The notes under the pieces are model-generated. The model was not told the origin of the DNA. It searched no databases and saw nothing but the letters and a program-made list of their open reading frames with translations. A stretch of DNA of 64,000 bases from a virus. Where the stretch lies: IMG/VR virus record IMGVR_UViG_3300005541_000008, positions 13,361 to 77,360 of that record; one strand, given 5' to 3'. Below, in pieces: positions 1 through 64,000 of this stretch. The position numbers were made by a program, and so were the translations under genes. Positions within the stretch are counted from its first letter, which is position 1, and the number at the start of each line of letters is the position of its first letter.

Positions 1-518
1 GTTTGTAGCTTCGCAGAATGCGGCCACTTCACGACGAACGAAAACTTCTCGTGGGGGTTGAAAGTGAGCCTGATCCCGAGCTTTCTCCCGTTCTTGTGAA
101 TGCACACATAATTCGCGGTGAGCAGGAGTGCCATGAGGGCATAATCACCACCCGGGAAGAGATCAGTCAAGGGCCAAGGACCGTACTCCTTGTCGCCTGC
201 GTAGATAGAGGCGTGACCTCCCCCAACCAGCGCAGCAATATCCGGCACGAGCAAGGCCCTGATAGGGTTTAGGCCCCTGTAAAGATAAACAACCCGAAGA
301 TCGTACACCTGGAGTAGCTTCGTTCCGAGCACTCCACACGTTATGTTCCGTCGCGAGAGATCTTCCTCCCCCGACGCGCCAAACACGAGCTCCTTCGTCT
401 TCCCTGACACGAAAGGGAGCGTGTCGTAGAGGGTGTAGTCGACGTCCTCGGGAACAGATAACACCCGGGTCGTCCTTCGAAGCTCTGCCGTAACCGTCTC
501 TACAACCCCAGATTCCAC
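1..518 (-). CDS. Partial CDS (runs off window start); beta-rich, possibly jelly-roll structural protein, homologous to 49821-50429
   Basis: Not in the ORF track. Translated by hand from GTG at 518 (GAGGTG RBS upstream): MESGVVETV...DYTLYDTLPF...GDKEYGPWPLTDLFPGG...KLGIRLTFNPHEKFSFVVKW; open to position 1. Confidence 0.6.
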   Translation of the reverse strand, partial: MESGVVETVTAELRRTTRVLSVPEDVDYTLYDTLPFVSGKTKELVFGASGEEDLSRRNITCGVLGTKLLQVYDLRVVYLYRGLNPIRALLVPDIAALVGGGHASIYAGDKEYGPWPLTDLFPGGDYALMALLLTANYVCIHKNGRKLGIRLTFNPHEKFSFVVKWPHSAKLQ

Positions 519-633
519 TTCACATCACCTCTACCGCACAGGACAAAACTTCACATTACCCTTACCGTACAGCGCCGCACCGTACCTCACCAATACTTTA
601 CGATACCATACCGACGCGCCACAAGACTAAGCT

Positions 634-909
634 TCACGTACGCCACCCTAAGCCCTTGGGCACCTCGAACTCATTAATTACCTCAACACCCCCGTCTTCG
701 GTGTCCCTCTCAATTCTCACCTCTGCCGAGAGCCGAATCCGCCTAAAATCCCGACCTTCTATCGCCGCCCGATAAAACATGTCCGTGGTTCGGTGTGCTT
801 CTTCAATCTCCGCAGCCCCTAGCAATGAACGCCCGTAGAAGACATGCGTCACTACCTCTTCCCTTTTGCGTTCCTCGCCTTCGAAGATATCCACAATAAT
901 CTTATACAT
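634..909 (-). CDS. Hypothetical protein
   Basis: ORF track 634..999; likely ATG at 909 (MYKIIVDIF...). Confidence 0.55.
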   Translation of the reverse strand: MYKIIVDIFEGEERKREEVVTHVFYGRSLLGAAEIEEAHRTTDMFYRAAIEGRDFRRIRLSAEVRIERDTEDGGVEVINEFEVPKGLGWRT

Positions 910-1023
910 AACGCAGCGCCCTGTGTTAAGTGAAGGAGCGACCGAATCCGAGCCACCAGCTCCGGTCGCCCCCTCTCTGTCCACTTCACGCTCCCCCAAC
1001 AGGGCGTAAAGGGACCCCGGCTA

Positions 1024-1365
1024 CTACGAAGACACCCAAATCTCCTCGAACGTGACTAATGCGCCCTGCTTAAGCTCAGCAGCGAGACCGTAGGTCTCGT
1101 AGAGACGGAGCTCTAGAGCGCACTTCCACCCCGGAGGCCGACGCTCGCCCACATCAACCGTATACGGGATGCCCACCATTCCGACTTCTACCTGCTCCGA
1201 GTGAGGGAGATCCTCAAAACACGTATAGCACATAAAGGCGTTGCGCTTAACATTCACGCCCATATACCGCGTCGTACCGCAATACCCGCAGCGAGCGAGG
1301 AAGAAAGCCCACCGCTCCACCTCGGTCTTGAGATCGAGATTCTGCAGAGATGGATCCACACTCAC
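1024..1365 (-). CDS. Hypothetical Zn-ribbon protein
   Basis: CGYC...CYTC pairs; start overlaps stop of the upstream gene. Confidence 0.6.
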   Translation of the reverse strand: MSVDPSLQNLDLKTEVERWAFFLARCGYCGTTRYMGVNVKRNAFMCYTCFEDLPHSEQVEVGMVGIPYTVDVGERRPPGWKCALELRLYETYGLAAELKQGALVTFEEIWVSS

Positions 1366-1955
1366 ACCTTATTCGCGCGAAGCGTCACGCGCAACTCATC
1401 CACAACATTAATATAATGATCGAGCGCAAATTCCTTGTGCTCTTGTGGGAGCCCTTCAAAATCCGGATGGAAGATGAGCTCTGACTTCTCGAGTGTGAAG
1501 TCTGCCTTGATCGGGTAGTGGTCAACGCCAAGCCCTAAACGCCCCCGTGAGGAGAAGTAGTGGAAGAACGGCACACAAAGACCGCGTTTGTGCGTCGGGT
1601 CTTGATGCGTACCCACCGAACTCCAGTAAGGTCCGATGACGGAGACCTCCGCGAACGGCGCACACACCCTCCACAACTCGTCCATGAAGCCGATCGGCTC
1701 GGGCACGTGCTCGAGGAAGTGCCTAACCACGACCTCACTGTACGTGTTGTCCTCCAAGCCCTTCCAAGGGTACTCGAAGAGGTTGAGCTCGAGGTCGCAC
1801 TTCACGCGGCTGTCAAAATCGACATTCACCCAATCCTTTCGGTAATCGTGGCCGCAACCCAAGTTCAGCTTCTTAAACGTGTTTAGGGTCGCGGTCGATT
1901 TCCACGACGCACTATGCTCGACAAGCTCCTCTCCCCGTTCTTTTGTCTCCATCAC
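1362..1955 (-). CDS. Class I SAM-dependent methyltransferase
   Basis: KLNLGCG motif I, VNVD, HFLEH, ELWRV, DPTH motifs. Confidence 0.85.
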   Translation of the reverse strand: MMETKERGEELVEHSASWKSTATLNTFKKLNLGCGHDYRKDWVNVDFDSRVKCDLELNLFEYPWKGLEDNTYSEVVVRHFLEHVPEPIGFMDELWRVCAPFAEVSVIGPYWSSVGTHQDPTHKRGLCVPFFHYFSSRGRLGLGVDHYPIKADFTLEKSELIFHPDFEGLPQEHKEFALDHYINVVDELRVTLRANKV

Positions 1956-2602
1956 CGCACCTTTCGTAAGTACCCAGAAGGATTAAAAGTGAGTAAGAAC
2001 TTATGACACGTCTCGTCGACCTCAAACGCCGCACCTTCCTCTAAGGAGAGAAACTCCTTAACCGCTTCCATGGGTCCCGGACCCGCGCCCGGCCTTATAG
2101 GATGGCCGTTGAGATTCGTGTCTTCAACAATGAGATACGAGCCTGTAGTAACTAGGGGCGCGTACATCACCATTTCATCGAGCACGTGGTGCGCGTTGTG
2201 ATCGCTATCAAGCACCACCATAACCGGCGACTTGCCCGCGACGAGATTTTCGATAGCGTTCTGCGTAGCGATCTCCGTGCTGCTCCCGACAAGCTGCACA
2301 ATCTCGGGCGTTCGCAACTCGTGACGCTGCTCGAGGTCCACGGTAACCACAAGAGGACTCTCAATCCTCGAAAGCAACATACACCCGAGCATCCAGGCCG
2401 CAGAACCCCCAACATACGTACCCGTCTCGACAACCGCCTGGGGCCGGACCTTCGAAATAAGCTCCTGATAAAGCCAGAGATCCGTGGGCGCTTTCTTCAC
2501 GGGGATGCCTAGAAAGAAAGTCCGGTTCTCCCAAACCTCGCTCTCGTGGTAGAGGCGGTTGAACTCGCGAATCGTGTCGAGTGCGTTCTCTGTTTCCTGC
2601 AT
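1952..2602 (-). CDS. CmcI/cephalosporin hydroxylase family (rhamnosyl O-methyltransferase-like)
   Basis: FLGIPVKKAPTDLWLYQELI, VVETGTYVGGSA, VVLDSDH, GSYLIVEDT, TFNPSGYL. Confidence 0.9.
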   Translation of the reverse strand: MQETENALDTIREFNRLYHESEVWENRTFFLGIPVKKAPTDLWLYQELISKVRPQAVVETGTYVGGSAAWMLGCMLLSRIESPLVVTVDLEQRHELRTPEIVQLVGSSTEIATQNAIENLVAGKSPVMVVLDSDHNAHHVLDEMVMYAPLVTTGSYLIVEDTNLNGHPIRPGAGPGPMEAVKEFLSLEEGAAFEVDETCHKFLLTFNPSGYLRKVR

Positions 2603-3724
2603 CTAAAACACCCTACCGGTCACGTAATCGAAATGCCCTATCGTAACCCGTGTGTCAACTCTCGGCTTAACTCCCGTCTCCTCCGCGCACTTTTGCCAGA
2701 ACCACGCGTCCTCTGTATGTACTAAGTACTGTCTTGGTGCGACAAGTTCATGCCCTGTCTTAAACCTCGGCTTCGAAATCTTCTTAAACAACTCCGAGCG
2801 GAAAAGACAGTAATCGAGTCCCGTGCCATCGCACTCGACCAGGTCGCCGTGCTTAAAATCCCTTCCCGGTCTCAGGAGGCCGATATGCCCTGTCTTCCAC
2901 ATTAAGGGTTGCGGGTAGGGCATCTTCATGTGGTAGAGTCCCGCGGCTGTTTCGAGCTTGTGATCGAGAAGGGTGTCGAAGAGCATAGGCATACCCACGG
3001 GAGGCGAAAGCATATCATCGCCGAGGAAGACGAAGTAGGAAGGAAGGGGGTCGAGGGAAAGGAGGTGGTCAATACACCGTTCGCGGGCTTCTGCAACCTC
3101 GAGGCCCTTAACAATCGCCATCTCCCTTATCGACGCGACAGGAAACGCCATTTGGAAAAAGTGGAGGATAAACGCGAGCGACACATAACCCAAAGTCGGG
3201 ACGGCAACTACAATTGTATGCTCCGGGTTTGTAGGAGGCTTCAGCCCTGATAACGGAGGCGGTTCTTCTTCCCCTTCCGCGTCTAAGTCGAGCCAGGAGA
3301 CTTCTTTGAGCGCGGCGGTAAGTTTGCCGTCTTTGAAGGGGAGGTCTTTGAGCATCCCGGGACGGACGATAAGCGCCTTGTGATCGGGACTCACAACACC
3401 CACGACATCATCGGGCTCCTTCATCCACCTCTCCCAAATCCCGAAGGCAATATGCTTCGGTGCCTCGAGAAGAAACACTGCGTCCGGCGCTTTCGGCAAC
3501 ACCCGCGTGTATTGGATCGCATTATTCACGGAGCCCCCAAAGTCTGGGTGAGTAACCCCCCAAATCCCGCGCTCTACATTCGGCGGGAAGCCTATACTCA
3601 ACACCTCACCCGCCCATTCAATCGGTAGGAGTTTCGCGGTTGCAATAAGGGCGAGCATGAGCGAAGGACGTTTGTAAGTGCCCTGTGCGACGATCTTGAA
3701 CGCGTCCCGTGTTAGGGTTGCCAC
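2603..3724 (-). CDS. Glycosyltransferase (GT-A/GT2-like C-terminal domain)
   Basis: IVVAVPT, VAEARE, FVFLGDD (DxD-like), GTGLDYCLF, TEDAWF, VDTRVTIGH. Confidence 0.75.
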   Translation of the reverse strand: MATLTRDAFKIVAQGTYKRPSLMLALIATAKLLPIEWAGEVLSIGFPPNVERGIWGVTHPDFGGSVNNAIQYTRVLPKAPDAVFLLEAPKHIAFGIWERWMKEPDDVVGVVSPDHKALIVRPGMLKDLPFKDGKLTAALKEVSWLDLDAEGEEEPPPLSGLKPPTNPEHTIVVAVPTLGYVSLAFILHFFQMAFPVASIREMAIVKGLEVAEARERCIDHLLSLDPLPSYFVFLGDDMLSPPVGMPMLFDTLLDHKLETAAGLYHMKMPYPQPLMWKTGHIGLLRPGRDFKHGDLVECDGTGLDYCLFRSELFKKISKPRFKTGHELVAPRQYLVHTEDAWFWQKCAEETGVKPRVDTRVTIGHFDYVTGRVF

Positions 3725-4071
3725 TATTGAATCCTCGCCGTTTCGTGCTTAAGATATTGATTCACATACCCCATGTACGCTTTGTACAAATCCCCTGACT
3801 CTACCCATCCATAAGCGATAACCTTATCCTTACGCACAAAGAGGGGGTCGACATAGAGGATACTGAAGAGAGGGCTCCCGACGGGCAAAAACGTCACCTG
3901 CTCTGCCCGCGCTCCTCGTACAGCTCCCGTTTGGGGCACCAAATCCGTGATCATGGTGTTTGTGGCCGCGTCGCGCAACTCAAAACACTCTGGGTCAGAC
4001 GACGGGTCAGCTTCCTTCCCCACGATGAGCTCGTTTTGCCCTATCATAAGCACTATTACCCTTCCCTCCAT
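3724..4071 (-). CDS. Hypothetical protein
   Basis: Coupled ORF in the - strand operon. Confidence 0.6.
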   Translation of the reverse strand: MEGRVIVLMIGQNELIVGKEADPSSDPECFELRDAATNTMITDLVPQTGAVRGARAEQVTFLPVGSPLFSILYVDPLFVRKDKVIAYGWVESGDLYKAYMGYVNQYLKHETARIQ

Positions 4072-4090
4072 GCCGATCCCCTCTCGTGGC

Positions 4091-4354
4091 TTACTGGATG
4101 ATTGAGTGGAAGAACTGTGTCACGAGCGTCCAGGTCTCCGTGTTGCTGCCCCTGTTAAACAGGGTGACGGAGTTCGAGTCCCATTGCGCCGTTAAATACG
4201 CGGCGGGGACGTTTGTCGCGATCGTTGCGGCGGAATATGTTGCAATCCCCCAAACGATATGCGGCAGACGCCCTAGGCCGTGCGCGAAGGTTGTCGAACC
4301 GGAAGACGCTAACGACACAGTCCTCGTGTCGATAAAGGTTCCCAGTAACGTCAC
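4091..4354 (-). CDS. Small beta-rich protein, possibly virion fibre/decoration domain
   Basis: AGGAGG RBS before GTG; TTFAHGLGRLP motif resembles fibre tip domains. Confidence 0.5.
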   Translation of the reverse strand: MTLLGTFIDTRTVSLASSGSTTFAHGLGRLPHIVWGIATYSAATIATNVPAAYLTAQWDSNSVTLFNRGSNTETWTLVTQFFHSIIQ

Positions 4355-4405
4355 GGGTCCTACCTCCTATACGGTATCGGAGGCGCACACATCCCGGCGC
4401 ACAAT

Positions 4406-6133
4406 TCACGGCACCCTCTCGAGTAGTTGGCCATCATCCGCGCAGTGCGGATTCTCGGCAAGTTCTCCCTCGGAGCGAAACGTCCAATCCGTTCCACACT
4501 GAGAGCAACGAGCCATGATGAGGTTTTGCTGCTGCTCAGCTGCCCAACCCAAAAACCCCTTAAAATAGGCTTTCGCGGTAGCAGTCCCGAAGAAGTTCCC
4601 GCCCCACCGTTGCACAGTTCCCAGCACATCGTCCGGCGGAATTTGCCCGGCGAGAATTTGCTCGAACTGTTCAGGGGTCGTTATTCTCGCGAGAAGTTCT
4701 TCGAGTTGTGGATAAAAAGCCCGGTCGTTCGCTTCTGCTGCGTTGCGTATTGCCTGAAACACGGGTAGCATTGCTTCTTCCTTTACTACCTCTGCTTGCA
4801 TAACGGGTTCAGCCCCCGGTTCGGTGACTGGAATGTGCTCAACAACCGGCGCCGGAGGAGGCGGCGGAGGTGGTGCGGTTGCTTCGGGCCCGAGCGGTTC
4901 TTGCGCTTCAACCGGAGACGTCTCGGAGAGAGGAGACGGTGATGGAGACGTCTCGGCGGGTAGTGGAGGTGGTGTGAAGGAAGGAGGGAAGCCTTCCATC
5001 GGTGCTCGAGGAGGCGGCTGGACTGTCGCTCGAGGAGGTTGCTGCGCCTGAGGTGGCGGAACCGCAGCTCCCGACTTGTACGCAACAATCGCCGAAACCA
5101 TCCTCGCAGTATCCCCCCAAATTTTCCCCGCTTGCGGAGCGAGTGCCCTTATAAGTTCTATCGCAGGAGAGACCGGCTCCCCTCCTCCGCCTCCGCCTCC
5201 ACTCTCGTGTATTAAGGGAGCGAGGGTCGTGATGAGGGTAATCATGCGATCCGTGTTATCGGGCTGCGGTGCGCTCGGAGGAGGTGTGAAGAGCTCCTTG
5301 AGGCGAATCGCCATCTCGATAGGGTCGACAGCAGGTGTTGTGTCCCGCGGCGCTGGAGGCGCCATCGTTTTGAGGAGGCCCCCAACCCTCTCGAGGACGG
5401 CAAGAGGATCGGGGGCTGCGGGCGGTGGTGCTGGTGCTGGGGTTAACTCTTTAATCGCTTTTGCGAGCTCGACGATTGAGGGTTGCGGGGCTTGCGCAAC
5501 GGGGGTTGTGGTGGGTGCCGCAGAATCTCGTCCCGTCTTATAAATCTCGGCAACCGCTTTGAAAACCGGTGTTATGTCGGGCGTCGGAGGTGTTGCGGGC
5601 GCAGGAGGAGGTTGCATGGACTTCACAATCTCAACGGCCTTAAGAAGGAGAGCAGTCGGATCGCTTTGCGGCGCGTTACCGTTCTGGGGGTGTGTGGCGG
5701 TGACCGCAGGAGGCGGCGGCACACTGAGCGTTATGCGCTGCGCCGCAATAATTCCCGGCGTGTTTTGCTTGATGAGCTTTGCTTCGTAGATGCCGTCTGT
5801 CCACCCCCGTGCGATCGCTGCCTTGAGAACCTCGCTCTCGATATCCTTAAGCAGCTCGGGTTGTTCGAAGTCGAGGAGGAAGACGGGGTTGTTGCCGTAC
5901 TCCTTAGGCACCGGGAAGCGCTTGTAGAGCTTTATGTAATAGCCCTCGCCCGCCGGAATGTGCGAAAAGAGATTCGCAACAGTTTCGCCCTCTGGAGGTG
6001 CTGACGGAACGAGGATTTCGTCAGGTGGACGCTCGGGCAGCGAGCCGTCGGATTTGTCGCGGTCCGCATCCCTCACCCGATCACGTCCCATCGAGACGAT
6101 TGCGTCGTCTACCGTAGCGCGCGGCTTGGCCAT
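4406..6133 (-). CDS. Large Pro/Ala-rich protein with repeated short amphipathic helices and C-terminal CxxC...C motif
   Basis: 575 aa ORF; helices such as LLLKAVEIVKSM, SIVELAKAIKEL, PIEMAIRLKEL separated by poly-Pro linkers; first gene of the leftward operon. Confidence 0.8.
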   Translation of the reverse strand: MAKPRATVDDAIVSMGRDRVRDADRDKSDGSLPERPPDEILVPSAPPEGETVANLFSHIPAGEGYYIKLYKRFPVPKEYGNNPVFLLDFEQPELLKDIESEVLKAAIARGWTDGIYEAKLIKQNTPGIIAAQRITLSVPPPPAVTATHPQNGNAPQSDPTALLLKAVEIVKSMQPPPAPATPPTPDITPVFKAVAEIYKTGRDSAAPTTTPVAQAPQPSIVELAKAIKELTPAPAPPPAAPDPLAVLERVGGLLKTMAPPAPRDTTPAVDPIEMAIRLKELFTPPPSAPQPDNTDRMITLITTLAPLIHESGGGGGGGEPVSPAIELIRALAPQAGKIWGDTARMVSAIVAYKSGAAVPPPQAQQPPRATVQPPPRAPMEGFPPSFTPPPLPAETSPSPSPLSETSPVEAQEPLGPEATAPPPPPPPAPVVEHIPVTEPGAEPVMQAEVVKEEAMLPVFQAIRNAAEANDRAFYPQLEELLARITTPEQFEQILAGQIPPDDVLGTVQRWGGNFFGTATAKAYFKGFLGWAAEQQQNLIMARCSQCGTDWTFRSEGELAENPHCADDGQLLERVP

Positions 6134-6153
6134 ATTGAGAATTCCCGGGTTGT

Positions 6154-6356
6154 GTGCCGTGTTGCGGTGCGGTGCGGTGCTCTGCGCGTGGCTCGTGGCT
6201 CGGTAGGTGCGGTGATGTATTGCAACGCTGCCGCGCTGTATACTGCCATATGCAACGTGGCAGCGTTGCGTGTGCAGTGCCTTCTAGCGCCCGCTACGGC
6301 TTTCCGACTCCGGAGTGCGTAGCGTTGCTTTGCGCCACAGGGCGCGGTGCAGCGCC
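6154..6356 (+). repeat. Degenerate GY-NNN pentamer tract resembling the arrays at 25.4-28.6 kb
   Basis: Seven consecutive pentamers at 6154-6188 and one perfect unit G[GTGCG][GTGAT][GTATT][GCAAC][GCTGC] at 6206-6231. Confidence 0.5.
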
Positions 6357-6513
6357 TTGAGGCAGATAGCGCGAGGTTGTGTAGGGCCTCTGCTATCTTG
6401 AAGTCAATTTTAACACAGAAAATTTGAATAGGCAACTCGGAATTTTGAGTTTTGAGCTCTTTTTTCTTTGAGGCCTTGAGTTATGCTCGTTATCCCCTGT
6501 TATGCTCCTTGCT

Positions 6514-6598
6514 TTGACCTCTTATATATCATAATATACATAGTATCTTATGTATTTTATAATAATTTGTATGTATAATAATATATAAGAGAGCAAAA
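6514..6598. other. Very AT-rich tract bounded by an inverted repeat; candidate origin or regulatory element
   Basis: CTCTTATATAT (6519-6529) and ATATATAAGAG (6581-6591) flank an AT-rich core, between divergent genes. Confidence 0.5.
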
Positions 6599-6658
6599 CA
6601 GTAGTCATTTTGTGGCCCTACTGGGGCACAAATCGCGCACGGACCATAGGGAGGAGCC

Positions 6659-7432
6659 ATGGAAAAGCTACAACCCAAGATCATTTCCCGTCCTCGGGGT
6701 ACTGGTGAGGATTGTGTTTGCGAGTGTTGGGGGTGTAATCAGCAATTTTCGAATATAATTCCTACGTTATATTGTGAAAATTGTCGTGGTTCTATGCGTG
6801 CTCCGCGCTCACCTTTGCGCTGCACGTGTAAGGAGTGCGGGCATACTTGGGAGAGGAGAACGGAGACACCATCGTACTGTCCGAAGTGTATGAGTAGAGA
6901 GTGGGACGGGCCACTAAAGAGAGGGGAAGTAGAAAAGGAGTTCGTGATTTGTCATAAATGCGGGTCGCAAAAGCAGAAGGGGAAGATTGTGTGTATCGGG
7001 TGCTTGCAACCGAACACGGAAACGGCGTATTATTGTGGTCTGACAACGAGACAGTACGAGAGTTTCAAACGGTTTGTGCTCGCATACAAAGGGGAAGATC
7101 TGGTTGTGTTAGGGTTTAGAAAGCTACTCGAGTCTCCAACGCGCGAAATGGAAACGAGACCCGAGCCCGAAGCCCCGATCCCGATACTCCAGCTCCCTGA
7201 ACCCGACCCACCGCAACTCGACCCACTTCCTAAGGAAGAGCCAGAGCCCGACCCCGAGTTACAGCCCGAAGCGCTTCCTCAACCCCCTGAACCCGAGTCG
7301 CCGAGCGAAGACGCGCTTCCGTTGTTTATGGAATTCGCACCCCCTACTCCCGATCCGATACCCGAGGGCGAGGAAGTCCCGACGGAAGAGGCGCTCAAGC
7401 TCCTTCGGAAGATAAAGTGGGAGGTAGAATGA
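6659..7432 (+). CDS. Multi-Zn-finger protein with Pro/Glu-rich tail; putative regulator
   Basis: GGAGGAG RBS; six CxxC pairs; acidic PE-rich C-terminus. Confidence 0.75.
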   Translation: MEKLQPKIISRPRGTGEDCVCECWGCNQQFSNIIPTLYCENCRGSMRAPRSPLRCTCKECGHTWERRTETPSYCPKCMSREWDGPLKRGEVEKEFVICHKCGSQKQKGKIVCIGCLQPNTETAYYCGLTTRQYESFKRFVLAYKGEDLVVLGFRKLLESPTREMETRPEPEAPIPILQLPEPDPPQLDPLPKEEPEPDPELQPEALPQPPEPESPSEDALPLFMEFAPPTPDPIPEGEEVPTEEALKLLRKIKWEVE

Positions 7433-7436
7433 GGGC

Positions 7437-7471
7437 AAAAAAAGAGCCACTCAACTCTCGAGTGGCTCTTT
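7437..7471 (-). terminator. Intrinsic terminator, probably bidirectional
   Basis: AAAGAGCCACTC / GAGTGGCTCTTT hairpin with a T run on the - strand, between convergent genes. Confidence 0.8.
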
Positions 7472-7479
7472 CTCTTCGG

Positions 7480-7758
7480 TTATTTCTTCGCGCCGGCCGT
7501 TTTGGCCATCGCGTCCCGGACTTGCTGTTCCTTCCACGCCCGGAACTGCTTGATCTCTTCGGCCGTTTTCTTCCGGCGGTCCTTCGCTGCCTGCTTCGCT
7601 TCGGGGCTCTGCGTGTACTGGAGCCGTTGGAACCGAAGCTTGAGGGTCGCGTTGGCGAGGTCGAGCACCCCTTGGTCACCGTATTTCTGCTTGAGTTCTA
7701 CCATGGTGAGGGGTTTGAACTCGGTCGGATCCGCAGCCGGGGTCGTTTGGGTAGCCAT
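7480..7758 (-). CDS. Small basic helical protein, possible nucleic-acid binder
   Basis: AAGGAGG RBS, own promoter and terminator; K/R/A-rich. Confidence 0.8.
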   Translation of the reverse strand: MATQTTPAADPTEFKPLTMVELKQKYGDQGVLDLANATLKLRFQRLQYTQSPEAKQAAKDRRKKTAEEIKQFRAWKEQQVRDAMAKTAGAKK

Positions 7759-7849
7759 TGTGTTGCCTCCTTTTATATGCGCGTGTCTCGCGCGTTGGGT
7801 TATTTTATGGGCCTTGTCTCCAAGTGGCCTTTCTCAATCTTACATCTTC

Positions 7850-7878
7850 ATTATACGCCTTCTTAAAAAACATGGCAA
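7850..7878 (-). promoter_or_regulatory. sigma70-type promoter
   Basis: TTGCCA-17 nt-TATAAT on the - strand upstream of 7480..7758. Confidence 0.75.
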
Positions 7879-8013
7879 CGAAAAAATCGCGCGTCGAGAA
7901 AATTTTTTTCGCGCCAAAAACGCCTCTAAAAATGTTTTTAGAGGGTTGTGCACTTTTTTGAACCCCCCGTGTTCACTAAAGTGAGACTCGCGAAGCCCGC
8001 CGGTAGGGGTTTA

Positions 8014-8152
8014 TTTTTCTACGGGTCGCGCGTGGGTACGGAAATGTTTTTCTACGGGTGCGTCCGTCGGAAAATGTTTTTCTACGGATAAACCGTAGAG
8101 ATTTAGATCCGGATCGGGAACCGGATTTGTACGGGTCGCAACGGTAGAAAAA
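8014..8152. repeat. Iteron/operator-like repeats TTTTTCTACGG
   Basis: Direct copies at 8014, 8047 and 8077; partial copy at 8130; inverted variants at 8093 and 8142. Confidence 0.7.
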
Positions 8153-8195
8153 GGGATCCAGAAGTCACTTTCTCGGGGAGGGAAAAAGATTTTCC

Positions 8196-8224
8196 TTGCC
8201 TTTCGGGTTTAATTGAGTTATAAT
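8196..8224 (+). promoter_or_regulatory. sigma70-type early promoter
   Basis: TTGCCT-17 nt-TATAAT upstream of 8268. Confidence 0.8.
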
Positions 8225-8267
8225 GATGTCAATGGGGTCTCTATACATCTCAGCGAAGGGGTAAACG

Positions 8268-11200
8268 ATGCCCGACTTAAGTGACGACGAGTATAAGGAG
8301 TTAGTCGAGTCCGCTGTCACTGCGAGAGAAGTGACCTGTCCGATGTGCCGCGGGAGATGGCTGGCGTCCCTAACCGAGGAAGATATAGAAAACGGCGTTG
8401 GGTTTGAGATAGTGTGTTTTGAGTGTTTGCTGGGTGAGGTGCAAGGTGACCGAGGAGAGATGTGAGATTTGCGAGGAGTTGACGCGCAACGGACGGAAAT
8501 TTCGGGTTGCGCTAGGGGTCAACTCTGACGGAACGCTGAAGGCGAAGCACGATCACGCGATTTTGGAGTCGTTGATTGCGTCGCCGCAGCGCAAAACCCT
8601 TACGAAAGAGGAGAGGGAAGCGTTTAGGAAGTGGAAGGAGCGGGGAAGGGGGTGAGCGAAGCGTGAAGTATATAACTACAAGCGAATTTTTTCGCGGCCG
8701 CCGTAGATTTCCTTCAATGGAAAAAGCGCAGTGGGAAACGCTCGAGTACGACACCTTAGTTGACGGGATTCCGTTTGCTGCGGGTAGTAGGTTTAAGCGG
8801 TTCGAGACACTAAACTTCGGGTATGTTGTGTTTGATAGAGAAGCCAGAACGCCGGAGGGATGGATTCCGGGACGGAGAGTGTTTAGGTGGTAGGTGGAAG
8901 GAGGTGATGTTTCGTGTATATGACACCCAACATAAGATCCACGCTCACGCTCAATATCGGGATTGCAAAGGACCCGAAGTGTAGCGTGTGCGGGCGAAAA
9001 ATCCGCAACAACGAAGACTTTGGGATTACATACACAGAGCCCTGGGTGTTTTGGCATTGGAAGTGTAAGGAGGAGCGCGATGATCCAAAAACACTGCGGT
9101 GAATATCTCCGCCGGCTCAGTTCCGACAAGGAAGGCTTCGAGCTGCGCTACCACAAGTGGCAGTGTCAGATTTGTGGACGCATATTCACGCAGAAGTCTC
9201 GTGTCGAGAATGTAGAGGCTGCGCAGAGAGACCACTTGGACATGGCTTTTCAAGTAGTTCAAGGGGTTATGGATAGGGTACGCGGCGTAGTCGAGGTGCT
9301 CGAAACGACTCCGGAGCGCGACCAAAACATCAACGTTGTGGAGGAGTTTAAAGAAGTGCTTAGGGATATGACACGGCTCAAGCACAACCTCTACGGGATA
9401 CGGAAGGAGTAGCCGATGTACCTTGAGATTCCGAACGACCCTGCGAGTAGGGCGAGAGTTTTGCGTGCCGTGAATGAGGTTTTTGTTAAAAGGGGCGAAA
9501 GTCCGCTCACGCCCGAAGAAGTCGAGCATATCTTAACGGCGAAGGGCGTTGAGATTAGCGAGGCCAAAGCGGGGTTTAGAATGAAGTTTGTGTATGGAGA
9601 GGGGGAGAAGTGAGCAAGGTAGACGATATCGACTGGTCCGCACACGACGAGTTTAGTGAAAACACGTGCTATTGTAGGTGCGGCGCCGTGTTTAGGAGTC
9701 ATGTTAAGCTCATCGAGCTCGAACAACGTTGGGTCTCGGCGACACGAAAGCCGTGTTCGGGGTGCGGGTCGCGCGTTAACTGTAAGGGGATCGAGTCGGA
9801 TCCTGAGACGTTCACGATCAAGGGGAAGAAGGATGCACTCTAGGGTCGCAAAACTCCCGCAATACAAGGGCATCCCAATTCCCTTCAACGCTACCTACCG
9901 CACTGACGGGACCCCGGACTTCAAAGTGGTCAATGAAGAGAACCGTTGGAGATGTGCGAACGAGCGCCTCTGTTGGATTTGCGGAGAGCCGTTGGAGTAT
10001 TGGATTGTTTTTGTAGGAGGGCCGCGCTCGTGCGAGAATAGGCTCTTTATCGACGGTCCTATGCACGAGGAGTGTGCGTTGGACGCGGTTGAGATTTGCC
10101 CCTTCCTTGCGGGGAGGATGGATTACGCGAAGACCTTCGATCTTTCGAAGCACGACCCCGCGCTCAAACTCGAGGAGAGGGTGAGTCATCCGCCGCCAGA
10201 GAAGATTGGGCTCTATAAAACTAGGGGCTTCGAGGTCAAAACCGCACGCAACTCGTGGTTTTTCTTCGCGGGGAAGGCAAAACAGATCACGTGGGTGGAC
10301 AGAAAGTCGCAGGGGTAAGGTGCGTTTTTATAAATACGACTACTGGCCGAGTGATCCGGGAGCGCCCGTCTTCTATGTGGTTATCGTGGAGCCGTCTCTC
10401 GTAGCGCATATAAGGCGTTATAAGGGAAGGGTAGAGATCACACAAGTGCATATGGATGGCGAACTGTGTCGAGAACTTTCTGGGTGCACTTCGAGGAGAA
10501 TCAGTGAGGAGGACGTGCCGGGAGCGTTGAGACTCTGGATCGAGAGGCAGGAAAAGCAGTTAGCCGAGTTTGGTGAGTGGTGCAAGACGTTGAGAAGGAA
10601 GTACGCGAGGAAGAAAAGGGGGGCGCGACGTGGGTAAGCCGAGTTGTTTCGAGTGCGTGCACGGGGGTATCACGGGCGCAGAGCCCGAGGTCGGGATCCT
10701 CGGTCCGTATCTCGAGGAGTGTAAGGCAGCAGCGTTGACCGAGGAGATGATAGACCAGGTTGATAAGACGAGCCTAATAACTAAGGGCGTGAAGGAGTGT
10801 CTGACCGAGAAGGAGCTCGAGGGCGTTGCCTCGTTTTGCTACGAGGAGGAGTACGCGAAGCGTTGCGGGCACTTCGACCCCGTGCTCATTGAGAAGTGCG
10901 GGCAGTGCGGGAAGAGGATGCGGGTGCCGAGATTCTCGTGGGGGTTGTTTGCGGAGTATTACGGGGACATGCCGGTGTGTAGTGAGGAGTGTAAAAAGGC
11001 GTTCGAGGATGAGTGGGTAGGGGACGAGGAGGATTGAGGTGGTGGATTGTTTCGAAACCGTAATGGGGGTCTTCTTCACGATTGTTGTGTTCCGTGCGCT
11101 ATTCACGATCGTTAGGGTAGTGCACGATCTCGCACGCGAACGGAGGGAAAGGCAACGCGTGAAGTGGATTGAATCGGCAACGAAGTTCGGGGTTAAGAAG

Positions 11201-11658
11201 GAGGAGTAATATGCAAGGAGAAAAATACTACCGCGAGCTGCTCAAGAAGTATATCCGCTTGCTCGGGGTCGAAGAGGGTGTTTATTACGAAGGGGAAGTT
11301 TATGCGGGTCGCGAAGACTGTGGGGTTGCGTGGACCCGCCTAGACGTGGACGAGTTTGGAACAATCATAAGAGAGATTCGCAGGGAAGAAGAGGAGGTGC
11401 GGCTTGGCAAACGAACAAATCCCGCTTAGAGGCGCAGCACATGTCACAATACACTGTCCCGGGTGTGCGAAGACGCTCGGGGCGTATACGAGGCTCGATC
11501 CACCCCACCCGAAGAACGCACGGACGTATTTCGGGACGTTGGTGTGTACTGAGGCTAAGTGCGGCGTGATTATGACGATTACGATTAATGCGCAGCGGCC
11601 GACTGGAGAGCCGGATCTCGAGGCGGGGGAGACGGGGGGTGTTGAGGCGGGGAAGTGA
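8268..11658 (+). other. Cluster of small coupled early ORFs, many with CxxC Zn ribbons
   Basis: Overlapping start/stop ORFs, e.g. 8268-8465, 8914-9102, 9416-9613, 9610-9843, 10630-11037, 11404-11658. Confidence 0.65.
9833..10318 (+). CDS. Conserved phage hypothetical protein (Cys/His-rich)
   Basis: LCWICGEPL...DGPMHEECA...CPFL; ATG at 9833. Confidence 0.7.
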   Translation: MHSRVAKLPQYKGIPIPFNATYRTDGTPDFKVVNEENRWRCANERLCWICGEPLEYWIVFVGGPRSCENRLFIDGPMHEECALDAVEICPFLAGRMDYAKTFDLSKHDPALKLEERVSHPPPEKIGLYKTRGFEVKTARNSWFFFAGKAKQITWVDRKSQG

Positions 11659-11897
11659 GTTGCGGACTCTCGCAAGAAGTAGAAGACGCGCTCGCCCGAA
11701 TCGATTTCAACGCGATAGGCTTAATGAGTTTGGTGAACACGATGAGGAGAGTACGACACGGTAGGGCAAATACCTCGTTCAAGGCACAGCTAGTACGTGA
11801 GGACGCGGGAAGTGTGTGGCTGAAAGTTGTAATGATAGCGAGGAAGATGGAGGCCACGGCAGATCATGTTGATGGCGGCTCGGAGGTTAAGGAGTGA
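11655..11897 (+). CDS. Paralog-array mini-protein
   Basis: MSCGLSQEVEDALARI...HVDGG. Confidence 0.8.
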   Translation: MSCGLSQEVEDALARIDFNAIGLMSLVNTMRRVRHGRANTSFKAQLVREDAGSVWLKVVMIARKMEATADHVDGGSEVKE

Positions 11898-12160
11898 GTT
11901 GTGAGCCGAAGAACGTACTCGGGGCGGTTGAAGCTATCGCAGAGGACTTGCGTTTTTTGTGTGCGCGGCTACGTATGGGATTAGCGAGGAAGGAAGGCCC
12001 CTTACCTGCACTAGGCACGTGGAAGTGGATCAAGGATGACATAGGGAGCTTGCAGCGGGTTGTGGATCATACAGACGCGGGCGCTGAGACAGCACGGACG
12101 CTGTTTGCTGTGGGCCTTATTGACGACGCCGAGGGCCGAGGTGAGTACGAAGTGCGGTGA
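11894..12160 (+). CDS. Paralog-array mini-protein
   Basis: MSCEPKNVL...WKWI...HTDAG. Confidence 0.75.
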   Translation: MSCEPKNVLGAVEAIAEDLRFLCARLRMGLARKEGPLPALGTWKWIKDDIGSLQRVVDHTDAGAETARTLFAVGLIDDAEGRGEYEVR

Positions 12161-12380
12161 GAAGGATTGTAGCGCTGAAGCCGAGATTTGGACCGTGCTC
12201 GAGACAATCGACAGATCTGCTGTGTATTTGTTGGAGTACGCGAACCTCATACGGGGGGTTTCAGGGCTCGGCAAGGAAAGCAGAACGCGGGCCATGTGGA
12301 ATTGGGTGATTACTATTGTAAGGGGGCGTATGTTGTATGTAGTGAAGCACGTCGACAACAACGCAGGGGGCGAGTGGTGA
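12141..12380 (+). CDS. Paralog-array mini-protein
   Basis: GTG at 12141; MSTKCGE...WNWV...HVDNN. Confidence 0.7.
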   Translation: MSTKCGEKDCSAEAEIWTVLETIDRSAVYLLEYANLIRGVSGLGKESRTRAMWNWVITIVRGRMLYVVKHVDNNAGGEW

Positions 12381-12610
12381 GTTGCGGTAAAGCGCAGGAG
12401 TTAGAGGTTGTTGTCAAGCTTATCGCGTGGAGCGTGGAGGGCTTTCCTCCTATGATCGCGGATATGAGAATTATCCCTTATAAGGGGCCTGCACCTTACA
12501 CGGGCGTCGACAAAGCGCGGGTGTATTGTGATATAGACAACGCGTGGATACGGATCAGGATTGCGACGCAGAGGCTGTTATCGCTGGTCGAGCACGTGGA
12601 TGAGGTCTAG
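12377..12610 (+). CDS. Paralog-array mini-protein
   Basis: GTG at 12377; MSCGKAQELE...HVDEV. Confidence 0.75.
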   Translation: MSCGKAQELEVVVKLIAWSVEGFPPMIADMRIIPYKGPAPYTGVDKARVYCDIDNAWIRIRIATQRLLSLVEHVDEV

Positions 12611-12733
12611 AGGAGATGAAACCATGAAGGGAGTCTTTCTGGTGTTGATCATAACTTCTGTGCTTCTGCTTGTAAGAGCGCTTTTTTTGAGACGCAGGTA
12701 GATTTTGCTGAGACGAGACGACGGGGAAGGGAA

Positions 12734-12979
12734 ATGAGTTGCGGACACATAGACGTAGAGTCGATGCTCAGCCACCTTACTGGTTTTGTTATGGGCGTGC
12801 GGATCGACGTGCGGAGGGCGAGGGACGGGAAATTGAGTCCTTACCCTAGCCGTAAGTGGTATTGGAACGACATCAGCTCGGCCGAAGCGTGGGGACGTAT
12901 TGTGATCTCGGTAGAGAGTATTAACAAGACGCTCGAGCACGTGGATGGTGATGAGGATGGACCCGAAGGATGTGCTTGA
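12734..12979 (+). CDS. Paralog-array mini-protein
   Basis: MSCGHIDVE...WGRI...HVDGD. Confidence 0.75.
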   Translation: MSCGHIDVESMLSHLTGFVMGVRIDVRRARDGKLSPYPSRKWYWNDISSAEAWGRIVISVESINKTLEHVDGDEDGPEGCA

Positions 12980-13133
12980 TACAATAGGGGGCATCGCGGA
13001 GGGCTTATGTTTTGTGTGTGGTGAGATGCGCTCGGGGCTGAATAAGGGAAAGGCCCTACTTGTGTGGGGTTTGATTCGGAGCGATAACGAGCACTTGCAA
13101 GATGTTGTGCAGCGTTTCGAGCGAGGGGATTAG
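12945..13133 (+). CDS. Paralog-array mini-protein (closest to 11894-12160)
   Basis: DPKDVLDTIGGIAEGLCFVCGEMRSGL aligns with EPKNVLGAVEAIAEDLRFLCARLRMGL. Confidence 0.65.
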   Translation: MVMRMDPKDVLDTIGGIAEGLCFVCGEMRSGLNKGKALLVWGLIRSDNEHLQDVVQRFERGD

Positions 13134-13135
13134 GG

Positions 13136-13336
13136 ATGGAGCCCGAGTTTGTTTATGAGGTAGAGGTAGCGCTCGATGTGGTGGATCATTCTACGGGGTG
13201 GTTAGTCGCGTATGCGGAGGAAGTGCGTACGGGAAAGGTCTGGATGAAACCGAGTCTTTGGTTGGAGATAGTGCGGGAAGCGGAGAGGATGATGTTTGTC
13301 GTGACGCATGTTGAGGACGGCGGCGCAGGGAAATGA
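13136..13336 (+). CDS. Paralog-array mini-protein
   Basis: EVEVALDVV...WLEI...HVEDGGAGK. Confidence 0.75.
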   Translation: MEPEFVYEVEVALDVVDHSTGWLVAYAEEVRTGKVWMKPSLWLEIVREAERMMFVVTHVEDGGAGK

Positions 13337-13563
13337 GTTGTAACCTACCACACGAAATTGAAGACGCGCTTGCACGGATTAGGTTTAGCGCGATGGGTTT
13401 GAGAGGTTTGTTGAACTCGGTACGGAGAGTGCGGGATCGTGGAGCGGAAACTCCGTCCAAGGCGTTGTTAAGGCGTAAACACGCGTGGTTGAGTATTAGA
13501 GCGGTGGCGGGGAGCCTGGAAGACGTGATAAACCACGTTGAAGACGGCGGGGGCGGGAAGTGA
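13333..13563 (+). CDS. Paralog-array mini-protein (closest to 11655-11897)
   Basis: MSCNLPHEIEDALARIRFSAMGL...HVEDGGGGK. Confidence 0.8.
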   Translation: MSCNLPHEIEDALARIRFSAMGLRGLLNSVRRVRDRGAETPSKALLRRKHAWLSIRAVAGSLEDVINHVEDGGGGK

Positions 13564-13772
13564 GTTGCGGCCACGGATGGGAGCTAAAAGAGGCGGTCAA
13601 CATAATTGAAGGAGGCGCCGCGCTAATCTCGCTCCACGCGCGGAGGGTTTTGAGATACACACACCAGGTTGATTATCGAGTGAATAGGGACCGTCGACAT
13701 TGGAGCGAGATCGTGTCAATGGCTCGGACGTTGGATAGAATTACGAGGCATATAGAGGGGGAAGAGGGGTGA
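13560..13772 (+). CDS. Paralog-array mini-protein
   Basis: MSCGHGWELKEAV...HWSEIVSMARTLDRI. Confidence 0.8.
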   Translation: MSCGHGWELKEAVNIIEGGAALISLHARRVLRYTHQVDYRVNRDRRHWSEIVSMARTLDRITRHIEGEEG

Positions 13773-13999
13773 GTTGTGACACACCTCGATGGGAATTAGA
13801 AGAGGCGCTCTTTATGATCGATAAGGGCGGCGCCCTAATTTCGCGCTGCGCACGAAGTATTTCGAGAGACAGGGACCGAGTTGATTGGTGGCGTGATGAG
13901 AACCGCACCCGCCAGCACTGGGGGGAGATCGCGTCGATGGCCCGGACGCTGGATAGAGTTGCAGGACATGTAGACGACGGGAAAGGGGAAGGAGGGTGA
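13769..13999 (+). CDS. Paralog-array mini-protein
   Basis: MSCDTPRWELEEAL...HWGEIASMARTLDRV. Confidence 0.8.
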   Translation: MSCDTPRWELEEALFMIDKGGALISRCARSISRDRDRVDWWRDENRTRQHWGEIASMARTLDRVAGHVDDGKGEGG

Positions 14000-14202
14000 G
14001 TTGTGGGGAGAATCTTGAGACGGAGTTCGTGATTAAGACGTTTATAGACTACTCACAAGCGCTCCAGTCTTTAGTGCGCAATATGCGGGCATCGACGCCG
14101 TACTGGAATATGGCGTTTTGGAAGGACGTGAAGTTTCACACTAGAAATCTAACGGCGATTATGGATCATTTGGACGGGGAAGGGAAAGGGAAAGGGAAGT
14201 GA
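13996..14202 (+). CDS. Paralog-array mini-protein
   Basis: MSCGENLETEF...FWKDVK...HLDGEG. Confidence 0.8.
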   Translation: MSCGENLETEFVIKTFIDYSQALQSLVRNMRASTPYWNMAFWKDVKFHTRNLTAIMDHLDGEGKGKGK

Positions 14203-14621
14203 GTTGCGGGGAAGGGCTTAAGACGGAATTCGTGCTTGGGGCGTTTGAAAAGTACCCACAGGAGCTTCAGGTCTCGGTGCACAATATACGTGTGCCGACG
14301 CCGTCGTATTGGAAAGAGATCGTATTTTGGAAGGACATAAAGTATAATATAAGGCACCTAGCACTAGTCATAAACCACTTAGACGAGGAAGGAGGGGCGG
14401 AAGTGAGCTGCGACACAAAACTCGAGGTGAACGCTGCGCTTGATGAGATCGAGCAGATTGCGAAGGATCTCCAGGCGCTGGTTGTTGAGATGAGAAATTA
14501 TAAGTCGCTCGAGAAGACGCAGGCGACGTGGGATGAGATTAAGAAGAAGGTGAAGAGGCTTAATTGGGTGATTGCGCATGTGGACGATGCGGCGATCCGG
14601 AGGCATTGTGAGAGGGCTTGA
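14199..14621 (+). CDS. Paralog-array protein made of two in-frame units
   Basis: MSCGEGLKTEF...HLDEEGGAE continues directly into VSCDTKLEVNAAL...HVDD. Confidence 0.75.
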   Translation: MSCGEGLKTEFVLGAFEKYPQELQVSVHNIRVPTPSYWKEIVFWKDIKYNIRHLALVINHLDEEGGAEVSCDTKLEVNAALDEIEQIAKDLQALVVEMRNYKSLEKTQATWDEIKKKVKRLNWVIAHVDDAAIRRHCERA

Positions 14622-14814
14622 GCTGGATCAGGCGCTCCGTGATGTTGACGGCGGCGCATGGAGCTTGTTGCGGATTTTGGCGGATGACCGTGCTGTTAGG
14701 GGCATGTGGATAGATGAGCAGATGTGGAATGGCCTGAAAGCGCAGGCGGAATTTATGCTAGAGTCTGTAGAAATGGTGGACGGATGGGAGAGTACGAGAT
14801 GGATGACGCGCTAG
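14608..14814 (+). CDS. Paralog-array mini-protein (diverged)
   Basis: GGAGG + GTG at 14608; LELDQALRDV...WNGL...VDG. Confidence 0.65.
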   Translation: MRGLELDQALRDVDGGAWSLLRILADDRAVRGMWIDEQMWNGLKAQAEFMLESVEMVDGWESTRWMTR

Positions 14815-15026
14815 TTGAGTTGCGCCACGTGTTGGAGTATGTGTATGGAAGTGCGGAGAGTATGTTATGGCTCTTAGGAAGCTCTCCCCGTATTGGGGGC
14901 ACCTATGTTAGGAGCACCTATACTGGGCGCGGGCAGTGGGGCGGACGGCTAGACGTGCTCTCGTGGAAGCTATTGGTGAGAGAAGTAGAGCTCATGAAAG
15001 CGCGTGTCGACACGGTAGAGGGATGA
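14784..15026 (+). CDS. Paralog-array mini-protein (diverged)
   Basis: MGEYEMDDAL...WKLL...VEG. Confidence 0.6.
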   Translation: MGEYEMDDALVELRHVLEYVYGSAESMLWLLGSSPRIGGTYVRSTYTGRGQWGGRLDVLSWKLLVREVELMKARVDTVEG

Positions 15027-15229
15027 AGGAGCTCGAGGTGGGGGTGGCGTTATTGCGTATCCACGAGCATGCGCAGATTATGAAACACGTTGTATCAAAT
15101 CGGCGCAGCTACCCATCAGAGTTTCCTCTGCGGTGGACATTAGAAAGGCTCCTAGAAGAGATAACCCTTCTGCAGCTTACCATGGAAAGGGTGGATGATG
15201 AGAATACGTCTGGGAGCGTCCTGGGGTAG
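15023..15229 (+). CDS. Paralog-array mini-protein
   Basis: MKELEVGVALLRI...MERVDD. Confidence 0.7.
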   Translation: MKELEVGVALLRIHEHAQIMKHVVSNRRSYPSEFPLRWTLERLLEEITLLQLTMERVDDENTSGSVLG

Positions 15230-15236
15230 CGAGGGA

Positions 15237-15431
15237 ATGAAGGAGCTCGAGGTAGGGGATGCTCTAGAGTACATCAACGAACAGGCGCGGATTATAAAGT
15301 ATATCACGCTGGAAAACCGCCGCGTGTCGGTGCTTTCCATGCAGTACACGTGGAGTAGACTCGCAGGTGCAGGGGGCTTTTTGCAGTTTGTTATGGAAAG
15401 GGTAGATGGCACGGAAGCGACAAAGACTTGA
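15237..15431 (+). CDS. Paralog-array mini-protein
   Basis: MKELEVGDALEYI...MERVDG. Confidence 0.7.
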   Translation: MKELEVGDALEYINEQARIIKYITLENRRVSVLSMQYTWSRLAGAGGFLQFVMERVDGTEATKT

Positions 15432-15612
15432 GATCCTAGATATAGAAGAAGCGCTCCCAGCCGTTTACATGCGGCTTTCTGCTCTGAAGACGCTCGTAGA
15501 GAAGGCGAGACGCTACAAATCGCGCGCGAAAATGCGGGAGGTGATGGGGGAGATCGCGTACGAAGGGGAGCGCATGCGGGATTTTGTGGAGTGTGTGCGG
15601 GATGATGTATAG
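15406..15612 (+). CDS. Paralog-array mini-protein (diverged)
   Basis: LDIEEALPAV...RRY...VECVRDDV. Confidence 0.6.
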   Translation: MARKRQRLEILDIEEALPAVYMRLSALKTLVEKARRYKSRAKMREVMGEIAYEGERMRDFVECVRDDV

Positions 15613-15639
15613 ATAGCTAACACGGGAAGGAGGTGTCGA

Positions 15640-15993
15640 GTGTCAATAAAAGACATCCAAGAAATAGGGGTAGTAACCGACGAACCCGAGTTTGGGGACT
15701 CGTGGCAGGAAATAGTCAGGGAGATCGAAAGGACAGATAAAGTGCCATTCCACGGTGCTTTCTACGCCAGCTACGGAGAGGGCGACACTACTTTTGCTCT
15801 CCTTGAGTTTTCAGAACAAGGTAGCGCAGAGGCCCTGTTTGTTGTAGGTCAGGGAGAGGCGTTAAGGCCTTATATAGAGCATTACAAGGGCTCGAGCGAT
15901 TCGGCCGCTTTAAGGGCCTTTTTCAACGCTATACAAGGCAAAGATAGGTTGACAAAGGAGTTCAAGAAGTGGACGAAGGAAGGGGGCCGTTAG
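15640..15993 (+). CDS. Hypothetical protein
   Basis: AGGAGGT RBS; unrelated to the flanking paralogs. Confidence 0.65.
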   Translation: MSIKDIQEIGVVTDEPEFGDSWQEIVREIERTDKVPFHGAFYASYGEGDTTFALLEFSEQGSAEALFVVGQGEALRPYIEHYKGSSDSAALRAFFNAIQGKDRLTKEFKKWTKEGGR

Positions 15994-16259
15994 CTCTACC
16001 TCGTAAAGTACCGGATCCGCGTGTGATGCAAGGAAACGGATTTCGCTACCCCGAGACTGTTAAGGATCTCGAGGTGTTGGATGCGCTCGAGAGGATTGAA
16101 GGGCGTGTGGAGGAATTGGTGCGTTGCGTGAAGGACGGAAGGCGGTATCGGACGGAGATGATGCTTTGGATTATACGGGATCGCCTTTGGGAAGAGGGGG
16201 CAAGGTTGCGGAGGGTTGTGAATAGGGTGGACGATGGGGGAATAGCGTATGACGGTTGA
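15969..16259 (+). CDS. Paralog-array mini-protein (last unit; true start probably downstream)
   Basis: KDLEVLDALERI...RRY...VVNRVDDG. Confidence 0.65.
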   Translation: MDEGRGPLALPRKVPDPRVMQGNGFRYPETVKDLEVLDALERIEGRVEELVRCVKDGRRYRTEMMLWIIRDRLWEEGARLRRVVNRVDDGGIAYDG

Positions 16260-16647
16260 TGAGATTAACCAGGGCGTTGCGAAGTGGATAGAGCCTGAAC
16301 CGCCGAAGATGCGCGAAGATGCTGATGTGCTCCTCGCGGAAGGGCGGACGATCGAGTCGCCGGGCGGGGGTTGGGAAGCAGCGTGGAGAGGGTTTGAACC
16401 GGATTGGGTGCCCGCACCGTTTGCGACGGATATTAGGGCCGCGTGGAAAGTGATCGAGAAGCTCCGGAACAGCGGGAAGTGGTGTTGCGTTGAGGTCGCG
16501 TCTGACTACCACTACACGTATATTGTGAACCTTAGAAAGACGGAAGATCCCGAGCACAAGCCCGACATACACGTCGACGCGGACACAGCGCCTATGGCAA
16601 TATGTCTCGCAGCGCTAAAGGTCGCAGAACTCGAGGCTGAGAGGTGA
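16249..16647 (+). CDS. Phage ABA sandwich domain-like protein
   Basis: PFATDIRAAWKVIEKL...ADTAPMAICLAALK. Confidence 0.75.
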   Translation: MTVDEINQGVAKWIEPEPPKMREDADVLLAEGRTIESPGGGWEAAWRGFEPDWVPAPFATDIRAAWKVIEKLRNSGKWCCVEVASDYHYTYIVNLRKTEDPEHKPDIHVDADTAPMAICLAALKVAELEAER

Positions 16648-16672
16648 GGTCCACATACGAAGCACTTTTCCC

Positions 16673-16701
16673 TTGCTTTTGATAACCCGTTGATATATAA
16701 T
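16673..16701 (+). promoter_or_regulatory. sigma70-type promoter
   Basis: TTGCTT-17 nt-TATAAT. Confidence 0.75.
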
Positions 16702-16753
16702 AGAAGTGTTATCGAACAAAGCGCTTCGTGCGCGGAAAGGGGGTGATGTGTAG

Positions 16754-17053
16754 GTGTATAGACAGGGCGATGTGCTAGTAACCCGGTTTGACGGAAAGCT
16801 TCCGAAGAGCGTTGTGCGCAAGGAAAATTGCGTGCTTGCCCTCGGAGAGGTCACGGGTCACTCGCATCAAATCAAAGAAGGGGCGGTTATGTACGAGGAC
16901 GTCGATGGAACGAAGTACGTCGAAGTGCTCGGCGAGACCGCTGATCTCGTTCACGAGGAGCATGGTACCATCTCGCTCCCAGGCCCGGACGTGTATCGCG
17001 TAACGCAACAGCGCGAGTACACTCCGGAGGAAGCAAGGAGGGTAGCAGATTGA
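16754..17053 (+). CDS. Conserved His-rich small protein, usual partner of DUF6745 proteins
   Basis: MYRQGDVL...LALGEVTGHSH...LVHEEH...QREYTP. Confidence 0.8.
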   Translation: MYRQGDVLVTRFDGKLPKSVVRKENCVLALGEVTGHSHQIKEGAVMYEDVDGTKYVEVLGETADLVHEEHGTISLPGPDVYRVTQQREYTPEEARRVAD

Positions 17054-18129
17054 GCATCGCGGAGGATAGTCTCAATCGCCTAGTCGAGAAGTGGACTGCG
17101 ATTGAGCGCTGTACAGAACCCGCGGACCGAGCTCAGGCTGAAGCTACCATTGTTGGCATGTATGAGGAGACGGGTTTAGGCCCGTCTCCCAACATGCACT
17201 GGGTAGCTAGTCCGTGGGAAGGAATGGAAATGGCTGCGTATATTAAGCAGCGGGATTATCGCGTTGGCACGGCCGTCTGGAGGTTTGCGGTTGACGCGAT
17301 CCTTAGGTATCCTGAGAAGGCGAATACGAGGAATGTGTTAGGGCTGAGCGAGAGCGCGGTGCAGAGTGCAATCGCGAGCTTCCCTGGGGGCATTACGGAG
17401 CTTGTGAGGAGGGAAGTGCAGAAGGATCAGCCTATGCACAAGAGCGGTGTTGTGGGGAGGGCGAGAGCCGGGTCGCTTGACGCGAGCGAGGCGCTACGCG
17501 CTGAGATGTACGAAATGCAAGGGGTTGATATCGGGGGCATGAAGTGGTTGAAGCTCATGGCCGAGTATTGCGGGTTTTGGTGGATCTTTAAAGGGGACGC
17601 GGTGTTGTGTGAGAGACCCACGGCTGTGTGTTTTGAGACACCGACCCCGAGGAATGATGAAGAGCGTCAGCTTGCAGCGCGGGGGAGGTTGAGAAGGCGG
17701 TTGCACAGTGGCGCGGGACCTGCGATTGGGTGGAGCGATGGAACGGGGATCTATGCTTGGAGGGGGGTGTTGGTTGCGGAGAACGTGATCACGAAGCCTA
17801 ACGAGATGGATCCGCAGGCGATTATCACGACACCGAACATGGAACAGAGGCGCGTGATGATGGAGCGCTACGGCTACGATCGACTGTTCTCGAAGCTCGC
17901 ACATAAGGTGCTCGATGAGGATGTGGACGGAGGGGGGCAGAAGAGAAAGCTCCTCCGGATCCAGGTGAGTGGAGATGAGGACCTCGTGGTCGTGAAGGTG
18001 TCGTGTCCGTCGACGGGGAGTGTGTATTTCCTTAGGGTGCCGCCGGATACGAGGAAGTGCGCGCAGGGCATTGCGTGGACCTGGGGGATCGCGAGTATTA
18101 AGGATTATAAGCCGTTAAAGGAGACGTGA
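17050..18129 (+). CDS. DUF6745-like domain protein
   Basis: LHSGAGPAIGWSDGTGIYAWRGV, NMEQRRVMMERYG, CPSTGSVYFLRVPP, IAWTWG. Confidence 0.8.
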   Translation: MSIAEDSLNRLVEKWTAIERCTEPADRAQAEATIVGMYEETGLGPSPNMHWVASPWEGMEMAAYIKQRDYRVGTAVWRFAVDAILRYPEKANTRNVLGLSESAVQSAIASFPGGITELVRREVQKDQPMHKSGVVGRARAGSLDASEALRAEMYEMQGVDIGGMKWLKLMAEYCGFWWIFKGDAVLCERPTAVCFETPTPRNDEERQLAARGRLRRRLHSGAGPAIGWSDGTGIYAWRGVLVAENVITKPNEMDPQAIITTPNMEQRRVMMERYGYDRLFSKLAHKVLDEDVDGGGQKRKLLRIQVSGDEDLVVVKVSCPSTGSVYFLRVPPDTRKCAQGIAWTWGIASIKDYKPLKET

Positions 18130-21100
18130 TGGGGAGGGTGAGGAGGTGGTTGAAGGATATCTTCGATCCGAGGGAGCCTCCTTCACTCCTCGCGGCGCTC
18201 GAGATCGAGTTCCTAAAGCAGCAGAACGCGGCGCTTATGCGCGAAAGGGCGTATGTGGACCGCGAGAGGTTGTATCTTAGGCAGTTATGGCTTATTGTCG
18301 AGGCGCTCAAAGCCTGGGAAGGGATTTCGAATCGCTTTTGTGTAGGACCAGGGGATAAGTGTTTGAAGTGCGCTGCGGCTGGGCGTCTCGCGGATACGAT
18401 ACGAAACTCGGTGCTGGAGGTGTCGTTTAAGGAGGGCAAGGGTGCAGAGACCGAGAGTGAGTCTATTTCCAGGGCCGAATGAGCCGCCTTGTCAGTATCG
18501 GTTCCCTTTGGTTTGCAGGGTTGCGCGACGTCTCAAGAAAGAGAACCCTAAGCTCGCGAAGATGTTTTTAGAGGAAGCGCGGGAGTGTGAGACGTATAAG
18601 CGCCTTGTGAAGCTTGCTGAGTGTTATGTAGAGCTTTACACGCCGAGGGCGGTTGAAATTGTTGAGGACGTAGCACGGAAGATGTAGGGAGTAGCTCGAT
18701 GTGCGGCACACAGCGCACAGTGGTTCTGGTTCACAAGGGGTGCAAGGGTCTCGTGATTGAAGACAGAAAACGCCCCCCTTACGTTTATGAGCGCGACGAT
18801 GGTACGCGGGAGTATCATTTCGCGCTCGTTTGCGTTAAGTGCAGGGTTGAGATTTTAGGGGACGATATGCTCGAGGACGTGTAGAGGAGGGTGATTGAGA
18901 TATGTGTTGCGGGGACATTCTTATTTGGCCCGAGGTTGAGGAAGAAGAAGGGGCGCATCTTGGTCGATGCTCGGTAACCGGGCGGGGTTTGGTCGCCCCG
19001 TTAGAATCCTCCCGACCGACGGGATTCCCGGTCCGCCGTCGGGCCCCTTTACTTAAGGGAGGGAGGGTGGTTGTCGGGGTTGTGCTAGGTATGGCGCTGT
19101 CGCTCGGCACAGTACACGCAGAACACCTCTATCCTCAGGGCGAGGACCAGGCCGACCAGCCGTGTAAGTATCGCGCGGATGGGGAGCCTTATGGGTGTAG
19201 TGCTGAGGAGGCGGTGAAGGAAGAGATAAGGGCGGCTTCGCGTAAGAACGACCGCGAGCTGTTGAAGGGTAAGGGGCTGCGCGTCGAGGCGCGGGATAGG
19301 GGGGTGACGAGTGCTCACGAAAGAGACGAGAAGGCGGGTGATCGAGAGCTTAGAAGATGAGGTGTCCGGACACTTAGAAGGGGGGCATCCTCACTCCGTC
19401 GATTGTTGCTGCTCGGCGTGTAAAACGTTGGAGGAATTGAAGCAGGAGGAAGAGAGGTGCACGGTGGCGGAAAGAACAGGGCCAAAGCCCTCAGATAAGA
19501 CGCTGATCGTAAAAGGGCTTCGCGAGGGCAAATTCACGACGTGTAGAGGGACGAAGGAACGCCTGCATGAGTTGATTGTGTACTGGGCGGGGTTTGATAC
19601 GTGCCCGTTGTGCGAGTGTAGAAGGTTGTTGGGTAGTGCACCGAGAGACGAGCCACGGGCGAGGCATGATATGGGAGGATAGCGGTGATGGACGATCTGC
19701 TTAAGGCGATAGGGGTTTTGGGGTTGGCGGTTGTGGCTATTATCTTGGTGGTTGGTTCTTTGCACAGGTAAAGGAGCGGGTTGTGATCGAAATTGTGGTT
19801 GTCACGTCGGAGATCGTGAAACAAGAGGGCGGCGAGAGCTACCCTAACGTACGGGTCGCGAAGTACGCGGTTGAGGAGGAAAAGATTGGGGAGAGGGTTG
19901 CAAGGGTGGCTCAACGCCTCGAGATTGAGAGTACGGCGAGAGAGAGTGATGTGGTAGTGATTGTAGCGCGGAAGAGGCAGGTAGGGCTTGTGGGGTTTAA
20001 GCCCGTAACTGATGTGTATGAGTTTGGAATGGAGACGAAGCGGGTCGAGACCTTGGTGAATCTCCTTGCGGAGGAGTGCGTTGAGGGTGGGTGGATGAGG
20101 TTTAATCACGATGGCGCTTGAGATACCGCGATTTATATTTCCGGCACCCTTTCCCCGCGGTAGCGATAGTGCTCAGGAGATAGCGGTAAAGTACGGGATG
20201 AGTGAGAATATTTTTATCGTGGATGGCAGGGTGTTGTTGGATCTGGATTTCTTGCTCTCTTACTGTAAACTCGACCCTCTCGGGCTGGGGTTTTGTATAT
20301 TGTTTAGATATATGCGTGGCGACACGACAAGGCAACAGTTTAGCACAGAGGAGAAGCGAGATTTTTGGTTTGATGAGTTGCGGGAACGGATAAGCTTCTC
20401 GGAGGAGTTTAGGAAGATTGCGAGGAGAGCGGAGGGGCGAGGTGAGCAAACACTTGGTTACCATCGAACAGGCTAACGGGTATAAACTCGTGGTCGACCT
20501 GCGTTACGTTATAGCTGTGTCTGTTATAAACCATGACAAGCTTCGTGTTAGGCTCGTTACCGGCGAAACGATGAACTTACATTTTGATATCACAAAGGAA
20601 AGGGACGACGCCTATCACGAAGTGAGAGAGCGGTGGTACTTCTGCGGGGATTTCGAAGAAGTGGCCGTAAGAGCAGGGAACACGGAGGTCAGCGAGGAGG
20701 GGAAGCGTGCACCTGACTGAAGAGCCAAAGCCCGGGGATGTGGTGTTGTTGTGCGGGCACGGGGACGAGCATCACGTCTATAAATTTAGCGCGCCTGTAC
20801 GGACTATAACGCCTTGGGGCTATTCGCTCTTTGCCCAGTGGATAGCGGCGTGTGATGCGTGTTTCGAGAAGTGCGGGCCGAACAATGCGGCGAGTATCCG
20901 GATAACAAATCACGGTATCTGGAGAGGGGAGACACGTGACGTATAAGGCGTTCCTAGATCGGATTATCGATGACGGCGAAGCGTGGGCTGAGAGAGACTA
21001 CGGCGAGGGAAACCTTAAGCTCGCAGGGGCGATTGCGGGCTTCGAGGCGTGTAGGGATAAGGAGCCGAAGGAGATTCGCGAGCTGCTCGATAAAGCGCAC

Positions 21101-23182
21101 GTTGAGACTATGGAGGCTGCAGGGCGGAAGGACGCGAAGTATTGGTGGTTTCGGGTTTATGAAGCTGAGGTGGAGTGGGTCGCGAATTGTGTAAGTGCGA
21201 TGTTGGTGGTGGAGGGCAAGAAGCCGATTTCGGAAGTGACCGCGGGAGGGTTTGATAAGGTGTGTCGCGTGCTAGGGATCAGGAAGGAAAGGCCCTTGTG
21301 GGAGTAGTGAGATGGATGAGAGGTGTCTTAAGACGATAGAGCTTCAGGATGAGGCGGGACGTGGGACTTCGATTGCGTTTGTGTGTGGGTTGCTCGTTGA
21401 TCATAAGGGGCCGCACATTTCAAGCGGGAGCGAACACGTGGGGGAGCATAAAGAGTGGTGCGTGTCGTGGGTGAATCGGGACGAGCCGTATCTCGTGTGA
21501 GACCTGAGGTGAAGGAGTCGTCCTCGGGTTATTGGTTGGTTTGGTGGAGTCGTGACCTCTGGATCCAGTTTCCGAAGGGGAGGGAAGCCACTCTAGCCGA
21601 CGGTTTTGGGTGGGTTACTGAAGGACATGTCGCGGAGGCTAATCTCCTAACTCGGTCGAGGTAGGGCATGGTTCCGATCTACTCTCTAATCCCAGGGCGC
21701 ATTCGTGGCGCGCTCCACCGATACGTCGAGCATCACATCCCGACTGGAGATTTCCTACGCGCAGTGCTCGAGAACGATCTCAAGAACGCCTTTGCTCTTG
21801 CGGACGACGACTGTCTCGCGGCGCTCTTTCACATTGTTGCGTTTTGTTATAATGAGATCCCCGGTCCGTGTTGGGGCTCGAAGGAAGCGTTTCGTGAGTG
21901 GGTTGGGGCGAGGGATTTGGACGCAGGGGGTGAGTGCGTGACTTGCGGGAGGAGGGGGCAGGGTGATTCTTAATGAGGGCGATGAGATGATCTGCGTTTG
22001 GACGATCGCGGGACGCAACCGCGACTTCCAAGCGTATCTTTGCCGGAGAGCGGAAGGGAAGAAGCTCCATCTCGAGTACAGGTTTCGGTATTATGTTGAT
22101 GATAAGGTGTTTGATAGTAAGGATAGGAAGTCGTGGTACGCTTTTGAAGCTACGGGCACGGAGGATGAGGCGATCGAGAAGATCGATTTTATGTGCGAGA
22201 ATATTGTCGGAGAGGGATTTGCTAAGGTTGACGACGCATTTCTCGGTGCTGTGGTAGATAAGGTGGTTGTGCGCGGAGGGATAGATAAGTTCGAAGAGCT
22301 TATGAAGGGCAAGCCTTACATGCATTGGAGGGTGGAGAAGCTGCACTGATGGGTAAGGGGCACCGCTCAAGGCGGGGCTGTGTTTGAGATGCTTTGGGAG
22401 GGGGTAGGTGGACTACGAGTTTTATTGGATTCTCAAAGACGGCCAACCTGTTCCCGAGCCGGATGTGATAAAGTGGGCGGAGTGGATGAAGGTCGCGGAT
22501 CGGAAGGTTGCGAAAACCGACATGACTACTGCCCTGGGGAGGTTTCACGTCTCGACGATATTTTTAGGGTTCAACCATAACTTCGTCGATGACGGCCCGC
22601 CTATACTCTTCGAGACGGCGGTGTTTGATCGAACGGGAGGCGTGAATTTTCGGCCGATAGAGATGCGGAGATATGCGACTTTGGACGAAGCCTTAGCAGG
22701 GCACGAGGAAGTAGTTGGGGAGGTGGCGCGTCTGAAGATTTGGCCGGATCGGGATTGTGTTGAGGAACCGGAGCACGGGTTGTGAAGAAGGTGGTGTTGT
22801 TGCTTATTTGGGTTCTCTGGATGAATCAGTCAGGCAACGGTTGGGTGCGATGGGCGATGTTCGACAGAGAGGATTACTGTGTTGCTACGAGACTGCTTTT
22901 TGAGGGAGCCGATAAAATGGCTAACAACAAGAACATACAGATGCTTTGCCTGCCGGAAGGCGTGAAGCCTGGGGCTAAGATTTGAATAAGGGCTTAGTTG
23001 CGCGGGCGTGGAGTATGCGTGTTTTTTACTTCGTTGTGGGATATACATGCGGGGTTTGGGTGGTGTTGTATAACGCGCCGCACTTAGTAGGGCTCGGACT
23101 CGAGAGTTGGGTAGTTGGTGTGTTGTCGTGCGTTGGGGGCTTTTTCTCGGCGGAGTTTGTGTGGAAGAGGCTAGGAAAGTGA
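18126..23182 (+). other. Cluster of small coupled hypothetical ORFs
   Basis: e.g. 18126-18482, 19311-19682, 19783-20121, 20111-20476, 20707-20946, 20936-21307, 21668-21973, 21963-22349, 22408-22785, 22782-22985, 22982-23182. Confidence 0.65.
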
Positions 23183-23186
23183 TAAT

Positions 23187-23379
23187 AGGTGGGCGGCGTG
23201 GAGGCTCTGGCGGGGCCTCAATAGACACGCAATAGGTTGAGCGCAGCCGGGTCACGGCGCTAGGGTCCATAGCTCGGCTGAGGCGCCTCAGGGTCCGATA
23301 AGTGGCTAGGGCGAGCCGGCCGGTCAGTGCGCACTATCCGACGTTAAGCGCGGAGCGGGTAGAAATCCCGCCCCACCTT
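23187..23379 (+). ncRNA. tRNA-like structured ncRNA with expanded D and anticodon domains
   Basis: Acceptor-like stem AGGTGGG(23187-93)/CCCACCT(23372-78); D-like stem GCGTG/CACGC; T-like arm GCGGG-TAGAAAT-CCCGC; several internal hairpins; intergenic. Confidence 0.7.
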
Positions 23380-23760
23380 TAGAAGGAACAACCGTGAGCA
23401 ACGGGAAAGAGTACGATTGGGAGACCGCGTGTCCTAAGCGCGCGGATGCGCAACATTGTAATTGTTGGTATGATGGGGAGAAGTGTTGTGCGTGCGGGGC
23501 ACCGGAGATGACCGCGGAGGAGAAAAAGGAAGCGGGGGCGGAGGAGTAATGCTAATGAGTCACGATTTGAACCTACTCGCGGCTATCGCTGCGCTATTTT
23601 CTTCTGCCCTCCTCCTTCTAAAGCACAAGAGGAGAAATAGTCGGGGCATACTCGTGCGGGAAGCGCTCGCCGGAAAGAGAGCGATGTTCTGGGATATGTG
23701 GTTTAGTGGGCTCTTGGCCGGGTTGTGTTTGTTGAATTTGTGGATCTTTCTTAAGGGGAG

Positions 23761-24153
23761 GTGAGTATGGTTAAGAGAAACGTTGTCCATAAGGGGTGTG
23801 GTGGTTCCCTCTTCACGCAGGGTGGCAAGGTGTTGTGTTCGAAATGTAAGCTGTTGCGTCATGTGAATGAGGATGAGGAGAGGAGAGTTGCGACGAGGAA
23901 CGAGGATGAGGATTGGCTTTTTAATTATGCGGTGCTCTACGGGATTTTGGACGCTGAGCAGAGCGTTGTGATTCCGGAGCCGGAGCCCGTTCCAGAACCA
24001 GAACCGGTTCTCGAGCCCGGGGGTGGAGAGTTTGGCGGGGCGGGAGCCGAGGGGAGCTTTGCGGACGCGCCGGCGCCCGAAGCTCAGGAACACGCTGACG
24101 TAGCACCGCCGCCCGATGTTGACGTAACGCCGGATCCCGGAGGGGAGGCCTAA
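23761..24153 (+). CDS. Hypothetical protein with Zn-ribbon-like start and acidic PE-rich tail
   Basis: HKGC...CSKC; GGGEFGGAGAEGSF motif. Confidence 0.65.
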   Translation: MSMVKRNVVHKGCGGSLFTQGGKVLCSKCKLLRHVNEDEERRVATRNEDEDWLFNYAVLYGILDAEQSVVIPEPEPVPEPEPVLEPGGGEFGGAGAEGSFADAPAPEAQEHADVAPPPDVDVTPDPGGEA

Positions 24154-24359
24154 TGTTAGGGCCGGGCAGGTACGACGACCTCTGCAACGAGGCGCGAAGG
24201 AAATCGGGGGCAGTGGGCGCTGCGTTGATTATCTTCGGTGGCAAGGACGGTCACGGGTTTTCGGTACAGGCGCCTATCTTCGTGCTTAACGATTTACCGG
24301 GCGTGTTGCGGTATATGGCGGACGAGATTGAGAAGGACTTAAGCTCACGGGTCGTCTAA
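24153..24359 (+). CDS. Conserved hypothetical protein
   Basis: GPGRYDDLC...GHGFSVQ...LRYMADEIE; 3' end overlaps tRNA-Gln. Confidence 0.65.
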   Translation: MLGPGRYDDLCNEARRKSGAVGAALIIFGGKDGHGFSVQAPIFVLNDLPGVLRYMADEIEKDLSSRVV

Positions 24360-24419
24360 TTGGCAGGACGACGGACTCTGAATCCGTAAACGGGGGTTCG
24401 ATGCCCTCCCCGTGAACCA
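24345..24419 (+). tRNA. tRNA-Gln (CTG), CCA encoded
   Basis: TCACGGG/CCCGTGA acceptor stem; ACGGA-CT CTG AA-TCCGT anticodon arm; GGTTCGATGCC T arm; ACCA end. Confidence 0.92.
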
Positions 24420-24578
24420 AGGAGGCGCGATGAAGGTAAGGTGTCGGTGGTGCAAGAAGAACTGCGTAGAGCTGACGTTCTTTACGTGGTTAGTGTATCG
24501 AACATGGGGAACGCTGCTCTACGCAATTGTGCCGTGTGATGATTGCTATGTAGATGTGGCAAACTGTTTTAGGGACTA

Positions 24579-25433
24579 GTGAAGAGGGGTGATGGGTGGG
24601 TAAGGAAAATGAAGCCGTGTATTCTCACCGTGAAGCGCGGGAGATATTATTGTGAGCAGCATAAGAGGTACTGCGTGCTCGATAAGAACCGGACAACCCC
24701 GACTTACCAGTGTCCTATGAGGGGGGAAGTGATAAAGATCCGCGCGAAGAAGAAGAGGGTGCCGAAGGCGCTCGAAGCCGCGTTTAACAGCGTTTACACG
24801 TTTACGGACACGCTGCGCGGGATCTTGGGTAAGTGCGGCTTCGTGGAGGGGTGTAAGATAGCGCGGATGCTCGTACATTGGAAGGGCGAGGTGGAGCGTC
24901 TCGTGGGGACAGAGGGGCAGCGTCCGGTCGATGTCGCGGCGAATATGCACACTGCAATCGACACGCTTATTGAAGAGGATAAAAGGAGGTCGCCGGATGA
25001 GTATGAGAAGGTGCGGTGCTCGAAGGGGTGCGCGTTCTGTTGCGAGTTGTATGTCACGGTTACTGAGCAGGAGGCTGAACTGCTTGTTGAAGGGGCGAAG
25101 GAGAACGGATGGGAGATTGATCGTGCTCGTCTCGAGAAGCAAATTTCATTTACTGACGGGAAGGCGTGGGCCGCTGCGCCGAGAGAGGAGAGAAGGTGCG
25201 TGTTTTTGGCGGAGAACGGTACGTGTGCGGTGTACGAGTATAGGCCCATGGCGTGTAGGTGCTTGTTTGTGTTTAGTGAGCCGTCGGAGTGTAATGTCGA
25301 AACGAGCAAGCACGTTTGGAGGTTAGCTGTGATCGAGGCTGAGGTAGCGACGACAGCTGCGATCACGGTTCTTGGGACTGGCTCCTTAGCGGAGATGGTC
25401 CGTGCGAAGTTAGGGCAGAGTGGAGTTTTGTAG
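24579..25433 (+). CDS. YkgJ family CxxxCxxCC Zn/Fe-S cluster protein (start uncertain)
   Basis: CSKGCAFCC...CVFL...CAVYEYRPMACR. Confidence 0.85.
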   Translation: MKRGDGWVRKMKPCILTVKRGRYYCEQHKRYCVLDKNRTTPTYQCPMRGEVIKIRAKKKRVPKALEAAFNSVYTFTDTLRGILGKCGFVEGCKIARMLVHWKGEVERLVGTEGQRPVDVAANMHTAIDTLIEEDKRRSPDEYEKVRCSKGCAFCCELYVTVTEQEAELLVEGAKENGWEIDRARLEKQISFTDGKAWAAAPREERRCVFLAENGTCAVYEYRPMACRCLFVFSEPSECNVETSKHVWRLAVIEAEVATTAAITVLGTGSLAEMVRAKLGQSGVL

Positions 25434-26277
25434 AGTAGGGGCGCGGCGAGGTAGCGTTTTGTAGCGGCGTGGTATGGTAATGTATTGCGACGGCGTAGTA
25501 CTGTGGCGTAGGGTAGCGGCGCGCTATTGTGGGGTAATGTAACGGCGAGGTGTGGCACTGTGTTGTAGTGTAAGGCGAAGGCGCAGCATGGTGTAGTATC
25601 GCGATGGCATGGCATAGTACCGTGTTGTAACGGCAAGGTAAAGTATCGCAGGGGATCGCGGTGGCATAGTGCAGTGTTGCAACGGTATTGCGTAGTGCAG
25701 TGTTGTATCGGTAAAGCGCGGCATAGTGCCGGCAAAGTGCAGCGGTGCGTTGGTAAAGTGTGGTATAGTGCCGTCGGGGTATAGCCGTGTGACGTATTGT
25801 GCCGGCAAAGTGCGGTGTGGTAGGGTAAGGGTAAGGTAATGCACTGTATCGTGGAGGCAAAGTGGAGCGTGGTATGGCGCGGGTAAAGTGTAGTTTCGTG
25901 TAGTGGTGTACCGGCATTGCGATGTGTTGTGGAGCATGGGCAAGGTGCAGTATTGTATCGTGTCTGTAGGGTCCGGTAATGTATCGCGTCGGCAAGGTGC
26001 AGCATTGTTCCGTCTAGGTAAAGTGTGGTATCGCGTGGGTATAGTTTGGTAAAGTGTGGGTATAGTTTGGTAAAGTGCGGTAGTGGTAAAGTTCAGCATC
26101 GCGTTGTGGAGTGCTGTTTGGGTGAGGTGCGGCATAGCTCTGTGCAGCGAGGGTGTAGTGCGGTGCAGTAGTGGCAATGCAGTGTGTAGCATCGGCATTG
26201 TCTTGTAGGGCGCTGTAGCGTGGGGGCATTGTCTCGTAGGGTACAGCGGGGGTGTAGCAACGTATAGTAACGGCAAA
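25414..26277 (+). repeat. Non-coding pentamer-phased array (left), units G[GYNNN]n, mostly 26 nt; candidate guide-RNA array
   Basis: Unit starts at 25414, 25440, 25466, 25492, 25518 and 25544 (26-nt spacing); 21- and 31-nt variants occur; no ORF of 60 aa or more on the + strand. Confidence 0.9.
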
Positions 26278-26290
26278 GGAGGAGGAGAGC

Positions 26291-26941
26291 GTGGCAAAAG
26301 CAACGAAGGATAAAGAAGCGAAACCAGTACCGCGTGTGGGCAAGGTCGTTTACGATGTCGATATTACACTGACCGAGCCTATGTTGGGCACAGTGCCTTA
26401 TAACAAGGAGATCTACGCGGAGTTTATCGAGAAGAGCAAGCCCAAGGAGATCTCCGAGGACGAGACGGCGACGGTGCCCGAGAGGGATGAGAAGACGGGG
26501 TGGACAGGGTTTCACGTTGACGAGAATGGCAAGGGCCTCTTCATCTACGATTACATGGTGAAGGGGTTTATGAAGAACGCGGCATCGTCGCTCAAGGAGT
26601 TCGACGACGTCGGGAAGGAGGAGAAGGGGCAGAAGCAACTCATCAACAACCTCGTTTTTGTGTTTCCGCGGCGGATCTTTCTCCATAAGAAGAAGGGTGA
26701 TGGAGTGCTGGAACGTCCGCTGAGAGCGCAGACGATGCAAGGGCCTCGCGTAACACTCGTGCGCTCAGATCAGGTCGCAGAGGGCACCAAGTTCAAGTGC
26801 GAGATTATTGTGCTTGACGGGAATCGAATTACCGAAGCTAAGCTCCGGAAGTGGCTTGACTACGGAGCGTTTATGGGCCTTGGGCAGTTTCGTAATGGAT
26901 CGTATGGGAGATTTACGTACGAGATGGTGAAGCGGCGGTAA
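26291..26941 (+). CDS. Stand-alone RAMP/Cas7-like RNA-binding protein
   Basis: Strong GGAGGAGG RBS; N-terminal strand YDVDITLTEPMLG, YMVKGFMKNAA helix (like RAMP sxKGxxR), C-terminal Gly-rich loop GLGQFRNGSYGRF. Confidence 0.8.
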   Translation: MAKATKDKEAKPVPRVGKVVYDVDITLTEPMLGTVPYNKEIYAEFIEKSKPKEISEDETATVPERDEKTGWTGFHVDENGKGLFIYDYMVKGFMKNAASSLKEFDDVGKEEKGQKQLINNLVFVFPRRIFLHKKKGDGVLERPLRAQTMQGPRVTLVRSDQVAEGTKFKCEIIVLDGNRITEAKLRKWLDYGAFMGLGQFRNGSYGRFTYEMVKRR

Positions 26942-28575
26942 GGCGTAGTAGGGTAAAGTACGGGCACTGTGGAGCGTTGTGAAGTGAAGGTGAAGCAGAG
27001 TGTTGTATCGGCTCAGCAGAGTGCTGTAGTGCGCTGGTAAGGTGAAGTGTAGTAAAGCTTAGGCGCGGTGTTGTACCGTGTGGCGATGGCGGGGGTGAGG
27101 TGTGGCTCAGTAGTGTGTTGGTAAAGTAAAGCGTTGCGATGTGTCGGTAAAGTATTGCGATGCGTGGTAAAGCGGCGGTATGGTGCAGCGCTGTAACGGT
27201 AGGGTCTAGTGATGTAATGCTACGGCAGAGTAATGCGATGTCGTGCGATGGCAGAGCAGAATACCGTGATGTAGAGGTATGGCAAAGCAGGGTGTTGTAG
27301 CGTGCGGGTATGGTGTAGCGCAATGCTGTAGAGTAACGGTGTGGTGGAGCAGGGTAGCGTGGCGGTACGGTGATGCACTGCGGAGTAATGTAGCGGTCTA
27401 GTATAGCTCTGTTACGTACGGTAACGGTACTGCATAGCTTTGTTGCGTAAGGCGTAGGTAATGCGTTGTTCGGTAGGGTAGTGTGGCGGTACTGCGTAGT
27501 GTGGTGGAGTGCCGTGGTGGTACTGCCTTGTTGAGTTAAGTGGAGTTCTGGCAGAGTAAGGCAGAGCGCTGCAGCGGTGTTGCGATGTTCTGTGTGGGTA
27601 TTGTGACGTATAGTGGCGGTAAAGTGGAGTCCTGTAACGGCGCTGCATGGTACCGTATCGCACAGGTATTGTATAGCATGGCCCCGCTTTGGTAGGGTAT
27701 GGCATCGTACGGGTAAAGTATCGCAGAGTCCTGCTTTGGTAAAGTTCAGCATGGTTTGGTACCAGTAGTGTTGGGTGCGGTGATGTGGGGTTTTGGTAAA
27801 GTATGGTGTCGTGCTGCGTGGGTACAGCGATGTAGAGTGACGTATTGGTAGAGTGCTGCAATGTGGCGGTACAGTTTTGTCTTGTGGCGTGTCGGCAAAG
27901 TCCGGCTTTGTGCTGTTGCGGTAACGTATGGTGTCGTACAGCGTTGGTAAAGTGTCGTCGTGTGGCGCGTAGGTAAAGTGCTGCAGTGCGGGGCTTTGGT
28001 AAAGCTTGGTGTTGTGCTGTTGTGGTATAGTAGCGTCGTGTAGCGCACGGGTAAAGTCTGGTGTTGTGCTGCGGCGGTAAAGTGTTGCGCTGTGCTGCGG
28101 CGGTAAAGTGTGGTGGTGTGGCGCGTAGGTAAAGTTTTGTGTTGTTTCGCGGTGGTCTTGTGTTGTGCCGTAATGGTTTTGTACTGGTGCAGTTTGGCGA
28201 TGTGCCGTGTTGGTAAGGCGCGGTCATGTAACGTGTTGGTAAAGTCTAGTGATGCAATGCTTCGGTAAAGCGGTGTGGTGCGTTGGCATTGTGCAGTACT
28301 GTAATGCGCTGGTAAGGCGCGGTCATGTAATGCTTTGCTTTGGTAGCGCAGTGTGCAGTAACGGCAGAGTACTGTAGCGTGCCGTGACGGCAGAGCAGAG
28401 TTAGGTAAGGCGGCGGTAGAGTTAGGTAATGTAACGGTAGAGTAGCGTTGCGTAATGGCGTAGTGGAGTATAGTGATGTAATGGCGTAGCAGAGTAGAGT
28501 TATGTAACGGCGTTGTATAGTAGTGTGTAGCTGTAGGTGTAGTACAGTGAAGTGGCGTGACGGCGGAGCAACGCT
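26927..28575 (+). repeat. Non-coding pentamer-phased array (right), units G[GYNNN]n, mostly 26 nt; candidate guide-RNA array
   Basis: Unit starts at 27946, 27972, 27998, 28024, 28050, 28076, 28102, 28128 and 28154; many units begin GGTAAAGT. Confidence 0.9.
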
Positions 28576-28968
28576 ATGGTCAACGTCGGGATTGTGGGAT
28601 CGAGAGCGAGGACAGCGCCCGAGGATAAGGAGCGCACGAGGGTGGCGCTTCTCGAGCTGCTCGATGAGTTTGGTAAGGAGAACGTTACCATTGTCTCTGG
28701 AGGGTGTCCTGACGGCGCTGATCAGTTTGCCGAGCAGTTTGCCGCGGAGTACGGCTTGCCCAAGATTATCCACCATCCCGATAAGAGTAAGTTAAGGGCG
28801 AAGGCGCGTTGGGCGTATGCGGAGATATACCACGCGCGAAACACATTCGTGGCGCGGGATGCCGAGGTGCTTATTGCCGTGATTAATAAGGGGAAAGAGG
28901 GTGGCACGGAGCACTGCGTGAGAGAGTTCTTGAAGATGGGGAAGAAGAGGTTGGTGATTATCGAATAA
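28576..28968 (+). CDS. SLOG superfamily protein (YspA/DUF2493-like)
   Basis: VGIVGSR, IVSGGCPDGADQFAEQFA, ARNTFV, GGTEH. Confidence 0.85.
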   Translation: MVNVGIVGSRARTAPEDKERTRVALLELLDEFGKENVTIVSGGCPDGADQFAEQFAAEYGLPKIIHHPDKSKLRAKARWAYAEIYHARNTFVARDAEVLIAVINKGKEGGTEHCVREFLKMGKKRLVIIE

Positions 28969-28971
28969 AGG

Positions 28972-29042
28972 TGCGCCGTAGGCTAATGGTAGTCCGCTGG
29001 TCTCATAAGCCAGACGCTCCGGTTCGATTCCGGACGGCGCAA
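28972..29042 (+). tRNA. tRNA with CAT anticodon (Met; Ile2 or initiator not excluded); followed by CCT, not CCA
   Basis: TGCGCCG/CGGCGCA acceptor; CTGGT-CT CAT AA-GCCAG; TCCGG-TTCGATT-CCGGA. Confidence 0.88.
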
Positions 29043-29056
29043 CCTCGGGAGGCGAA

Positions 29057-29353
29057 GTGGATGTTACGTTAACTCCGTCCATGCTGGGCATGCCGGACGT
29101 CTCTTTACTAAGCTTAATATGCGGTGTGGGGCTGCTTGTGATCGGGTGTGTCCTGTCGATTTTCGGAATGCGCGTTCTCTTTTCTGGCGGACCCGTCGCT
29201 TTGGTCCTCGTGATCTTCGCCGTTGTCGTGATTGTCGAGTGTTTCGCCTTCAGCTTAATTGGCTTTGGTGATTTTTTAGGGTTTTTCCGTTTCGTTGTTT
29301 ACGGAGGATACGGTGGCGGAAAAGGCGGTGTGGGTAGGAGTTATTATATATGA
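29057..29353 (+). CDS. Small membrane protein
   Basis: GGAGG RBS; two long hydrophobic segments. Confidence 0.55.
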   Translation: MDVTLTPSMLGMPDVSLLSLICGVGLLVIGCVLSIFGMRVLFSGGPVALVLVIFAVVVIVECFAFSLIGFGDFLGFFRFVVYGGYGGGKGGVGRSYYI

Positions 29354-29552
29354 TTGCGAGACGTGCCTTTTCCAGACGTTTGACCACGACGATAAGGGCG
29401 TGCGTATTACAACCTGCCAGAATTGCGGGACGCAATACGAGGTAGTGATGCGTCTCGTGCGAAAACCCGGGGAGCCGCGGTTGTAGCTTACCGGTTTGTT
29501 CCCCAGCTCAAAATTTGACCGAACTCGTTGAAAAATAAAGCAAATTTTTCTG

Positions 29553-29581
29553 TTGACTTTCATTTTAAAACGCTCTATAAT
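29553..29581 (+). promoter_or_regulatory. sigma70-type promoter
   Basis: TTGACT-17 nt-TATAAT with upstream A/T tracts. Confidence 0.85.
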
Positions 29582-29678
29582 TGTAGAGTTAGGATTGCAA
29601 CACCACTAACGTAATAGGAAATCCAGCCAATATCCAACGCAACTCCTCGTGTAGCGAGGAAACGCAAAGGAGTCAGAA

Positions 29679-30020
29679 ATGAACCAAAGCAGTTCCGAAA
29701 CCCACCAGGACGATACGAAGCTACCTAAAGGTGTGCTGTCCTTTGATCTGCTCGAGAGGGACGAGACAGTCCTTCTTCGGGGGAGAAGGAAAGCAACCCG
29801 TGAACTTGCGGGAATGATCGAGACGCAGCTTCACGATCGGCCTTTTAGCGTGTGTCGCTTCAAGATGGACGAAGGGGTCAACGGACACACAATCGCTAAC
29901 ACTCTCCGCAAAATGCTCAAGGGCAAGGGGGTCACGATCCAGGCCTCCGAAGGTGGCACGGTTATTTATGCGTGGCACGAATCAGCGGACCCGGAGCATA
30001 GAGAGGGGGTAGTAGCGTGA
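29679..30020 (+). CDS. Hypothetical protein, possible DNA binder
   Basis: AAGGAG RBS; first gene after the promoter. Confidence 0.7.
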   Translation: MNQSSSETHQDDTKLPKGVLSFDLLERDETVLLRGRRKATRELAGMIETQLHDRPFSVCRFKMDEGVNGHTIANTLRKMLKGKGVTIQASEGGTVIYAWHESADPEHREGVVA

Positions 30021-31427
30021 CGAGGAGAAAAAGGGTAGGGAAAAAAGGGCCTTTACCTGCGGGTGAGTACACAGTGCGCATTGCACGTATGGTGCCCGTG
30101 AGTAGGGGTAGGACACTGAGAGTGACGCTACAGGTCCTAAAAGGGCCTTACAAAGGGCGCAGAATGAACGAGCATCTTGGGGCTGCTGTTGTTAACGATA
30201 AGCGGCTCCGAAGGAGGGCGTCCAAGTGAAGTATAAGCGAGCTCTCACCAGGGGACAAATAAGGTCGTGCGAAGCGGCCGAGCATCCCACGTGTAGGTGC
30301 AGGTGCGCCGGGCGAATGCACGGACAGGACCACACCGAGTTCGCAAGCCTCGTGCAGGGGATGATTGATGAGAAAGGAGAAATCACGGACGTCGAGATCA
30401 ACGACATCATCGATTATCTCAAGTACGGAAGATAGGACACTGGTAGCGCTACCCGCTCAACACGCGAAGCGGGTAGCGCGCTCGGCTGCGACGTGAAAGG
30501 GGGGTTCGGTGAACGAGGTGCCGTGCGGGTATCCGTGTCATGTGTGTAGTGAGTTGAGGCGGAAGGGGCTGCGGTTTAGTATGACCGCTCCGGTTTTGAG
30601 AGGTGGAAGAAGGTGTCCGGGCTGTAGAGGGGCGCCGTACGAACACCACCACCACGCGATTATCGAGGAAGAGTCGCGGAAAGGCGAAACACAGCTCCAC
30701 GACGACGAAAAGAGTGAGTTTAAGCGGTGGAAGGAATTAAAGAAGCTCGGAATGGCATAACGTACTCATACATTTTATAGCACGTCACGCCGAGCCACCG
30801 TTAAATCTGTTTGACACTGCACCCAAAGAACTGCTACGCGGCTAGTACTAATCCCCCTGCGTGGAGGCGTTTGTTATGGTTCGCGCTATTAGGGCTGATA
30901 AGGTCTTGGTTTATGGTGATTTTGCGGTAGAGGAATTGCCGGATGAAGAGTCGGTTTTTGTAGCCGAGATTCTCACCTTGAGGGAGGAGGTTGCGAAGTA
31001 TGAGCGCCTCAGGAAGGTTGTGGGCGAAGTCTTCGCGATCAACGAGGCAGGAGGGCCAGGATCGAGAAAAGAAGTCCGAGACTTGCTCGCCCCGTTTGTA
31101 CCCGCCGAGGCCAAAGTGCGAGCGGTGTAACGGGTTTCTCGTGGTTGTGGTGAATTGGCAGTTTAGTGGGATTGGGTGTGTGAATTGCGGGGACTTGTGG
31201 GATGCGGTTGTGTTAATGAATAGGGAGTTGTTTGGTGGACGGAAGGTACAAAGAGATAACGCTCGCGAAGGTCAAAGCGAAGATTGAGGAGATGAAGCGG
31301 AGGGCCGCTACGGAGCCGGATTTTGGAGTGAGGGTCGGGAAGGCGCGGGGGTTGTTTCGAAACCCCAAGGAAAAGGAAGAGTTCAAGAAGTGGAAAGAGA
31401 TGATGGAGCGCGAGGCGTTAGGGGGGA

Positions 31428-31616
31428 TTGAAAGTGCCGGTGATTAAGAGATTGTGTAAGGATTGCGGGGTTGTTTTCGACTTTGACGAGGGGGAACAGG
31501 CGTTTTTCGCGAAGAAACACTTCGATGAGCCGAAAAGGTGTGTGGCGTGTAGGAAGAAGGTGAGGGATAGGAAGAAGACCGAGACCGGAGGAAATCGGAG
31601 TGAGGTCGGATTATAA
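31428..31616 (+). CDS. Zinc-ribbon protein (zf-trcl-like)
   Basis: LCKDCG..F.F..GEQAFF..K.F..PKRC..CR. Confidence 0.8.
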   Translation: MKVPVIKRLCKDCGVVFDFDEGEQAFFAKKHFDEPKRCVACRKKVRDRKKTETGGNRSEVGL

Positions 31617-31989
31617 GTATGTTGATAGGGCGACGGCGATTGTGCTTTGTGTTACGGCAAAGGGTAAGGAATGTCTCGCGAGCTTTGCGGATCGCCCCGA
31701 ACGGCTGCAAACGGATTCTAGGGCAGTGCGTATGAGAGAGCTCCTCCTCGCTCTGAACGAAGAGTACGTCGAGGTGAAGGAGGGAGAAGGCTGGATGGAG
31801 TGGTACCGCGAGTACGCGCTGCAGTTTCGGCAAGGCGCGGGACGCGTTACGGATGTGTCTTGGAACGATTTCAGAGACGCGCTTCTCGACGAGCTGATCT
31901 CGGTGCGTAAGGTAATTTGGGACGACGTTAGGTACAAAAAGGGGCGGCGTGCTTATCAACTCTTCATTAGAGAGAAGGGGTGGAAATGA
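31600..31989 (+). CDS. Hypothetical protein, paralog of 54234-54539
   Basis: DYKYVDRATAIVLCVT...YALQFR...LISVRKVIWD. Confidence 0.7.
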   Translation: MRSDYKYVDRATAIVLCVTAKGKECLASFADRPERLQTDSRAVRMRELLLALNEEYVEVKEGEGWMEWYREYALQFRQGAGRVTDVSWNDFRDALLDELISVRKVIWDDVRYKKGRRAYQLFIREKGWK

Positions 31990-32227
31990 AAGAACTCGTG
32001 ATTAGATTCGAGGACGATGCGGCTTTCGATTACGTGATGAGTGGGTTGGTGGAAGCAGGGGCGAATATGGGGGGCAAGACGCCCGAAGAAGCGGCTGCGG
32101 TGATTCTTGAAGACGCTCTCTTCGAGGAGCCGGAGAGCGAAAACGGGGCCGAGGAATCGACTAGTTAACACGGGACTAGTCGTTTTCCTTTTCTGAACAC
32201 CCAAGTACGCGACTTGAAAGGGATCCC

Positions 32228-32668
32228 GTGTCGTCTCCAAAGATTGAGGTTGTACGTAAGTTCGGTTTTGATGCTGCGCACAGGCTAATCAACCACGAAG
32301 GCAAGTGTGCGTGGCTTCACGGCCACCGCTACACTGTCCACGTGCATTTAGCGCCGAAGCTAGGGCTCGACCCTGTTGGTCGGGTGCTTGACTTCGCCGT
32401 GATGCAACGTTGGATAGGAGGGTGGCTCGATGAGCACCTTGACCACAATACTATCCTCCACGAGGAGGACGGCACGCTTGCAGCGGGTATTGCAAAGTTC
32501 TGCAGGGGTGGTTCGCCGTTCCTCCTTCCTTATAATCCCACAGCAGAGAATATAGCTAAATTCCTTCTCGATACGATCGCCGGGCACCTACTCAAAGGTG
32601 TTCCGGTTGTTGTGACGCGTGTCGTTGTTGAAGAAACCCCTAATTGTAGAGCGGAGGTCGAGATATGA
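32228..32668 (+). CDS. queD: 6-carboxy-tetrahydropterin synthase
   Basis: FDAAHRL, CAWLHGH, LDH, PTAENIA, EETP. Confidence 0.93.
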   Translation: MSSPKIEVVRKFGFDAAHRLINHEGKCAWLHGHRYTVHVHLAPKLGLDPVGRVLDFAVMQRWIGGWLDEHLDHNTILHEEDGTLAAGIAKFCRGGSPFLLPYNPTAENIAKFLLDTIAGHLLKGVPVVVTRVVVEETPNCRAEVEI

Positions 32669-33523
32669 AGTTTTTCGCGGACCAGAGGATTATTATAAAC
32701 CTCGAGAAGCTTTTCTACGCGGAGAAGAAGGATGTACCGTCGGGGAAGAAGATGGATTACTTTCTTATCCTCTACTTCGGTGACGAGACGGACACGGAGG
32801 TGGCGTATGGAACGGCGAGGGCGAGAGATGAGGCGTATGAGAGAATTGTAAGGGCCGTGGAGGGGGCGGAGCATGGAGATCCTGGACGAGAGGGAGATCG
32901 AACTGGCGAAGGAGGAGATACAGAAGAAGGGGCTACTGGGAATAGAGGAGGAGACAGCCAAGAAGTGGGCAGCGAGAGCAGCGGCGGCTTACGTGATGTC
33001 AGTTGACGCTGACGAAGGAGATGCGCAACAGTGGTGGGACGACGGCGAGGTGTACAGAAATGAAGCGCTGGAGCACGCTTCGCAAGTCTCGGGAGAACTC
33101 GTAGATACGATCGCGGACGCTCTGGAGGAGTATAGGGAGCCGGCTGCACGCGAGACGGGAAGGGGGTTTTACTATAACGGCTAAGGCACGGCAACGTAAG
33201 GAGGACGGCAATGAACATTAGACAGAGACTACTAGACTCGGGGAATTTTAAGTGTGCGTGCGGGTGTGGGGAGGTGTTAAAGGACGCGGAGTGTGTGATA
33301 CCGGCAACGGCGTACGTGCTTAAAGACCACTTTTGGAACCTCGTACCGAGGCCGGCGATGACACAGGCTGAGGAGGAGGTAGAAGCCGAGCGTACGGGGG
33401 TACATCCGAATCCTGAGGCGGAGAGAGAAAGGCAGGGCTTTGAGTTGTCGAGAGCGGTGTCGCGGCGGGTGAAGCTCTCGAGGGAGGAGAGGGAAGAGTT
33501 TAAGAGGTGGAAGGGGGAGAAGG

Positions 33524-34183
33524 ATGAAGGTGGTGAGCCTGCTTAGCGGGGGTTTGGATTCGACGGTGATGCTTTACGCCCTGCGCGCTGCAAGACATAA
33601 GGTGAAGTGCGTGTCGTTTGATTACGGGCAGAGACATAGAGTTGAGTTGGAGAGCGCGCAGAGTATCGCGATTAATGCGGGGGTCGAGTATAGGAGGGTT
33701 GACCTCACAACGATTACGGATCTCCTAAAGGGCTCTTCGCAAACGGATGAGGCGGTAGACGTGCCCGAGGGGCATTACGCGGCTGAGAGCATGAAGCTGA
33801 CGGTGGTGCCGAATCGTAATATGATTATGCTCTCGATTGCCGCAGCTTGGGCAATTAGCACGGGCTATGATGCGGTGGCGTACGCCGCGCATGCCGGGGA
33901 CCATGCTATCTATCCGGATTGTAGGAGGGAGTATGTGAAGGAATTGTCAGGGGCTTTCCTCCTCTGCGACTGGCAGCCAATCGCGCTTTACACCCCCTTT
34001 ATCGACCTCACAAAGGCGGAGATTGTGCAGCTCGGCGTTAAGCTCGACGCGCCGTTTCACCTTACCTTCAGCTGCTATAAGGGGAAGGCGGGTGTGCATT
34101 GTGGCCGCTGCGGAACGTGTACGGAGCGGAAGGAGGCTTTTACACTAGCGGGGGTTACGGACCCTACAACCTACGAGGCGTGA
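33524..34183 (+). CDS. queC: 7-cyano-7-deazaguanine synthase
   Basis: LSGGLDS, FDYGQRH, VPNRN, YPDC, SCY...HCGRCGTC. Confidence 0.96.
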   Translation: MKVVSLLSGGLDSTVMLYALRAARHKVKCVSFDYGQRHRVELESAQSIAINAGVEYRRVDLTTITDLLKGSSQTDEAVDVPEGHYAAESMKLTVVPNRNMIMLSIAAAWAISTGYDAVAYAAHAGDHAIYPDCRREYVKELSGAFLLCDWQPIALYTPFIDLTKAEIVQLGVKLDAPFHLTFSCYKGKAGVHCGRCGTCTERKEAFTLAGVTDPTTYEA

Positions 34184-34184
34184 A

Positions 34185-35024
34185 GTGGCGACGAGATTGG
34201 TGCTTAGGAACCACGAGATTGATAACTTCCTCCAGTGTCGTAGGAAGTATAAACTCAAGTGCGACGGGTGGACTGAGCACGATCGCGATGAGAACCTCTT
34301 GATCGGCTCTGCCGTGCACGCAGCCCTCGCGGATTGGGCTTTGAAGAAGGACGAGACGGCGGCGCTCCAACTCGCGTTTAAAGAGGTTGGAACGGTCGAA
34401 GGGGAGATTGCGGAGCATGTTTATTTGATCTTATCGGAGTACTTTGTCCGGTATAAGAACGACCGCCTCGTGCCTATTGCGACGGAGACAGAGTTTACGG
34501 TGCCGCTCGCCGAAGTCACGGTGGACGGTGTGGAGTACGATGTCCAAATTGGAATGCGCACCGACGGCCTCGTGTCGTATGAGGGCGGAATTTGGGTAAA
34601 GGAGAGTAAGACGACGGGGTTTCCGCCTGCGACGTTCTGGAGGAAGTTCCTTCTCGATCGACAAACGCTCGAGTATTATTGGGGGTGGCGGAAGAAGTCA
34701 GAGCTCAGGATTAGTGGGGTTGTTGTAGATGCGATGTTCAAGCCGCGTAAAAACCAAAACCCCGAGCCTAAGTTTGACCGTCAATACTTCTCGCCAACGC
34801 CCTTCGACGTCGCTCGTTGGGAACGGGAGACGATCTCCATTGCACGGGATATAATCCGGACGCGCCACGACAACGACTACTACGGCTCGGGGAAGTGCCA
34901 GAGCTACGGGAAGTTTTGCGAGTTTTACGATTATTGTTGCAACGGCGAGAACCCCGCAGTGCTCGCAAGTACCCACCGCCCCGAGACCGAGGAAGAACGG
35001 AAGCGAAGATTAGGGGTGCGGTAG
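34185..35024 (+). CDS. PD-(D/E)xK exonuclease (RecB/AddB/Cas4-like, Fe-S Cys motif)
   Basis: QCRRKY, GSAVH, ETEF, TDG...ESKT, QTLEY, C-terminal C....C....C. Confidence 0.85.
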   Translation: MATRLVLRNHEIDNFLQCRRKYKLKCDGWTEHDRDENLLIGSAVHAALADWALKKDETAALQLAFKEVGTVEGEIAEHVYLILSEYFVRYKNDRLVPIATETEFTVPLAEVTVDGVEYDVQIGMRTDGLVSYEGGIWVKESKTTGFPPATFWRKFLLDRQTLEYYWGWRKKSELRISGVVVDAMFKPRKNQNPEPKFDRQYFSPTPFDVARWERETISIARDIIRTRHDNDYYGSGKCQSYGKFCEFYDYCCNGENPAVLASTHRPETEEERKRRLGVR

Positions 35025-35025
35025 G

Positions 35026-35565
35026 GTGCAGGCGCATATCTACGCGGATGAGGATATTGTTATTATCAAGGCGCCTTGGCGTCCGGGGTTTGCCGATGCG
35101 CTCAAGAACGAGTTGCCCAAGGGCGATCGCGCGTGGAATAATGAGGACAAGGTTTGGGAGTGTCATCCGCGCCATCTCGAGACGATTGTGGAGATTGCGC
35201 AGGACTACTTTGCGGAGGTGATAGTTGACGAGTCGGTCGAGGCTTTCGAAGCGGAGAAGAAGCAGAAGCCGCAACGCGGACAGCCCACCTTCACCGCGGA
35301 TGAAGTGCGTAAGCTCAAGGTGGAGTGGGAGAAGAGTATGCGGGAGAAGATTGAGGCAGAGGTGAGGGCGCGGTATAACTGGGAAAGGTCGGGCACTGGG
35401 AAGAATAAGGGGCCGTGGGATGAGCTGCGCGCTATACTCTCCCAAGATGATATGAAGACGGTGTTTAGGGCGTTGGCAAAGAAGCACCACCCGGACGTCG
35501 ACGGGAATGACGGGGAGAAGATGAAGAAGCTAAACGCGGTATTCGAGAAGATGGGGGTGAAGTAG
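35026..35565 (+). CDS. Protein with C-terminal DnaJ J-domain
   Basis: FRALAKKHHPDV...MKKLNAVFE. Confidence 0.8.
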   Translation: MQAHIYADEDIVIIKAPWRPGFADALKNELPKGDRAWNNEDKVWECHPRHLETIVEIAQDYFAEVIVDESVEAFEAEKKQKPQRGQPTFTADEVRKLKVEWEKSMREKIEAEVRARYNWERSGTGKNKGPWDELRAILSQDDMKTVFRALAKKHHPDVDGNDGEKMKKLNAVFEKMGVK

Positions 35566-35841
35566 GTGGAGGAGATGCCTTTCACGCCGTGGTCGAAGGC
35601 GCGTATTGCGCAGGGGAGGAAATGGGCAACAACGAGAACGAGGAGCTGGAACGATCCGAGGGTGATCGATATGACGTGGCTCCCGTTAGGGTTTGTGCGG
35701 GATCACTTATACGCGATAGAAGGGGCCGACTCTCCGGAAGAGTTTGAGAGGGTGTGGAAGGGTATTCATAGGGGCCATTTCGATCCGACTAAGGTGGTGT
35801 GTGTGCACTTTGGGGATTTCTCTAGGGAGGTAGGGGGATGA
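35566..35841 (+). CDS. ASCH-like domain protein
   Basis: MPF...IAQGRKWATTR...EG.DSPEEF...W. Confidence 0.65.
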   Translation: MEEMPFTPWSKARIAQGRKWATTRTRSWNDPRVIDMTWLPLGFVRDHLYAIEGADSPEEFERVWKGIHRGHFDPTKVVCVHFGDFSREVGG

Positions 35842-36116
35842 AAGAACCTATCAAGTTTGTATACCTCTGGTCGAACGGAATGGTAATGGTGTTTGATGAT
35901 GAGGGCGAGCAGGTCACCGAACTCCAAGGGCCGAAGCACGTCGCAACCGCTAAACTCCTCGACGTGAATTTGGAGAAGGCGCGGTTTTACATGGGGAATT
36001 GGGAGACACGGGAACTAATAGAAATACCCAGAGATTCCTTCTTCTGCGAAGCGTGGGAAGTGACTAGTGAATATCACGAATGGAAAGGGAGGATCGTTGC
36101 ATATGACCCCTCTTGA
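35838..36116 (+). CDS. Hypothetical protein
   Basis: WSNGMVMVFDDEGEQVTELQG. Confidence 0.65.
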   Translation: MKEPIKFVYLWSNGMVMVFDDEGEQVTELQGPKHVATAKLLDVNLEKARFYMGNWETRELIEIPRDSFFCEAWEVTSEYHEWKGRIVAYDPS

Positions 36117-36567
36117 TTCAGGAGTGTGGCGCGGTCCGCGGCCGGTGACTGTAAAGGACGTATACGCCCTTAAGGAGGCCGGGATTAAGGCGTGTTTGAG
36201 TTTGCAAAGCGGGTGGTATGAGGCGCTTCGCGACGAGGTATATGAAGAGGATGAGATGCTCGAATCGCGGGGGATAAGGTCGTTCCACCTCCCGCTGAGT
36301 GATTGGAGACCCCCAACGCGCGAAGTGTTGGAAACAGCAAAAATGCTCATGACGGACGTAGCAAACCATCCTATCTACGTGCATTGTCTACACGGGGTGG
36401 ATAGGACGGGGATTGTGTGTGCGTATTATCGGGTTAAAGTACACGGATGGGCGATCGACCGTGCTTTGGGCGAAATGTACACTCTCGGGTTTCATACTAT
36501 GCCGTATAGATGGCCGTTGGGATGGGTATGGGCTTTGAGAAAGATAGTAGGAACACCCTCGGCGTAA
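36103..36567 (+). CDS. Cys-based tyrosine/dual-specificity phosphatase
   Basis: YVHCLHGVDRTG (HCx5R) P-loop; WRGPRP. Confidence 0.9.
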   Translation: MTPLDSGVWRGPRPVTVKDVYALKEAGIKACLSLQSGWYEALRDEVYEEDEMLESRGIRSFHLPLSDWRPPTREVLETAKMLMTDVANHPIYVHCLHGVDRTGIVCAYYRVKVHGWAIDRALGEMYTLGFHTMPYRWPLGWVWALRKIVGTPSA

Positions 36568-36687
36568 AATGCAGATAGTCCTTTTAGACATTAATGTCGT
36601 CCTCACCGCACAGCACCTTCCGCGATTAGTATCTTAGCACAGCTCCCCACTTGACCTATTTTCGGCCTTGAGGCCTTGGAGGAAAGC

Positions 36688-37653
36688 ATGGCAGACTTAT
36701 TTGACGACTCAGGAGAGGTTCAGCAGGCCTATCTTAAGGTATTGATCTATGGCGGCTCAGGGGCCGGGAAGACGTATACCGCGCTGCAGGTCGCGACGGC
36801 GCTCGGGAAGACGGGGATTGTTGACACCGAGAGGGGATCTGAGCCTTACCGCCCGATATTCAAAAACCCCGACGGGACGCCGTTTTCCGTAGCGCCTACG
36901 CGCTCGTGTAAGGTTGTAGTCACGCAAGCTATCCCCGAGGCAATTAAGAAGGAGTATGCGTGCTTAATTGTCGACCAAGTTTCGACAATGTGGGACGACC
37001 TAAAGGATCAGTATATTCTTCAAGAGTGGCGGAAGCAGAGTAAGGCGTGGTACTTCATCGAGAAGAACGGCAAACTCCCCTTCCAAGCGTGGTCCTTTAT
37101 AAAAGGGCCTTTCCGCAAGATGATCCGGGAACTCCTCGACGCACCTATGCACGTCTTTATCGTGGCGCGCGGTATGGACGAGTTCCAGGTCTCGCAGGAC
37201 GGCGGAGAGCCGCTGAAGACGGGTGAGCGGCCTGAGGGTGAGAAGAATACGAAGTTCGAGCCCCCGATTATGGTTAAGATGGAGGGGGACGTGAAGAAGA
37301 AGAAGTGGGCCGCGTTTGTGGAGAAGGATAAGTGGAGGGCGATTGAAGGGCAGGTTTTCATCAACCCGACGGCGGAGATGTTTGCCCCGGTACTCGCGAA
37401 ACTGGGTTCCGTACACGGAGCAATCCCCGCTCCGGCGGAAGAAGAGGCCCTGGATATAGGGGAGGTAGCTACGGTAGGCGCGGGGCCGGATCAATTACTG
37501 CTCATAAGGAAACTCGCAGAGAAAGGGGGTGTTGCCAATGACGTAGTCGAGAAGAGACTCACGAACATTTCACGTGTGGAAGCAGCAGAGATCGTCAACC
37601 GTGTGACGCTCAATGATTGGAGCGTCTTTGAAGTTAAAGAGGAGGTAGGGTAA
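36688..37653 (+). CDS. Sak4-like (AAA_24) ssDNA-annealing ATPase
   Basis: KVLIYGGSGAGKT, VDTERG, LIVDQVS; followed by an SSB gene. Confidence 0.85.
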   Translation: MADLFDDSGEVQQAYLKVLIYGGSGAGKTYTALQVATALGKTGIVDTERGSEPYRPIFKNPDGTPFSVAPTRSCKVVVTQAIPEAIKKEYACLIVDQVSTMWDDLKDQYILQEWRKQSKAWYFIEKNGKLPFQAWSFIKGPFRKMIRELLDAPMHVFIVARGMDEFQVSQDGGEPLKTGERPEGEKNTKFEPPIMVKMEGDVKKKKWAAFVEKDKWRAIEGQVFINPTAEMFAPVLAKLGSVHGAIPAPAEEEALDIGEVATVGAGPDQLLLIRKLAEKGGVANDVVEKRLTNISRVEAAEIVNRVTLNDWSVFEVKEEVG

Positions 37654-38093
37654 TGAGTGTGCTGGACTTGGACTGGGAAACATTGCCCGATAGTGACGCG
37701 TTGCCACCGGGCGAGTATACGCTACGCATCGACAAAGTCTCGGAAATTCAGCTCGACAAGAGACAAAATCAATACCTGGGCTTCGAGTACTCGGTTATCG
37801 AAGGCGAGTATGTGAATCGGAAGGTCTTCGATCCGTACGTGCCTTTGCAGGGCCGCTCGACGCTCAAAAAGATCCTGCGTGCGACAAAGTTCCCGCAGCA
37901 GCGTCTCGGCAACTCCGATCAACTAATCGGACTCACGTTCAAAGCGGTGCTTCGTGTTGAGAAGACAGAGGAGTACGGCGAACAGAACCGGATTGTCGCG
38001 TACATCGACCCGGATAACCGGCAGTCGATGGATATGTCGGCACCTCCGGTGGGTGCAGGGGCAGCGAAAGCGGGAGCAAGGAAAGGACGGTAA
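37653..38093 (+). CDS. DUF669-like single-stranded DNA-binding protein
   Basis: LPPGEYTLRI, VIEGEYVNRKVFD, LIG, YGEQNRI. Confidence 0.8.
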   Translation: MSVLDLDWETLPDSDALPPGEYTLRIDKVSEIQLDKRQNQYLGFEYSVIEGEYVNRKVFDPYVPLQGRSTLKKILRATKFPQQRLGNSDQLIGLTFKAVLRVEKTEEYGEQNRIVAYIDPDNRQSMDMSAPPVGAGAAKAGARKGR

Positions 38094-38785
38094 GAGAAGG
38101 AGGACGAATGGTGAGCTTAGCGGACATGCTTCAAGGGTTTTTGGTGGCTGCGGCGTCAGTAAGCTTCGGCGCCTGGATGGGGAGCTGGACCGCTGGGCTC
38201 ACCGCGTTCTTCGTGCTGTTGCTCTTAGCACTTATTCGGTAGGGGAGGTGATATGGAGGACGGAAAGGTAAACCCCTGGCTCGCAGCCGAGGATATAGCG
38301 GTGGGGGTGGTGCGCACGGTAGGGGTGAAAGGGATAGTGAGCTTTCTGAAGAATGTGTTTAGGGGGGCGTCGAATCAGAGCGTACCGCGGGCGGAGGACG
38401 TGTATTTAGCGCTCGTAGACCTGGAGAAGACGCTCGAGGTTGGTGTGCGGGTGGATGTTGAGAAGTTACTAAAAGGGGGAGGCGGGTGAGATGGGAGGGT
38501 TAATTGAAGGGGTGATGTTTGGGGTGCTGACCGACTGTCATACTTCGAAGGAGCGTAGGGTTAAGTGCACGTTTAAGGTAGTGCCCGTAGACGGCCGCGA
38601 TGCGTTTCAACTATACGGAGGGCCTACGGGGTTTGAGGGCTTCTACATGGACGGTAGTAAGGAAGCGACGCATCGCACGGGAGGATGGTGCGCGTGTGAG
38701 GGTACGAAGGAGCAGTGGGATACACTCAAGTTTTCCGCCGAGGAAATGACGCACGTTTACGATCACATAGCGAAAGCGAGGAGAA

Positions 38786-39439
38786 ATGGCAATGATAGCC
38801 GTTAATGAGGTGTTTGATACGATTCAGGGCGAGGGGGTGCATACCGGAAGGCCGGCCACTTTCGTACGACTCGCGCGGTGTAATCTAGCGTGTATGAAAT
38901 GCGACTCGGAATTTAACAACCCCGTGATGGAGATGACAGTGGCCGAGATTATAAAGCGCCTTAACACCAAAATCCCTATCGTGGTGATAACAGGGGGCGA
39001 GCCGACGCTGCAAAATCTCGACGCGCTACTAATTGAGCTGGTGGAAAGGGGATACCAAGCTCATCTGCAAACCAACGGCACACAGAAAATCCACGAGTTC
39101 TTCACTTGGGTGTGCGTGAGTCCTAAGCTTAAGTATATGGAGCCGCTCTACGAATCGGTAATTCGCGCCGACGAGATTAAGATGCCGATTACGTGCGCGG
39201 AGGACATTGAGGAGGCCGAAGCCTTCCGCGCTAAGTTTGCGGGAGCGAAGGCTGAGTGGTACCTACACCCCTGGAATGATAATTTCGAGCAAATCCGCCA
39301 CGGAAAGAATCTTAGCCCTGGGGCTAGGTCGCTCGAGGGTTTCAATTCCGATAATAACCGTTTGTGTGTCGAACACGCGGTAAAGACGGGACGCTGGAGA
39401 GTTTCTGTTCAGGTACATAAAATTCTTGGCGTAAGGTAG
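38786..39439 (+). CDS. queE: 7-carboxy-7-deazaguanine synthase (radical SAM)
   Basis: FDTIQGEG, CNLACMKCD, ITGGEPTLQ, VSPK, SVQVHK. Confidence 0.94.
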   Translation: MAMIAVNEVFDTIQGEGVHTGRPATFVRLARCNLACMKCDSEFNNPVMEMTVAEIIKRLNTKIPIVVITGGEPTLQNLDALLIELVERGYQAHLQTNGTQKIHEFFTWVCVSPKLKYMEPLYESVIRADEIKMPITCAEDIEEAEAFRAKFAGAKAEWYLHPWNDNFEQIRHGKNLSPGARSLEGFNSDNNRLCVEHAVKTGRWRVSVQVHKILGVR

Positions 39440-39440
39440 T

Positions 39441-39866
39441 ATGTTGGACTATAGATATATCGCCGGTCTCTTCGACGGAGAAGGTAACTTTTGTATCTCC
39501 AAAATCCGGACGAACAACGGCCCCGCAGGTAATTGGGCCTTCCGTATTTCGCTAGGTATGGCGTATAACCCTATCATAGAAGAGTTATACAAGATGTTCG
39601 GAGGGCATCTCAGATCGTATAAATCGAAAAACTGCAACATCTTGCGTTGGTATATAAGCAATGCTGCCGAAGCACGGTGGTTTCTGGCAGCTATGTATCC
39701 ACTATTAATAGTAAAGAGAGAGCACGCCGAGATTATGGGGATCTTCCTAAACACTGTAGGGACGCCTAGTAAAGGGCTCTCGGACGAAGCGCGCCAAACA
39801 CGAGAGCTTTGTGTTGAACTGTTACAGAGTATAAACTTAAAGAAAGGTAAACGGAAGAGCGGATAA
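39441..39866 (+). CDS. Free-standing LAGLIDADG homing endonuclease
   Basis: YIAGLFDGEGNF; FGG; YPLLIVKREHA; more AT-rich than neighbours. Confidence 0.88.
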   Translation: MLDYRYIAGLFDGEGNFCISKIRTNNGPAGNWAFRISLGMAYNPIIEELYKMFGGHLRSYKSKNCNILRWYISNAAEARWFLAAMYPLLIVKREHAEIMGIFLNTVGTPSKGLSDEARQTRELCVELLQSINLKKGKRKSG

Positions 39867-40093
39867 ATGGAATCTTCTGAAAACCCAACTCAGGTAGAGA
39901 TTAAGATCGTAAGCCCGCTCCCTCCGCGTTTGATATTTAAGGGGCAGTCCTACGTGCAGTTTGAGGACCCTTTCCTTAAACAATGGGAGACGTTCGGGAG
40001 GATTGTGTTTAGCGTTATGCAGCGGGAGCTTTCGCGGGGTATGGCACCGGTGATTAGGATTATTATCGACGAAGCGACACTACGGGGAGGAAA

Positions 40094-40669
40094 ATGAAGG
40101 GGATTATTGATAAGGAGCAGGCTAAGAAAGCAGTCTCGTCACTACTCGAGTTTTTTCACGTTCCGGATTCGGACGGGATTTACACGGAAACGCCCGAGCG
40201 GTTTTTGAACGCGCTTTATGAGATTGTAGGGGGGCAGGGAGTTGCAGCGCCGTCGCTTAGGACCTTCGAGACCAAGAGCTCGTCGGACATTGTGTTCTTC
40301 GGGCCTCTGAAAAGCACGAGTTTATGTCCACACCACCTCTTCCCGTATCTCGTGGAGGCGTTCTTTGCGTACACGCCGGGTGAGAGGGTGGTAGGGATTA
40401 GCAAACCCGGGCGTCTCCTGCAATGGGTGTGTAGTAGAACGGGACTCCAAGAGGAGATGGGCGGAGCGTTTCTCGATGAGTTCGAGAAGCAAGTGCCGAA
40501 TAAGGGCGCGATGCTCCTCCTTAAGGGGTGGCATTTGTGTGCTTCGATCCGCGGCGCAAAGCAAAGTGAGGCCGAGACGATTACAATCGACACACGAGGA
40601 GTTTTCCACACGCAGCACGCCCAGGATAGGTTTATTAGCCTCGTGAAGCTTGCAAGAGGGGCTGCGTGA
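40094..40669 (+). CDS. folE: GTP cyclohydrolase I
   Basis: ETPER, SLCPHHLFP, GISK, LQE, HLCASIRG. Confidence 0.92.
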   Translation: MKGIIDKEQAKKAVSSLLEFFHVPDSDGIYTETPERFLNALYEIVGGQGVAAPSLRTFETKSSSDIVFFGPLKSTSLCPHHLFPYLVEAFFAYTPGERVVGISKPGRLLQWVCSRTGLQEEMGGAFLDEFEKQVPNKGAMLLLKGWHLCASIRGAKQSEAETITIDTRGVFHTQHAQDRFISLVKLARGAA

Positions 40670-41703
40670 GGCATCCAGCCGCGTATCCGTCATCGAAGTG
40701 CGAGAAGTGTCCGTTACTTGAGCGCGTCGACAAGTACCACGTGAGCGCCGAGAAGCCGGACACTGCGCGCATTGCTCTCGTGGGCGAGGCGCCCGGGGAG
40801 AAGGAGGTGACGTTGCGCAGGCCGTTTGTCGGGCGCTCGGGAATCCTTATGGACCAGCTCATTGCTGCTGCGGGGATTCGGCGCTCGGAGTGTGTCGTGA
40901 CGAATGTGCTTAAGTGTCAGCCGCAGGGGAATAAGCTCCCAAACGATTACCAACTCGACATCGCAATCGGTTGTTGTTCTGAGATCCTCGCCGAGGATAC
41001 CTCGGGCGTCGAGGTGATAGTGGGTTTTGGGGCGACGCCTCTCCGCGCGTTTATGCGACTCGACCGGATTACGCAACGCCGGGGCTCTGTGTACAGACTC
41101 CCCTCAGGGCAGCTTTATGTTGCGACCCTCCACCCGGCATTTCTCCTCCGCGGCACGTTCGTACAAGCGAAGCAAGACGAGACGAAGGTGCTCCCGCCTC
41201 AGGTCGTGATAAATGACTTGCGTAAGGCGCGGAGGATATTGGATGGGAGTTTTGAGGAGGTCGTCGAGAACTTTGTGCTGTATCCCACCGCTGATGATAT
41301 GATGGCGTTCCTAGAGCGCCTCGAAGAACCTGACGTCCTCGTCGGCGTGGATATTGAAACGACGTATGTTGACACGTGGAGAAGTGCACAACTCCGTACG
41401 ATAGCGTTCGCGTTTCCCGATCTCGCGATTGCGGTTGCTGCGGATACCGATGAGAATTTGATGTTTATTATCGAGGCGCTCGAGAGTCCCGCGAGGAAGG
41501 TGTTTCACAACGGGATTTTCGATGTGAGCGTCCTCGAGGAGACGGGCTTTGAGGTCGTGAATTGGTTCGCCGACGACCAATACATGCACCACCTCGGGTA
41601 TGCAGAGCTCCCGCATTCGTTAGCCTTTGTGCAGAGTATTTATAATAATATGCCCTACCATAAGGACATGAGGGATGAGATCGCCGAGGAGTATGAAAAA
41701 TGA
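40666..41703 (+). CDS. Uracil-DNA glycosylase-like domain fused to the N-terminal part of a 3'-5' exonuclease
   Basis: VGEAPG, PFVGRSG, TNVLKC, TLHPA (family 4 UDG); VDIET (ExoI) and FHNGIFD (ExoII). Confidence 0.88.
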   Translation: MRHPAAYPSSKCEKCPLLERVDKYHVSAEKPDTARIALVGEAPGEKEVTLRRPFVGRSGILMDQLIAAAGIRRSECVVTNVLKCQPQGNKLPNDYQLDIAIGCCSEILAEDTSGVEVIVGFGATPLRAFMRLDRITQRRGSVYRLPSGQLYVATLHPAFLLRGTFVQAKQDETKVLPPQVVINDLRKARRILDGSFEEVVENFVLYPTADDMMAFLERLEEPDVLVGVDIETTYVDTWRSAQLRTIAFAFPDLAIAVAADTDENLMFIIEALESPARKVFHNGIFDVSVLEETGFEVVNWFADDQYMHHLGYAELPHSLAFVQSIYNNMPYHKDMRDEIAEEYEK

Positions 41704-43013
41704 GCGACGACCTAACCCTACTCACGTATAACTGTCGGGATGCGTTGTCGACGGTGCTCTCCGCCGAGCCTTTATTAAGGGAGCTCGAGACCGACGGCCT
41801 GAGCGAGTTCTACTTCCGGATTGTGCAGCCCATGGCACAGATCATCGTCAAGATGAACCGGAAGGGCATCTTCGTCGACACTGCGAAGCGCAACGCGGCC
41901 GTAACAACCGTCGAAGCAGAGATCGAAGAACTCGAGCATAAATTCGCGGATCTCGTCGGACGGCCGATGAACGTGAATGGTGCGGAGTTTGGGGATTTCC
42001 TCTTCGGAGAATTAGGGCTGCGCGGCTCGCGTCGCGGGGACTCCGGACGCTGGCAGGCGGATGAGGAGACGCTGAAACGGGTGTTGCGCGAGTACCCAGA
42101 CGTCGCGCCCGCAATAAACATGGGGCTCGATATTAGGGCGAAGAAGAAGATCATCTCCACGTTTCTCCTCCACGCAATCCCCGAGGAGGATAGCCGGGTT
42201 CACCCCTCCTTCAAGATCGGTCCCACGACCGGGCGCTTAGCCTGTCGGCGCCCTAACTTCCAAAACCATCCCGCAGGGGTGTGTAGGAGCGTGTATTGTG
42301 CGCCGCCGGGGTTTGTACTCGTGGGGGCGGACTACTCTCAGCTCGAGATCCGGATCCTCGCAGTCCTCGCTAACGACGCGCCTCTCCTCGAGGCTTTCGC
42401 AAACGGGTGGGATATCCACAACACCAATGCCTGGGTGTTGTTTGGTCTCGAGCAGGGCTCGCCGGTCACAAAACTCCAACGGGTCATCGCGAAGATGTTC
42501 CTCTACGGCCTTATGTACGGGGCGGATGACGACACCCTCCATACGAACCTGTGTCGTGATATCCCCGAAGGTGTGCCGATGAGTGTTGTGAAGACAATGA
42601 CCTCGAGGTTCTTTGCTGCGCACCCTGCAATCCGCGCCTTCCGAACAGTACTCGAGAACAATGTCCGGACGAAGCGGAGACTCGTAAACGCGTTTGGAAG
42701 GCGGCGCCTCTTTTTCGGGGAGATACAGAGCGCGATTCGTCAGGGCTATAACTTCCCGATGCAGGGTGGGGGCGCGGATCTCATTAGCGACCGGATGATC
42801 AAGCTCGATCGAGAGATTAGGATCCCGCCGGTTCTCCAGGTGCACGACTTTGTCGCGTATGAGGTTGAGGAGTCCCGAGGGCAAGAGCACGCGGTGGTCT
42901 TGAAGCAAGTGCTCGAGGAGAAGTGCCCCGAGCTTAGTGGGTACTCATTCCCCGTGGAGACTAAAGTGGTGCAGAATTGGGCGCAGTTCGATCCGGAGTA
43001 TGCGGATTTGTAG
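41700..43013 (+). CDS. polA: Family A DNA polymerase catalytic part
   Basis: YNCRD (ExoIII), TGRL...PNFQN, DYSQLEIR (motif A), R...K...YG..YG (motif B), QVHD (motif C). Confidence 0.93.
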   Translation: MSDDLTLLTYNCRDALSTVLSAEPLLRELETDGLSEFYFRIVQPMAQIIVKMNRKGIFVDTAKRNAAVTTVEAEIEELEHKFADLVGRPMNVNGAEFGDFLFGELGLRGSRRGDSGRWQADEETLKRVLREYPDVAPAINMGLDIRAKKKIISTFLLHAIPEEDSRVHPSFKIGPTTGRLACRRPNFQNHPAGVCRSVYCAPPGFVLVGADYSQLEIRILAVLANDAPLLEAFANGWDIHNTNAWVLFGLEQGSPVTKLQRVIAKMFLYGLMYGADDDTLHTNLCRDIPEGVPMSVVKTMTSRFFAAHPAIRAFRTVLENNVRTKRRLVNAFGRRRLFFGEIQSAIRQGYNFPMQGGGADLISDRMIKLDREIRIPPVLQVHDFVAYEVEESRGQEHAVVLKQVLEEKCPELSGYSFPVETKVVQNWAQFDPEYADL

Positions 43014-43539
43014 GAGGAGATCATGACACCGAAGGAAAACGTATTAAATATGGAATCGAGCGCGATATGTCTTCCCGTAAAGGTAAAGTATAGCGGACAC
43101 CTAGAAGACCCTATCAAAACCGACGAGATAAAAGCGGAGTTCGAGATCCATATCACGGAAGGGCCGATCGCGGGGATTTGGGGGAACGCCAGCACGGAGG
43201 AAGAAGCATGGATAAGGGCGGAGGAGAGGCTATTACGATTCCACCTAGCGCAAAAAGCTGGGGAGGCACAAGGATCGAAGAGCTCGTCGGAAAGCTCGAG
43301 CGAAGAGAAATCGGCTTAGGCGACTTCTACACGGGTGCGCTGGAGATTGCGACCGACCACTTTATGGCGACGGCATCGCGACGCGAGGCCGAGCTCGTCG
43401 AGGCGCTCCGTGAGGTCGCGACGCGCAACCACAAAGACCTCCACAACGCCTATCAACAAGCGGGACACGTCATACCGCACTTTGAGGACTGTCACGCTCC
43501 TGCGTGCGTGTTAGCCCGGGAAACTTTGGAGAAGCGGAG

Positions 43540-44310
43540 ATGAAAATACGGATAGCTCACGAGACCCCAACACAGTACATTGAGTACACGCAACGCATCA
43601 CAGACTATGATTTTGCGATCGCATCGATGGTGCTTAAGAATAAATTCTACGCAGGGATGTTTGCCCGACGCGCCGCAGGGCGCCTTCTCATTCTCGATAA
43701 CGGCTTCTTCGAAGATGGCGCGCCGCAGTCCTCCGACGAGCTGTTAGCTGCTGCAGATCTCGTACGCGCGGATTATGTTGTCGCTCCCGACGTGCTCGGG
43801 GATAAGAAGAAAACCCTCGAGCTGTATGAACCGTTCATGGAGAAATTCGCAAGCCCTAAATACCGTCTCGCCGCGGTTGTAGTGGGGAGCGACGCCAAGG
43901 AGCTCGTGGAGTGTTATGAGTATTATGCTAAGGACCCGCGCGTCGACATGTACTGCTGGGCGTTTGGGTCGGATAGGAGAGAAGCGCTTCGAATACTCCG
44001 ACACAGCGCGAGGAGCGCGGGCGTGGACACCTCCCGACGTCACCACCTCTTCGGCTTCCGTACTCTCGAAGAGCTCGCAGCGTGCGTCTCATACCTCGAA
44101 GAGGTGGACGAGGTCACCATCGACACCTCGAAACCCGCATCCGCAGCTTTCGCGGGAAAGCAGCTCGAAGACCTAGGGCGAAAGGCTTACGCACGGCCCG
44201 ATTGGAACCAGGCACTCGACCCAGGACTGCTCTCCTTTAACATAGGGGTTTTCCGTGGGTGGATGCAGAGTGTAGCGCGTGCGCCGGAAGCATTTACGAG
44301 GGGTGCGTGA
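43540..44310 (+). CDS. TGT-fold protein, probable DpdA-like DNA guanine transglycosylase
   Basis: ILDNGFFE, APDVLGD, HHLFG, IDTSKP in the order of the TGT/DpdA barrel motifs; genome encodes the preQ0 pathway. Confidence 0.65.
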   Translation: MKIRIAHETPTQYIEYTQRITDYDFAIASMVLKNKFYAGMFARRAAGRLLILDNGFFEDGAPQSSDELLAAADLVRADYVVAPDVLGDKKKTLELYEPFMEKFASPKYRLAAVVVGSDAKELVECYEYYAKDPRVDMYCWAFGSDRREALRILRHSARSAGVDTSRRHHLFGFRTLEELAACVSYLEEVDEVTIDTSKPASAAFAGKQLEDLGRKAYARPDWNQALDPGLLSFNIGVFRGWMQSVARAPEAFTRGA

Positions 44311-45455
44311 GCTGGTTGGAGCAGTACGTTGCCTACGCAGGCAATACGGAAGCACCGAAACAATTTCACTGGTGGGCGGGGGCTACAATTCTCGGAGCAG
44401 CGCTACGACGCAACGTTTCCTTCCAACAGGAGTATTTTGCGACCTACCCTACGCTCTGGACACTTGTCGTAGCCCCCTCCGGGACTAAGAAAACGTCTGC
44501 TGCGACTATTGCTCACAACATCGTCTCGAAGATTGAGGGCGTTCGGATCTTAGCAGACCGCATCACCCCCGAGGCGCTTGCGGACGCGCTAGGCGAGGCT
44601 GATGAATCAGGGCACATCGAATCGCAAGGCCTGATCTACGCACCAGAGCTCGTGGGGTTCTTAGACAAGCGCTCATATAACGAGGCGATGGTAAACTTCA
44701 TGCTCCGTCTTGCTGACTTCCCAGAGAAGTGGGTGACTCAAACCCGAGGAGGAGGGCGCGTTGAGCTTCGCAACGTCGCAGTGAGCTTTCTCGGGGCGAC
44801 TGCAAACGACCTCCTCTACGAGGCAGTACCCGCCCTCGCCCTTAAATCGGGTTTCCTGGCCCGGTTTATCTGCGTGTACTCCGCCGGGAGCAATATGGCC
44901 GTGCCCTTCATGTGGAAGGACCGAGTGCTCGAGAAGGAAGTGCTCAACAGCCTCTACGACCTTTCCCTCCTCCGAGGGGAAATGGTAATGGGGAGACCGG
45001 CGCGGGATTGGTATATATCATTCTACTACGACCACAAAGCGATGATGGGAAAAGAGGCCTCGTCGAAGCTACGCGCCTACTACGAAAGGAAACCCGACCA
45101 CCTCCTCCGCCTTGCAATGATCACGTCTATCGCCCGCTCACGTCGGTGTGAGTTTAGCGTCCGCGCATTCGAAGAAGCCCTAGCACGTCTCGAGGAGGCC
45201 GAGAAGGGGCTTCCCTACCTCTACGACGAGATTGAAGCGAGCGACATGGGACGGTATCAAATCCGGGTGTTAGAGCAACTCGATCGTGCCGGGGGACACC
45301 TCTCCCACACAGACCTCGTGAGGCGGAACGCGGCGGTTGTTGGGGACGCGGCTGTGATTAAGAGGGTCGTGCAGACGCTTATTGAGAGCGGCCTTATGGT
45401 GATGGAGAGGTCGGCAACCGGGGCGATTGCGTATCGCAGGAGGAAGGTGTCGTAA
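44307..45455 (+). CDS. DUF3987-like P-loop protein (replicative helicase-like) with C-terminal wHTH
   Basis: EAPKQFHWW, LVVAPSGTKKTS, TPEAL, TRGGG, GFLARF. Confidence 0.8.
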   Translation: MSWLEQYVAYAGNTEAPKQFHWWAGATILGAALRRNVSFQQEYFATYPTLWTLVVAPSGTKKTSAATIAHNIVSKIEGVRILADRITPEALADALGEADESGHIESQGLIYAPELVGFLDKRSYNEAMVNFMLRLADFPEKWVTQTRGGGRVELRNVAVSFLGATANDLLYEAVPALALKSGFLARFICVYSAGSNMAVPFMWKDRVLEKEVLNSLYDLSLLRGEMVMGRPARDWYISFYYDHKAMMGKEASSKLRAYYERKPDHLLRLAMITSIARSRRCEFSVRAFEEALARLEEAEKGLPYLYDEIEASDMGRYQIRVLEQLDRAGGHLSHTDLVRRNAAVVGDAAVIKRVVQTLIESGLMVMERSATGAIAYRRRKVS

Positions 45456-45456
45456 A

Positions 45457-45711
45457 ATGAGGGGAGAAACGAAAGAAGGTGGAATAACTGCTCGCGAGAT
45501 AATGCAAGCAATCGTAACTTGGAAGCCGCCGATATTTCCCCGCGACCTACACACAAAACTCGGTATACCGACGGAGCAGTGTGGTCGCAGGATGCAGGTG
45601 CTTCATCATTGGGGATGCGTAAAATACGCGGAGCCGGGGAAGCGTGGGTGGCGCGGCTATGAGGTCACGGAGTGGGGAAGGAGATATGCAAGAGGAAAAG
45701 AGGAAGTGTAG
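45457..45711 (+). CDS. Small winged-helix-like protein
   Basis: PRDLHTKLGI...RMQVLHHWGCV...YEVTEWG. Confidence 0.6.
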   Translation: MRGETKEGGITAREIMQAIVTWKPPIFPRDLHTKLGIPTEQCGRRMQVLHHWGCVKYAEPGKRGWRGYEVTEWGRRYARGKEEV

Positions 45712-47476
45712 TAAGTGTGGACTCGAAAAGGGCGCCGGAGATTTCTACGTCGGGCCCGGTAATTGGTGTAAAGAGTGCAGAAGAAGCTATGTGCGAGGAC
45801 GCCGGTCTACTCGTAGAGAGCGCGGTAAGCAGCGTCTCTATCCTGAGCAGTGGCCTATTCTTTTACAGCACGTAACAAATAAGGAAGCGCTCCTCCTTTT
45901 TGACTTACTGCAGAGTTGCGGATTACGCCCCACAGAAGCGCTCGCTCTCAGAGCCGAGAGTTTTGATTTTTCTCGAGGTACCGTAACGGTAAAGAATACA
46001 GATCGCGGGGAAGAGAGAACCCTAATCATGCTCGTGCGTGCGGATTTGCTAATCGCTTTGGAGGAAAGGAAGGGGTCCATCGATATAAAGCCCCAGATAG
46101 CCCGTAAGGTTTTTAGAGAGGCAGTAGCTGCCGGAAAGTCTGCTCTCGAGAAAGTCACAGAGGAGTATCCTAACGAGGAAAAGCCGGACACGGATGGTCT
46201 GAGTATGGCGTCGCTCCGCTACACCTTCGGCCTGCGCCTCTACAGCATCGGTGCACGAGAGCCCGAGTTTTCCGCTCTCCTTCGGCTCAGATCACGCGAG
46301 CCAGTGTGGCCTAACTTCGAGCTTATGAACGAACTCCTAAAGAAAAGCTGGGAACAGCAACCAAGACTCTGGACTCCGCGTGAGACTTTGGTGGTTTATA
46401 ATAAGGACGGACTCAAGAAGTGCACACGATGCAGCCAGGAGAAACCTCCGGAACAGTTCACTCCCGGAGTGAGTAGGTGTCTACAATGCGTTAATGAAGT
46501 AGTCCAACCTTATATGGAGAAGCGTAAGAAGGGAGAAGACGGTAAACGCAACAAACGCAAGAAAGCGTGGTATGTGTATCCAGATCGCGCGAAGTGGTCA
46601 CCTAGAGAGAGAATACTCTATCCTGAGCAGTGGCCGAGATTCTGGCGGGCTGTGAAGGAGTATAAGTTCCGGATGATCTTCGATCTTATGCAGAGCTGCG
46701 GACTCCGTGCTAGAGAAGCCCTCTATATCGGACCGAAGGACTTTGACTTCGACCGCGGAGTACTTGCCGTGCGCACGCTAAAACAAGTAGAACGACCAGT
46801 GCACGACGTGTTTGTGCGTCCTGACATACTAAGGAGGCTAAGGAGTATAAAAGTAGACACGGAAGGAAGATACTTCGACTTCGAGTACCCAACCCTATGG
46901 GACGAGTTTAAAAGGGTCGCCAAAGAAGTAGGCCTCGATCCGAAACTCGGAACACACGCGCTACGTCATTGTTGTGCGGTAAGACTAGGGCGGCTTCCTT
47001 CTGCAAACGAGATGCAAGCTAGAGCTCTCCTTCGACACAGTCCAATCAACGTAACACAAGGCTACGCGCAGCCTATAGAAGACCCGCTAAAGCATCAGGA
47101 GATTTGGGATCAGTCTTGGACCGAGCAAGAGTGGATCTGGATAGCTCTCTTAACAGGGGCTCCTGATTGGGATCAGAGTGAACTAGGATGGATAGAAGAA
47201 GATCGCAAACGCGCGACTCGTGACGGATGGATAGATCCCGAGAGGTGGCAGGCCCTCGTAGACTCGTTGGGGAATAAATGTCTCTGTTGCTGGAAGCAGC
47301 CTCCTGATACGACGCTCTACGCAGATCATATAGTTCCGCCGAGCGCCGGAGGGTTGTGGATCGAGTCCAATCTTCAGCCTCTTTGCCGCACCTGCAATAG
47401 CTCGAAGGGTGCAAGGAAGGTAAACTTTCGCAAAAACCCCCAAGCGGATAGGTCATGGTGCGCTCATCCCCGCTAA
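45686..47476 (+). CDS. Tandem Zn-finger/tyrosine-recombinase domains fused to an HNH nuclease
   Basis: Two repeats of CxxC..CxxC + LYPEQWP + QSCGLR; second repeat has R, K, HALR, H and Y; C-terminal DHIVP..GG...NLQPLCRTCNSSKG. Confidence 0.85.
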   Translation: MQEEKRKCSKCGLEKGAGDFYVGPGNWCKECRRSYVRGRRSTRRERGKQRLYPEQWPILLQHVTNKEALLLFDLLQSCGLRPTEALALRAESFDFSRGTVTVKNTDRGEERTLIMLVRADLLIALEERKGSIDIKPQIARKVFREAVAAGKSALEKVTEEYPNEEKPDTDGLSMASLRYTFGLRLYSIGAREPEFSALLRLRSREPVWPNFELMNELLKKSWEQQPRLWTPRETLVVYNKDGLKKCTRCSQEKPPEQFTPGVSRCLQCVNEVVQPYMEKRKKGEDGKRNKRKKAWYVYPDRAKWSPRERILYPEQWPRFWRAVKEYKFRMIFDLMQSCGLRAREALYIGPKDFDFDRGVLAVRTLKQVERPVHDVFVRPDILRRLRSIKVDTEGRYFDFEYPTLWDEFKRVAKEVGLDPKLGTHALRHCCAVRLGRLPSANEMQARALLRHSPINVTQGYAQPIEDPLKHQEIWDQSWTEQEWIWIALLTGAPDWDQSELGWIEEDRKRATRDGWIDPERWQALVDSLGNKCLCCWKQPPDTTLYADHIVPPSAGGLWIESNLQPLCRTCNSSKGARKVNFRKNPQADRSWCAHPR

Positions 47477-47552
47477 CAAGTTTCACGAGCTTTTAATCCT
47501 ATTAGGAATTGAACTAACATTTCTTAGTTCAGTAGAGAGGTGAACTTTGTTA
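47474..47552. other. Nested inverted repeats downstream of the recombinase gene
   Basis: TGAACTAA-CATTTC-TTAGTTCA (47510-47531) inside the imperfect pair TAACAAGTTTCAC / GTGAACTTTGTTA. Confidence 0.5.
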
Positions 47553-47752
47553 TAGGAGGGCATAAGAGATGAATCCAACAGCTAAGCTAATCCTCACAAT
47601 ACTCTCTACTGTAGTTGTAACGGCCCTATTTATCTTCGGCTTCGAGGTGTGGAAGAATGGGCCTCCGGCTTCACCGAGCTTTGCGTTTGGGTATTATGAG
47701 AAGGGGAATGTGTGGAATAGGATTCATATTGATGAGAAGGGAAGGGTGTTGT

Positions 47753-48179
47753 GTGCTAAGGAGTGATGTCACGGAGTTCAGGGGGGCGTTTAGGTTCCTG
47801 AGCAATTTCTACCCCTCTGAAGTGCTGTGCGATGGGCTTAAGTTCCGGACTGTGGAGCATGCGTATCAGGCAGCGAAGTTTAGGGATTGGGATCAGAAGC
47901 TAAAGATTAGGAAGGCGAGGTTTCCGAGTGAAGCAAAGCGTCTAGGCAAAGCGCTCGGGATCAGGGAGGATTGGGACGAGGTTAAGGTCGGGGTGATGGA
48001 AGAGTTGCTTAGGCAGAAGTTTGCCCCGGGAAGGCCCTTACACGTTTTGCTTGTTGCAACCCGCCCGCGAACGCTAATCGAGGGGAATAATTGGGGGGAT
48101 AAGTTTTGGGGGGGTGTGTAATGGGGTTGGGGAAAATGTGTTAGGAAAGCTACTCATGAAGATTAGGGAGGAGCGATGA
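47753..48179 (+). pseudogene. NADAR (YbiA-like) gene frameshifted in a G7 run
   Basis: FRFLSNFY, TVEHAYQAAK, LRQKF, GNNWGDKFWG; the C-terminus VCNGVGENVLGKLLMKIREER lies in another frame after 48108-48114. Confidence 0.8.
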
Positions 48180-48499
48180 CGATTCAGGAGTACCAAGATC
48201 AGGTCGGTGATGTGCTTAATCAGAGATGGAACTTTCCCGACTCAACGGGGATTGCGTATTGCGGCCTCGGACTTGCGGGCGAGGCAGGGGAGTGTGCTGA
48301 GGAGATTAAAAAGGCCTTGCGCTACTCGAAGGGGCACTTTGATAAAGGCCGTAAGGCTAAGCTCCAGAGCGAACTTGGTGACGTTTTGTATTACATGGCC
48401 CGGGTTGCGAACGAAGTGGGGATTAGGCTCGAGGACGTGTTGAGCGCTTCGATCGATAAAATGTATCAGCGCCTCAACCACGGGAAGGACGGGGAGTGA
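48176..48499 (+). CDS. mazG: MazG-like nucleotide pyrophosphohydrolase
   Basis: LGLAGEAGECAEEIKK...ELGDVLYY. Confidence 0.9.
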   Translation: MTIQEYQDQVGDVLNQRWNFPDSTGIAYCGLGLAGEAGECAEEIKKALRYSKGHFDKGRKAKLQSELGDVLYYMARVANEVGIRLEDVLSASIDKMYQRLNHGKDGE

Positions 48500-48743
48500 C
48501 CTTCGACGAGACGATAAAGAAGATCCACCTCTTGAGAGTGAGTGCTGTAGAGCTCGCTATGCACTTCCACGAACGCTATCATGATAAGAGGGTGGAGTGG
48601 AGAGTGTGTAAGGATCCACTTTGTGCGAGAGCTAAGTACCTTTTTGGCGAGATGTGATTTTGGTTCAAAAGAGCGACTAGAGCGCTTCAAATCCTTTCAT
48701 AACTGCGATATACAAAGAGATTCTAAGTTTAGAGGGGTTTAGT

Positions 48744-49229
48744 ATGCATCACGGCCAACCTTTCTTCTTTCTCTCTACAAGCAGCGTTCGAACCTCGATG
48801 CCCCCTTTAATGAGCTTTGCCACAGCTACCTTTTCGGTACATTGGGGCGAGGAGAAAGGTTTCCTCGACTCAAAGAACAGGCCCTGTCAGTATAGGATGA
48901 TAAGACTCAACTCAATAGTGTTTGACGGCGATTGCATCGTACACGCGCTCTACGTTGACGATCGAGTCGAAGCGACTTGTCCAGTGGATAGGGGTCCTTT
49001 CCTTTACCTAGGGTTCGACGTCGCGCAACACCAAGTGCTTAGAGTGTGTTGTTCCGCCGTTTACACTTTTGCGATCGATCCCGAGAGAGGGTGGAGCGCT
49101 AAGGATCTTCTTGTGTGCTCAGGATGCGGCGTGGTGCAAGAGAAAAGGTGGGATGAGGAGCACACGTTGTGTAAAGAGTGTTTTGTAGAGATGCTCGGGA
49201 TAAAGACCTATCACGGAGTTGTGAGATGA
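48744..49229 (+). CDS. Hypothetical Cys-rich protein, paralog of 49226-49834
   Basis: GFLDSKNRPCQYR...LRVCCSA...CSGCGVVQ...HTLC. Confidence 0.7.
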   Translation: MHHGQPFFFLSTSSVRTSMPPLMSFATATFSVHWGEEKGFLDSKNRPCQYRMIRLNSIVFDGDCIVHALYVDDRVEATCPVDRGPFLYLGFDVAQHQVLRVCCSAVYTFAIDPERGWSAKDLLVCSGCGVVQEKRWDEEHTLCKECFVEMLGIKTYHGVVR

Positions 49230-49834
49230 AACGCCATAGTCAAAAATTCCTCGTAAAGGCGCGACGACGCAGAGTGACGAAGCACCGCAACCCCGCTTTC
49301 GAGTTTATGCAAAACGCCCTCGTAGCGATAGTGCGCGGAATCCCTAGTAAAATCGAGGACCTCTGGCAACCCTTATACGAGCGTGTCTATTCCCGGTGCG
49401 AAGAGCTAGGGTTTCTCGACACTAAGAACCGGCCGTGTCGTTATAGGAGGATAAGGATCTTACGGGTTGAGTTTGATGGCCCTTGTAGACTGCACGTGCT
49501 TTATAGGGGCAATGTGCGCTTGCTAACCGGTTCCCGCGGCCCCTACGTAAACTCGTACTGCGCGCCGGAGGTAGAGATTAAACGACACGAGGAGTTGAGA
49601 GTGTGCTGTTCTGCAGCGTACGTCTTCGAGATTATTGATCGCCGACACAAACCCCGTGGTCGTGCTTACCCTGTAGGACGGCGTACGTGTTCGGGGTGTG
49701 GTGTGGTGCAGAAGTATAAGCACCCAGAACACACTCTGTGTTTGGGGTGTTTTAGGGAGATGATCGGGGTTCCAACCTATCTCGTGGGGATGAAAGAGTG
49801 GCGTCCCGGGTTTAAAGGAGGTGGGAGTGACTGA
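49226..49834 (+). CDS. Hypothetical Cys-rich protein, paralog of 48744-49229
   Basis: GFLDTKNRPCRYR...LRVCCSA...CSGCGVVQ...HTLC. Confidence 0.7.
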   Translation: MKRHSQKFLVKARRRRVTKHRNPAFEFMQNALVAIVRGIPSKIEDLWQPLYERVYSRCEELGFLDTKNRPCRYRRIRILRVEFDGPCRLHVLYRGNVRLLTGSRGPYVNSYCAPEVEIKRHEELRVCCSAAYVFEIIDRRHKPRGRAYPVGRRTCSGCGVVQKYKHPEHTLCLGCFREMIGVPTYLVGMKEWRPGFKGGGSD

Positions 49835-50429
49835 CTGGCCTTGGCAACCTGAGAGGAAGGACCCTCTAGAGGAGCGTGCGTGGCGGCGCAACCCTAACCC
49901 TGAAGTAATCCACCAACCCGTCTACACACGCATCACGATCCCCGCACACACACCGGGCTTTGCGAATTACGCATTCGGCTACGCAAGGGGACAGCACATC
50001 CCAGAGCTCGGTCGGGTATCGACTCTCCACGACACTAACCTCGACCAAGCGAATGTGATGCCGTCGAGAAAGTTCGAGTTTCAGACCTTAGTAATTGTAA
50101 TCACGGCCGCAACACTCAGCGACTACCTCGACGTGTACAATAACCTCTTCGGCGAGTTTAGGGTGGTAGATAAGAACATGCTCTATTTCGTGATGCAACA
50201 TCTTTGCCCTATGTATGTTGCAAACCTCCGCCCTGCGAGTACTTTGCCGAGGAATGTAAAGGATCTTCATCTCAACCCGCGCTACCGACGGTTCTCGCAC
50301 AAGCTCCAAACCCCGATCCTTATCAACCCCTACGAGTTCTTCCAGCTCCGAGTTGACTGCGACGTGGACTTGGCGTATGCTGTTGGGTTGTATATTGCGC
50401 TCGATGGCTTGATGTGGAGACCTGTGTAA
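49821..50429 (+). CDS. Beta-rich protein, possibly jelly-roll capsid-like; homolog of the ORF at 1-518
   Basis: QPVYTRI, DTNL, VDKNM, KLQTPILINPYEFFQLRV. Confidence 0.55.
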   Translation: MGVTDWPWQPERKDPLEERAWRRNPNPEVIHQPVYTRITIPAHTPGFANYAFGYARGQHIPELGRVSTLHDTNLDQANVMPSRKFEFQTLVIVITAATLSDYLDVYNNLFGEFRVVDKNMLYFVMQHLCPMYVANLRPASTLPRNVKDLHLNPRYRRFSHKLQTPILINPYEFFQLRVDCDVDLAYAVGLYIALDGLMWRPV

Positions 50430-50607
50430 TGGAGGAGATCGAGCGCTTAAAGGAACGCTTGGCCCTAGCAGAACGCCTCATCCTCTCAATCCTCGCCCAC
50501 GAGTCGAAGATGGACCATTTCGAGTATAAGGACCTTGCCGACCACAACGCTGCGGTGGAGAATATCCGTGTGATGATTGCAGAGTTTCTCCGCGGGAGGA
50601 AGGCGTA

Positions 50608-51024
50608 GTGTGGTCTTCGGTTATGCCGTATAAGATCGAGAGCTATCTCGGGACTTTCATATATAAGAGTCCTGTCATAGAGATCTACCCCGGAGCATTC
50701 TCGAACCGGGTCGAGACGCGTATCGAAAGCGACGTCGACTTCCTCTGCTACGGCGCAGCACTTCACTTCCTCGAGGAGGAGGTAGACACCCTCAACGCGT
50801 ATATCTTCGACCAATCATGCGGGCGCGCCCTGAGCAACACTCCACGCATGCCTGCCGCGGTTCTCTTCGGTACTATAGAAGCACCTCGTGCTTGGCCCGT
50901 GCCGCGTTTGTTCAGGGCTGCATCGAGTGTAATAACGGATATCACCGGCGACCCGGATATAGGATTGACATTCGAGCTTTACTTCTACGGCGCAAAGGTT
51001 CGCGTACTAAATGGGAGGCCCTAA
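50608..51024 (+). CDS. Beta-rich protein, paralog of 51247-51660
   Basis: FIYKS, ALHFLEEE, LFG..P..WPVP, DPDIG. Confidence 0.65.
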   Translation: MWSSVMPYKIESYLGTFIYKSPVIEIYPGAFSNRVETRIESDVDFLCYGAALHFLEEEVDTLNAYIFDQSCGRALSNTPRMPAAVLFGTIEAPRAWPVPRLFRAASSVITDITGDPDIGLTFELYFYGAKVRVLNGRP

Positions 51025-51254
51025 TGGAGAAACGACGTACCCCAGACCACGTTAACCACCCCGAGCACTATAACCTTCACCCTTCAGGGGTTGAGTGTAT
51101 TGATGTTGTCGAGCATATGAGCTTCAACCTCGGTAACGCAATCAAGTACGTGTGGCGCGCCGGCCACAAGAACGGACTCGAAGACCTAAAGAAAGCGGTC
51201 TGGTATATCAACCGCGAGATCGCCCGTCTCGAGAAAGGCAACCCGAATGAGTGA
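51024..51254 (+). CDS. DUF3310 family protein
   Basis: DHVNHPEHY...ECIDV...FNLGNAIKYVWRAGHK..LEDLKKAVWYI. Confidence 0.88.
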   Translation: MEKRRTPDHVNHPEHYNLHPSGVECIDVVEHMSFNLGNAIKYVWRAGHKNGLEDLKKAVWYINREIARLEKGNPNE

Positions 51255-51660
51255 GGGCTTCCAGCCTTTCATATACCAAAGCTCCGTGATAAGACTCTCG
51301 CCCGGACAAGACCACAGCGAGCAGATACAGATGCGTCGCGAATATCACTTCATCTGCATCGCGGGCGCCATACACTTCTTCGAGGACGAGATTGAGGGTG
51401 AGAGTACGCTGAGAGTAAAGGTAGGAGCGAACCTGAACGCTGCAGAGTTTTTCTCTCTGGAGCCCGTACCCTACCAACTACTCTTCGGCCCCTTAAACAA
51501 CCCAGCAAAGTGGCCCGTACCGAAGAAGTTCAAGTCGAGCGGGCCGTGGTCTCCGAATTTCATACAGCTCGATTTCAAGTGCGATCCGGACATAGGCACC
51601 GCGTTTCAGATCTACTTATTAGGGAACAATGAATGGAATGGAGAGAAAACGAGTGCCTAA
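51247..51660 (+). CDS. Beta-rich protein, paralog of 50608-51024
   Basis: FIYQS, AIHFFEDE, LFG..P..WPVP, DPDIG. Confidence 0.65.
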   Translation: MSEGFQPFIYQSSVIRLSPGQDHSEQIQMRREYHFICIAGAIHFFEDEIEGESTLRVKVGANLNAAEFFSLEPVPYQLLFGPLNNPAKWPVPKKFKSSGPWSPNFIQLDFKCDPDIGTAFQIYLLGNNEWNGEKTSA

Positions 51661-51867
51661 AGAAGACCACACCGGACACGATCACTCTGAAGAAGCTACT
51701 GAGCGTTTGGCGCTCGAGGCCACGCAGCTCTTCAGCGAAACCCTTTTTAAATGGATGGCTGCGAATCGGGCGCCGTGTAGTGTCGTGACTACGATGGCCG
51801 CGTACCGCGCGGTTATCGCGGTACAAGAGGCGCTTGTTGCGCGTATTGAGGATTGGATGGAGGGGTA

Positions 51868-52164
51868 ATGAGTACTTGGAAGGAAATGCCCACTGAGTAT
51901 AGGTGGTTGGGTGAAGTCGCGCGAGGCGGTCTCGTGCACTACAGAAGCCCCAACAACGCCCCTTGGCGACCGGGGAATGTGCTTCGGTATTACGACGGCG
52001 ACCTATACGTAATTTGTGGGTGCGGAGAGCCGATTCGTCTCGATGCGAGATGGAAGGCGGTTGGTGTTGGGGAGCCGGATATGTCGATAGAGCCCTCGAT
52101 TTGGCATAGGACAGAGCATTGTGGATGGCATTTTGTGCTTACGAAGGGGAAATGGCATACCTAA
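51868..52164 (+). CDS. DUF6527-like Zn-binding protein
   Basis: CGCGEPIRL...W...SIEPSI...CGWHFVLTKG. Confidence 0.6.
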   Translation: MSTWKEMPTEYRWLGEVARGGLVHYRSPNNAPWRPGNVLRYYDGDLYVICGCGEPIRLDARWKAVGVGEPDMSIEPSIWHRTEHCGWHFVLTKGKWHT

Positions 52165-52634
52165 GCCGGCGTCGTCATCTTCGCCTTAACACTATCCACA
52201 TACGCCTGACTCGCCCACGTCCCATCGGGATTCTTCCTCGGCGAGCCCTCATTATACGCAGCTATAACCCCATCCCAACCAAACTCCGCGAAGTAGTGAT
52301 CACGTAGGTAAGCGAGCTCCTTACATCCGTAATCGAGTCCCGTCTCGGGGTCGCAGAGCTGCGTTAGGAATGGTCCCGTGAAGCCCTTCTCCCGTGCGTC
52401 TTCTCCCATGATCTGCATGAGGCCGAAACTCGTCGCGCGGAAATTGCGCTCTGTCTCGAGTGAGCACGTGCCCCAGTGTTGGACGTTAGGGCGGATGTAG
52501 CGGGATAGGAAGGCGGGTTCGAATCTCGCTTCCCAGGGGTTCATAGAGCTCTCTTCGAGCGCGATTGCGGTGATGAGCTCGGGAGGAAGGGAGTATTGGG
52601 TTGCTTTGGCCGTGATGAGAGATGTGTAGTCCAT
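52161..52634 (-). CDS. Lytic transglycosylase (SLT family), probable endolysin
   Basis: AIALEESS (catalytic Glu), FGLMQI, AAYNEG, YVDSV. Confidence 0.9.
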   Translation of the reverse strand: MDYTSLITAKATQYSLPPELITAIALEESSMNPWEARFEPAFLSRYIRPNVQHWGTCSLETERNFRATSFGLMQIMGEDAREKGFTGPFLTQLCDPETGLDYGCKELAYLRDHYFAEFGWDGVIAAYNEGSPRKNPDGTWASQAYVDSVKAKMTTPA

Positions 52635-52645
52635 TACTCCTCCAT

Positions 52646-53422
52646 TCAAAAAAGATGCCTCACCGAAACAAACTCCTCTCCCGTCATAGAATACCCCAAC
52701 ACAAGGGGCTTTGTCATCGGATGCTCGTCAGCCCAGCGCTCTATATAATCCGCAGCGGCGTAGGCAGCAATACGGGAGAGGAGTTTGTTGAGGTCCATCT
52801 CCTCAGAGAGCGTGGTCGCCTGGAGCGTTGCCTTCTTCCCGATCCGCGGGAATTTCTCCATGAGCTCGGACCACGCCTCGGCGTAAGCGTTCCTATACAC
52901 CTCCATGAGCCCCGTATAGTCGCGGAAATTATAAGGGGCGGTAAGGTGAAGTCTCCTTCCCCCTCCCCACGCGCGTTTGAGTTGTACCTTCGAGCGGTAG
53001 GGGTTAGAGCGAATATCTGCTGAGAGGTTGATGTGCTTATTTGGTCCGCTATCATCACCCGTTAGAGCTGTCTTAGGGAGCAATACGTAGGTCGGCCCTA
53101 CGGCTTCTGCGATGCGCTTAATCACCCATTGGAGAATCTCGTAACAGCGGCGGATCTCATCGGCGAGGCCCTCAATCGTCACGGGATTGCTTCGCACTTC
53201 GAGGTTGCCGTTGGAGTCGAGATACATTGAGCCGTGTGCTGATCTGTCAGGTACGATATCGGTCGGGATAAGAAGCTTAATCATGCCTGGCGATGGTACG
53301 TGGCTAGTGTGTATAAAATCCTTGCTCGTAGGCCGCACAAAGACCGCGTGCCCTTCAAACCTCACGAGGTGAAGCTGCGGCTCCCACTCAATACCAATTA
53401 TTCCCGTGATGGAGGTGGGCAT
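52646..53422 (-). CDS. Hypothetical protein
   Basis: 258 aa ORF in the - strand operon. Confidence 0.65.
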   Translation of the reverse strand: MPTSITGIIGIEWEPQLHLVRFEGHAVFVRPTSKDFIHTSHVPSPGMIKLLIPTDIVPDRSAHGSMYLDSNGNLEVRSNPVTIEGLADEIRRCYEILQWVIKRIAEAVGPTYVLLPKTALTGDDSGPNKHINLSADIRSNPYRSKVQLKRAWGGGRRLHLTAPYNFRDYTGLMEVYRNAYAEAWSELMEKFPRIGKKATLQATTLSEEMDLNKLLSRIAAYAAADYIERWADEHPMTKPLVLGYSMTGEEFVSVRHLF

Positions 53423-54233
53423 CGCTAACCTATCCCTTTCTCCTTAACATCTGTCACGCGAACACTCCCTATCCTATCTCCACGCACTCTAACGTCGGTG
53501 AGGGTCGGCTCGAAGGGGAGCTCGAGATAGATCAAGTATCCTCCGCGCGTTTCTGTACGGAGAGATAAGTATCTCGACATAAGCTTATTGAAGTCGTGTA
53601 CGTCCCGGACTAAGTCATCACGTAGGGCGATACGGTATAGCTCGTCGATTGCGATCCACCTTCGAGTAGCGTATAGCTCGAGGAGCTCGCTGACAGTACG
53701 TACGGGCATCGCTAACGAAACGTCCTCCACGGACCGCGAACCACAATCATGTACCCACGCCCTGTTGGATAGTCAACCCCCATAAAATCCTTGCCCGGAA
53801 CCATTTCGTGCAGATCCTCACCCAGGTCCCCGAGAGCGTCTGCGAGTCGCCAGGTCGCAGCCTCATACTCTCCGTCTTCGAGGCGGCGGATTGCGTTTCT
53901 TAGGAGGCTTATTGTGTCTCGAATCTTAGGGGGTGCTGCGTTGCGTCGGAGATGGTGCATAGGGGCCTCCTTACTCTTACAGCTGTAGCACGTTGTTAAC
54001 ACGAAACACAATCATATCCCCACCTTCAAGCATCATAATTAAGTCCTCTTCCTCCAACACTTTATCGTACGCTAAGTACATTTGAATCGCCTCGTCTAAG
54101 GTAGGAGCATCGACCAGAATCCCTTCAGCGTTCCCTAACTCTCCTCCTTCTTGGTAATCGCGGTCTATTTCTGAGTTCAGGACGAAGGCCCAGAGCATTT
54201 AGAGTCTACCTCCGCACTATCCGCAGCAGCCTA

Positions 54234-54539
54234 TTAGTCCCAAATCACCTTACGCACGGTCATAAGGCCCTTCAAGAGCGCGCGCTCGAAATCCTGAAGC
54301 GTCGTTGGCGAGCTGACCCCGTTAGCTTTCCTATATTGTAACTTATAGCTACTCCACCAGTTATCTATAGGCATGTTGCTCGGAAGGAGGAAGTACTCGT
54401 TCTGTATTGCATTGAGTAAGTCGCCTAGACCGCTTACGGTCTCTGCGTCGGACGCTCTCTCTACGAACCGGTCTCCGAGGCTCGTCGTCGTAAGGCAAAT
54501 CGAGGTTGCCTTGTCGATGTATTTGTAGTCTTCACGCAT
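54234..54539 (-). CDS. Hypothetical protein, paralog of 31600-31989
   Basis: MREDYKYIDKATSICLTT...YKLQYR...LMTVRKVIWD. Confidence 0.7.
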   Translation of the reverse strand: MREDYKYIDKATSICLTTTSLGDRFVERASDAETVSGLGDLLNAIQNEYFLLPSNMPIDNWWSSYKLQYRKANGVSSPTTLQDFERALLKGLMTVRKVIWD

Positions 54540-54702
54540 CTCACCTCACCTCACCACTTCAACGCAGCCCACCAAACCGCGAGCAAGAGCATAATGCCCC
54601 CAGTTGCTTTAAGCACCTTCATCTGCGCTGCTTTCGTCCCCTCGTCCGGCACTGCATTAGTCCAGATCGAAGGGGCTTCTTGTCCAAATCCTCTACGCAC
54701 AA

Positions 54703-55032
54703 CTATGCCCTCCTTTTCCTCTTCCCCATAAACCACCACGCACCGCCTGCAGCAGCGAGAATCATAAGCCACGTTGTGCCGGTGAGGCCGAGCGGATAAT
54801 CACTAAACCCCTGCCCCCATTGCACGTTCTTGTAAAAGGGCATGAGCTCTGAAGGGAGCGGCCCTGACGAATAAGTCTGCGCACTCGGGCTTATTTGCGC
54901 AACACCCGATTCCGGCGCGGGCCAGAGCGTTTCGGGAGCGCTCGCCGGGGTTACGGGCGTCGGAAAAATGGACTCATAATACGGCATGAGCCCCGCAGGA
55001 ACTTGCTGTTCGAAACTCGCTTGGGCGAACAT
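54703..55032 (-). CDS. Small membrane-anchored protein
   Basis: Starts MFAQ; C-terminal TM plus GKRKRR. Confidence 0.65.
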   Translation of the reverse strand: MFAQASFEQQVPAGLMPYYESIFPTPVTPASAPETLWPAPESGVAQISPSAQTYSSGPLPSELMPFYKNVQWGQGFSDYPLGLTGTTWLMILAAAGGAWWFMGKRKRRA

Positions 55033-55033
55033 T

Positions 55034-55318
55034 TTACCTCCTTCTCCTTATCGGGAATAGTAGAGCAGTACCAAAAACCATTGCAACCGCGGTAATTGCA
55101 GCCTTCGCTCCCGGACTAAGTCTCGAAGGAGGCGGAGCCGGCGGAGGTGTGTTTGACGAGATTGAGAGATCCTGCGTCACGGGGATTGTTTGTACAGGAG
55201 GTGCGCCAGGTGCGGGCGATGCCCCTACAATCGGCCCTTCCGAGGTCGGGTACACGGTCATCCAATAAGGCACGGGTTCGGGAAGTGCCCCTGAGTCGTA
55301 GGTGATTTGTCCGTACAT
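55034..55318 (-). CDS. Small membrane-anchored protein
   Basis: Starts MYGQ; Pro-rich; C-terminal TM plus RRRR. Confidence 0.65.
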   Translation of the reverse strand: MYGQITYDSGALPEPVPYWMTVYPTSEGPIVGASPAPGAPPVQTIPVTQDLSISSNTPPPAPPPSRLSPGAKAAITAVAMVFGTALLFPIRRRR

Positions 55319-55586
55319 TAGAATTTCTCCTCTCTTTTCTCGTGCCAGCGCACAGCGTCCGTCACATCCTCGTGGAGTCCGTGCCGTTCAAACTGCTCTA
55401 GGGCTACCCGTACGTGTACGGCATCTCTGTAAGCCATTATAAGCTCGTTTAGTGCTCTCTCCGTAAGCCAAGGTTCGAGTCCTATTATGAGTTGAATTGG
55501 GCGAACCTTCTGGATCAAACGCGATAGCGATCGGGTTAGGTTGTCGACATCCAGTTTTGCGTCAGCGAGGTCGTCTTCGAAAGCCA

Positions 55587-55799
55587 CTATTCTTCCTCCT
55601 CTTCTTCGACAGGACCGAGCTGTCTCACAATCTCCCGTGCTACCAACTCCTCGAGCTCTATAATGTCGTTATGGCTCAGGTCTTTAACAGGAATTCTCTC
55701 TATTGCATCGAATGCAATAAGGTCGATAAGCTCGTATAACTCGTCTAGGTTGAGAGCTTCAACAAGGTCCCTAATCTCTTCGTCGCTCGGAAACGGCAT
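55587..55799 (-). CDS. Small highly acidic protein
   Basis: D/E-rich, ends EEEEEE. Confidence 0.65.
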   Translation of the reverse strand: MPFPSDEEIRDLVEALNLDELYELIDLIAFDAIERIPVKDLSHNDIIELEELVAREIVRQLGPVEEEEEE

Positions 55800-56029
55800 C
55801 AGAGCTCCTCTTCCGGCTCACCCAAAATCTCTTCGAGCTCGTCTCCGTCCGCCATGTCCACGATAAAGTTATCTATAGCGGCGCTGTGTAGATCCGTGTC
55901 GAAGTGCTTAACGATCACTCTCAAGATATCCTCGTCGGAGACGTTGGGATATCCGTTCTCCGCGAGCTGTCCTCTAAGCTCTTCGATAGTCTCGTCGTCG
56001 ACGGGTACGATCGCCTTGCCAGCCATCAA
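55799..56029 (-). CDS. Small highly acidic protein
   Basis: D/E-rich. Confidence 0.65.
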   Translation of the reverse strand: MMAGKAIVPVDDETIEELRGQLAENGYPNVSDEDILRVIVKHFDTDLHSAAIDNFIVDMADGDELEEILGEPEEEL

Positions 56030-56036
56030 AGCCCCC

Positions 56037-56342
56037 TCACCCTCTCTCCAAATTATCCAACGCCTCTATAAAACCGGGCAGCACTTTCTCCACAATGTCC
56101 GGAAGAACATCTATCACGTCGCTCTGTGTGTACGAAATCTCGTTTAGCTCGTGCATAATCTCTCGAATACTTTCTGCCTCTTCGAGAGCAGCGAGGTGGT
56201 TTCTCCAAATCTCGATATCTTCGGTCTCGTCTCTAGACTCGAAATGCTCTACAGACTTATCGGCAGCTTCGATATAGTACTCCTTAAACGCCTCGAAAAA
56301 GTCCATCAAATCCCCCTCACCACCTCGAGATCCTTTCCCCAC
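56037..56342 (-). CDS. Small acidic helical protein (true start probably at MDFFEAF)
   Basis: D/E-rich. Confidence 0.6.
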   Translation of the reverse strand: MGKGSRGGEGDLMDFFEAFKEYYIEAADKSVEHFESRDETEDIEIWRNHLAALEEAESIREIMHELNEISYTQSDVIDVLPDIVEKVLPGFIEALDNLERG

Positions 56343-56593
56343 ACACTATCCGCCCTCTCTACCTCAACCCCGAAGAGCTTAAACGCGAGCGCGTCCGCGT
56401 CCATCTCATCCCGGGCGCCGGCGAGATGTCCAAACTCGTGCAACAACACCCCCACACGATACTTCACGGGGAGCGTGTAGTAAGCCCTCGCAACACAAAT
56501 CACACCCTTCACGTGACCCGTGTGCGCGTACTGCCTCCGCGATCGCGTGTGATCTCTCTCTGCAACCCTACACCACTCAACGACCGGGATCAC
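56306..56593 (-). CDS. Minimal zincin-like protein (HExxH)
   Basis: GVLLHEFGHL...EMDAD. Confidence 0.6.
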   Translation of the reverse strand: MIPVVEWCRVAERDHTRSRRQYAHTGHVKGVICVARAYYTLPVKYRVGVLLHEFGHLAGARDEMDADALAFKLFGVEVERADSVWGKDLEVVRGI

Positions 56594-56799
56594 GCTACTC
56601 GTTCCTCATTCGGCCGCCTTCTACCGCAAGCCCTCCTATAGCCTGCAGGAGTCGGGGGACGTACGCCCCTTCTACGTCGTACCTATACACCCGCGTAGAA
56701 GCGAACGGCTCTCCTCTGTCTCCGTATTCCACGTTGCTGATAGTAACGACAACCTCGACGAGCTGATGTTCGGACGGAATTCGTGCCATTTCGTTCTCC

Positions 56800-57321
56800 T
56801 TATGCTGGTACCGCCACAACGCCCGTAGGCGCCCTCTTCGCTCTTGTAACCCACCAAAACGCTAGTCCCGCAGCTGCTACAAACACAACAATCGCAATAG
56901 ACCCCTTTTTCTCCCAACTATACGCCGCCATTACCCTAGTCACGTAGCCCTGATTACTATACACGAGAGGGCCGAGGAGGATGTTGTGCGCGGGCTTCCC
57001 TGCATTATACGCACTAGCAATATCCTCGGGATACCCCCCATACTTATCCTGCAGCTCTCGAATATACGCAGTGCCCACAGTAATATTCACGGCGGGGGTG
57101 AGGAGTTGTTGAGCCGTAAGCGTAGAATTCCCGGACACGCGTCTCGCAGTCGTGAGCAACACCTGCATAAGACCATACGACGCATCGTTGATCTGGGGCT
57201 CGGGACGGACGGCGTTGGGGTTCCAGTTCGACTCGACGGAGATAATCGCCTTGACGAAGTCCGGATCGATTCCGTATTGTGCCGCGGCCTGGTTAATTAG
57301 GTCGTCGTAGGGGGTCGCCAT
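56800..57321 (-). CDS. Membrane-anchored lytic transglycosylase, probably virion-associated
   Basis: AIISVESNWN, YGLMQV, SAYNAG, YVTRV, then C-terminal TM plus basic tail. Confidence 0.9.
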   Translation of the reverse strand: MATPYDDLINQAAAQYGIDPDFVKAIISVESNWNPNAVRPEPQINDASYGLMQVLLTTARRVSGNSTLTAQQLLTPAVNITVGTAYIRELQDKYGGYPEDIASAYNAGKPAHNILLGPLVYSNQGYVTRVMAAYSWEKKGSIAIVVFVAAAGLAFWWVTRAKRAPTGVVAVPA

Positions 57322-57587
57322 TACTCCTCCCCTTCCTCCTCCAACTCTTCTTCCTTATTATAATAATCCTCGATGTCCTCATCCGTGATCGGCTCGTTGC
57401 TGATAAAAAGTAGTTCACCATCGACGCGCATATAGAACGGGGCGTTGGGATCCTCGGCCTCCCCTACCATCTTAAAAACATCTTCCTGAAGGTCATTTCC
57501 CGGTTCGTCGAAGTCGTGTACCTCGAGCCACTTCTCTTCAGCCACCGCCCACCCTCCACCTTGTTCCCCACAATTATACCACAACAA
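57321..57587 (-). CDS. Small highly acidic protein
   Basis: Ends EEELEEEGEE. Confidence 0.6.
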   Translation of the reverse strand: MLWYNCGEQGGGWAVAEEKWLEVHDFDEPGNDLQEDVFKMVGEAEDPNAPFYMRVDGELLFISNEPITDEDIEDYYNKEEELEEEGEE

Positions 57588-57602
57588 ATTCCAAAAATCA
57601 AC

Positions 57603-57908
57603 TCATGTGGACCTCGGCCTTGCCATAGACCACAACAACACCCCGCCGAGTGCAATCCCTCCGTACATAAGATAGGCCGTCGGGATACCAAACAAGGTCC
57701 CACCCCCTCTCGGCCCTTTAGGTGCAGGAGCCGCAGGCGCCGTGATATGAAGCTGTGACCTCGCCGTGAGATCTGCCATCGCAGGCGGCATCCCCGCTAT
57801 CGTAAGCGACTTCACGAGCGCCTGATACTCGAGGGTCTTTGCGAGTGAAGTGCCCGGAGGCAACGGCGGAACTGCACTAGGCGTTTGCCCTAACTGTCTC
57901 GTGTACAT
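57603..57908 (-). CDS. Small membrane-anchored protein
   Basis: MYTRQLGQ; C-terminal TM. Confidence 0.65.
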   Translation of the reverse strand: MYTRQLGQTPSAVPPLPPGTSLAKTLEYQALVKSLTIAGMPPAMADLTARSQLHITAPAAPAPKGPRGGGTLFGIPTAYLMYGGIALGGVLLWSMARPRST

Positions 57909-57923
57909 GTAGTCACCCCCTCT

Positions 57924-58904
57924 CTACGCTGCCTTTGCAACCGCAGGCGCAGGTGCAGCGGCCGGCGCCCTTCTCCTCCCTTGCGAGAGACCGAATAGCG
58001 CAATCAATCCAACACCCCCGATAATTAGCCACATCATAGTATTACCACCCCCGCCCCCGAACATCGAAGCGGTGACTTGTTTCCCTCCTGGCCCCATCTC
58101 CTGCAACACCTGATTCGGAACGGGCTGCTGGCCTCCCATTACCGCATTAGCGGCTGCAGTGGCGGCGGTCTGCGCCATTCCGCTACCCACAAAGAAATTC
58201 TTAACATGGCCGAAGAAAGTGCCTACATTACTCCCTAGGGCTTTAACCCCAGAAGGACCGAGGTAGTACGCGCCGCCTACCGCGGCAACCGCTCCGGCAA
58301 CCGGAAGGAGTGTGTGCACGAGCCAATTGCCCGTAATTTTGCGCGGGAGTTTGAGAGAGAAGCCAAGATCGCCGAACCCTGACATATACGCAGCGCGTTC
58401 AATTGGCCCCGGCACACCAAACGGAGCGAGCTTTGTGGTGTAGTCCTGGAAGTAAGGAGTGAAGCCCTCCATCCTATACCCAACATCTCTGAGAGCAGTC
58501 CCCCAATAAAGCCCTCCTCCGGGTTTTACGCCGATTACGGGTTTCAGTCTCTGTAGGAGCGCGGACTCCGCCCTAAGCTTCTCTATCGGGGCTAGGGCTG
58601 TTAAGGCCTGATTCGCCGCCCGGACCTCGTTCGTCAAAACCCGTTTCTCCAGCGACGTCTTCGCCCTCGCTAACCCCGCCTTTGCCCTAGCGAGTCTCTG
58701 TTGGTATTGTAGAGAAGGTTGCGTCTTCGTAGCAACGCCCGCCGTCGCCGGCCTTCCCGTTGCAAAGCTCGGCATTCCCCAGGGTCTTGGCGCCCTTCCC
58801 CTACCCGCTCGCAATATCGCTCCCGGCTGCCGATTCCCAACCCCCCACTTAAAGAGGGGGTGTGCAGCATAAATCTCCGTCGCTTGCTTCTTCTCTCCAA
58901 ACAT
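57924..58904 (-). CDS. Gly/Ala-rich membrane-associated putative virion protein
   Basis: GGAGG RBS, ATG at 58904 (MFGEKK); GFGDLGF; C-terminal TM plus RRR. Confidence 0.7.
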   Translation of the reverse strand: MFGEKKQATEIYAAHPLFKWGVGNRQPGAILRAGRGRAPRPWGMPSFATGRPATAGVATKTQPSLQYQQRLARAKAGLARAKTSLEKRVLTNEVRAANQALTALAPIEKLRAESALLQRLKPVIGVKPGGGLYWGTALRDVGYRMEGFTPYFQDYTTKLAPFGVPGPIERAAYMSGFGDLGFSLKLPRKITGNWLVHTLLPVAGAVAAVGGAYYLGPSGVKALGSNVGTFFGHVKNFFVGSGMAQTAATAAANAVMGGQQPVPNQVLQEMGPGGKQVTASMFGGGGGNTMMWLIIGGVGLIALFGLSQGRRRAPAAAPAPAVAKAA

Positions 58905-58906
58905 GC

Positions 58907-60250
58907 CTACCTCCTCCGCTTCGCGGGCCTTCTCGTTGCGGGACTCTTCGCCGCTCCGCCAGTAGCCCCCTTTGCAAAATAGTAATACCCGATTCCCGCA
59001 GCAGCGAGCGCTAACACAATCCAAGTCGCCGGACTCATGGCGCCGGCCTTAGCAACACCGTACATACGCGCAACCAGCGAATCGGCCCTGGCTTTGAGCG
59101 CCGCAACGATCTCCGCGGATGTCTGGCCAAAACCCGACACCCCACCTCCCCCACCCGTCTCGGCCTGCAACGCACCAACTTCTTGCTGCGTCAACCCCCC
59201 ATTAGCCAATATAGCCCCTATTTGCTGGGGTGTCATTCCCGCCGCCTGCATCAACGCGGTTTGTTGGTCGGCGGATAGGGTAGTTCCTCCCTCGGGACCT
59301 TGGGCAGCTTGCAGAGCAGCCTGCTCCTCGGGCGTCATTCCTCCAGAGACCTGCGCCTGCTCCTCGGGCGTGAGTGCTGCGCCCTGATCGACCGATCCTC
59401 CTCCACCCCCACCACCTCCTCCACCATACATCGACGCTTCCTGAGGTACAGGCGGAGGCGGTACAGCTGCCGGTGCGCCTTCAGGGGTTGGCGTGGGAGG
59501 AATCGGAGCAACGGGAGCCGGTGCTAAGGAAATCGTCTGCGGAGGGATAAGTGCCCCCGTGCTTGGATCGTACTGCCCTCCCGGACCTGTGATCGCGTGC
59601 GTGGTTGGATCTTCAGTGTAGCCCGGAGGTAGAGGTTGGCCCTGATAGAGAGGCTGCCCTGGTGCCCAAACCTGCGTGCCCGGTGCGGGAGGTGGCCCTG
59701 GTGCTGCCTTCTTCCCAATCCCGCTCACCACCTTCTTAATAGCACCACCCGCAGTGATTATAGGAGCCGCAAAAGCCTCCGCACCAAGGACGAGCGGAGC
59801 CGTTATGGTCTGCAACGGGTGCAGGAAGGGCTTTGTCAGGACGTTCGAGATCGTGCTGCTCATCTGCTTCTGCAGGTGCTTGTTAATTAAACTAATCCCC
59901 CCAGTCATAATAACCGGAGCCACCTTCGACACAATTCTCACGACGGGTTTTGTGACCTTACTCACGAGGTGGCTAATTCCCTTCGTGATGTGCTTAAACC
60001 AGCCATCAAAATCGCCTAAGCCCCCTGCCCCCTTCTCGTGAACGACGGGTCGCCACCCCTCTGCAGCCCTCTGTCGGAGATCTGTAGCGTGTACTACTGT
60101 AAAGTAGTCAACGTACCTCCCCTGAGCGTCCTTCCCTCCGGGTTTATGCATCAGCACCACGCCCATCTCGGGGTGGGCTACGAGCTCGGTGCCCTTCGGC
60201 GCCTTTACCACAGTACCGAGTCCATCGATCATACCCGTGTCAGAATACAT
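58907..60250 (-). CDS. Gly/Pro/Ala-rich membrane-associated putative virion/DNA-delivery protein
   Basis: GLGDFDGWFK amphipathic segment, TPEEQA repeats, C-terminal TM plus basic tail. Confidence 0.75.
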   Translation of the reverse strand: MYSDTGMIDGLGTVVKAPKGTELVAHPEMGVVLMHKPGGKDAQGRYVDYFTVVHATDLRQRAAEGWRPVVHEKGAGGLGDFDGWFKHITKGISHLVSKVTKPVVRIVSKVAPVIMTGGISLINKHLQKQMSSTISNVLTKPFLHPLQTITAPLVLGAEAFAAPIITAGGAIKKVVSGIGKKAAPGPPPAPGTQVWAPGQPLYQGQPLPPGYTEDPTTHAITGPGGQYDPSTGALIPPQTISLAPAPVAPIPPTPTPEGAPAAVPPPPVPQEASMYGGGGGGGGGGSVDQGAALTPEEQAQVSGGMTPEEQAALQAAQGPEGGTTLSADQQTALMQAAGMTPQQIGAILANGGLTQQEVGALQAETGGGGGVSGFGQTSAEIVAALKARADSLVARMYGVAKAGAMSPATWIVLALAAAGIGYYYFAKGATGGAAKSPATRRPAKRRR

Positions 60251-60265
60251 TTCCTCTCCTTTTCT

Positions 60266-60610
60266 TCAAGCAGCGGGCTTGGGCGCTTGGGATTTTGCTT
60301 TCCAGGCAACATACGCCTTCTTTGCCTGATCTACCGCCTCGCGCACTAACACGCTCACGCCCGTAAGCACGGTTGTGTTCGTAAGCAACGTCTGAACCAC
60401 GGCGGGGTCGATTGTTGAGAGATCCTTCGGCACCACTACCCCCGTCTGCTTATACACCCACTGTAGCGCATACGCGATCGCCCAAGCCTTCAAAGGGGTT
60501 AAGTACGCGGGCCAGTCTTTGTTTACCTTGAGCGCAAGGCCCCGGACGAGAGAAGTGATAGCGGGTACAATCACGGGCATTAAAAGCACCATAATCTGCG
60601 ATGTATCCAT
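60266..60610 (-). CDS. Holin-like small membrane protein
   Basis: Two to three hydrophobic segments and a basic C-terminus. Confidence 0.45.
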   Translation of the reverse strand: MDTSQIMVLLMPVIVPAITSLVRGLALKVNKDWPAYLTPLKAWAIAYALQWVYKQTGVVVPKDLSTIDPAVVQTLLTNTTVLTGVSVLVREAVDQAKKAYVAWKAKSQAPKPAA

Positions 60611-60611
60611 T

Positions 60612-61292
60612 TCACCCCTCCTTTGGTTTGAGTACTAAGCCGAGCACCGCGATCCCCACAACGCCTATCGCTATGTACGGAAGATACTCTGTTATATCCG
60701 ACTCGAGAATAGAAGCTTCTGCGGGGAGAGTAACAGAGCCCGGCGCCATACCCGTAGTGTGAAGTGCAGGGTGCAGCGCATCGCCCTGACTATTCGCGTA
60801 GATATTATTCGCCGCGTTTGTAAGGTCCTGCTGCGTTAACTCCCCTGTTTGCACGGACGCATCAATCGCCTGTTGCGGCGTTGCTTGCTGCGGGTTGACC
60901 CCTCGCGAGGTGAGAAGCTTTGCAGCGGCGGGGCCGATACTCATTAATGCTCCTCCGACCCACTTCAACCCGCCGAGCATCAAACTCCCACCTTGGGAAA
61001 TGTAAGGGAGGATTGCAGGCCCTACAATAATCGCAGCGGCAGCGCCGGCCGTTATATCCCCAACCAACCTCCCCGCACGAAAGTTTTGCATCGCGCTGTG
61101 GCCCGTGATGTGGAAGGTCTTAGGAGGAATTAGCCCCAACGTCACAGTGCCCGCAACAAAGGCGAGAGCGTTCCTCACTACCTTCTTTGCGCCGCCCGCA
61201 AAAACCCTCTTAAACCACGACGCACCCAACTCACCGAGCCCGTTTTCGTACTCTTCCCCGACGTCTGCGTACACTCTCAATCCCCACATCAA
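60612..61292 (-). CDS. Membrane-associated putative virion protein
   Basis: GLGELGASWFK; C-terminal TM. Confidence 0.7.
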   Translation of the reverse strand: MMWGLRVYADVGEEYENGLGELGASWFKRVFAGGAKKVVRNALAFVAGTVTLGLIPPKTFHITGHSAMQNFRAGRLVGDITAGAAAAIIVGPAILPYISQGGSLMLGGLKWVGGALMSIGPAAAKLLTSRGVNPQQATPQQAIDASVQTGELTQQDLTNAANNIYANSQGDALHPALHTTGMAPGSVTLPAEASILESDITEYLPYIAIGVVGIAVLGLVLKPKEG

Positions 61293-61506
61293 CCGCCGAA
61301 CCGAGCCCTTCCTCGATTATCGGCGCTACAAACCTCGCTACCGCCACATTAAAAACGACCACCATAAGGGCGATTTGCGCCGGCGTTGCCCCTGGAAAGT
61401 AGCGCTGCACCCACGCCACGCGCTGCTGCACTTGCGCCTCTAGAGGGGCTACAATCTGGTCTTGAACACTCTTCGAGAGCGCTGTCTGGAGCGCCTGCGC
61501 GAACAC
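61231..61506 (-). CDS. Small membrane protein, related to 61508-61717
   Basis: MFAQ...PGATPAQIALMV; Arg-rich tail. Confidence 0.6.
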   Translation of the reverse strand: MFAQALQTALSKSVQDQIVAPLEAQVQQRVAWVQRYFPGATPAQIALMVVVFNVAVARFVAPIIEEGLGSAVDVGIESVRRRRGRVRKRAR

Positions 61507-61507
61507 C

Positions 61508-61717
61508 CTACCTCCGCCGCGCCCGTCTACTTAAGGTGCTCACAACATCCGCCGCCTTTCGGGTTAGGAGATTCGCACCAACCATCAAACCGAAGACGAC
61601 AAACATAGCTTGACCCGCGCTCAGACCCGGAATCACCTTCTGCACCTCGGTAATTTGCCCTCGTATCGGCGTCTGGAGGAGCGTAGTGGCTTGTTGCGTC
61701 ACGTCCTGACTAAACAC
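61508..61717 (-). CDS. Small membrane protein
   Basis: MFSQ...PGLSAGQAMFVV; Arg-rich tail. Confidence 0.6.
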   Translation of the reverse strand: MFSQDVTQQATTLLQTPIRGQITEVQKVIPGLSAGQAMFVVFGLMVGANLLTRKAADVVSTLSRRARRR

Positions 61718-61865
61718 CCGAGCCTCGTCGTTTAATGAAATTATCGTAAAGCCAGAGCGCGAGAATTGTGGCGGCAGCGATCTGACCCACCTGCATAACC
61801 GCCCCTCCTATGTTAAACCCTCCCCCTCCCGCGGGCTTCTTCGTTACAGGCGCTTGTGACAACAC
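61710..61865 (-). CDS. Small membrane protein (below ORF-track cutoff)
   Basis: Hand translation MLSQAPVTKK...AATILALWLYDNFIKRRGSGV; GAGGTG RBS. Confidence 0.55.
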   Translation of the reverse strand: MLSQAPVTKKPAGGGGFNIGGAVMQVGQIAAATILALWLYDNFIKRRGSGV

Positions 61866-61873
61866 ACATCACC

Positions 61874-62326
61874 TCACTTTGTTAACCTATCCACAATCGA
61901 CGTCGCCTTAAACCCGCCAAACATCTCTAGGTGTCCGGTCACGGGATTAAAACACGGCCCTACCTGAAGCCCGAGGAAGTCGATAATCGCGAGTCCACCA
62001 CACCCCTGCAAACCTCCCGCCTGAGTGCCGGTACCCGCCACCGCGACATCCCCTACTATCGACGGTTTTAAAACATCCGCAAACCACTTCCCGTCGATGG
62101 AGTAAGAAGCGAATGATCCGTACTGAATGCCCGCCTGCGCCCTACTCGAGTAATCATGGCCCGTAACCGCCTTGCTGTAGGCGAAGAAATCAGAAGGGCA
62201 GACTATGGGTGTTGCGTTAGCGCACGTCCCGGGAGCATCCCGTGGAACATACACGGTTGTGATTTTGTGCCCAGCACACGCCCCTAACAACACCCCGAGG
62301 ATTGCGAGTCTAAGAATCTTCACCAC
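61874..62326 (-). CDS. Lipoprotein
   Basis: Signal peptide ending in lipobox LLGAC. Confidence 0.7.
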   Translation of the reverse strand: MVKILRLAILGVLLGACAGHKITTVYVPRDAPGTCANATPIVCPSDFFAYSKAVTGHDYSSRAQAGIQYGSFASYSIDGKWFADVLKPSIVGDVAVAGTGTQAGGLQGCGGLAIIDFLGLQVGPCFNPVTGHLEMFGGFKATSIVDRLTK

Positions 62327-62337
62327 ACCCCTCCCTT

Positions 62338-62544
62338 CTACATCTTAACCCGAGTTTTGGCTAAGGGTTTAAGCATCAAGAACGCTCCGCCGAGGACGAT
62401 GATCGCGAGGCCTAAACCCATTAAGGCATCGGCCACAGGGCTCGACACTTTCATGGGCTCCGGAGCAGGAGCCGGAGCCTCCGGAGTGGTCGATGCATAG
62501 TGCGGTGTGTAGTACTGCATGTAATACGGTTCTTGCCCTAACAT
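62338..62544 (-). CDS. Small membrane-anchored protein
   Basis: Starts MLGQ; C-terminal TM. Confidence 0.6.
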   Translation of the reverse strand: MLGQEPYYMQYYTPHYASTTPEAPAPAPEPMKVSSPVADALMGLGLAIIVLGGAFLMLKPLAKTRVKM

Positions 62545-62548
62545 AACG

Positions 62549-62782
62549 CTACCCCCCTCCTAATTTACACCCTCGTGCTAAGGTCACGATTAAATGTCCC
62601 CTTCTCTCCTGTTCCGCACGCCACTGCTCCTGCGCGGCGGTCTGTACCGCCTTCGCCGTCTCTTGTTGATGACGTGCGTGTGTCCACTGAATCTGCACAG
62701 TGAACGCTTCCGTCCCCGCTGAGAGGGTCACCAACGCGGGTAGTAGGGTCTTGAGAGCGAACTCCTTAAGCTTCACCCTCAC
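62549..62782 (-). CDS. Small protein with N-terminal hydrophobic segment and coiled coil
   Basis: ORF track. Confidence 0.5.
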   Translation of the reverse strand: MRVKLKEFALKTLLPALVTLSAGTEAFTVQIQWTHARHQQETAKAVQTAAQEQWRAEQERRGHLIVTLARGCKLGGG

Positions 62783-62984
62783 CCTCCGAATGGTCCGCTA
62801 AACGTGACTTCCTCCATAACCCCTTCTTTCTCGAGGAGCCGCTTAAACTCGGATCTCAGCCACATCAACTCCCGGTCATTGGGCAGCCCCTCTTTCCTCG
62901 GCTCGACGAACGTGAACCACGCGCTCCAGAGGAAGCGTTCTATGTCCTCGACAGAGAGGCGTCTTGGATAGAAGCGTTTCATTT

Positions 62985-63164
62985 CTACCAAGGACTCGGT
63001 TGCCCTTCGTGCACTGACTTTCCGAGCGGGGTATGATGGACAAAAACTAATATCGCTAGCGCGAGTATCGATAGCAATACCCCTGGCGACAACTCTCGAA
63101 ACCCCACACTTCCCGGAGGTACCGGCCCCTGCTGAGGTACTGAAGGAACGCTCTGCGCTAGCAT
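62985..63164 (-). CDS. Small membrane protein (below ORF-track cutoff)
   Basis: Hand translation MLAQSVPSVP...VLLSILALAILVFV; AGGAGGT RBS. Confidence 0.55.
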   Translation of the reverse strand: MLAQSVPSVPQQGPVPPGSVGFRELSPGVLLSILALAILVFVHHTPLGKSVHEGQPSPW

Positions 63165-63218
63165 ACTTACCTCCTAGCTATTAACACCGAATTCCAAACA
63201 GCGCCAGGAACAGGCAGA

Positions 63219-63641
63219 TTATTTCACAGAAAAAGTCCCCGGCGCACTTGGAGGGTTTGCGATTGTGAACCCTACCTCATTACTCATCGCACTCTGTAAC
63301 CCGGCGGTGTCGGTTACGGTAACCGTAGCAAAGTACTTCCCGTTCGGCAGAGCTAACTGCGAGAGTGAAATTTGAGGCGCGGCGCCCGTTCCCTCGGACG
63401 CAATTGTGAAGGTCTTTGCGGGAAGAGAGCCGACTCCGCCGTTTTCCGAGTTACACGCCCCGGTCGTAAGATAAACCGTGTTCGAGGCCATCGTGTCGGG
63501 TAACCCGGAGATGTTTGTCGCGGGGTTGGTAAAGAACAAGCCCTGCGTTGCGATGGTCGTCTGCGCCGGGCAGGTTTGCGCTAGCACTTCACCAAAGCCT
63601 AAGCCGAGCAGCACGACCAATAATCCGAGTAGTTTCTTCAT
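63219..63641 (-). CDS. Secreted Ig/FN3-like beta-sandwich protein
   Basis: Sec signal peptide; GKYFATVTVTDTAGLQSAMSNEV. Confidence 0.7.
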   Translation of the reverse strand: MKKLLGLLVVLLGLGFGEVLAQTCPAQTTIATQGLFFTNPATNISGLPDTMASNTVYLTTGACNSENGGVGSLPAKTFTIASEGTGAAPQISLSQLALPNGKYFATVTVTDTAGLQSAMSNEVGFTIANPPSAPGTFSVK

Positions 63642-63659
63642 TGTTCCCTCCTTTGTTAT

Positions 63660-64000
63660 CTAATGCCCAACCCCGAATAGGGTAAAGGATCCGTAGCCCG
63701 CCGCGCCCGGACTCATAGGTGCTAAAGAAAAGGCCGTGCTCGTCTGTTGAAGATTATTCGTCACGTATAGGTAGTACGGGCCCGGGCCAAGGCCGCTCAA
63801 ATTTACGGTGACGGACTGCGACGTGTCCGAGATATTAATCGGAAGCTGGTAGATTTTCGTCCCCGCTCCGTAGGTCGCATTGTTCGAAATCTCCACGAAG
63901 GACGCAGGGTACAGCCGGGCAGAGCCGAACGCAAACCCCGCGAACCATTCATCCACGTTGAAATTCGCATCATAGCCGCACGTGTTGACCATGCCGATGA
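63660..64000 (-). CDS. C-terminal part of a beta-rich protein, possible spike/receptor-binding (begins outside window)
   Basis: ORF track 63660..63992; Ig/IPT-like YYLYVTN. Confidence 0.55.
   Translation of the reverse strand, partial: IGMVNTCGYDANFNVDEWFAGFAFGSARLYPASFVEISNNATYGAGTKIYQLPINISDTSQSVTVNLSGLGPGPYYLYVTNNLQQTSTAFSLAPMSPGAAGYGSFTLFGVGH

Follow-up and report, generated by a model that had tools for sequence, protein, structure and literature searches.

The window, our name for the whole 64,000-nt stretch of DNA that was analysed, carries a lineage-specific tandem multigene family, virus-encoded, whose 19 paralogous units occupy 18 open reading frames (ORFs) on the + strand (window positions 11655-16259). 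Our best reading, to which we give a probability of roughly 40%, is that this array is an early-expressed repertoire of small binders serving host takeover or counter-defence. The window comes from a 77-kb IMG/VR virus record, and the virus is uncultured and probably infects a bacterial host. The family units are 58-88 aa long, the array takes up 6% of the known genome, and the family HMM matched no ORF elsewhere in the 77-kb record. To keep 19 intact paralogs in this way is an unusually large outlay for a prokaryotic virus, and an outlay of this size marks a function in strong, long-lasting demand. The array lies within a long rightward gene block, 5' of the replication genes. Its coding strand is strongly G-rich (GC skew ~0.3). 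The same virus encodes other likely counter-defence genes, namely QueC, a radical-SAM protein, GTP cyclohydrolase I and NADAR.

An earlier sequence-only reading had described about 19 tandem mini-genes, named five subfamily pairs and supposed that all were homologous. The ORFs proved to be as described, and profile comparison upheld the homology, with leave-one-out HMMs linking 18 of the 19 units at E<0.01 (E 1e-14 to 7e-3, Z=10^6). All five named pairs are also the best BLASTP pairs: m01/m08 (48% identity, E 5e-20), m02/m06 (38%, E 2e-9), m09/m10 (49%, E 9e-20), m11/m12 (52%, E 2e-22) and m16/m17 (47%, E 9e-11). Single linkage of the BLASTP matches unites all units but m15, for which no pairing falls below E 0.05 and which reached E 0.42 (16.3 bits, Z=10^6) in the leave-one-out search. 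We kept m15 in the family because of its HMM score, its grouping with m14 in the tree (support 92/91) and its position within the array.

All genes of the array are on the + strand, and the E values that follow are from the leave-one-out HMMs. Immediately upstream lies an 84-aa gene outside the family (11404-11658; Cys-rich, CxxC...CxxxxC, no Pfam match), whose stop overlaps the m01 start (GTGA), so that the array prolongs a pre-existing translation chain. The first unit, m01 (11655-11897; 80 aa, E 2e-12), is of the MSC...HVDG type. It is followed by m02 (11894-12160; 88 aa, E 2e-7), which pairs with m06 and whose lengthened C-terminal tail reaches 20 nt into m03 (12141-12380; 79 aa, E 1e-5, paired with m07); the m03 start was placed from the GTGAGT signature common to the units. 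Unit m04 (12377-12610; 77 aa, E 2e-3) has the longest inter-helix region, at 25 aa. The only sizeable gap in the array contains a hydrophobic 25-aa mini-ORF outside the family (12624-12701) of uncertain gene status. Beyond it come m05 (12734-12979; 81 aa, E 7e-3), m06 (12957-13133; 58 aa, or 62 aa if from 12945; E 1.5e-6), which has neither Cys3 nor the His, m07 (13136-13336; 66 aa, E 7e-9), with the His present and the N-terminal Cys absent, and the basic m08 (13333-13563; 76 aa, pI 10.2, E 3e-14).

The run continues with m09 (13560-13772; 70 aa, E 6e-10), m10 (13769-13999; 76 aa, E 6e-10) and m11 (13996-14202; 68 aa, E 2e-10), and then with an in-frame fusion of m12 and m13 (14199-14621), a single 140-aa frame in which the profile search matched two stretches and whose identical product is encoded on a second assembly. 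In the m13 half a separate GGAGG and a GTG start at 14403 are retained, so that it may also be made as a product by itself. Next are m14 (14587-14814; ~75 aa, start at 14572, 14578 or 14587; E 2e-3), of a subfamily without Cys or His, and m15 (14784-15026; ~80 aa with an uncertain start), of all members the weakest. The remaining units are m16 (15023-15229; 68 aa, MKELEV...RVDD type, E 6e-6), m17 (15237-15431; 64 aa, E 6e-8), the basic m18 (15406-15612; 68 aa, E 4e-5), in which Cys replaces the motif His, and the last unit, m20 (16026-16259; 77 aa, or 96 aa if GTG 15969 is the start; E 1.4e-7). Between these last two sits an unrelated 117-aa gene (x19, 15640-15993) that scores 5 bits with the family HMM and could be assigned to no family. 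The start codons given for m03, m06, m14, m15, m18 and m20 are choices among alternatives.

The copies are old, with dS about 1 or saturated. For the four closest pairs the Nei-Gojobori dN/dS is 0.29-0.39 at dS 1.0-1.2, showing that the copies are under purifying selection, and every one of the 19 frames is unbroken although the copies have diverged deeply. The array genes are, by these sequence comparisons, real and retained by selection. One might instead suppose a functionless expansion, in which helix-prone ORFs of a G-rich strand were copied by unequal recombination at conserved junctions. The GC skew of the coding strand would suit this, as would the junction being the only conserved DNA and the lack of relatives in a profile search of 1.84 billion representatives, but the low dN/dS at dS near 1, the 19 undamaged frames and the conservation of heptad core and motifs at the protein level make it very improbable. 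The sequence-only reading had spoken of a diversifying repertoire, and that idea survives in part: there is one family with varied surfaces, but the copies, old and under purifying selection, lend no support to diversification as an ongoing process. The comparison of copy number among relatives that it had proposed could draw on just one other contig, whose array proteins are identical save for a GTG start written M or V, and which therefore gives no population signal.

The genes form what their sequence indicates is a translationally coupled chain. At nine junctions the TGA stop overlaps the next RTG start (RTGA), and a purine-rich Shine-Dalgarno sequence is coded inside the Gly/Glu/Lys tail of the preceding gene. 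From such tight, coupled packing, joint production of all copies seems likely. Because the RTGA overlap fixes A as the first letter of codon 2, and because the tail encodes the next ribosome-binding site, the 'MSC' start and the Gly-rich end of the proteins are partly explained by the junction. Conserved junction DNA ends at codon 3, and within the array no DNA repeats extend beyond these 20-33 nt junctions. A role of the junction as a cassette-shuffling site is not needed, as the tail, the Shine-Dalgarno sequence, the stop-start overlap and the MSCG codons account for its conservation. The locus thus offers a clean natural case of C-terminal tails that double as the ribosome-binding site of the next gene.

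The proteins share a scaffold. In alignment A1, Ser2 occurs in 11 of 19 units and Cys3 in 10 (in m03 the Cys is residue 5 instead); helix 1 starts with Glu/Asp in 18/19 and ends with Arg in 16/19, a Trp opens helix 2 in 16/19, and the end motif has His in 12/19, Val in 14/19 and Asp/Glu in 18/19. The codons of the H-V-D motif vary among copies, so it is conserved as protein, and CACGTG was ruled out as a DNA motif. AlphaFold (AF2) predicts for m01 an alpha-helical hairpin (pLDDT 82; helices 5-34, 40-48 and 51-74), the fold anticipated from the letters, and in the fused unit the second half is modelled at pLDDT 94-96; on these models, the family is one of small soluble alpha-helical hairpin proteins. 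Conserved columns recur at a spacing of 3-4 residues with an entropy of 0.8-1.6 bits, most others lying near 3 bits. They are of two kinds, the hydrophobic a/d core and a small set of polar clasp residues. In this clasp, helix 1 opens with Glu and closes with Arg, and helix 2 opens with Trp and closes with H/R-V-D. The exposed faces and the 10-25 aa between the helices vary in every copy, so that the alignment bears out the claim of a conserved scaffold with a widely varying surface and inter-helix region.

The inter-helix region holds 19% R+K and 11% W/Y/F, against 12-15% and 6-8% in the helices, and net charge runs from -7 to +4 across copies. Rop is a helical-hairpin dimer that the units resemble in size and topology, and together with the basic inter-helix region and three copies that are basic overall this could point to hairpins that bind nucleic acid and control RNA or DNA of the virus or the host, their targets being, for instance, structured RNAs or the unusual repeat tracts found elsewhere in the genome. 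We consider this doubtful, as net charge is at most -1.5 in ten of the 19 copies and about -1.4 to -0.3 in a further three, the basic residues lie outside the conserved columns, and Pfam gave no match to Rop or another nucleic-acid-binding family.

The terminal Cys and His had been proposed to form a metal site. Both residues are present in 11 units, His only in one, Cys only in none and neither in seven; this co-occurrence fits the proposal (Fisher 1.6e-4), but the statistic is confounded by subfamily structure. In the m01-m13 subfamily, Cys3, the conserved Glu, the His and the Asp might together hold a metal ion at the open end of the hairpin, and in the other subfamily the Arg that replaces His might do the same job through salt bridges.

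As a rule, long two-helix hairpins dimerise and so bury their core, and the copies could be components of a homo- or hetero-oligomeric helical assembly such as four-helix bundles or coiled-coil lattices, for instance the scaffold of a replication or assembly compartment, with the paralogs as a defined or combinatorial subunit set and the Cys/His end perhaps joining hairpins via a shared metal ion. Several observations agree with such an assembly: the joint production suggested by translational coupling, the tolerated natural in-frame fusion of two units, the coincidence of conserved with core positions, and structural neighbours that include oligomeric designs, prefoldin, ESCRT-III, EsxEF and SSV1 D-63. 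Yet there is no second conserved hydrophobic stripe beyond the a/d core, the spread of net charge (-7 to +4) and of inter-helix length (10-25 aa) would be odd for equivalent subunits, and the array is located in a non-structural gene block. Nor did the model of the fused unit give a confident bundle, its first half having a pLDDT below 50 and also lacking alignment depth; as a stand-in for a heterodimer it was uninformative, since the alignment rows all fell on the second half. On balance, we find an oligomeric assembly unlikely.

The family had not been recognised from the letters, and neither the HMM search nor any library searched gave a relative. In Pfam (matches up to E 1, for 10 ORFs with 11 units), PHROGs and PADLOC, whose models are of defence and not anti-defence, the array proteins match nothing above noise, PADLOC giving one weak chance match. 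An hmmsearch of 1.84 billion representative proteins returned proteins of this virus and, beyond them, just two chance matches inflated by repeats. We rejected P0008, a Calx-beta repeat protein in which a short V-D-N-D stretch matched 11 times, and P0020, whose six near-identical helical repeats score 3-7 bits each. This search and the identical proteins on the second contig characterise the family as lineage-restricted. A sequence profile search of the PDB found designed helical proteins only, at E ~1e-3 or weaker; Foldseek against PDB and BFVD found nothing at E <=0.001; the wide VIA-align search gave a generic plateau of more than 1,100 chains at Z >=5; and the top ESM Atlas score, 0.77, was under the useful level. 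A search for related viruses with a single unit gave no match, and one via PolA reached only phages at 25% identity. With the DUF6745 neighbour as query, one complete but unrelated phage came up, in which the two-gene module is present and the array absent. Scans of viral and metagenome contigs for the junction pattern turned up tandem repeats of unrelated kinds, in which a six-frame HMM scan did not find the family. Since some 15 billion predicted proteins include no relative, whatever function came to light would establish a new family.

We favour a set of intracellular binders built on one scaffold, in which each copy would be specialised for its own host protein or variant and would be made early, to take over the cell or block its defences. 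The array could have grown through old tandem and block duplications, with selection then retaining each copy. Early expression we infer from gene order alone. Promoter-like sites lie upstream at 6535 and 8196 and no terminator-like site is listed between 11953 and 15777, under sigma-70 scan rules that may not be those of the host. Arms-race genes are typically expanded and without relatives, as these are. Against the binder repertoire, recent duplication is absent, unlike in an active genomic accordion, expressing 19 hairpins of one core type together at equal levels would fit co-assembly as well, and the generic fold hints at no function, its best matches being de novo designed hairpins. More tentative is the fuller proposal that the 19 co-translated hairpins, with their shared core and end clasp, jointly neutralise a panel of immune or housekeeping proteins of the host. 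If this is so, the array represents a new, compact and designable counter-defence protein family.

Polymorphic toxin loci are known for their tandem arrays of small, paralogous immunity genes, and the units here are small, mostly acidic helical proteins. Each copy might act like an immunity protein or antitoxin against one toxin, be it of an abortive-infection system, a toxin-antitoxin system or the polymorphic toxins of competitors, and a viral antitoxin-type anti-defence gene has been described (PMC11065993). No toxin gene or domain was found adjoining the array, however, and no Pfam immunity family matched, so that we hold such neutralisers to be improbable; they would in any event be a special case of the binders, not a separate mechanism. 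The tiny idealised hairpins resemble designed binders, which should ease their expression, folding and screening and may suit them for use as scaffolds.

Two long antiparallel helices of ~70 residues in all are shared by the array hairpin with the designed hairpin oligomers 5j0k and 6dmp, SSV1 D-63 (1skv), a T4 Vs.4/Acb2-type sponge (7uq2), EsxEF (4i0x) and CooJ (6hk5). These matches (VIA-align Z 7.2-8.5, Foldseek E >=0.5) have 0-17% sequence identity and no common motifs, and, as judged from the models, they are probably fold analogues only, on a plateau below the informative level for helical folds. The 7uq2 match (Z 7.5) lies within that generic plateau, and the Acb2/Tad1 hairpin family (PF24729) was matched by the fused unit only (12.8 bits, E 0.14; gathering score 27 bits). 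WXG100/ESAT-6-like proteins are helical hairpins of ~100 aa with a Trp conserved near the turn, and occur as multiple paralogs that form homo- or heterodimers. Their Trp sits in the turn, whereas that of the array opens helix 2, precedes variable residues and has no Gly at +2; WXG100 (PF06013) was not matched in Pfam, and no type VII secretion genes were seen near the array. Rop had no Pfam match and is absent among the listed fold matches, the PDB sequence matches being designed proteins only.

A precedent for the binder repertoire is offered by the AcrID1 anti-CRISPR clusters of Rudiviridae (SIRV1/2/3), which encode early viral proteins and resemble the array in that small genes are duplicated many times and lie near one another in a single genome (PMC11065993). 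Of 35 known AcrID1 homologues, 26 occur in four viruses, and were attributed by the authors to duplication and functional diversification (PMC11065993). The array has no sequence relation to AcrID1 in the search of 1.84 billion proteins and a different fold, and an anti-CRISPR-like function for it is, on present sequence comparisons, unsupported by homology, no homologue of any kind having been found. AcrID1 genes have their own promoters and lie at the genome termini of archaeal viruses, whereas the array is one coupled 19-copy chain in what is probably a bacterial virus. The MGF families of African swine fever virus and the gene accordions of poxviruses are likewise tandem, virus-specific paralogs, tied to host range and immune evasion. 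Those families belong to eukaryotic viruses, encode larger proteins in separate transcription units and often show recent change in copy number, whereas the copies of the array are old.

The window covers bases 13361-77360 of a linear IMG/VR virus record of 77,360 bases, estimated by CheckV to be about 70% complete. Nearly all genes from about 8 kb to about 50 kb lie on the + strand, and GC skew on this coding strand is extreme, at about 0.3; across window 8000-40000 it stays within 0.22-0.39 along the rightward block's coding strand, with a sign that flips with the direction of transcription. Stop-to-stop reading of the + strand reveals a continuous row of short frames at 11655-16259, which had been proposed from the sequence to be a tandem family of about 19 copies. 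BLASTP and leave-one-out profiles confirm one family of 19 homologous units, 58-88 aa long and contained in 18 ORFs, a count made after choice of start codons. The units are numbered m01-m18 and m20 in gene order; m12 and m13 occupy a single 140-aa frame (14199-14621), and an unrelated 117-aa ORF, x19 (15640-15993, +), sits inside the array. The array's only real gap is occupied by a hydrophobic mini-ORF of 25 aa (12624-12701, +). A GVF...RALF pattern recurs in the predicted membrane segments of this ORF and of a 56-aa hydrophobic ORF at 11039-11209, and the two may be paralogous micro-membrane proteins, the former inside the array. Altogether, the array takes up 6% of the known genome.

In an all-against-all BLASTP comparison, single linkage joins all units but m15, and every subfamily pair named in the sequence-only reading is recovered. 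The closest pair is m11/m12 (52% identity, E 2e-22), alongside m09/m10 (49%), m01/m08 (48%), m16/m17 (47%) and m02/m06 (38%). Leave-one-out profiles, with E scaled as for one million sequences, recover 18 units at E 1e-14 to 7e-3. The weakest unit, m15 (16.3 bits), sits inside the array and groups in the tree with its neighbor m14, and across the whole record no other ORF of at least 40 aa exceeds 8 bits against the family profile. The tree of units resolves pairs only. The pairs m02/m06 and m03/m07 are collinear and suggest, when m01/m08 is added, that a block was duplicated long ago. The pairs m09/m10, m11/m12 and m16/m17 are single-gene tandem duplications, likewise old.

The array units are real genes. 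All unit frames are open in spite of deep divergence, and by the Nei-Gojobori method dN/dS is 0.29-0.39 at dS 1.0-1.2 in the four closest pairs, more distant pairs being saturated. This selection signal contradicts a functionless expansion, an explanation that we find hardly credible. DNA repeats in the region are limited to gene junctions (20-33 nt), and no recent duplication or gene conversion was found in the array region; the copies are old and without active turnover.

The array genes are tightly packed and translationally coupled. At nine junctions, counting that with an upstream Cys-rich gene, a TGA stop and the next RTG start share the four bases RTGA (R = purine), and the remainder comprise five longer overlaps, two gaps of 2-7 nt and one in-frame fusion. 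The RTGA overlap makes codon 2 begin with A, so that Ser2 is encoded by AGY in every case and by TCN in none; the codon is AGT in 10 of 11 cases, versus 19% of Ser codons genome-wide. The tail after the C-terminal motif is of Gly/Glu/Lys type (G 27%, D+E 24%) and serves as the following gene's purine-rich ribosome-binding site. The 'MSC' and 'DG...' conservation noted in the sequence-only reading is therefore partly nucleotide-level, whereas Cys3 (TGC and TGT mixed) and H-V-D are conserved at the protein level: the varied H-V-D codons (CAT/CAC, all four GTN, GAT/GAC) indicate a protein motif and not a DNA motif. A scan that presumes sigma-70 rules for the host lists promoter-like sites at 6535 and 8196 and no terminator-like site for 11953-15777. 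We infer a bacterial host from the lytic transglycosylase encoded in the record, the Shine-Dalgarno-led overlapping genes and the frequent GTG starts.

Given a 19-row alignment, AlphaFold2 predicts m01 to be a helical hairpin at pLDDT 82, its helices spanning 5-34 and 51-74 and its connecting region containing a short helix; pLDDT rises to 94-96 in the m13 half of the fused unit. Both helices have conserved hydrophobic and Ala columns at 3-4 heptad spacing. Helix 1 starts with a conserved Glu (D/E in 18/19) and ends with Arg in 16 units; Trp opens helix 2, also in 16, and H/R-V-D/E closes it. As an antiparallel hairpin brings these residues together at both ends, we infer that they are scaffold clasps, paired at the two hairpin ends. 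Most non-conserved columns have an entropy of about 3 bits, Arg/Lys make up 19% and aromatic residues 11% of the inter-helix region (10-25 aa), more than in the helices, and the units differ in net charge between -7 and +4. ROP-like nucleic-acid binding by such hairpins seems improbable to us. Cys3 and the motif His occur together in 11 units, His alone in one, Cys alone in none and neither in seven (Fisher 1.6e-4, a statistic confounded by the split into two subfamilies), and Arg takes the His position in most units lacking both. This pattern would fit a candidate metal site exchanged for a salt bridge.

Searches of Pfam, PHROGs and PADLOC gave no family match. A profile search that covered all 1.84 billion representative proteins found those of the virus itself and two repeat proteins, which we rejected as relatives because their scores are sums over many copies of 3-7 bits each. 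One further contig, of 73,265 bases, encodes the array proteins, identical except for the way GTG starts are written, which leaves no strain variation to compare. The array was found nowhere else, either by searches for related viruses or by scanning viral and metagenome contigs for its junction pattern. Structure searches yielded only a plateau of generic hairpins, topped by de novo designed proteins, and the ESM Atlas gave no usable match.

Many small Cys-rich genes lie upstream of the array. Downstream are a Phage_ABA_S-domain gene and then genes for a small GEVTGHxH protein and a DUF6745 protein, a two-gene module (16754-18129) common to IMGVR_UViG_3300048774_000008 (8551-10591 of its DNA, L009), an unrelated complete phage without the array. 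In that phage, the DUF6745 protein contains an extended insertion of low-complexity repeats in which Gln, Val, Gly, Ser and Trp abound. A putative zinc/iron-chelating CxxCxxCC domain is present in a 284-aa protein encoded at 24579-25433. Further downstream, QueC (33524-34183, E 2e-64), a radical-SAM protein (38786-39439) that may be QueE-like, and GTP cyclohydrolase I (40094-40669) probably constitute a 7-deazaguanine DNA-modification pathway; such modification is a known anti-restriction strategy of phages. A dual-specificity/Tyr phosphatase domain like those in polymorphic toxin systems (36067-36567) and a NADAR domain (47657-48121) could possibly serve host manipulation or counter-defense. 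At 40666-43013, a uracil-DNA-glycosylase-family domain and a 3'-5' exonuclease are fused, and a separate gene for a family A DNA polymerase domain follows immediately downstream; the arrangement looks like a split PolA. The same region encodes an AAA_24 ATPase, a DUF3987 protein and a 610-aa protein joining a tyrosine-recombinase (phage integrase) domain to a C-terminal HNH endonuclease domain (45644-47476). The leftward block (record 1-19500, minus strand, including window 1-6133) is almost without Pfam or PHROG matches, the exceptions being a transglutaminase-like domain, a PLD-like domain and a methyltransferase-like match. It presumably holds the structural genes; the ORFs scanned included no recognizable terminase, portal or HK97 capsid.

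Orphan status, expansion, a conserved core with a variable surface and genome position, together with the likely counter-defense genes elsewhere in the same virus and the AcrID1 precedent, lead us tentatively (probability roughly 0.4) to favor reading the array as a repertoire of small, jointly expressed binders built on a single hairpin scaffold for host takeover or counter-defense. The hairpins would be used before or during replication, and the repertoire would take over the host or block its defenses. We count against this binder reading that the copies are old and not actively turning over, and that a hetero-oligomeric assembly would account just as well for 19 similar hairpins made together. 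We regard such an assembly as unlikely. To immunity or antitoxin-like neutralizers we give little weight. The sequence-only reading of a diversifying repertoire holds in part: one family with a conserved scaffold and a variable surface is confirmed, and ongoing diversification is not supported.

Two features make the array remarkable: so many copies in a prokaryotic virus, and the neat architecture of its chain of coupled genes. The protein family is new and so far unique, while its general kind, the lineage-specific viral multigene family, is known. Like the array, the AcrID1 genes of rudiviruses are duplicated and clustered viral genes (PMC11065993).

What the first reader, a model, noticed from the sequence alone, without database searches (positions are those of the whole stretch)
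27946..28179. Two-level grammar of the arrays: 5-nt period nested in a 26-nt unit
Seen: units parse as G+[GYNNN]x5, e.g. G[GTAAA][GTGTC][GTCGT][GTGGC][GCGTA] then G[GTAAA][GTGCT][GCAGT][GCGGG][GCTTT]. Starts fall exactly 26 nt apart from 27946 to 28154 and from 25414 to 25544. Variants differ by whole pentamers (21 or 31 nt), and the first triplet is biased to AAA/AAG/ATA. Register survives point changes such as CTATT at 25524. Length/26 gives roughly 33 and 63 units (estimates). Inference: the extra G is punctuation that delimits or processes individual guides of about 12-15 informative bases.
Basis: partly seen in the sequence, partly recalled or inferred. Interest (0 to 1): 0.85.

Follow-up and report, generated by a model that had tools for sequence, protein, structure and literature searches.

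The report
Phage VIPR guide-RNA arrays, punctuated type
The 5-nt/26-nt pattern is real and marks two very large guide-RNA arrays of a phage VIPR system (a Cas7-like protein plus pentamer-repeat RNAs, first described in 2026 preprints), so it is a striking new example of a recently described kind rather than a new kind.

Summary
Two same-strand tracts (25414-26284 and 26942-28575) parse without any phase error into G-Y-R-N-N pentamers. G is 99% and Y 99% at their positions. One extra base, G in 93-96% of cases, falls every 5n+1 nt: 26 nt in 56 units, 21 in 21, 31 in 15, 36 in 2. All 99 units are distinct.

The tracts flank a 216-aa gene (26291-26941). Its model has a Cas7/RAMP fold (Z 12.5), and its family aligns by profile with the SUSP1 Vipr family (90.6% probability). 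About 74 of 84 phage homologues and 44 of 50 bacterial-genome homologues carry a 5-nt periodic tract beside the gene. Most parsed arrays show the 5n+1 grammar.

This matches VIPR systems (bioRxiv 10.64898/2026.04.26.720920): the non-canonical YNNNG repeat and the "staggered array" architecture, which that paper did not test by RNA sequencing.

Particular to this locus are about 100 very short units (4-6 repeats), no conserved accessory gene, and replacement of the two residues that read the first G in SUSP1.

That the extra G delimits guides is plausible but unproven. No RNA data exist and no targets were found. The scan's first readers had noted the same locus.

The parts
25414..26284 (+). 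Upstream vrRNA-type array A. About 35 units of G + (G-Y-R-N-N)x4-7. It begins in the last codons of the upstream ORF (24579-25433) and ends at the ribosome-binding site of the vipr-like gene.
   Evidence: Boundaries fall at 25414 ... 26284, with spacings 26x19, 21x8, 31x4, 36x2.
26291..26941 (+). vipr-like gene, 216 aa (P0001). RAMP/Cas7 fold with the C-terminal G-loop GLGQFRNGSYGRF.
   Evidence: - AF2 model pLDDT 88.8.
- Foldseek E 1.6e-9 to type VII Cas7 and Csm3.
- VIA-align Z 12.5, 12.1, 12.0.
- hhalign against the SUSP1 Vipr family: 90.6% probability, E 1.3e-6, 174 columns.
- No Pfam or PHROG hit.
26942..28575 (+). Downstream vrRNA-type array B, about 64 units. It starts right after the vipr stop codon and ends at the ATG of the next ORF (28576).
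   Evidence: Spacings are 26x37, 21x13, 31x11.
27946..28179 (+). The stretch named in the finding. Eight consecutive 26-nt units then a 21-nt unit, most opening with G-GTAAA.
   Evidence: Lag-26 identity is 0.635, z = 10.8. TRF reports periods 26 and 78.
514..627 (-). Solo mini-array with the same grammar on the other strand. It has 22 GYNNN pentamers and 4 extra G (units of 21, 31 and 31 nt). It lies just upstream of minus-strand ORF 3-518, 25 kb from vipr.

Best explanation
This is a phage-borne VIPR locus: a Vipr (ancestral Cas7-like RAMP) gene flanked by two arrays that encode its guide RNAs.

Shown here:
- the protein fold;
- profile-level homology to the characterised SUSP1 Vipr;
- the pentamer grammar;
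- its family-wide linkage to the gene on the gene's sense strand.

Inferred from the published SUSP1 mechanism:
- The arrays are transcribed on the + strand, probably with the flanking genes.
- One Vipr protomer binds each pentamer.
- The invariant G-Y (equivalent to G2-Y3 of the canonical GGY) is flipped into protein pockets.
- The following bases are presented for gapped pairing with double-stranded DNA of competing mobile elements, which is then silenced.

The position equivalent to canonical G1 is free (N) here. This fits the replacement of both SUSP1 G1-reading residues: H17 becomes T34 and D177 becomes Q199, both invariant in this family.

My inference on the extra G: placed every 4-6 pentamers, it breaks the 5-nt register. 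A filament therefore cannot continue in phase, which divides the transcript into about 100 distinct short guide modules (21, 26 or 31 nt). Each carries an A-rich pentamer next to the GG as a boundary or handle element. Whether the modules are cut apart is not known.
For: RAMP fold:
- Foldseek E 1.6e-9.
- VIA-align Z 12.5 (rmsd 2.4, 135 aligned) to type VII Cas7, and Z 12.1 and 12.0 to Csm3.

Homology to SUSP1 Vipr:
- hhalign of A1 against A2 gives 90.6% probability, E 1.3e-6, over 174 columns.
- The G-loops align: GLGQFRNGSYGRF with GLGDWRP-RFGRF.
- The identity of the SUSP1 protein is confirmed by PDB entry 36pp, 'SUSP1 Vipr protein'.

Grammar.

Linkage:
- About 74 of 84 phage loci and 44 of 50 bacterial-genome loci have a 5-nt periodic tract next to the homologue.
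- It is nearly always G-rich on the gene's sense strand, and most parsed arrays show 5n+1 spacings.

Filament: a three-copy model gave ipSAE 0.50 against a best control of 0.10.
- Calibration: the mark was reached by 20 of 30 proteins solved as pairs of one chain and by 1 of 23 solved as single chains. The counts hold only roughly, because my own alignment and three copies were used.
- The runs share at least 25% of contacts, and the partner pLDDT is at least 69.
- The contacts are head-to-tail and include G-loop residues 202-204.
- This may reflect memory of solved Cas7 filaments.

Literature:
- VIPR mechanism, the YNNNG variants and staggered arrays: 10.64898/2026.04.26.720920.
- Roles of H17, D177, W178, R179 and R138: 10.64898/2026.04.26.720927.
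- Non-canonical repeat motifs: 10.64898/2026.10.21.760802.
Against: - There is no RNA evidence at all for this locus or for this array type.
- No natural target was found under any of seven decoding rules locally, nor in three exact IMG/VR scans.
- Under the canonical two-base code a 26-nt unit carries only about 18 bits. That is too little to pick a unique site in a bacterial genome, so the simple 'one unit = one guide, canonical code' picture may be incomplete.
- p2 is 85-90% purine, which SUSP1 guides do not show. This is unexplained.
- No conserved 3' tail and no accessory (vap) gene is present, unlike the characterised type II system.
- I could not see the preprint's figures, so the mapping to its 'staggered' class and to one of its seven types rests on text alone.
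Confidence: 0.8

Rival explanations
1. Same VIPR system, but the extra G is not a cleavage or guide boundary. The array acts as a long 'beads-on-a-string' RNA. Neighbouring short filaments would bind together, or the extra base would be bulged so that one filament reads on. Alternatively three bases per pentamer (p2-p4) are read. Specificity would then come from several units, or from a 3-of-5 code.
For: - A single unit has only about 18 bits under the canonical code, but about 27 bits if p4 is read.
- The G1-pocket residues of SUSP1 are replaced, so p4 may be free to pair.
- The arrays have no internal promoter-like or terminator-like excess.
- 25 nt of vrRNA make one turn of the ternary SUSP1 filament (10.64898/2026.04.26.720927), close to the modal 26-nt unit.
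Against: - Unit length varies (21, 26, 31, 36 nt here; up to 46-61 nt in relatives). This argues against a strict helical-phase role.
- A biased boundary motif and an A-rich boundary pentamer look like a signal.
- A contiguous 21-nt target under the 3-base rule was not found in IMG/VR.
- The 85-90% purine at p2 is unlike real codon series, so the array is not a recoded gene.
Confidence: 0.15
2. The arrays are decoys or sponges. They would be RNAs (or DNA sites) that soak up or redirect the Vipr proteins of competing phages rather than guide the phage's own protein.
For: Satellite-encoded stand-alone vrRNAs that redirect a phage's VIPR are described (10.64898/2026.10.15.759431). This window also has a solo mini-array far from vipr.
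Against: The arrays directly flank the phage's own vipr gene on the same strand. The same arrangement recurs in most homologous loci. All 99 units are different, as expected of guides rather than of a titrating repeat.
Confidence: 0.03
3. A DNA-level element (iterons, curved DNA, a replication or packaging site), or a CRISPR- or TIGR-type array.
For: It is a long non-coding repetitive tract in a phage. The 21- and 31-nt units approximate whole numbers of DNA turns.
Against: - The strand asymmetry is strict, with G-Y always on the sense strand of the adjacent gene, also in the minus-strand mini-array.
- The linked protein is an RNA-binding RAMP.
- There is no long conserved repeat alternating with spacers, no 18/36-nt TIGR period, and no Rfam family.
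Confidence: 0.02

Closest known systems
VIPR systems (Vipr protein + vrRNA); characterised type II of Escherichia phage SUSP1 (bioRxiv 10.64898/2026.04.26.720920, 10.64898/2026.04.26.720927)
   Same: - Small stand-alone RAMP protein of about 200 aa, homologous by profile comparison.
- Phage-borne.
- Same-strand intergenic tracts of 5-nt repeats with an invariant G-Y and variable neighbours, on both sides of the gene.
- The G-loop aromatic and Arg residues (F200, R201) correspond to W178 and R179.
   Different: - The repeat is xGY/RN, not GGY/NN.
- The G1-reading residues are replaced.
- Units have 4-6 repeats instead of 9-16.
- There is no conserved 3' tail or pseudoknot.
- Units abut one another, separated by a single G.
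- There are about 100 units instead of four.
- No vap gene is present.
- The decoding rule and the targets are unknown.
'Staggered' vrRNA arrays and YNNNG-repeat variants mentioned in the same preprint (fig. S18, Methods), and non-canonical 5-mer clusters such as WGT/NN in 10.64898/2026.10.21.760802
   Same: [quoted passage not shown] It also describes repeats with the first G degenerate. Both fit this locus.
   Different: I could not see the figures or data tables, so identity with those classes is inferred. The preprint says this architecture was not confirmed by sRNA-seq. The second paper's non-canonical clusters are said to repeat 10 times, not 4-6.
Cas7 backbone of class 1 CRISPR effectors (type III Csm3/Cmr4, type VII Cas7)
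   Same: Best structural matches (Z 10-12.5). Both show RNA-bound filament logic with periodic base flipping by a thumb.
   Different: - 5-nt instead of 6-nt period.
- No repeat-spacer array.
- None of the ORFs I scanned by Pfam/PHROGs was a cas gene; the window was not searched exhaustively.
- No second RAMP or large subunit.

Membership tests
VIPR system | Vipr protein: minimal RAMP (RRM core, G-loop, thumb) homologous to described Vipr proteins | tested here: met
   Z 12.5 to Cas7. hhalign against the SUSP1 Vipr family gives 90.6% probability, E 1.3e-6, over 174 columns. The single-sequence comparison is weaker (75%, G-loop only).
VIPR system | Tandem pentanucleotide repeats with a conserved motif and hypervariable positions, next to vipr on its strand | tested here: met
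   G 99%, Y 99%, and 1.6-2.0 bits at p2-p4. The linkage recurs in about 74 of 84 and 44 of 50 homologous loci.
VIPR system | Canonical GGY/NN repeat | tested here: not met
   The position before G-Y is unbiased (A .29, C .19, G .17-.28, T .24-.35). GGY occurs only at unit starts. The preprint admits YNNNG variants, so this is a variant and not an exclusion.
VIPR system | vrRNAs expressed, and bound by Vipr | not testable with these tools
   No RNA run holds this DNA.
VIPR system | Gapped (1-nt skip) recognition of DNA targets in competing mobile elements | tested here: inconclusive
   No excess of matches over shuffled guides in 2.1 Mb of local sequence under seven rules. Three exact-match IMG/VR scans found nothing. 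The units are too short for a powerful search.
VIPR type II (SUSP1-like) architecture | 9-16 repeats followed by a conserved structured 3' tail, with a vap1 gene | tested here: not met
   Units have 4-7 repeats with no tail. Fold z-scores are inconsistent (-3.9 and +0.3). No conserved neighbour gene exists across 85 loci.
CRISPR-Cas | Array of conserved 25-40-nt repeats alternating with spacers | tested here: not met
   TRF and the parse show only 5-nt and 5n+1 periodicity, with no conserved long repeat.
TIGR-Tas | 18/36-nt array period and a Nop-domain Tas protein | tested here: not met
   There is no 18- or 36-nt autocorrelation peak beyond the 5n+1 series. The linked protein has a RAMP fold.

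The most novel reading that the evidence does not exclude
This Vipr clade may use a decoding rule different from the published 2-of-5, one-skip code. Its guide modules hold only 4-6 repeats (about 18 bits under the canonical rule), and the G1 pocket residues are replaced. Two alternatives follow. Either a third base per pentamer (p4) is read, giving a 3-of-5 code. Or several G-punctuated modules on one unprocessed RNA bind cooperatively, a multi-filament way of building specificity from about 100 very short guides.
Probability: 0.3. Interest if true: 0.7.

Novelty: new member of a known kind. Interest (0 to 1): 0.4.

Why it matters
VIPR is a newly described RNA-guided DNA-recognition system and a proposed ancestor of CRISPR effectors. 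Only the SUSP1-type (GGY/NN, 9-16 repeats plus tail) has been characterised.

This locus is an extreme example of the untested punctuated architecture:
- about 100 different 21-31-nt modules;
- a relaxed repeat motif, matched by substitutions at the two G1-reading residues;
- no accessory gene.

It poses a concrete question: how can such short modules be specific? It also offers clean material for working out how these arrays are processed and decoded. A cultured bacterium with the same kind of locus, Caldicoprobacter algeriensis TH7C1, was identified for such tests.

Tried and rejected
Family and annotation searches:
- Rfam gathering scan of the window found only two tRNAs. No hammerhead or other family lies in the arrays.
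- Pfam and PHROGs gave nothing for the 216-aa protein.
- phmmer against PDB with the single sequence gave nothing significant. The A1 profile reached Cas7 at E 0.01 and SUSP1 Vipr at E 0.1 only.
- tblastn against GenBank phages found four unannotated gut phages.

Local signals:
- The promoter/terminator consensus scan was no better than shuffles.
- RNA folding gave z = -3.9 for 27946-28179 and +0.34 for 25414-25700. There is no consistent structure.
- No gene other than vipr is conserved within about 4 kb across 85 loci. The YkgJ-like and SLOG-like neighbours here are not shared.

Target search:
- Seven pairing rules against 2.1 Mb (own contig with arrays masked, plus all loci) matched no better than shuffled pentamers.
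- Exact IMG/VR scans of a 12-repeat unit (L057) and a 10-repeat unit (L069) under the 1-skip rule found nothing.
- The same was true for the window's 7-repeat unit under a contiguous 3-base rule.

RNA evidence:
- No RNA holder is listed for this DNA.
- The one DNA run is probably the source sample.

Rejected reading: that the p2-p4 triplets form a recoded gene. It fails on the 85-90% purine at p2 and on the presence of TAA, TAG and TGA triplets.

Full report
**What is there**

The window belongs to a 77,360-nt IMG/VR virus record from a soil metagenome. Phage-type genes identified are QueC, family A DNA polymerase, a PD-(D/E)XK nuclease and a primase. GC skew is strong on the coding strand.

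Between tRNA-Gln (24345) and tRNA-Met (28972) the + strand carries, in order:
- an ORF with a CxxCxxCC domain (24579-25433);
- a non-coding tract (25414-26284);
- a 216-aa ORF (26291-26941);
- a second non-coding tract (26942-28575);
- a SLOG-like ORF (28576-28968).

**Checking the observation**

Both tracts show autocorrelation peaks at 5, 10, 16, 21, 26, 31, 52 and 78 nt. The ORF between them and two control regions show only the 3-nt coding signal.
- Against 1000 shuffles, lag 26 has z = 14.5 (tract A) and 21.1 (tract B).
- If the pentamers are kept but the extra base is placed at random, lag-26 identity drops from 0.50-0.51 to 0.34. The 26-nt level is therefore independent of the 5-nt level.

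A Viterbi parse with five phase states, one optional inserted base and a deletion option needs no deletions.
- p0 is G in 99% of pentamers.
- p1 is Y in 99% (T about 68%).
- p2 is purine in 85-90%.
- p3 and p4 are close to 2 bits each.
- The inserted base is G in 93-96% of cases.

Unit lengths are 26 (56 units), 21 (21), 31 (15) and 36 (2), all 5n+1. All 99 units differ from one another.

The boundary has its own logo, Y|G|G-Y-A-n-R. The first pentamer is A-rich, with AAA in 24 of 94 units (p about 1e-10 against other pentamers).

Logan's separate assembly of the same run carries the 4 kb (25000-29000) that span both arrays in one contig without a difference.

**The linked protein**

The 216-aa protein has no Pfam or PHROG match but belongs to a large family.
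- 1132 clusters matched in the protein collection.
- 326 IMG/VR stretches and 63 bacterial-genome stretches encode a relative.

The AlphaFold model built on a 30-sequence alignment is confident (pLDDT 88.8). Its best matches are Cas7-type RAMPs:
- Foldseek E 1.6e-9 to type VII Cas7 and Csm3;
- VIA-align Z 12.5 (rmsd 2.4, 135 residues), 12.1 and 12.0, with 32 chains at Z of 8 or more, nearly all RAMPs.

A three-copy complex model passed its controls with a head-to-tail interface that includes the G-loop.
- The score was ipSAE 0.50 against a best control of 0.10.
- In calibration the mark was reached by 20 of 30 proteins solved as pairs of one chain and by 1 of 23 solved as single chains. Those counts hold only roughly here.
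- The runs agree in at least 25% of contacts, and the partner pLDDT is at least 69.
- The pass may come from resemblance to solved Cas7 filaments.

**The linkage is a family property**

In about 74 of 84 phage loci a 5-nt periodic tract of 300-1500 nt lies directly beside the homologue, usually downstream. The same holds in 44 of 50 bacterial-genome loci of sufficient length.

When parsed, most of these arrays show G-Y or G pentamers on the gene's sense strand. They carry an extra G at 5n+1 spacings, with modes at 26 and 31 nt and units up to 46-61 nt.

An A-rich pentamer adjoins the extra G across the family. It lies on the 3' side in this window and 17 other arrays, and on the 5' side (GCAAA|G) in 24 arrays.

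No other gene is conserved near vipr.

**What it is**

A literature search found the explanation. VIPR systems are described in bioRxiv 10.64898/2026.04.26.720920, with structures in 10.64898/2026.04.26.720927. In brief:
- A phage-encoded minimal RAMP, Vipr, polymerises on vrRNAs made of GGY/NN pentamers, one protomer per repeat.
- It flips out GGY and presents NN for pairing with DNA in which every third base is skipped.
- This silences competing phages and satellites.

[quoted passage not shown] It states that only the ribozyme-interspersed and single-vrRNA architectures were confirmed by sRNA-seq.

I located the SUSP1 locus in KT454805. Its vrRNAs read GGYNN as published. Its 195-aa protein is the PDB chain named 'SUSP1 Vipr protein'.

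A profile of the SUSP1 family aligns with the profile of this window's family over 174 columns (90.6% probability, E 1.3e-6). Membership of the Vipr family is therefore supported by fold, by profile homology and by the repeat linkage.

**How this locus differs, and a mechanistic reading**

The alignment puts F200 and R201 of this protein on SUSP1 W178 and R179, which hold G2 and Y3. The two residues that read G1 in SUSP1 are replaced: H17 by T34 and D177 by Q199. Both are invariant in this family.

This fits the grammar. G2 and Y3 are kept as p0 and p1, while the G1-equivalent position (p4) is free. By homology the paired bases would be p2 and p3.

The extra G creates a canonical GGY only at the start of each unit and shifts the 5-nt register. 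I infer that it ends one filament and starts the next, so that each 21-31-nt unit is a guide module. It is consistent with the data and with the preprint's text, but no RNA ends are available.

**What remains open**

- Under the canonical rule a 26-nt unit holds about 18 bits (3.56 bits per pentamer). That is far too little for a unique site in a host genome. It would hold about 27 bits if p4 is read as well.
- The purine bias at p2 has no counterpart in SUSP1 guides.
- Target searches gave nothing. Seven rules tested locally matched no better than shuffled pentamers. Three exact IMG/VR scans returned no hit. The units are too short for such searches to have power.
- The decoding rule, and whether modules act alone or together, therefore remain unknown for this architecture.

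**Verdict**

The interpretation (guide arrays with a punctuating G) is largely in line with a system published as preprints in 2026.

The kind is known. This is a new and unusually large member of its least characterised architecture, with about 100 modules in two arrays plus a solo mini-array at 514-627 on the other strand. The scan's first readers had already noted the same locus as a lone RAMP gene between pentamer arrays.

Noticed in passing
window 514-627 (- strand): Solo mini-array with the same grammar: 22 GYNNN pentamers and 4 extra G, giving units of 21, 31 and 31 nt. It lies 25 kb from vipr, directly upstream of minus-strand ORF 3-518, and is oriented with the local transcription direction. 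It resembles the 'solo vrRNAs' of 10.64898/2026.10.15.759431.
   Followed up: partly
window 6149-6188 (+ strand): Eight consecutive GYNNN pentamers (GTTGT GTGCC GTGTT GCGGT GCGGT GCGGT GCTCT GCGCG) in the divergent intergenic region 6134-6658, next to a very AT-rich stretch (6400-6600). This may be a single orphan guide unit or chance. Shuffles give 0-3 positions with runs of six such pentamers per window.
   Followed up: partly
related loci L030, L031, L038, L061, L076, L084 and others: In many relatives the A-rich pentamer (GCAAA) is the last one before the extra G. In this window GTAAA is the first one after it. The boundary element has switched sides within the family.
   Followed up: partly
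L100 (Caldicoprobacter algeriensis TH7C1, NZ_JAHUQD010000006.1), about 3001-4130: A cultured bacterium carries a homologue (39% identity) followed by a roughly 550-nt array of the same punctuated type. Most other genomic relatives are Clostridia MAGs from guts. A few come from Thermodesulfobacteriota, Patescibacteria, WOR-3 and Planctomycetes.
   Followed up: partly
window 27941-28135: TRF also reports a 78-nt period (three units). Units 27946 and 28102, and units 28050 and 28076, are near-copies. This suggests the array grows by duplication of blocks of units followed by point divergence.
   Followed up: no
window 33524-34183 and neighbours: QueC (E 1.9e-64) lies among replication genes. I confirmed only QueC.
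   Followed up: partly
window 45644-47476 (+): A 610-aa protein that combines two tyrosine-recombinase (Phage_integrase) stretches with a C-terminal HNH endonuclease domain.
   Followed up: no
window 24794-26005, 26913-27752, 27412-28227 (- strand): Long open frames (271-403 aa) run antisense through the arrays. They are artefacts of the arrays' composition: few C and A on the + strand means few stop codons on the - strand. A gene caller could mis-annotate them.
   Followed up: no

Follow-up and report, generated by a model that had tools for sequence, protein, structure and literature searches.

The window analysed here, a stretch of 64,000 nt, corresponds to bases 13361-77360 of a linear IMG/VR virus record of 77,360 bp, which is ~70% complete as estimated by CheckV; the missing part could contain a lysogeny module or another recombinase. 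On the plus strand of this window, a single open frame (45644-47476), free of stops over its 610 codons in the ORF list, encodes a protein whose domain order is, with very little room for doubt, Zn ribbon, degenerate YR, Zn ribbon, intact YR and HNH. The start codon is ambiguous: the alignment of the protein family described below points to the ATG at 45686 and the public gene call to the ATG at 45659, which would give 605 aa, while a GTG at 45644 is a further alternative start. PF00589 is matched by two stretches of the protein (Pfam, 3.3e-19; 69.8 bits, cut-off 27.1), and this is the only gene in the 77-kb record to match PF00589, as it is the only one to match PF01844. The features of the locus are as follows.

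45457 to 45711, plus strand: upstream ORF of 84 aa, overlapping the gene start by 26 nt (ORF list)
45686 to 47476, plus strand: whole gene, 596 aa from the ATG at 45686 (P0001; ORF list and translation)
45698 to 45787, plus strand: Zn ribbon 1 (C8, C11, C28, C31), with Cys columns that vary little or not at all across the family and an AF2 pLDDT of 93-98
45833 to 46372, plus strand: YR catalytic domain of copy 1, degenerate, with the W..Q..W tail present (alignments; AF2 and Foldseek)
46412 to 46498, plus strand: Zn ribbon 2 (C246, C249, C265, C268), from the family alignment, with an AF2 pLDDT of 90-94
46598 to 47146, plus strand: YR catalytic domain of copy 2, intact, with W..Q..W tail; the best PF00589 stretch is 311-462
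47198 to 47440, plus strand: HNH nuclease domain (Pfam scores over the cut-offs, invariant columns and sequence matches to solved structures)

The recombinase gene lies at the end of the replication genes and has the same orientation as the replication and nucleotide-metabolism block that surrounds it. Upstream are genes for a UDG plus 3'-5' exonuclease (40666-41703) and a PolA polymerase domain (41700-43013), then for a conserved protein of 268 aa and, at 44259-45455, a DUF3987 primase/helicase; NADAR and MazG genes follow downstream. The presence of QueC (33524-34183) and of a QueD homologue (32228-32668) suggests 7-deazaguanine metabolism. Around the recombinase gene there is no host gene that looks disrupted or intron-like. 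The 84-aa ORF that overlaps its start, possibly a winged-helix protein, matches a transcription-regulator PHROG only weakly and no Pfam family at all; its connection with the gene is uncertain. In a related virus, L002 (Ga0315281_10003317), the UDG-exonuclease, PolA, the 268-aa protein, DUF3987, QueD and MazG occur in the same order at 39-56% identity, without a counterpart of the 84-aa ORF. The slot between the replication genes and MazG is occupied there by one single module of 237 aa (P0005), and there is no HNH match in 15 kb of L002 sequence. As L002 has a single module in the same slot, the single-module form of the locus is ancestral, and the second module and the HNH domain were added to it, as seen in this virus only.

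The two halves of the protein are related by an internal duplication, as the original prediction had noticed. In a BLASTP comparison of residues 1-235 with residues 236-596, residues 6-200 align with 244-450 at 29% identity (E 8e-19), and identical aligned residues are encoded by the same codon in 30 of 61 cases. Codon choice has thus been randomised between the copies, so they go back to an old duplication and not to a repeat made in assembly. A 20-nt exact DNA repeat at 45836 and 46616, considered as a trace of recent conversion or as a functional site, was rejected; it is a run of six codons, unremarkable because about half of the identical residues share their codons anyway. Both halves show all four elements that make up the family architecture, namely a CxxC..CxxC ribbon, a basic linker of ~40 residues, a full YR catalytic domain and the W..Q..W tail. 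Each thus represents an entire family member, more than a domain. The stretch that includes ribbon 1 (residues 2-48) matches PHROG families labelled 'endonuclease VII/HNH', and the basic linker after ribbon 2 extends to residue ~305.

The original prediction had also described the second repeat as keeping R-K-HxxR-H-Y and the first as degenerate, and the family alignment bears out both descriptions. All of the catalytic residues are present in copy 2 (R341, K366, H424-x-x-R427-H428, H451 and Y460); only R81 and R178 are left in copy 1, from which the Lys, both His and the nucleophile Tyr have gone. Here T105-D106 stands in place of the family L-K, A175 in place of the first His, Y179 in place of H428 and L201 in place of the last His, with a gap at the nucleophile Tyr and a 16-aa insertion ahead of the HxxR box, and the PF00589 profile covers copy 1 with its positions 2-81 only. 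In an ML tree, both copies fall in one clade of 16 rows (support 96/89), in which copy 2 is sister to P0003 (support 94/86). The branch of copy 1 has a length of 2.66 versus a median of 1.05, which would fit relaxed constraint. As to the origin of the tandem, the tree appears compatible with either a duplication within the lineage or the fusion of two paralogues.

The usual core-binding domain is absent, as predicted: PF02899, PF13495 and PF14659 give no match (Pfam), and the AF2 models contain no such domain, since each catalytic domain is preceded in them by only ~65 residues made up of the ribbon, one helix and the basic linker. The full-length AF2 model has a pTM of 0.51, with a pLDDT above 90 for copy 2 and moderate values for the first half of copy 1. 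The C-terminal half of copy 1 and the HNH part remain below 50 because the alignment covered copy 2 only, the HNH relatives having been left out of it since MAFFT placed them wrongly on copy 2. Modelled alone with the family alignment, copy 1 reaches a pLDDT of 87 and shows the catalytic-domain topology with no Tyr-bearing helix, in a model that depends on an alignment of active relatives. The top Foldseek match of this copy 1 model is XerA (4a8e, 7.4e-05); both copies match XerA, IntI4, XerH and lambda Int with a probability of 1.00, and the neighbours of both models also include XerD and Brujita Int. Both copies are predicted from these models to adopt a YR catalytic fold closest to that of Xer-type enzymes. 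Identity as a type IB topoisomerase or a protelomerase was rejected, as the Pfam and fold matches favour recombinases: no Pfam topoisomerase family is matched at E up to 1, and the protelomerase TelA comes only at rank 36 (E 0.03) in the Foldseek search with the copy 1 model.

The C-terminal part of the protein scores over the Pfam cut-offs for both HNH_5 (PF14279, 42.7 bits versus 27.5) and HNH (PF01844, 33.2 versus 21.4) across residues 532-577, and its sequence matches among solved structures are HNH domains. It is accordingly assigned to Pfam HNH at the level of predicted domains, and the earlier description of this domain as intact has held up well, with 15 of the 15 invariant columns of its Zn-ribbon-HNH relatives kept (including C532, C535, D547-H548, N562, C567 and C570-N571). 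The nearest of these relatives are proteins of ~200 aa that consist of a ribbon, basic repeats and an HNH domain, and their ribbon (KCxKCG..F...CKxC) is of the same type as both ribbons here. The HNH part derives from this Zn-ribbon-HNH family, which bears the same ribbon type. PADLOC returned a weak, HNH-level match to PtuB only (17.7 bits, E 6e-4), and a known component of anti-phage defence was rejected as an identity for the protein.

Other single modules of the same kind were found in a HMMER search of 1.84 billion cluster representatives. After the copy of the protein itself, ~30 proteins match residues 244-485, at 26-41% identity and with scores of at most 167 bits, and they are followed, at no more than 87 bits, by ordinary Xer-like recombinases that have core-binding domains. 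The family members (P0003-P0025) mostly have 180-260 aa, typically ~240 aa, and the longest of them, P0008 (402 aa) and P0017 (361 aa), carry an unrelated C-terminal extension. This is a family of single-module proteins: the members found include neither a tandem nor a fusion to HNH. Ten clusters that were looked up have one or two members each, on metagenome contigs of 2-53 kb (Logan, ENA, JGI). No family member was found in 50,697 cultured-phage records searched by tblastn with the intact module, nor in two scans of 185,579 species genomes, in which narrow peptide patterns that could miss prophage copies picked up unrelated generic recombinases only. Scans of IMG/VR with the whole protein and with alignment A2 gave no relatives, and a metagenome scan gave L002 plus 53 loci with weak matches (23-39% identity), nearly all of them confined to the catalytic-domain part. 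The Zn-ribbon-YR family is rare, nameless and metagenomic.

The combination of these parts is rarer still. Apart from the self copy, none of the 1.84 billion representatives combines more than one of the three parts (HMMER); the other strong matches cover residues ~500-585 only, that is the HNH part, and a word-index homologue search with the whole protein returned a shortened self copy only. The original prediction had called the architecture unusual and had asked whether it is a common annotated family or an assembly artefact. It is no common annotated family, as the representatives searched give single modules or separate HNH proteins, and the architecture is known from one uncultured virus only. 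No natural tandem YR or YR-HNH fusion was found in a literature search of incomplete coverage, which carries little weight. The occurrence of this form in one virus, together with a shortened copy of 412 aa in the database (P0002) that ends partway through copy 2 at a contig end, might be taken as the mark of an artefact or a decaying gene, be it a chimeric assembly, an overlooked frameshift or stop, or a remnant without function. We regard this as highly improbable. With only 29% identity and randomised codons, the repeats do not result from a collapsed or expanded repeat, three sources (JGI/IMG, Logan and ENA) list the identical full-length protein (P0270, 605 aa), on two contigs, the frame runs for 610 codons without a stop, and the catalytic residues of copy 2 and those of the HNH domain are intact. 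The fusion is no one-off assembly artefact.

By fold and catalytic residues the protein belongs to the YR superfamily, through copy 2 on both counts and through copy 1 by fold only, its residues failing. The best sequence and fold matches of both copies are Xer-type YRs (XerA, XerH, XerC/XerD) and IntI4, with PDB matches 4a8e, 2a3v, 5jk0 and 5dcf, and copy 2 has the same R-K-H-R-H-Y active site as the Xer-type enzymes. All NCBIfam equivalog scores fall far short of their cut-offs (XerA, 79.6 versus 220, 2.7e-22; XerC, 39.5 versus 335; XerD, 35.2 versus 330; integron integrase, 47.2 versus 265). In contrast to Xer proteins and IntI4, a Zn ribbon and basic linker are found here instead of the core-binding domain, and unlike in Xer systems, the context is viral and no dif-like site turned up. 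XerC and XerD pair as a heterodimer on a site with two arms, and one partner can be silent; here, both subunits are in one chain, one of them is permanently dead, and a nuclease is attached. Each half is a full-length member of the Zn-ribbon-YR family, to which P0005 belongs, with the same ribbon, linker, motifs and tail, 36-41% identity in the case of copy 2, and the same slot in L002, whereas the whole protein, consisting of two modules plus HNH, is no simple member of it. The C-terminal 90 residues are 32-42% identical to free-standing Zn-ribbon-HNH endonucleases, which have the same type of N-terminal ribbon, but in those a basic repeat region connects ribbon and HNH domain, and here two YR modules lie between. 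For copy 1, the YopR/MrpR regulators of SPbeta (8bj6 and 8a0a, weak Foldseek matches) provide a precedent for a phage YR fold without recombination, although they act as repressors on their own and have a core-binding domain, and the dead copy here is fused to a live copy and a nuclease.

In the accepted picture, a YR requires a core-binding domain and works through two or four subunits, identical or paired, which cut in turn. The residues of the present protein would fit a single-chain pseudo-dimer with one Tyr active site. Taken as a whole, our preferred reading, that the protein is a single-chain heterodimer with one Tyr site and one HNH that acts in phage DNA replication or recombination, is a tentative one, to which we give somewhat less than even confidence. 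In this reading, the two modules of the chain, joined covalently and each equipped with a ribbon, would grip the two arms of one site, much as XerC/XerD do, and the ribbon and basic linker would replace the core-binding domain as the second DNA grip. Only copy 2, by means of Tyr460, would make and rejoin a covalent 3'-phosphotyrosyl cut, so that a synapse of two such proteins could swap no more than one pair of strands. The HNH domain would cut hydrolytically, either the other strand or the Holliday junction left by the one-sided exchange. One-sided Xer exchange at cer and psi gives Holliday junctions, and a nuclease that resolves junctions, T4 endonuclease VII, shares its fold class with HNH. 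The original prediction of a protein able to cut only one strand overlooked the intact HNH domain, which could cut the second strand, and the regulator that it offered as one possible role is unlikely because copy 2 has retained its six catalytic residues and the HNH domain every one of its invariants.

The job of the protein would be to process phage DNA at specific sites while it replicates or recombines, for instance by the resolution of multimers or junctions, or by the introduction of a defined break. We favour such a role because the gene is inside a replication block; minimal relatives in IMG/VR phages, reduced to the catalytic domain and located next to SbcCD-like recombination genes, speak for it as well. 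Lysogenic integration is less likely, given that the protein has neither an arm-binding nor a core-binding domain and does have a nuclease, and that no member of its family was found in narrow scans of the 185,579 species genomes or in the 50,697 phage records. As regards a target site, inverted repeats with 5-9 bp spacers and gene-adjacent repeats were not above chance. The candidates for lox- or dif-like sites were terminator-like hairpins and an AT-rich palindrome 39 kb away; they were rejected, with nothing tying them to the gene. A more ambitious version of the same idea, which we find speculative and on the whole rather unlikely, is that this is a natural single-chain heterodimeric YR which brings a phosphotyrosyl site and an HNH site to a two-arm target and whose parent, the Zn-ribbon YR that lacks a core-binding domain, is an undescribed class of phage recombinases associated with replication. 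If true, it would represent a novel type of enzyme that breaks and joins DNA at specific sites, capable for example of one-sided exchange with built-in junction resolution, or of making a defined double-strand break with one protein-linked end.

Other functions can be envisaged for the same set of domains. The protein could be a selfish, homing-type nuclease in which the HNH domain does the work and the Zn-ribbon-YR modules serve mainly as a DNA-targeting platform, having taken the place of the ribbon and basic region in an ordinary Zn-ribbon-HNH phage endonuclease. The ~200-aa architecture of the nearest HNH relatives, with their shared ribbon motif, is what such an origin would predict, the ribbons match PHROG families labelled endonuclease VII or HNH endonuclease, and the HNH part is missing from L002, as expected for a sporadic selfish gene. 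We nevertheless consider this unlikely, as all six catalytic residues of a YR are found in copy 2, where they would be superfluous for pure binding, a YR gene occupies the same slot in L002 and is hence not sporadic, and the surroundings show no disrupted or intron-like host gene. The protein could also be a classical lysogeny integrase or excision enzyme of unusual form, with ribbons for a core-binding domain and the dead copy as an accessory DNA-bending or arm-binding subunit. Phage YRs are usually integrases, the best PHROG matches of the protein are integrase families (phrog_216, 4.7e-23; phrog_1, 2.4e-22), a small and possibly winged-helix ORF overlaps the start of the gene, as Xis-like genes can, and the virus record is incomplete. 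This identity is, however, quite unlikely in our view: the gene lies amid a replication block with no repressor or att-like features, the scans of species genomes and cultured-phage records turned up no member of the family, the upstream ORF is without counterpart in L002, and conservative integration would give a nuclease domain no role.

It could also be that the dead copy 1 acts as a surrogate for the core-binding domain, clamping the opposite face of the half-site in a monomer that still di- or tetramerises, or that the protein is a relaxing or nicking enzyme akin to type IB topoisomerases. The family is one without a core-binding domain, and the isolated catalytic domain of lambda Int is known to relax DNA. 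A topoisomerase I of the YR superfamily is carried by some jumbo phages (PMC7824862). Against a surrogate, the single-module relatives do without one, and copy 1, which still has a ribbon and a tail of its own, looks like a complete second subunit; against a topoisomerase, there is the above-mentioned lack of a Pfam topoisomerase match. Both versions of this alternative thus seem to us improbable, and the single-chain heterodimer with one Tyr site and one HNH remains the reading that we prefer.

What makes this protein notable is the hard-wired pair of an active and a dead YR together with a nuclease. The exchange of the core-binding domain for a zinc ribbon makes the family a natural experiment, in which one member has fixed a pair of 'one active, one silent' subunits in a single chain and has added a nuclease. 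The significance of the protein is limited for now, as it comes from one uncultured virus and no target DNA was found. If it is active, it would show the evolutionary fixing of half-of-the-sites activity, and it could yield a compact enzyme that recognises two half-sites and cuts asymmetrically.

A protein-atlas search hints at similar clusters of small Zn-ribbon YRs in Chloroflexota, which we note as a lead only. The genomic context of the family was read from L002 and from two loci with more distant relatives. These distant cousins of 183-187 aa, comprising the catalytic domain only, are encoded in two low-GC phage contigs of IMG/VR (L061 and L062), where they lie at the end of the early gene block and adjoin SbcCD-like genes.

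Within the fused gene (45686..47476, + strand), a perfect 20-nt direct repeat occurs at 45836-45855 and 46616-46635, a spacing of 780 nt, and codes for LYPEQWP in both tyrosine recombinase (YR) copies, which are diverged elsewhere. It is not clearly more than would be expected by chance; recombination across the two repeats would remove one module and keep the reading frame. At the point where copy 1 meets the second Zn ribbon, an in-frame TTG GTG (46388-46393) lies nine codons upstream of the first Cys of this ribbon, at approximately the position where the single-module relatives (one ribbon and one YR catalytic domain) start. This TTG GTG may represent either the remnant of a start codon or an internal initiation site for a ribbon-YR-HNH product.

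Features of the window and of related or other phage contigs discussed below.
Window, within 40666-43013: first polymerase A ORF, 345 aa, UDG and 3'-5' exonuclease
Window, within 40666-43013: second polymerase A ORF, 437 aa, polymerase domain
Window, 43504-44310: conserved 268-aa protein, between PolA and the DUF3987 primase/helicase gene
Window, 32228-34183: QueD-like (PTPS) and QueC-like genes, early block
L002 (related virus), 9411-9848: early-block counterpart of the Que-type genes
Window, 48744-49834: two neighbouring paralogous ORFs, 161 and 218 aa
Window, 2603-6133 and 57924-60250: longest ORFs in the leftward gene blocks, of 575, 373, 447 and 366 aa
L061, 6596-7147, and L062, 9998-10561 (both low-GC phage contigs from IMG/VR): tyrosine recombinases, 183-187 aa

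The recombinases of L061 and L062, distant cousins of the target YR, consist of the catalytic domain alone, the N-terminal domain being wholly absent. Downstream of their genes come a non-coding stretch several hundred bases long and SbcCD-like genes in convergent orientation.

DNA polymerase A is made up of two overlapping ORFs in the window and is likewise split in L002, there with an RNase T-like gene separating the two parts. The virus group to which the target and L002 belong probably carries 7-deazaguanine DNA modification; L002 additionally encodes a gene with a dATP/dGTP diphosphohydrolase domain. The 268-aa protein has no Pfam family. No family match was found for the two paralogous ORFs, which have in common a C-terminal zinc motif (CSGCGVVQ...HTLC.xC), or for the ORF that comes next (49821-50429). 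The PHROG search gave no match for the four long leftward-block ORFs listed above, so capsid, portal and terminase went unrecognised in it.

Within the gap separating the leftward from the rightward gene blocks, where the GC skew switches sign, a stretch of nested palindromes (6520-6595) is very AT-rich against a genome GC of 55%. This stretch, a possible origin, divergent promoter region or recombination site, includes the inverted repeat TAATATACATA-GTATCT-TATGTATTTTA (11-bp arms, 6-bp spacer).
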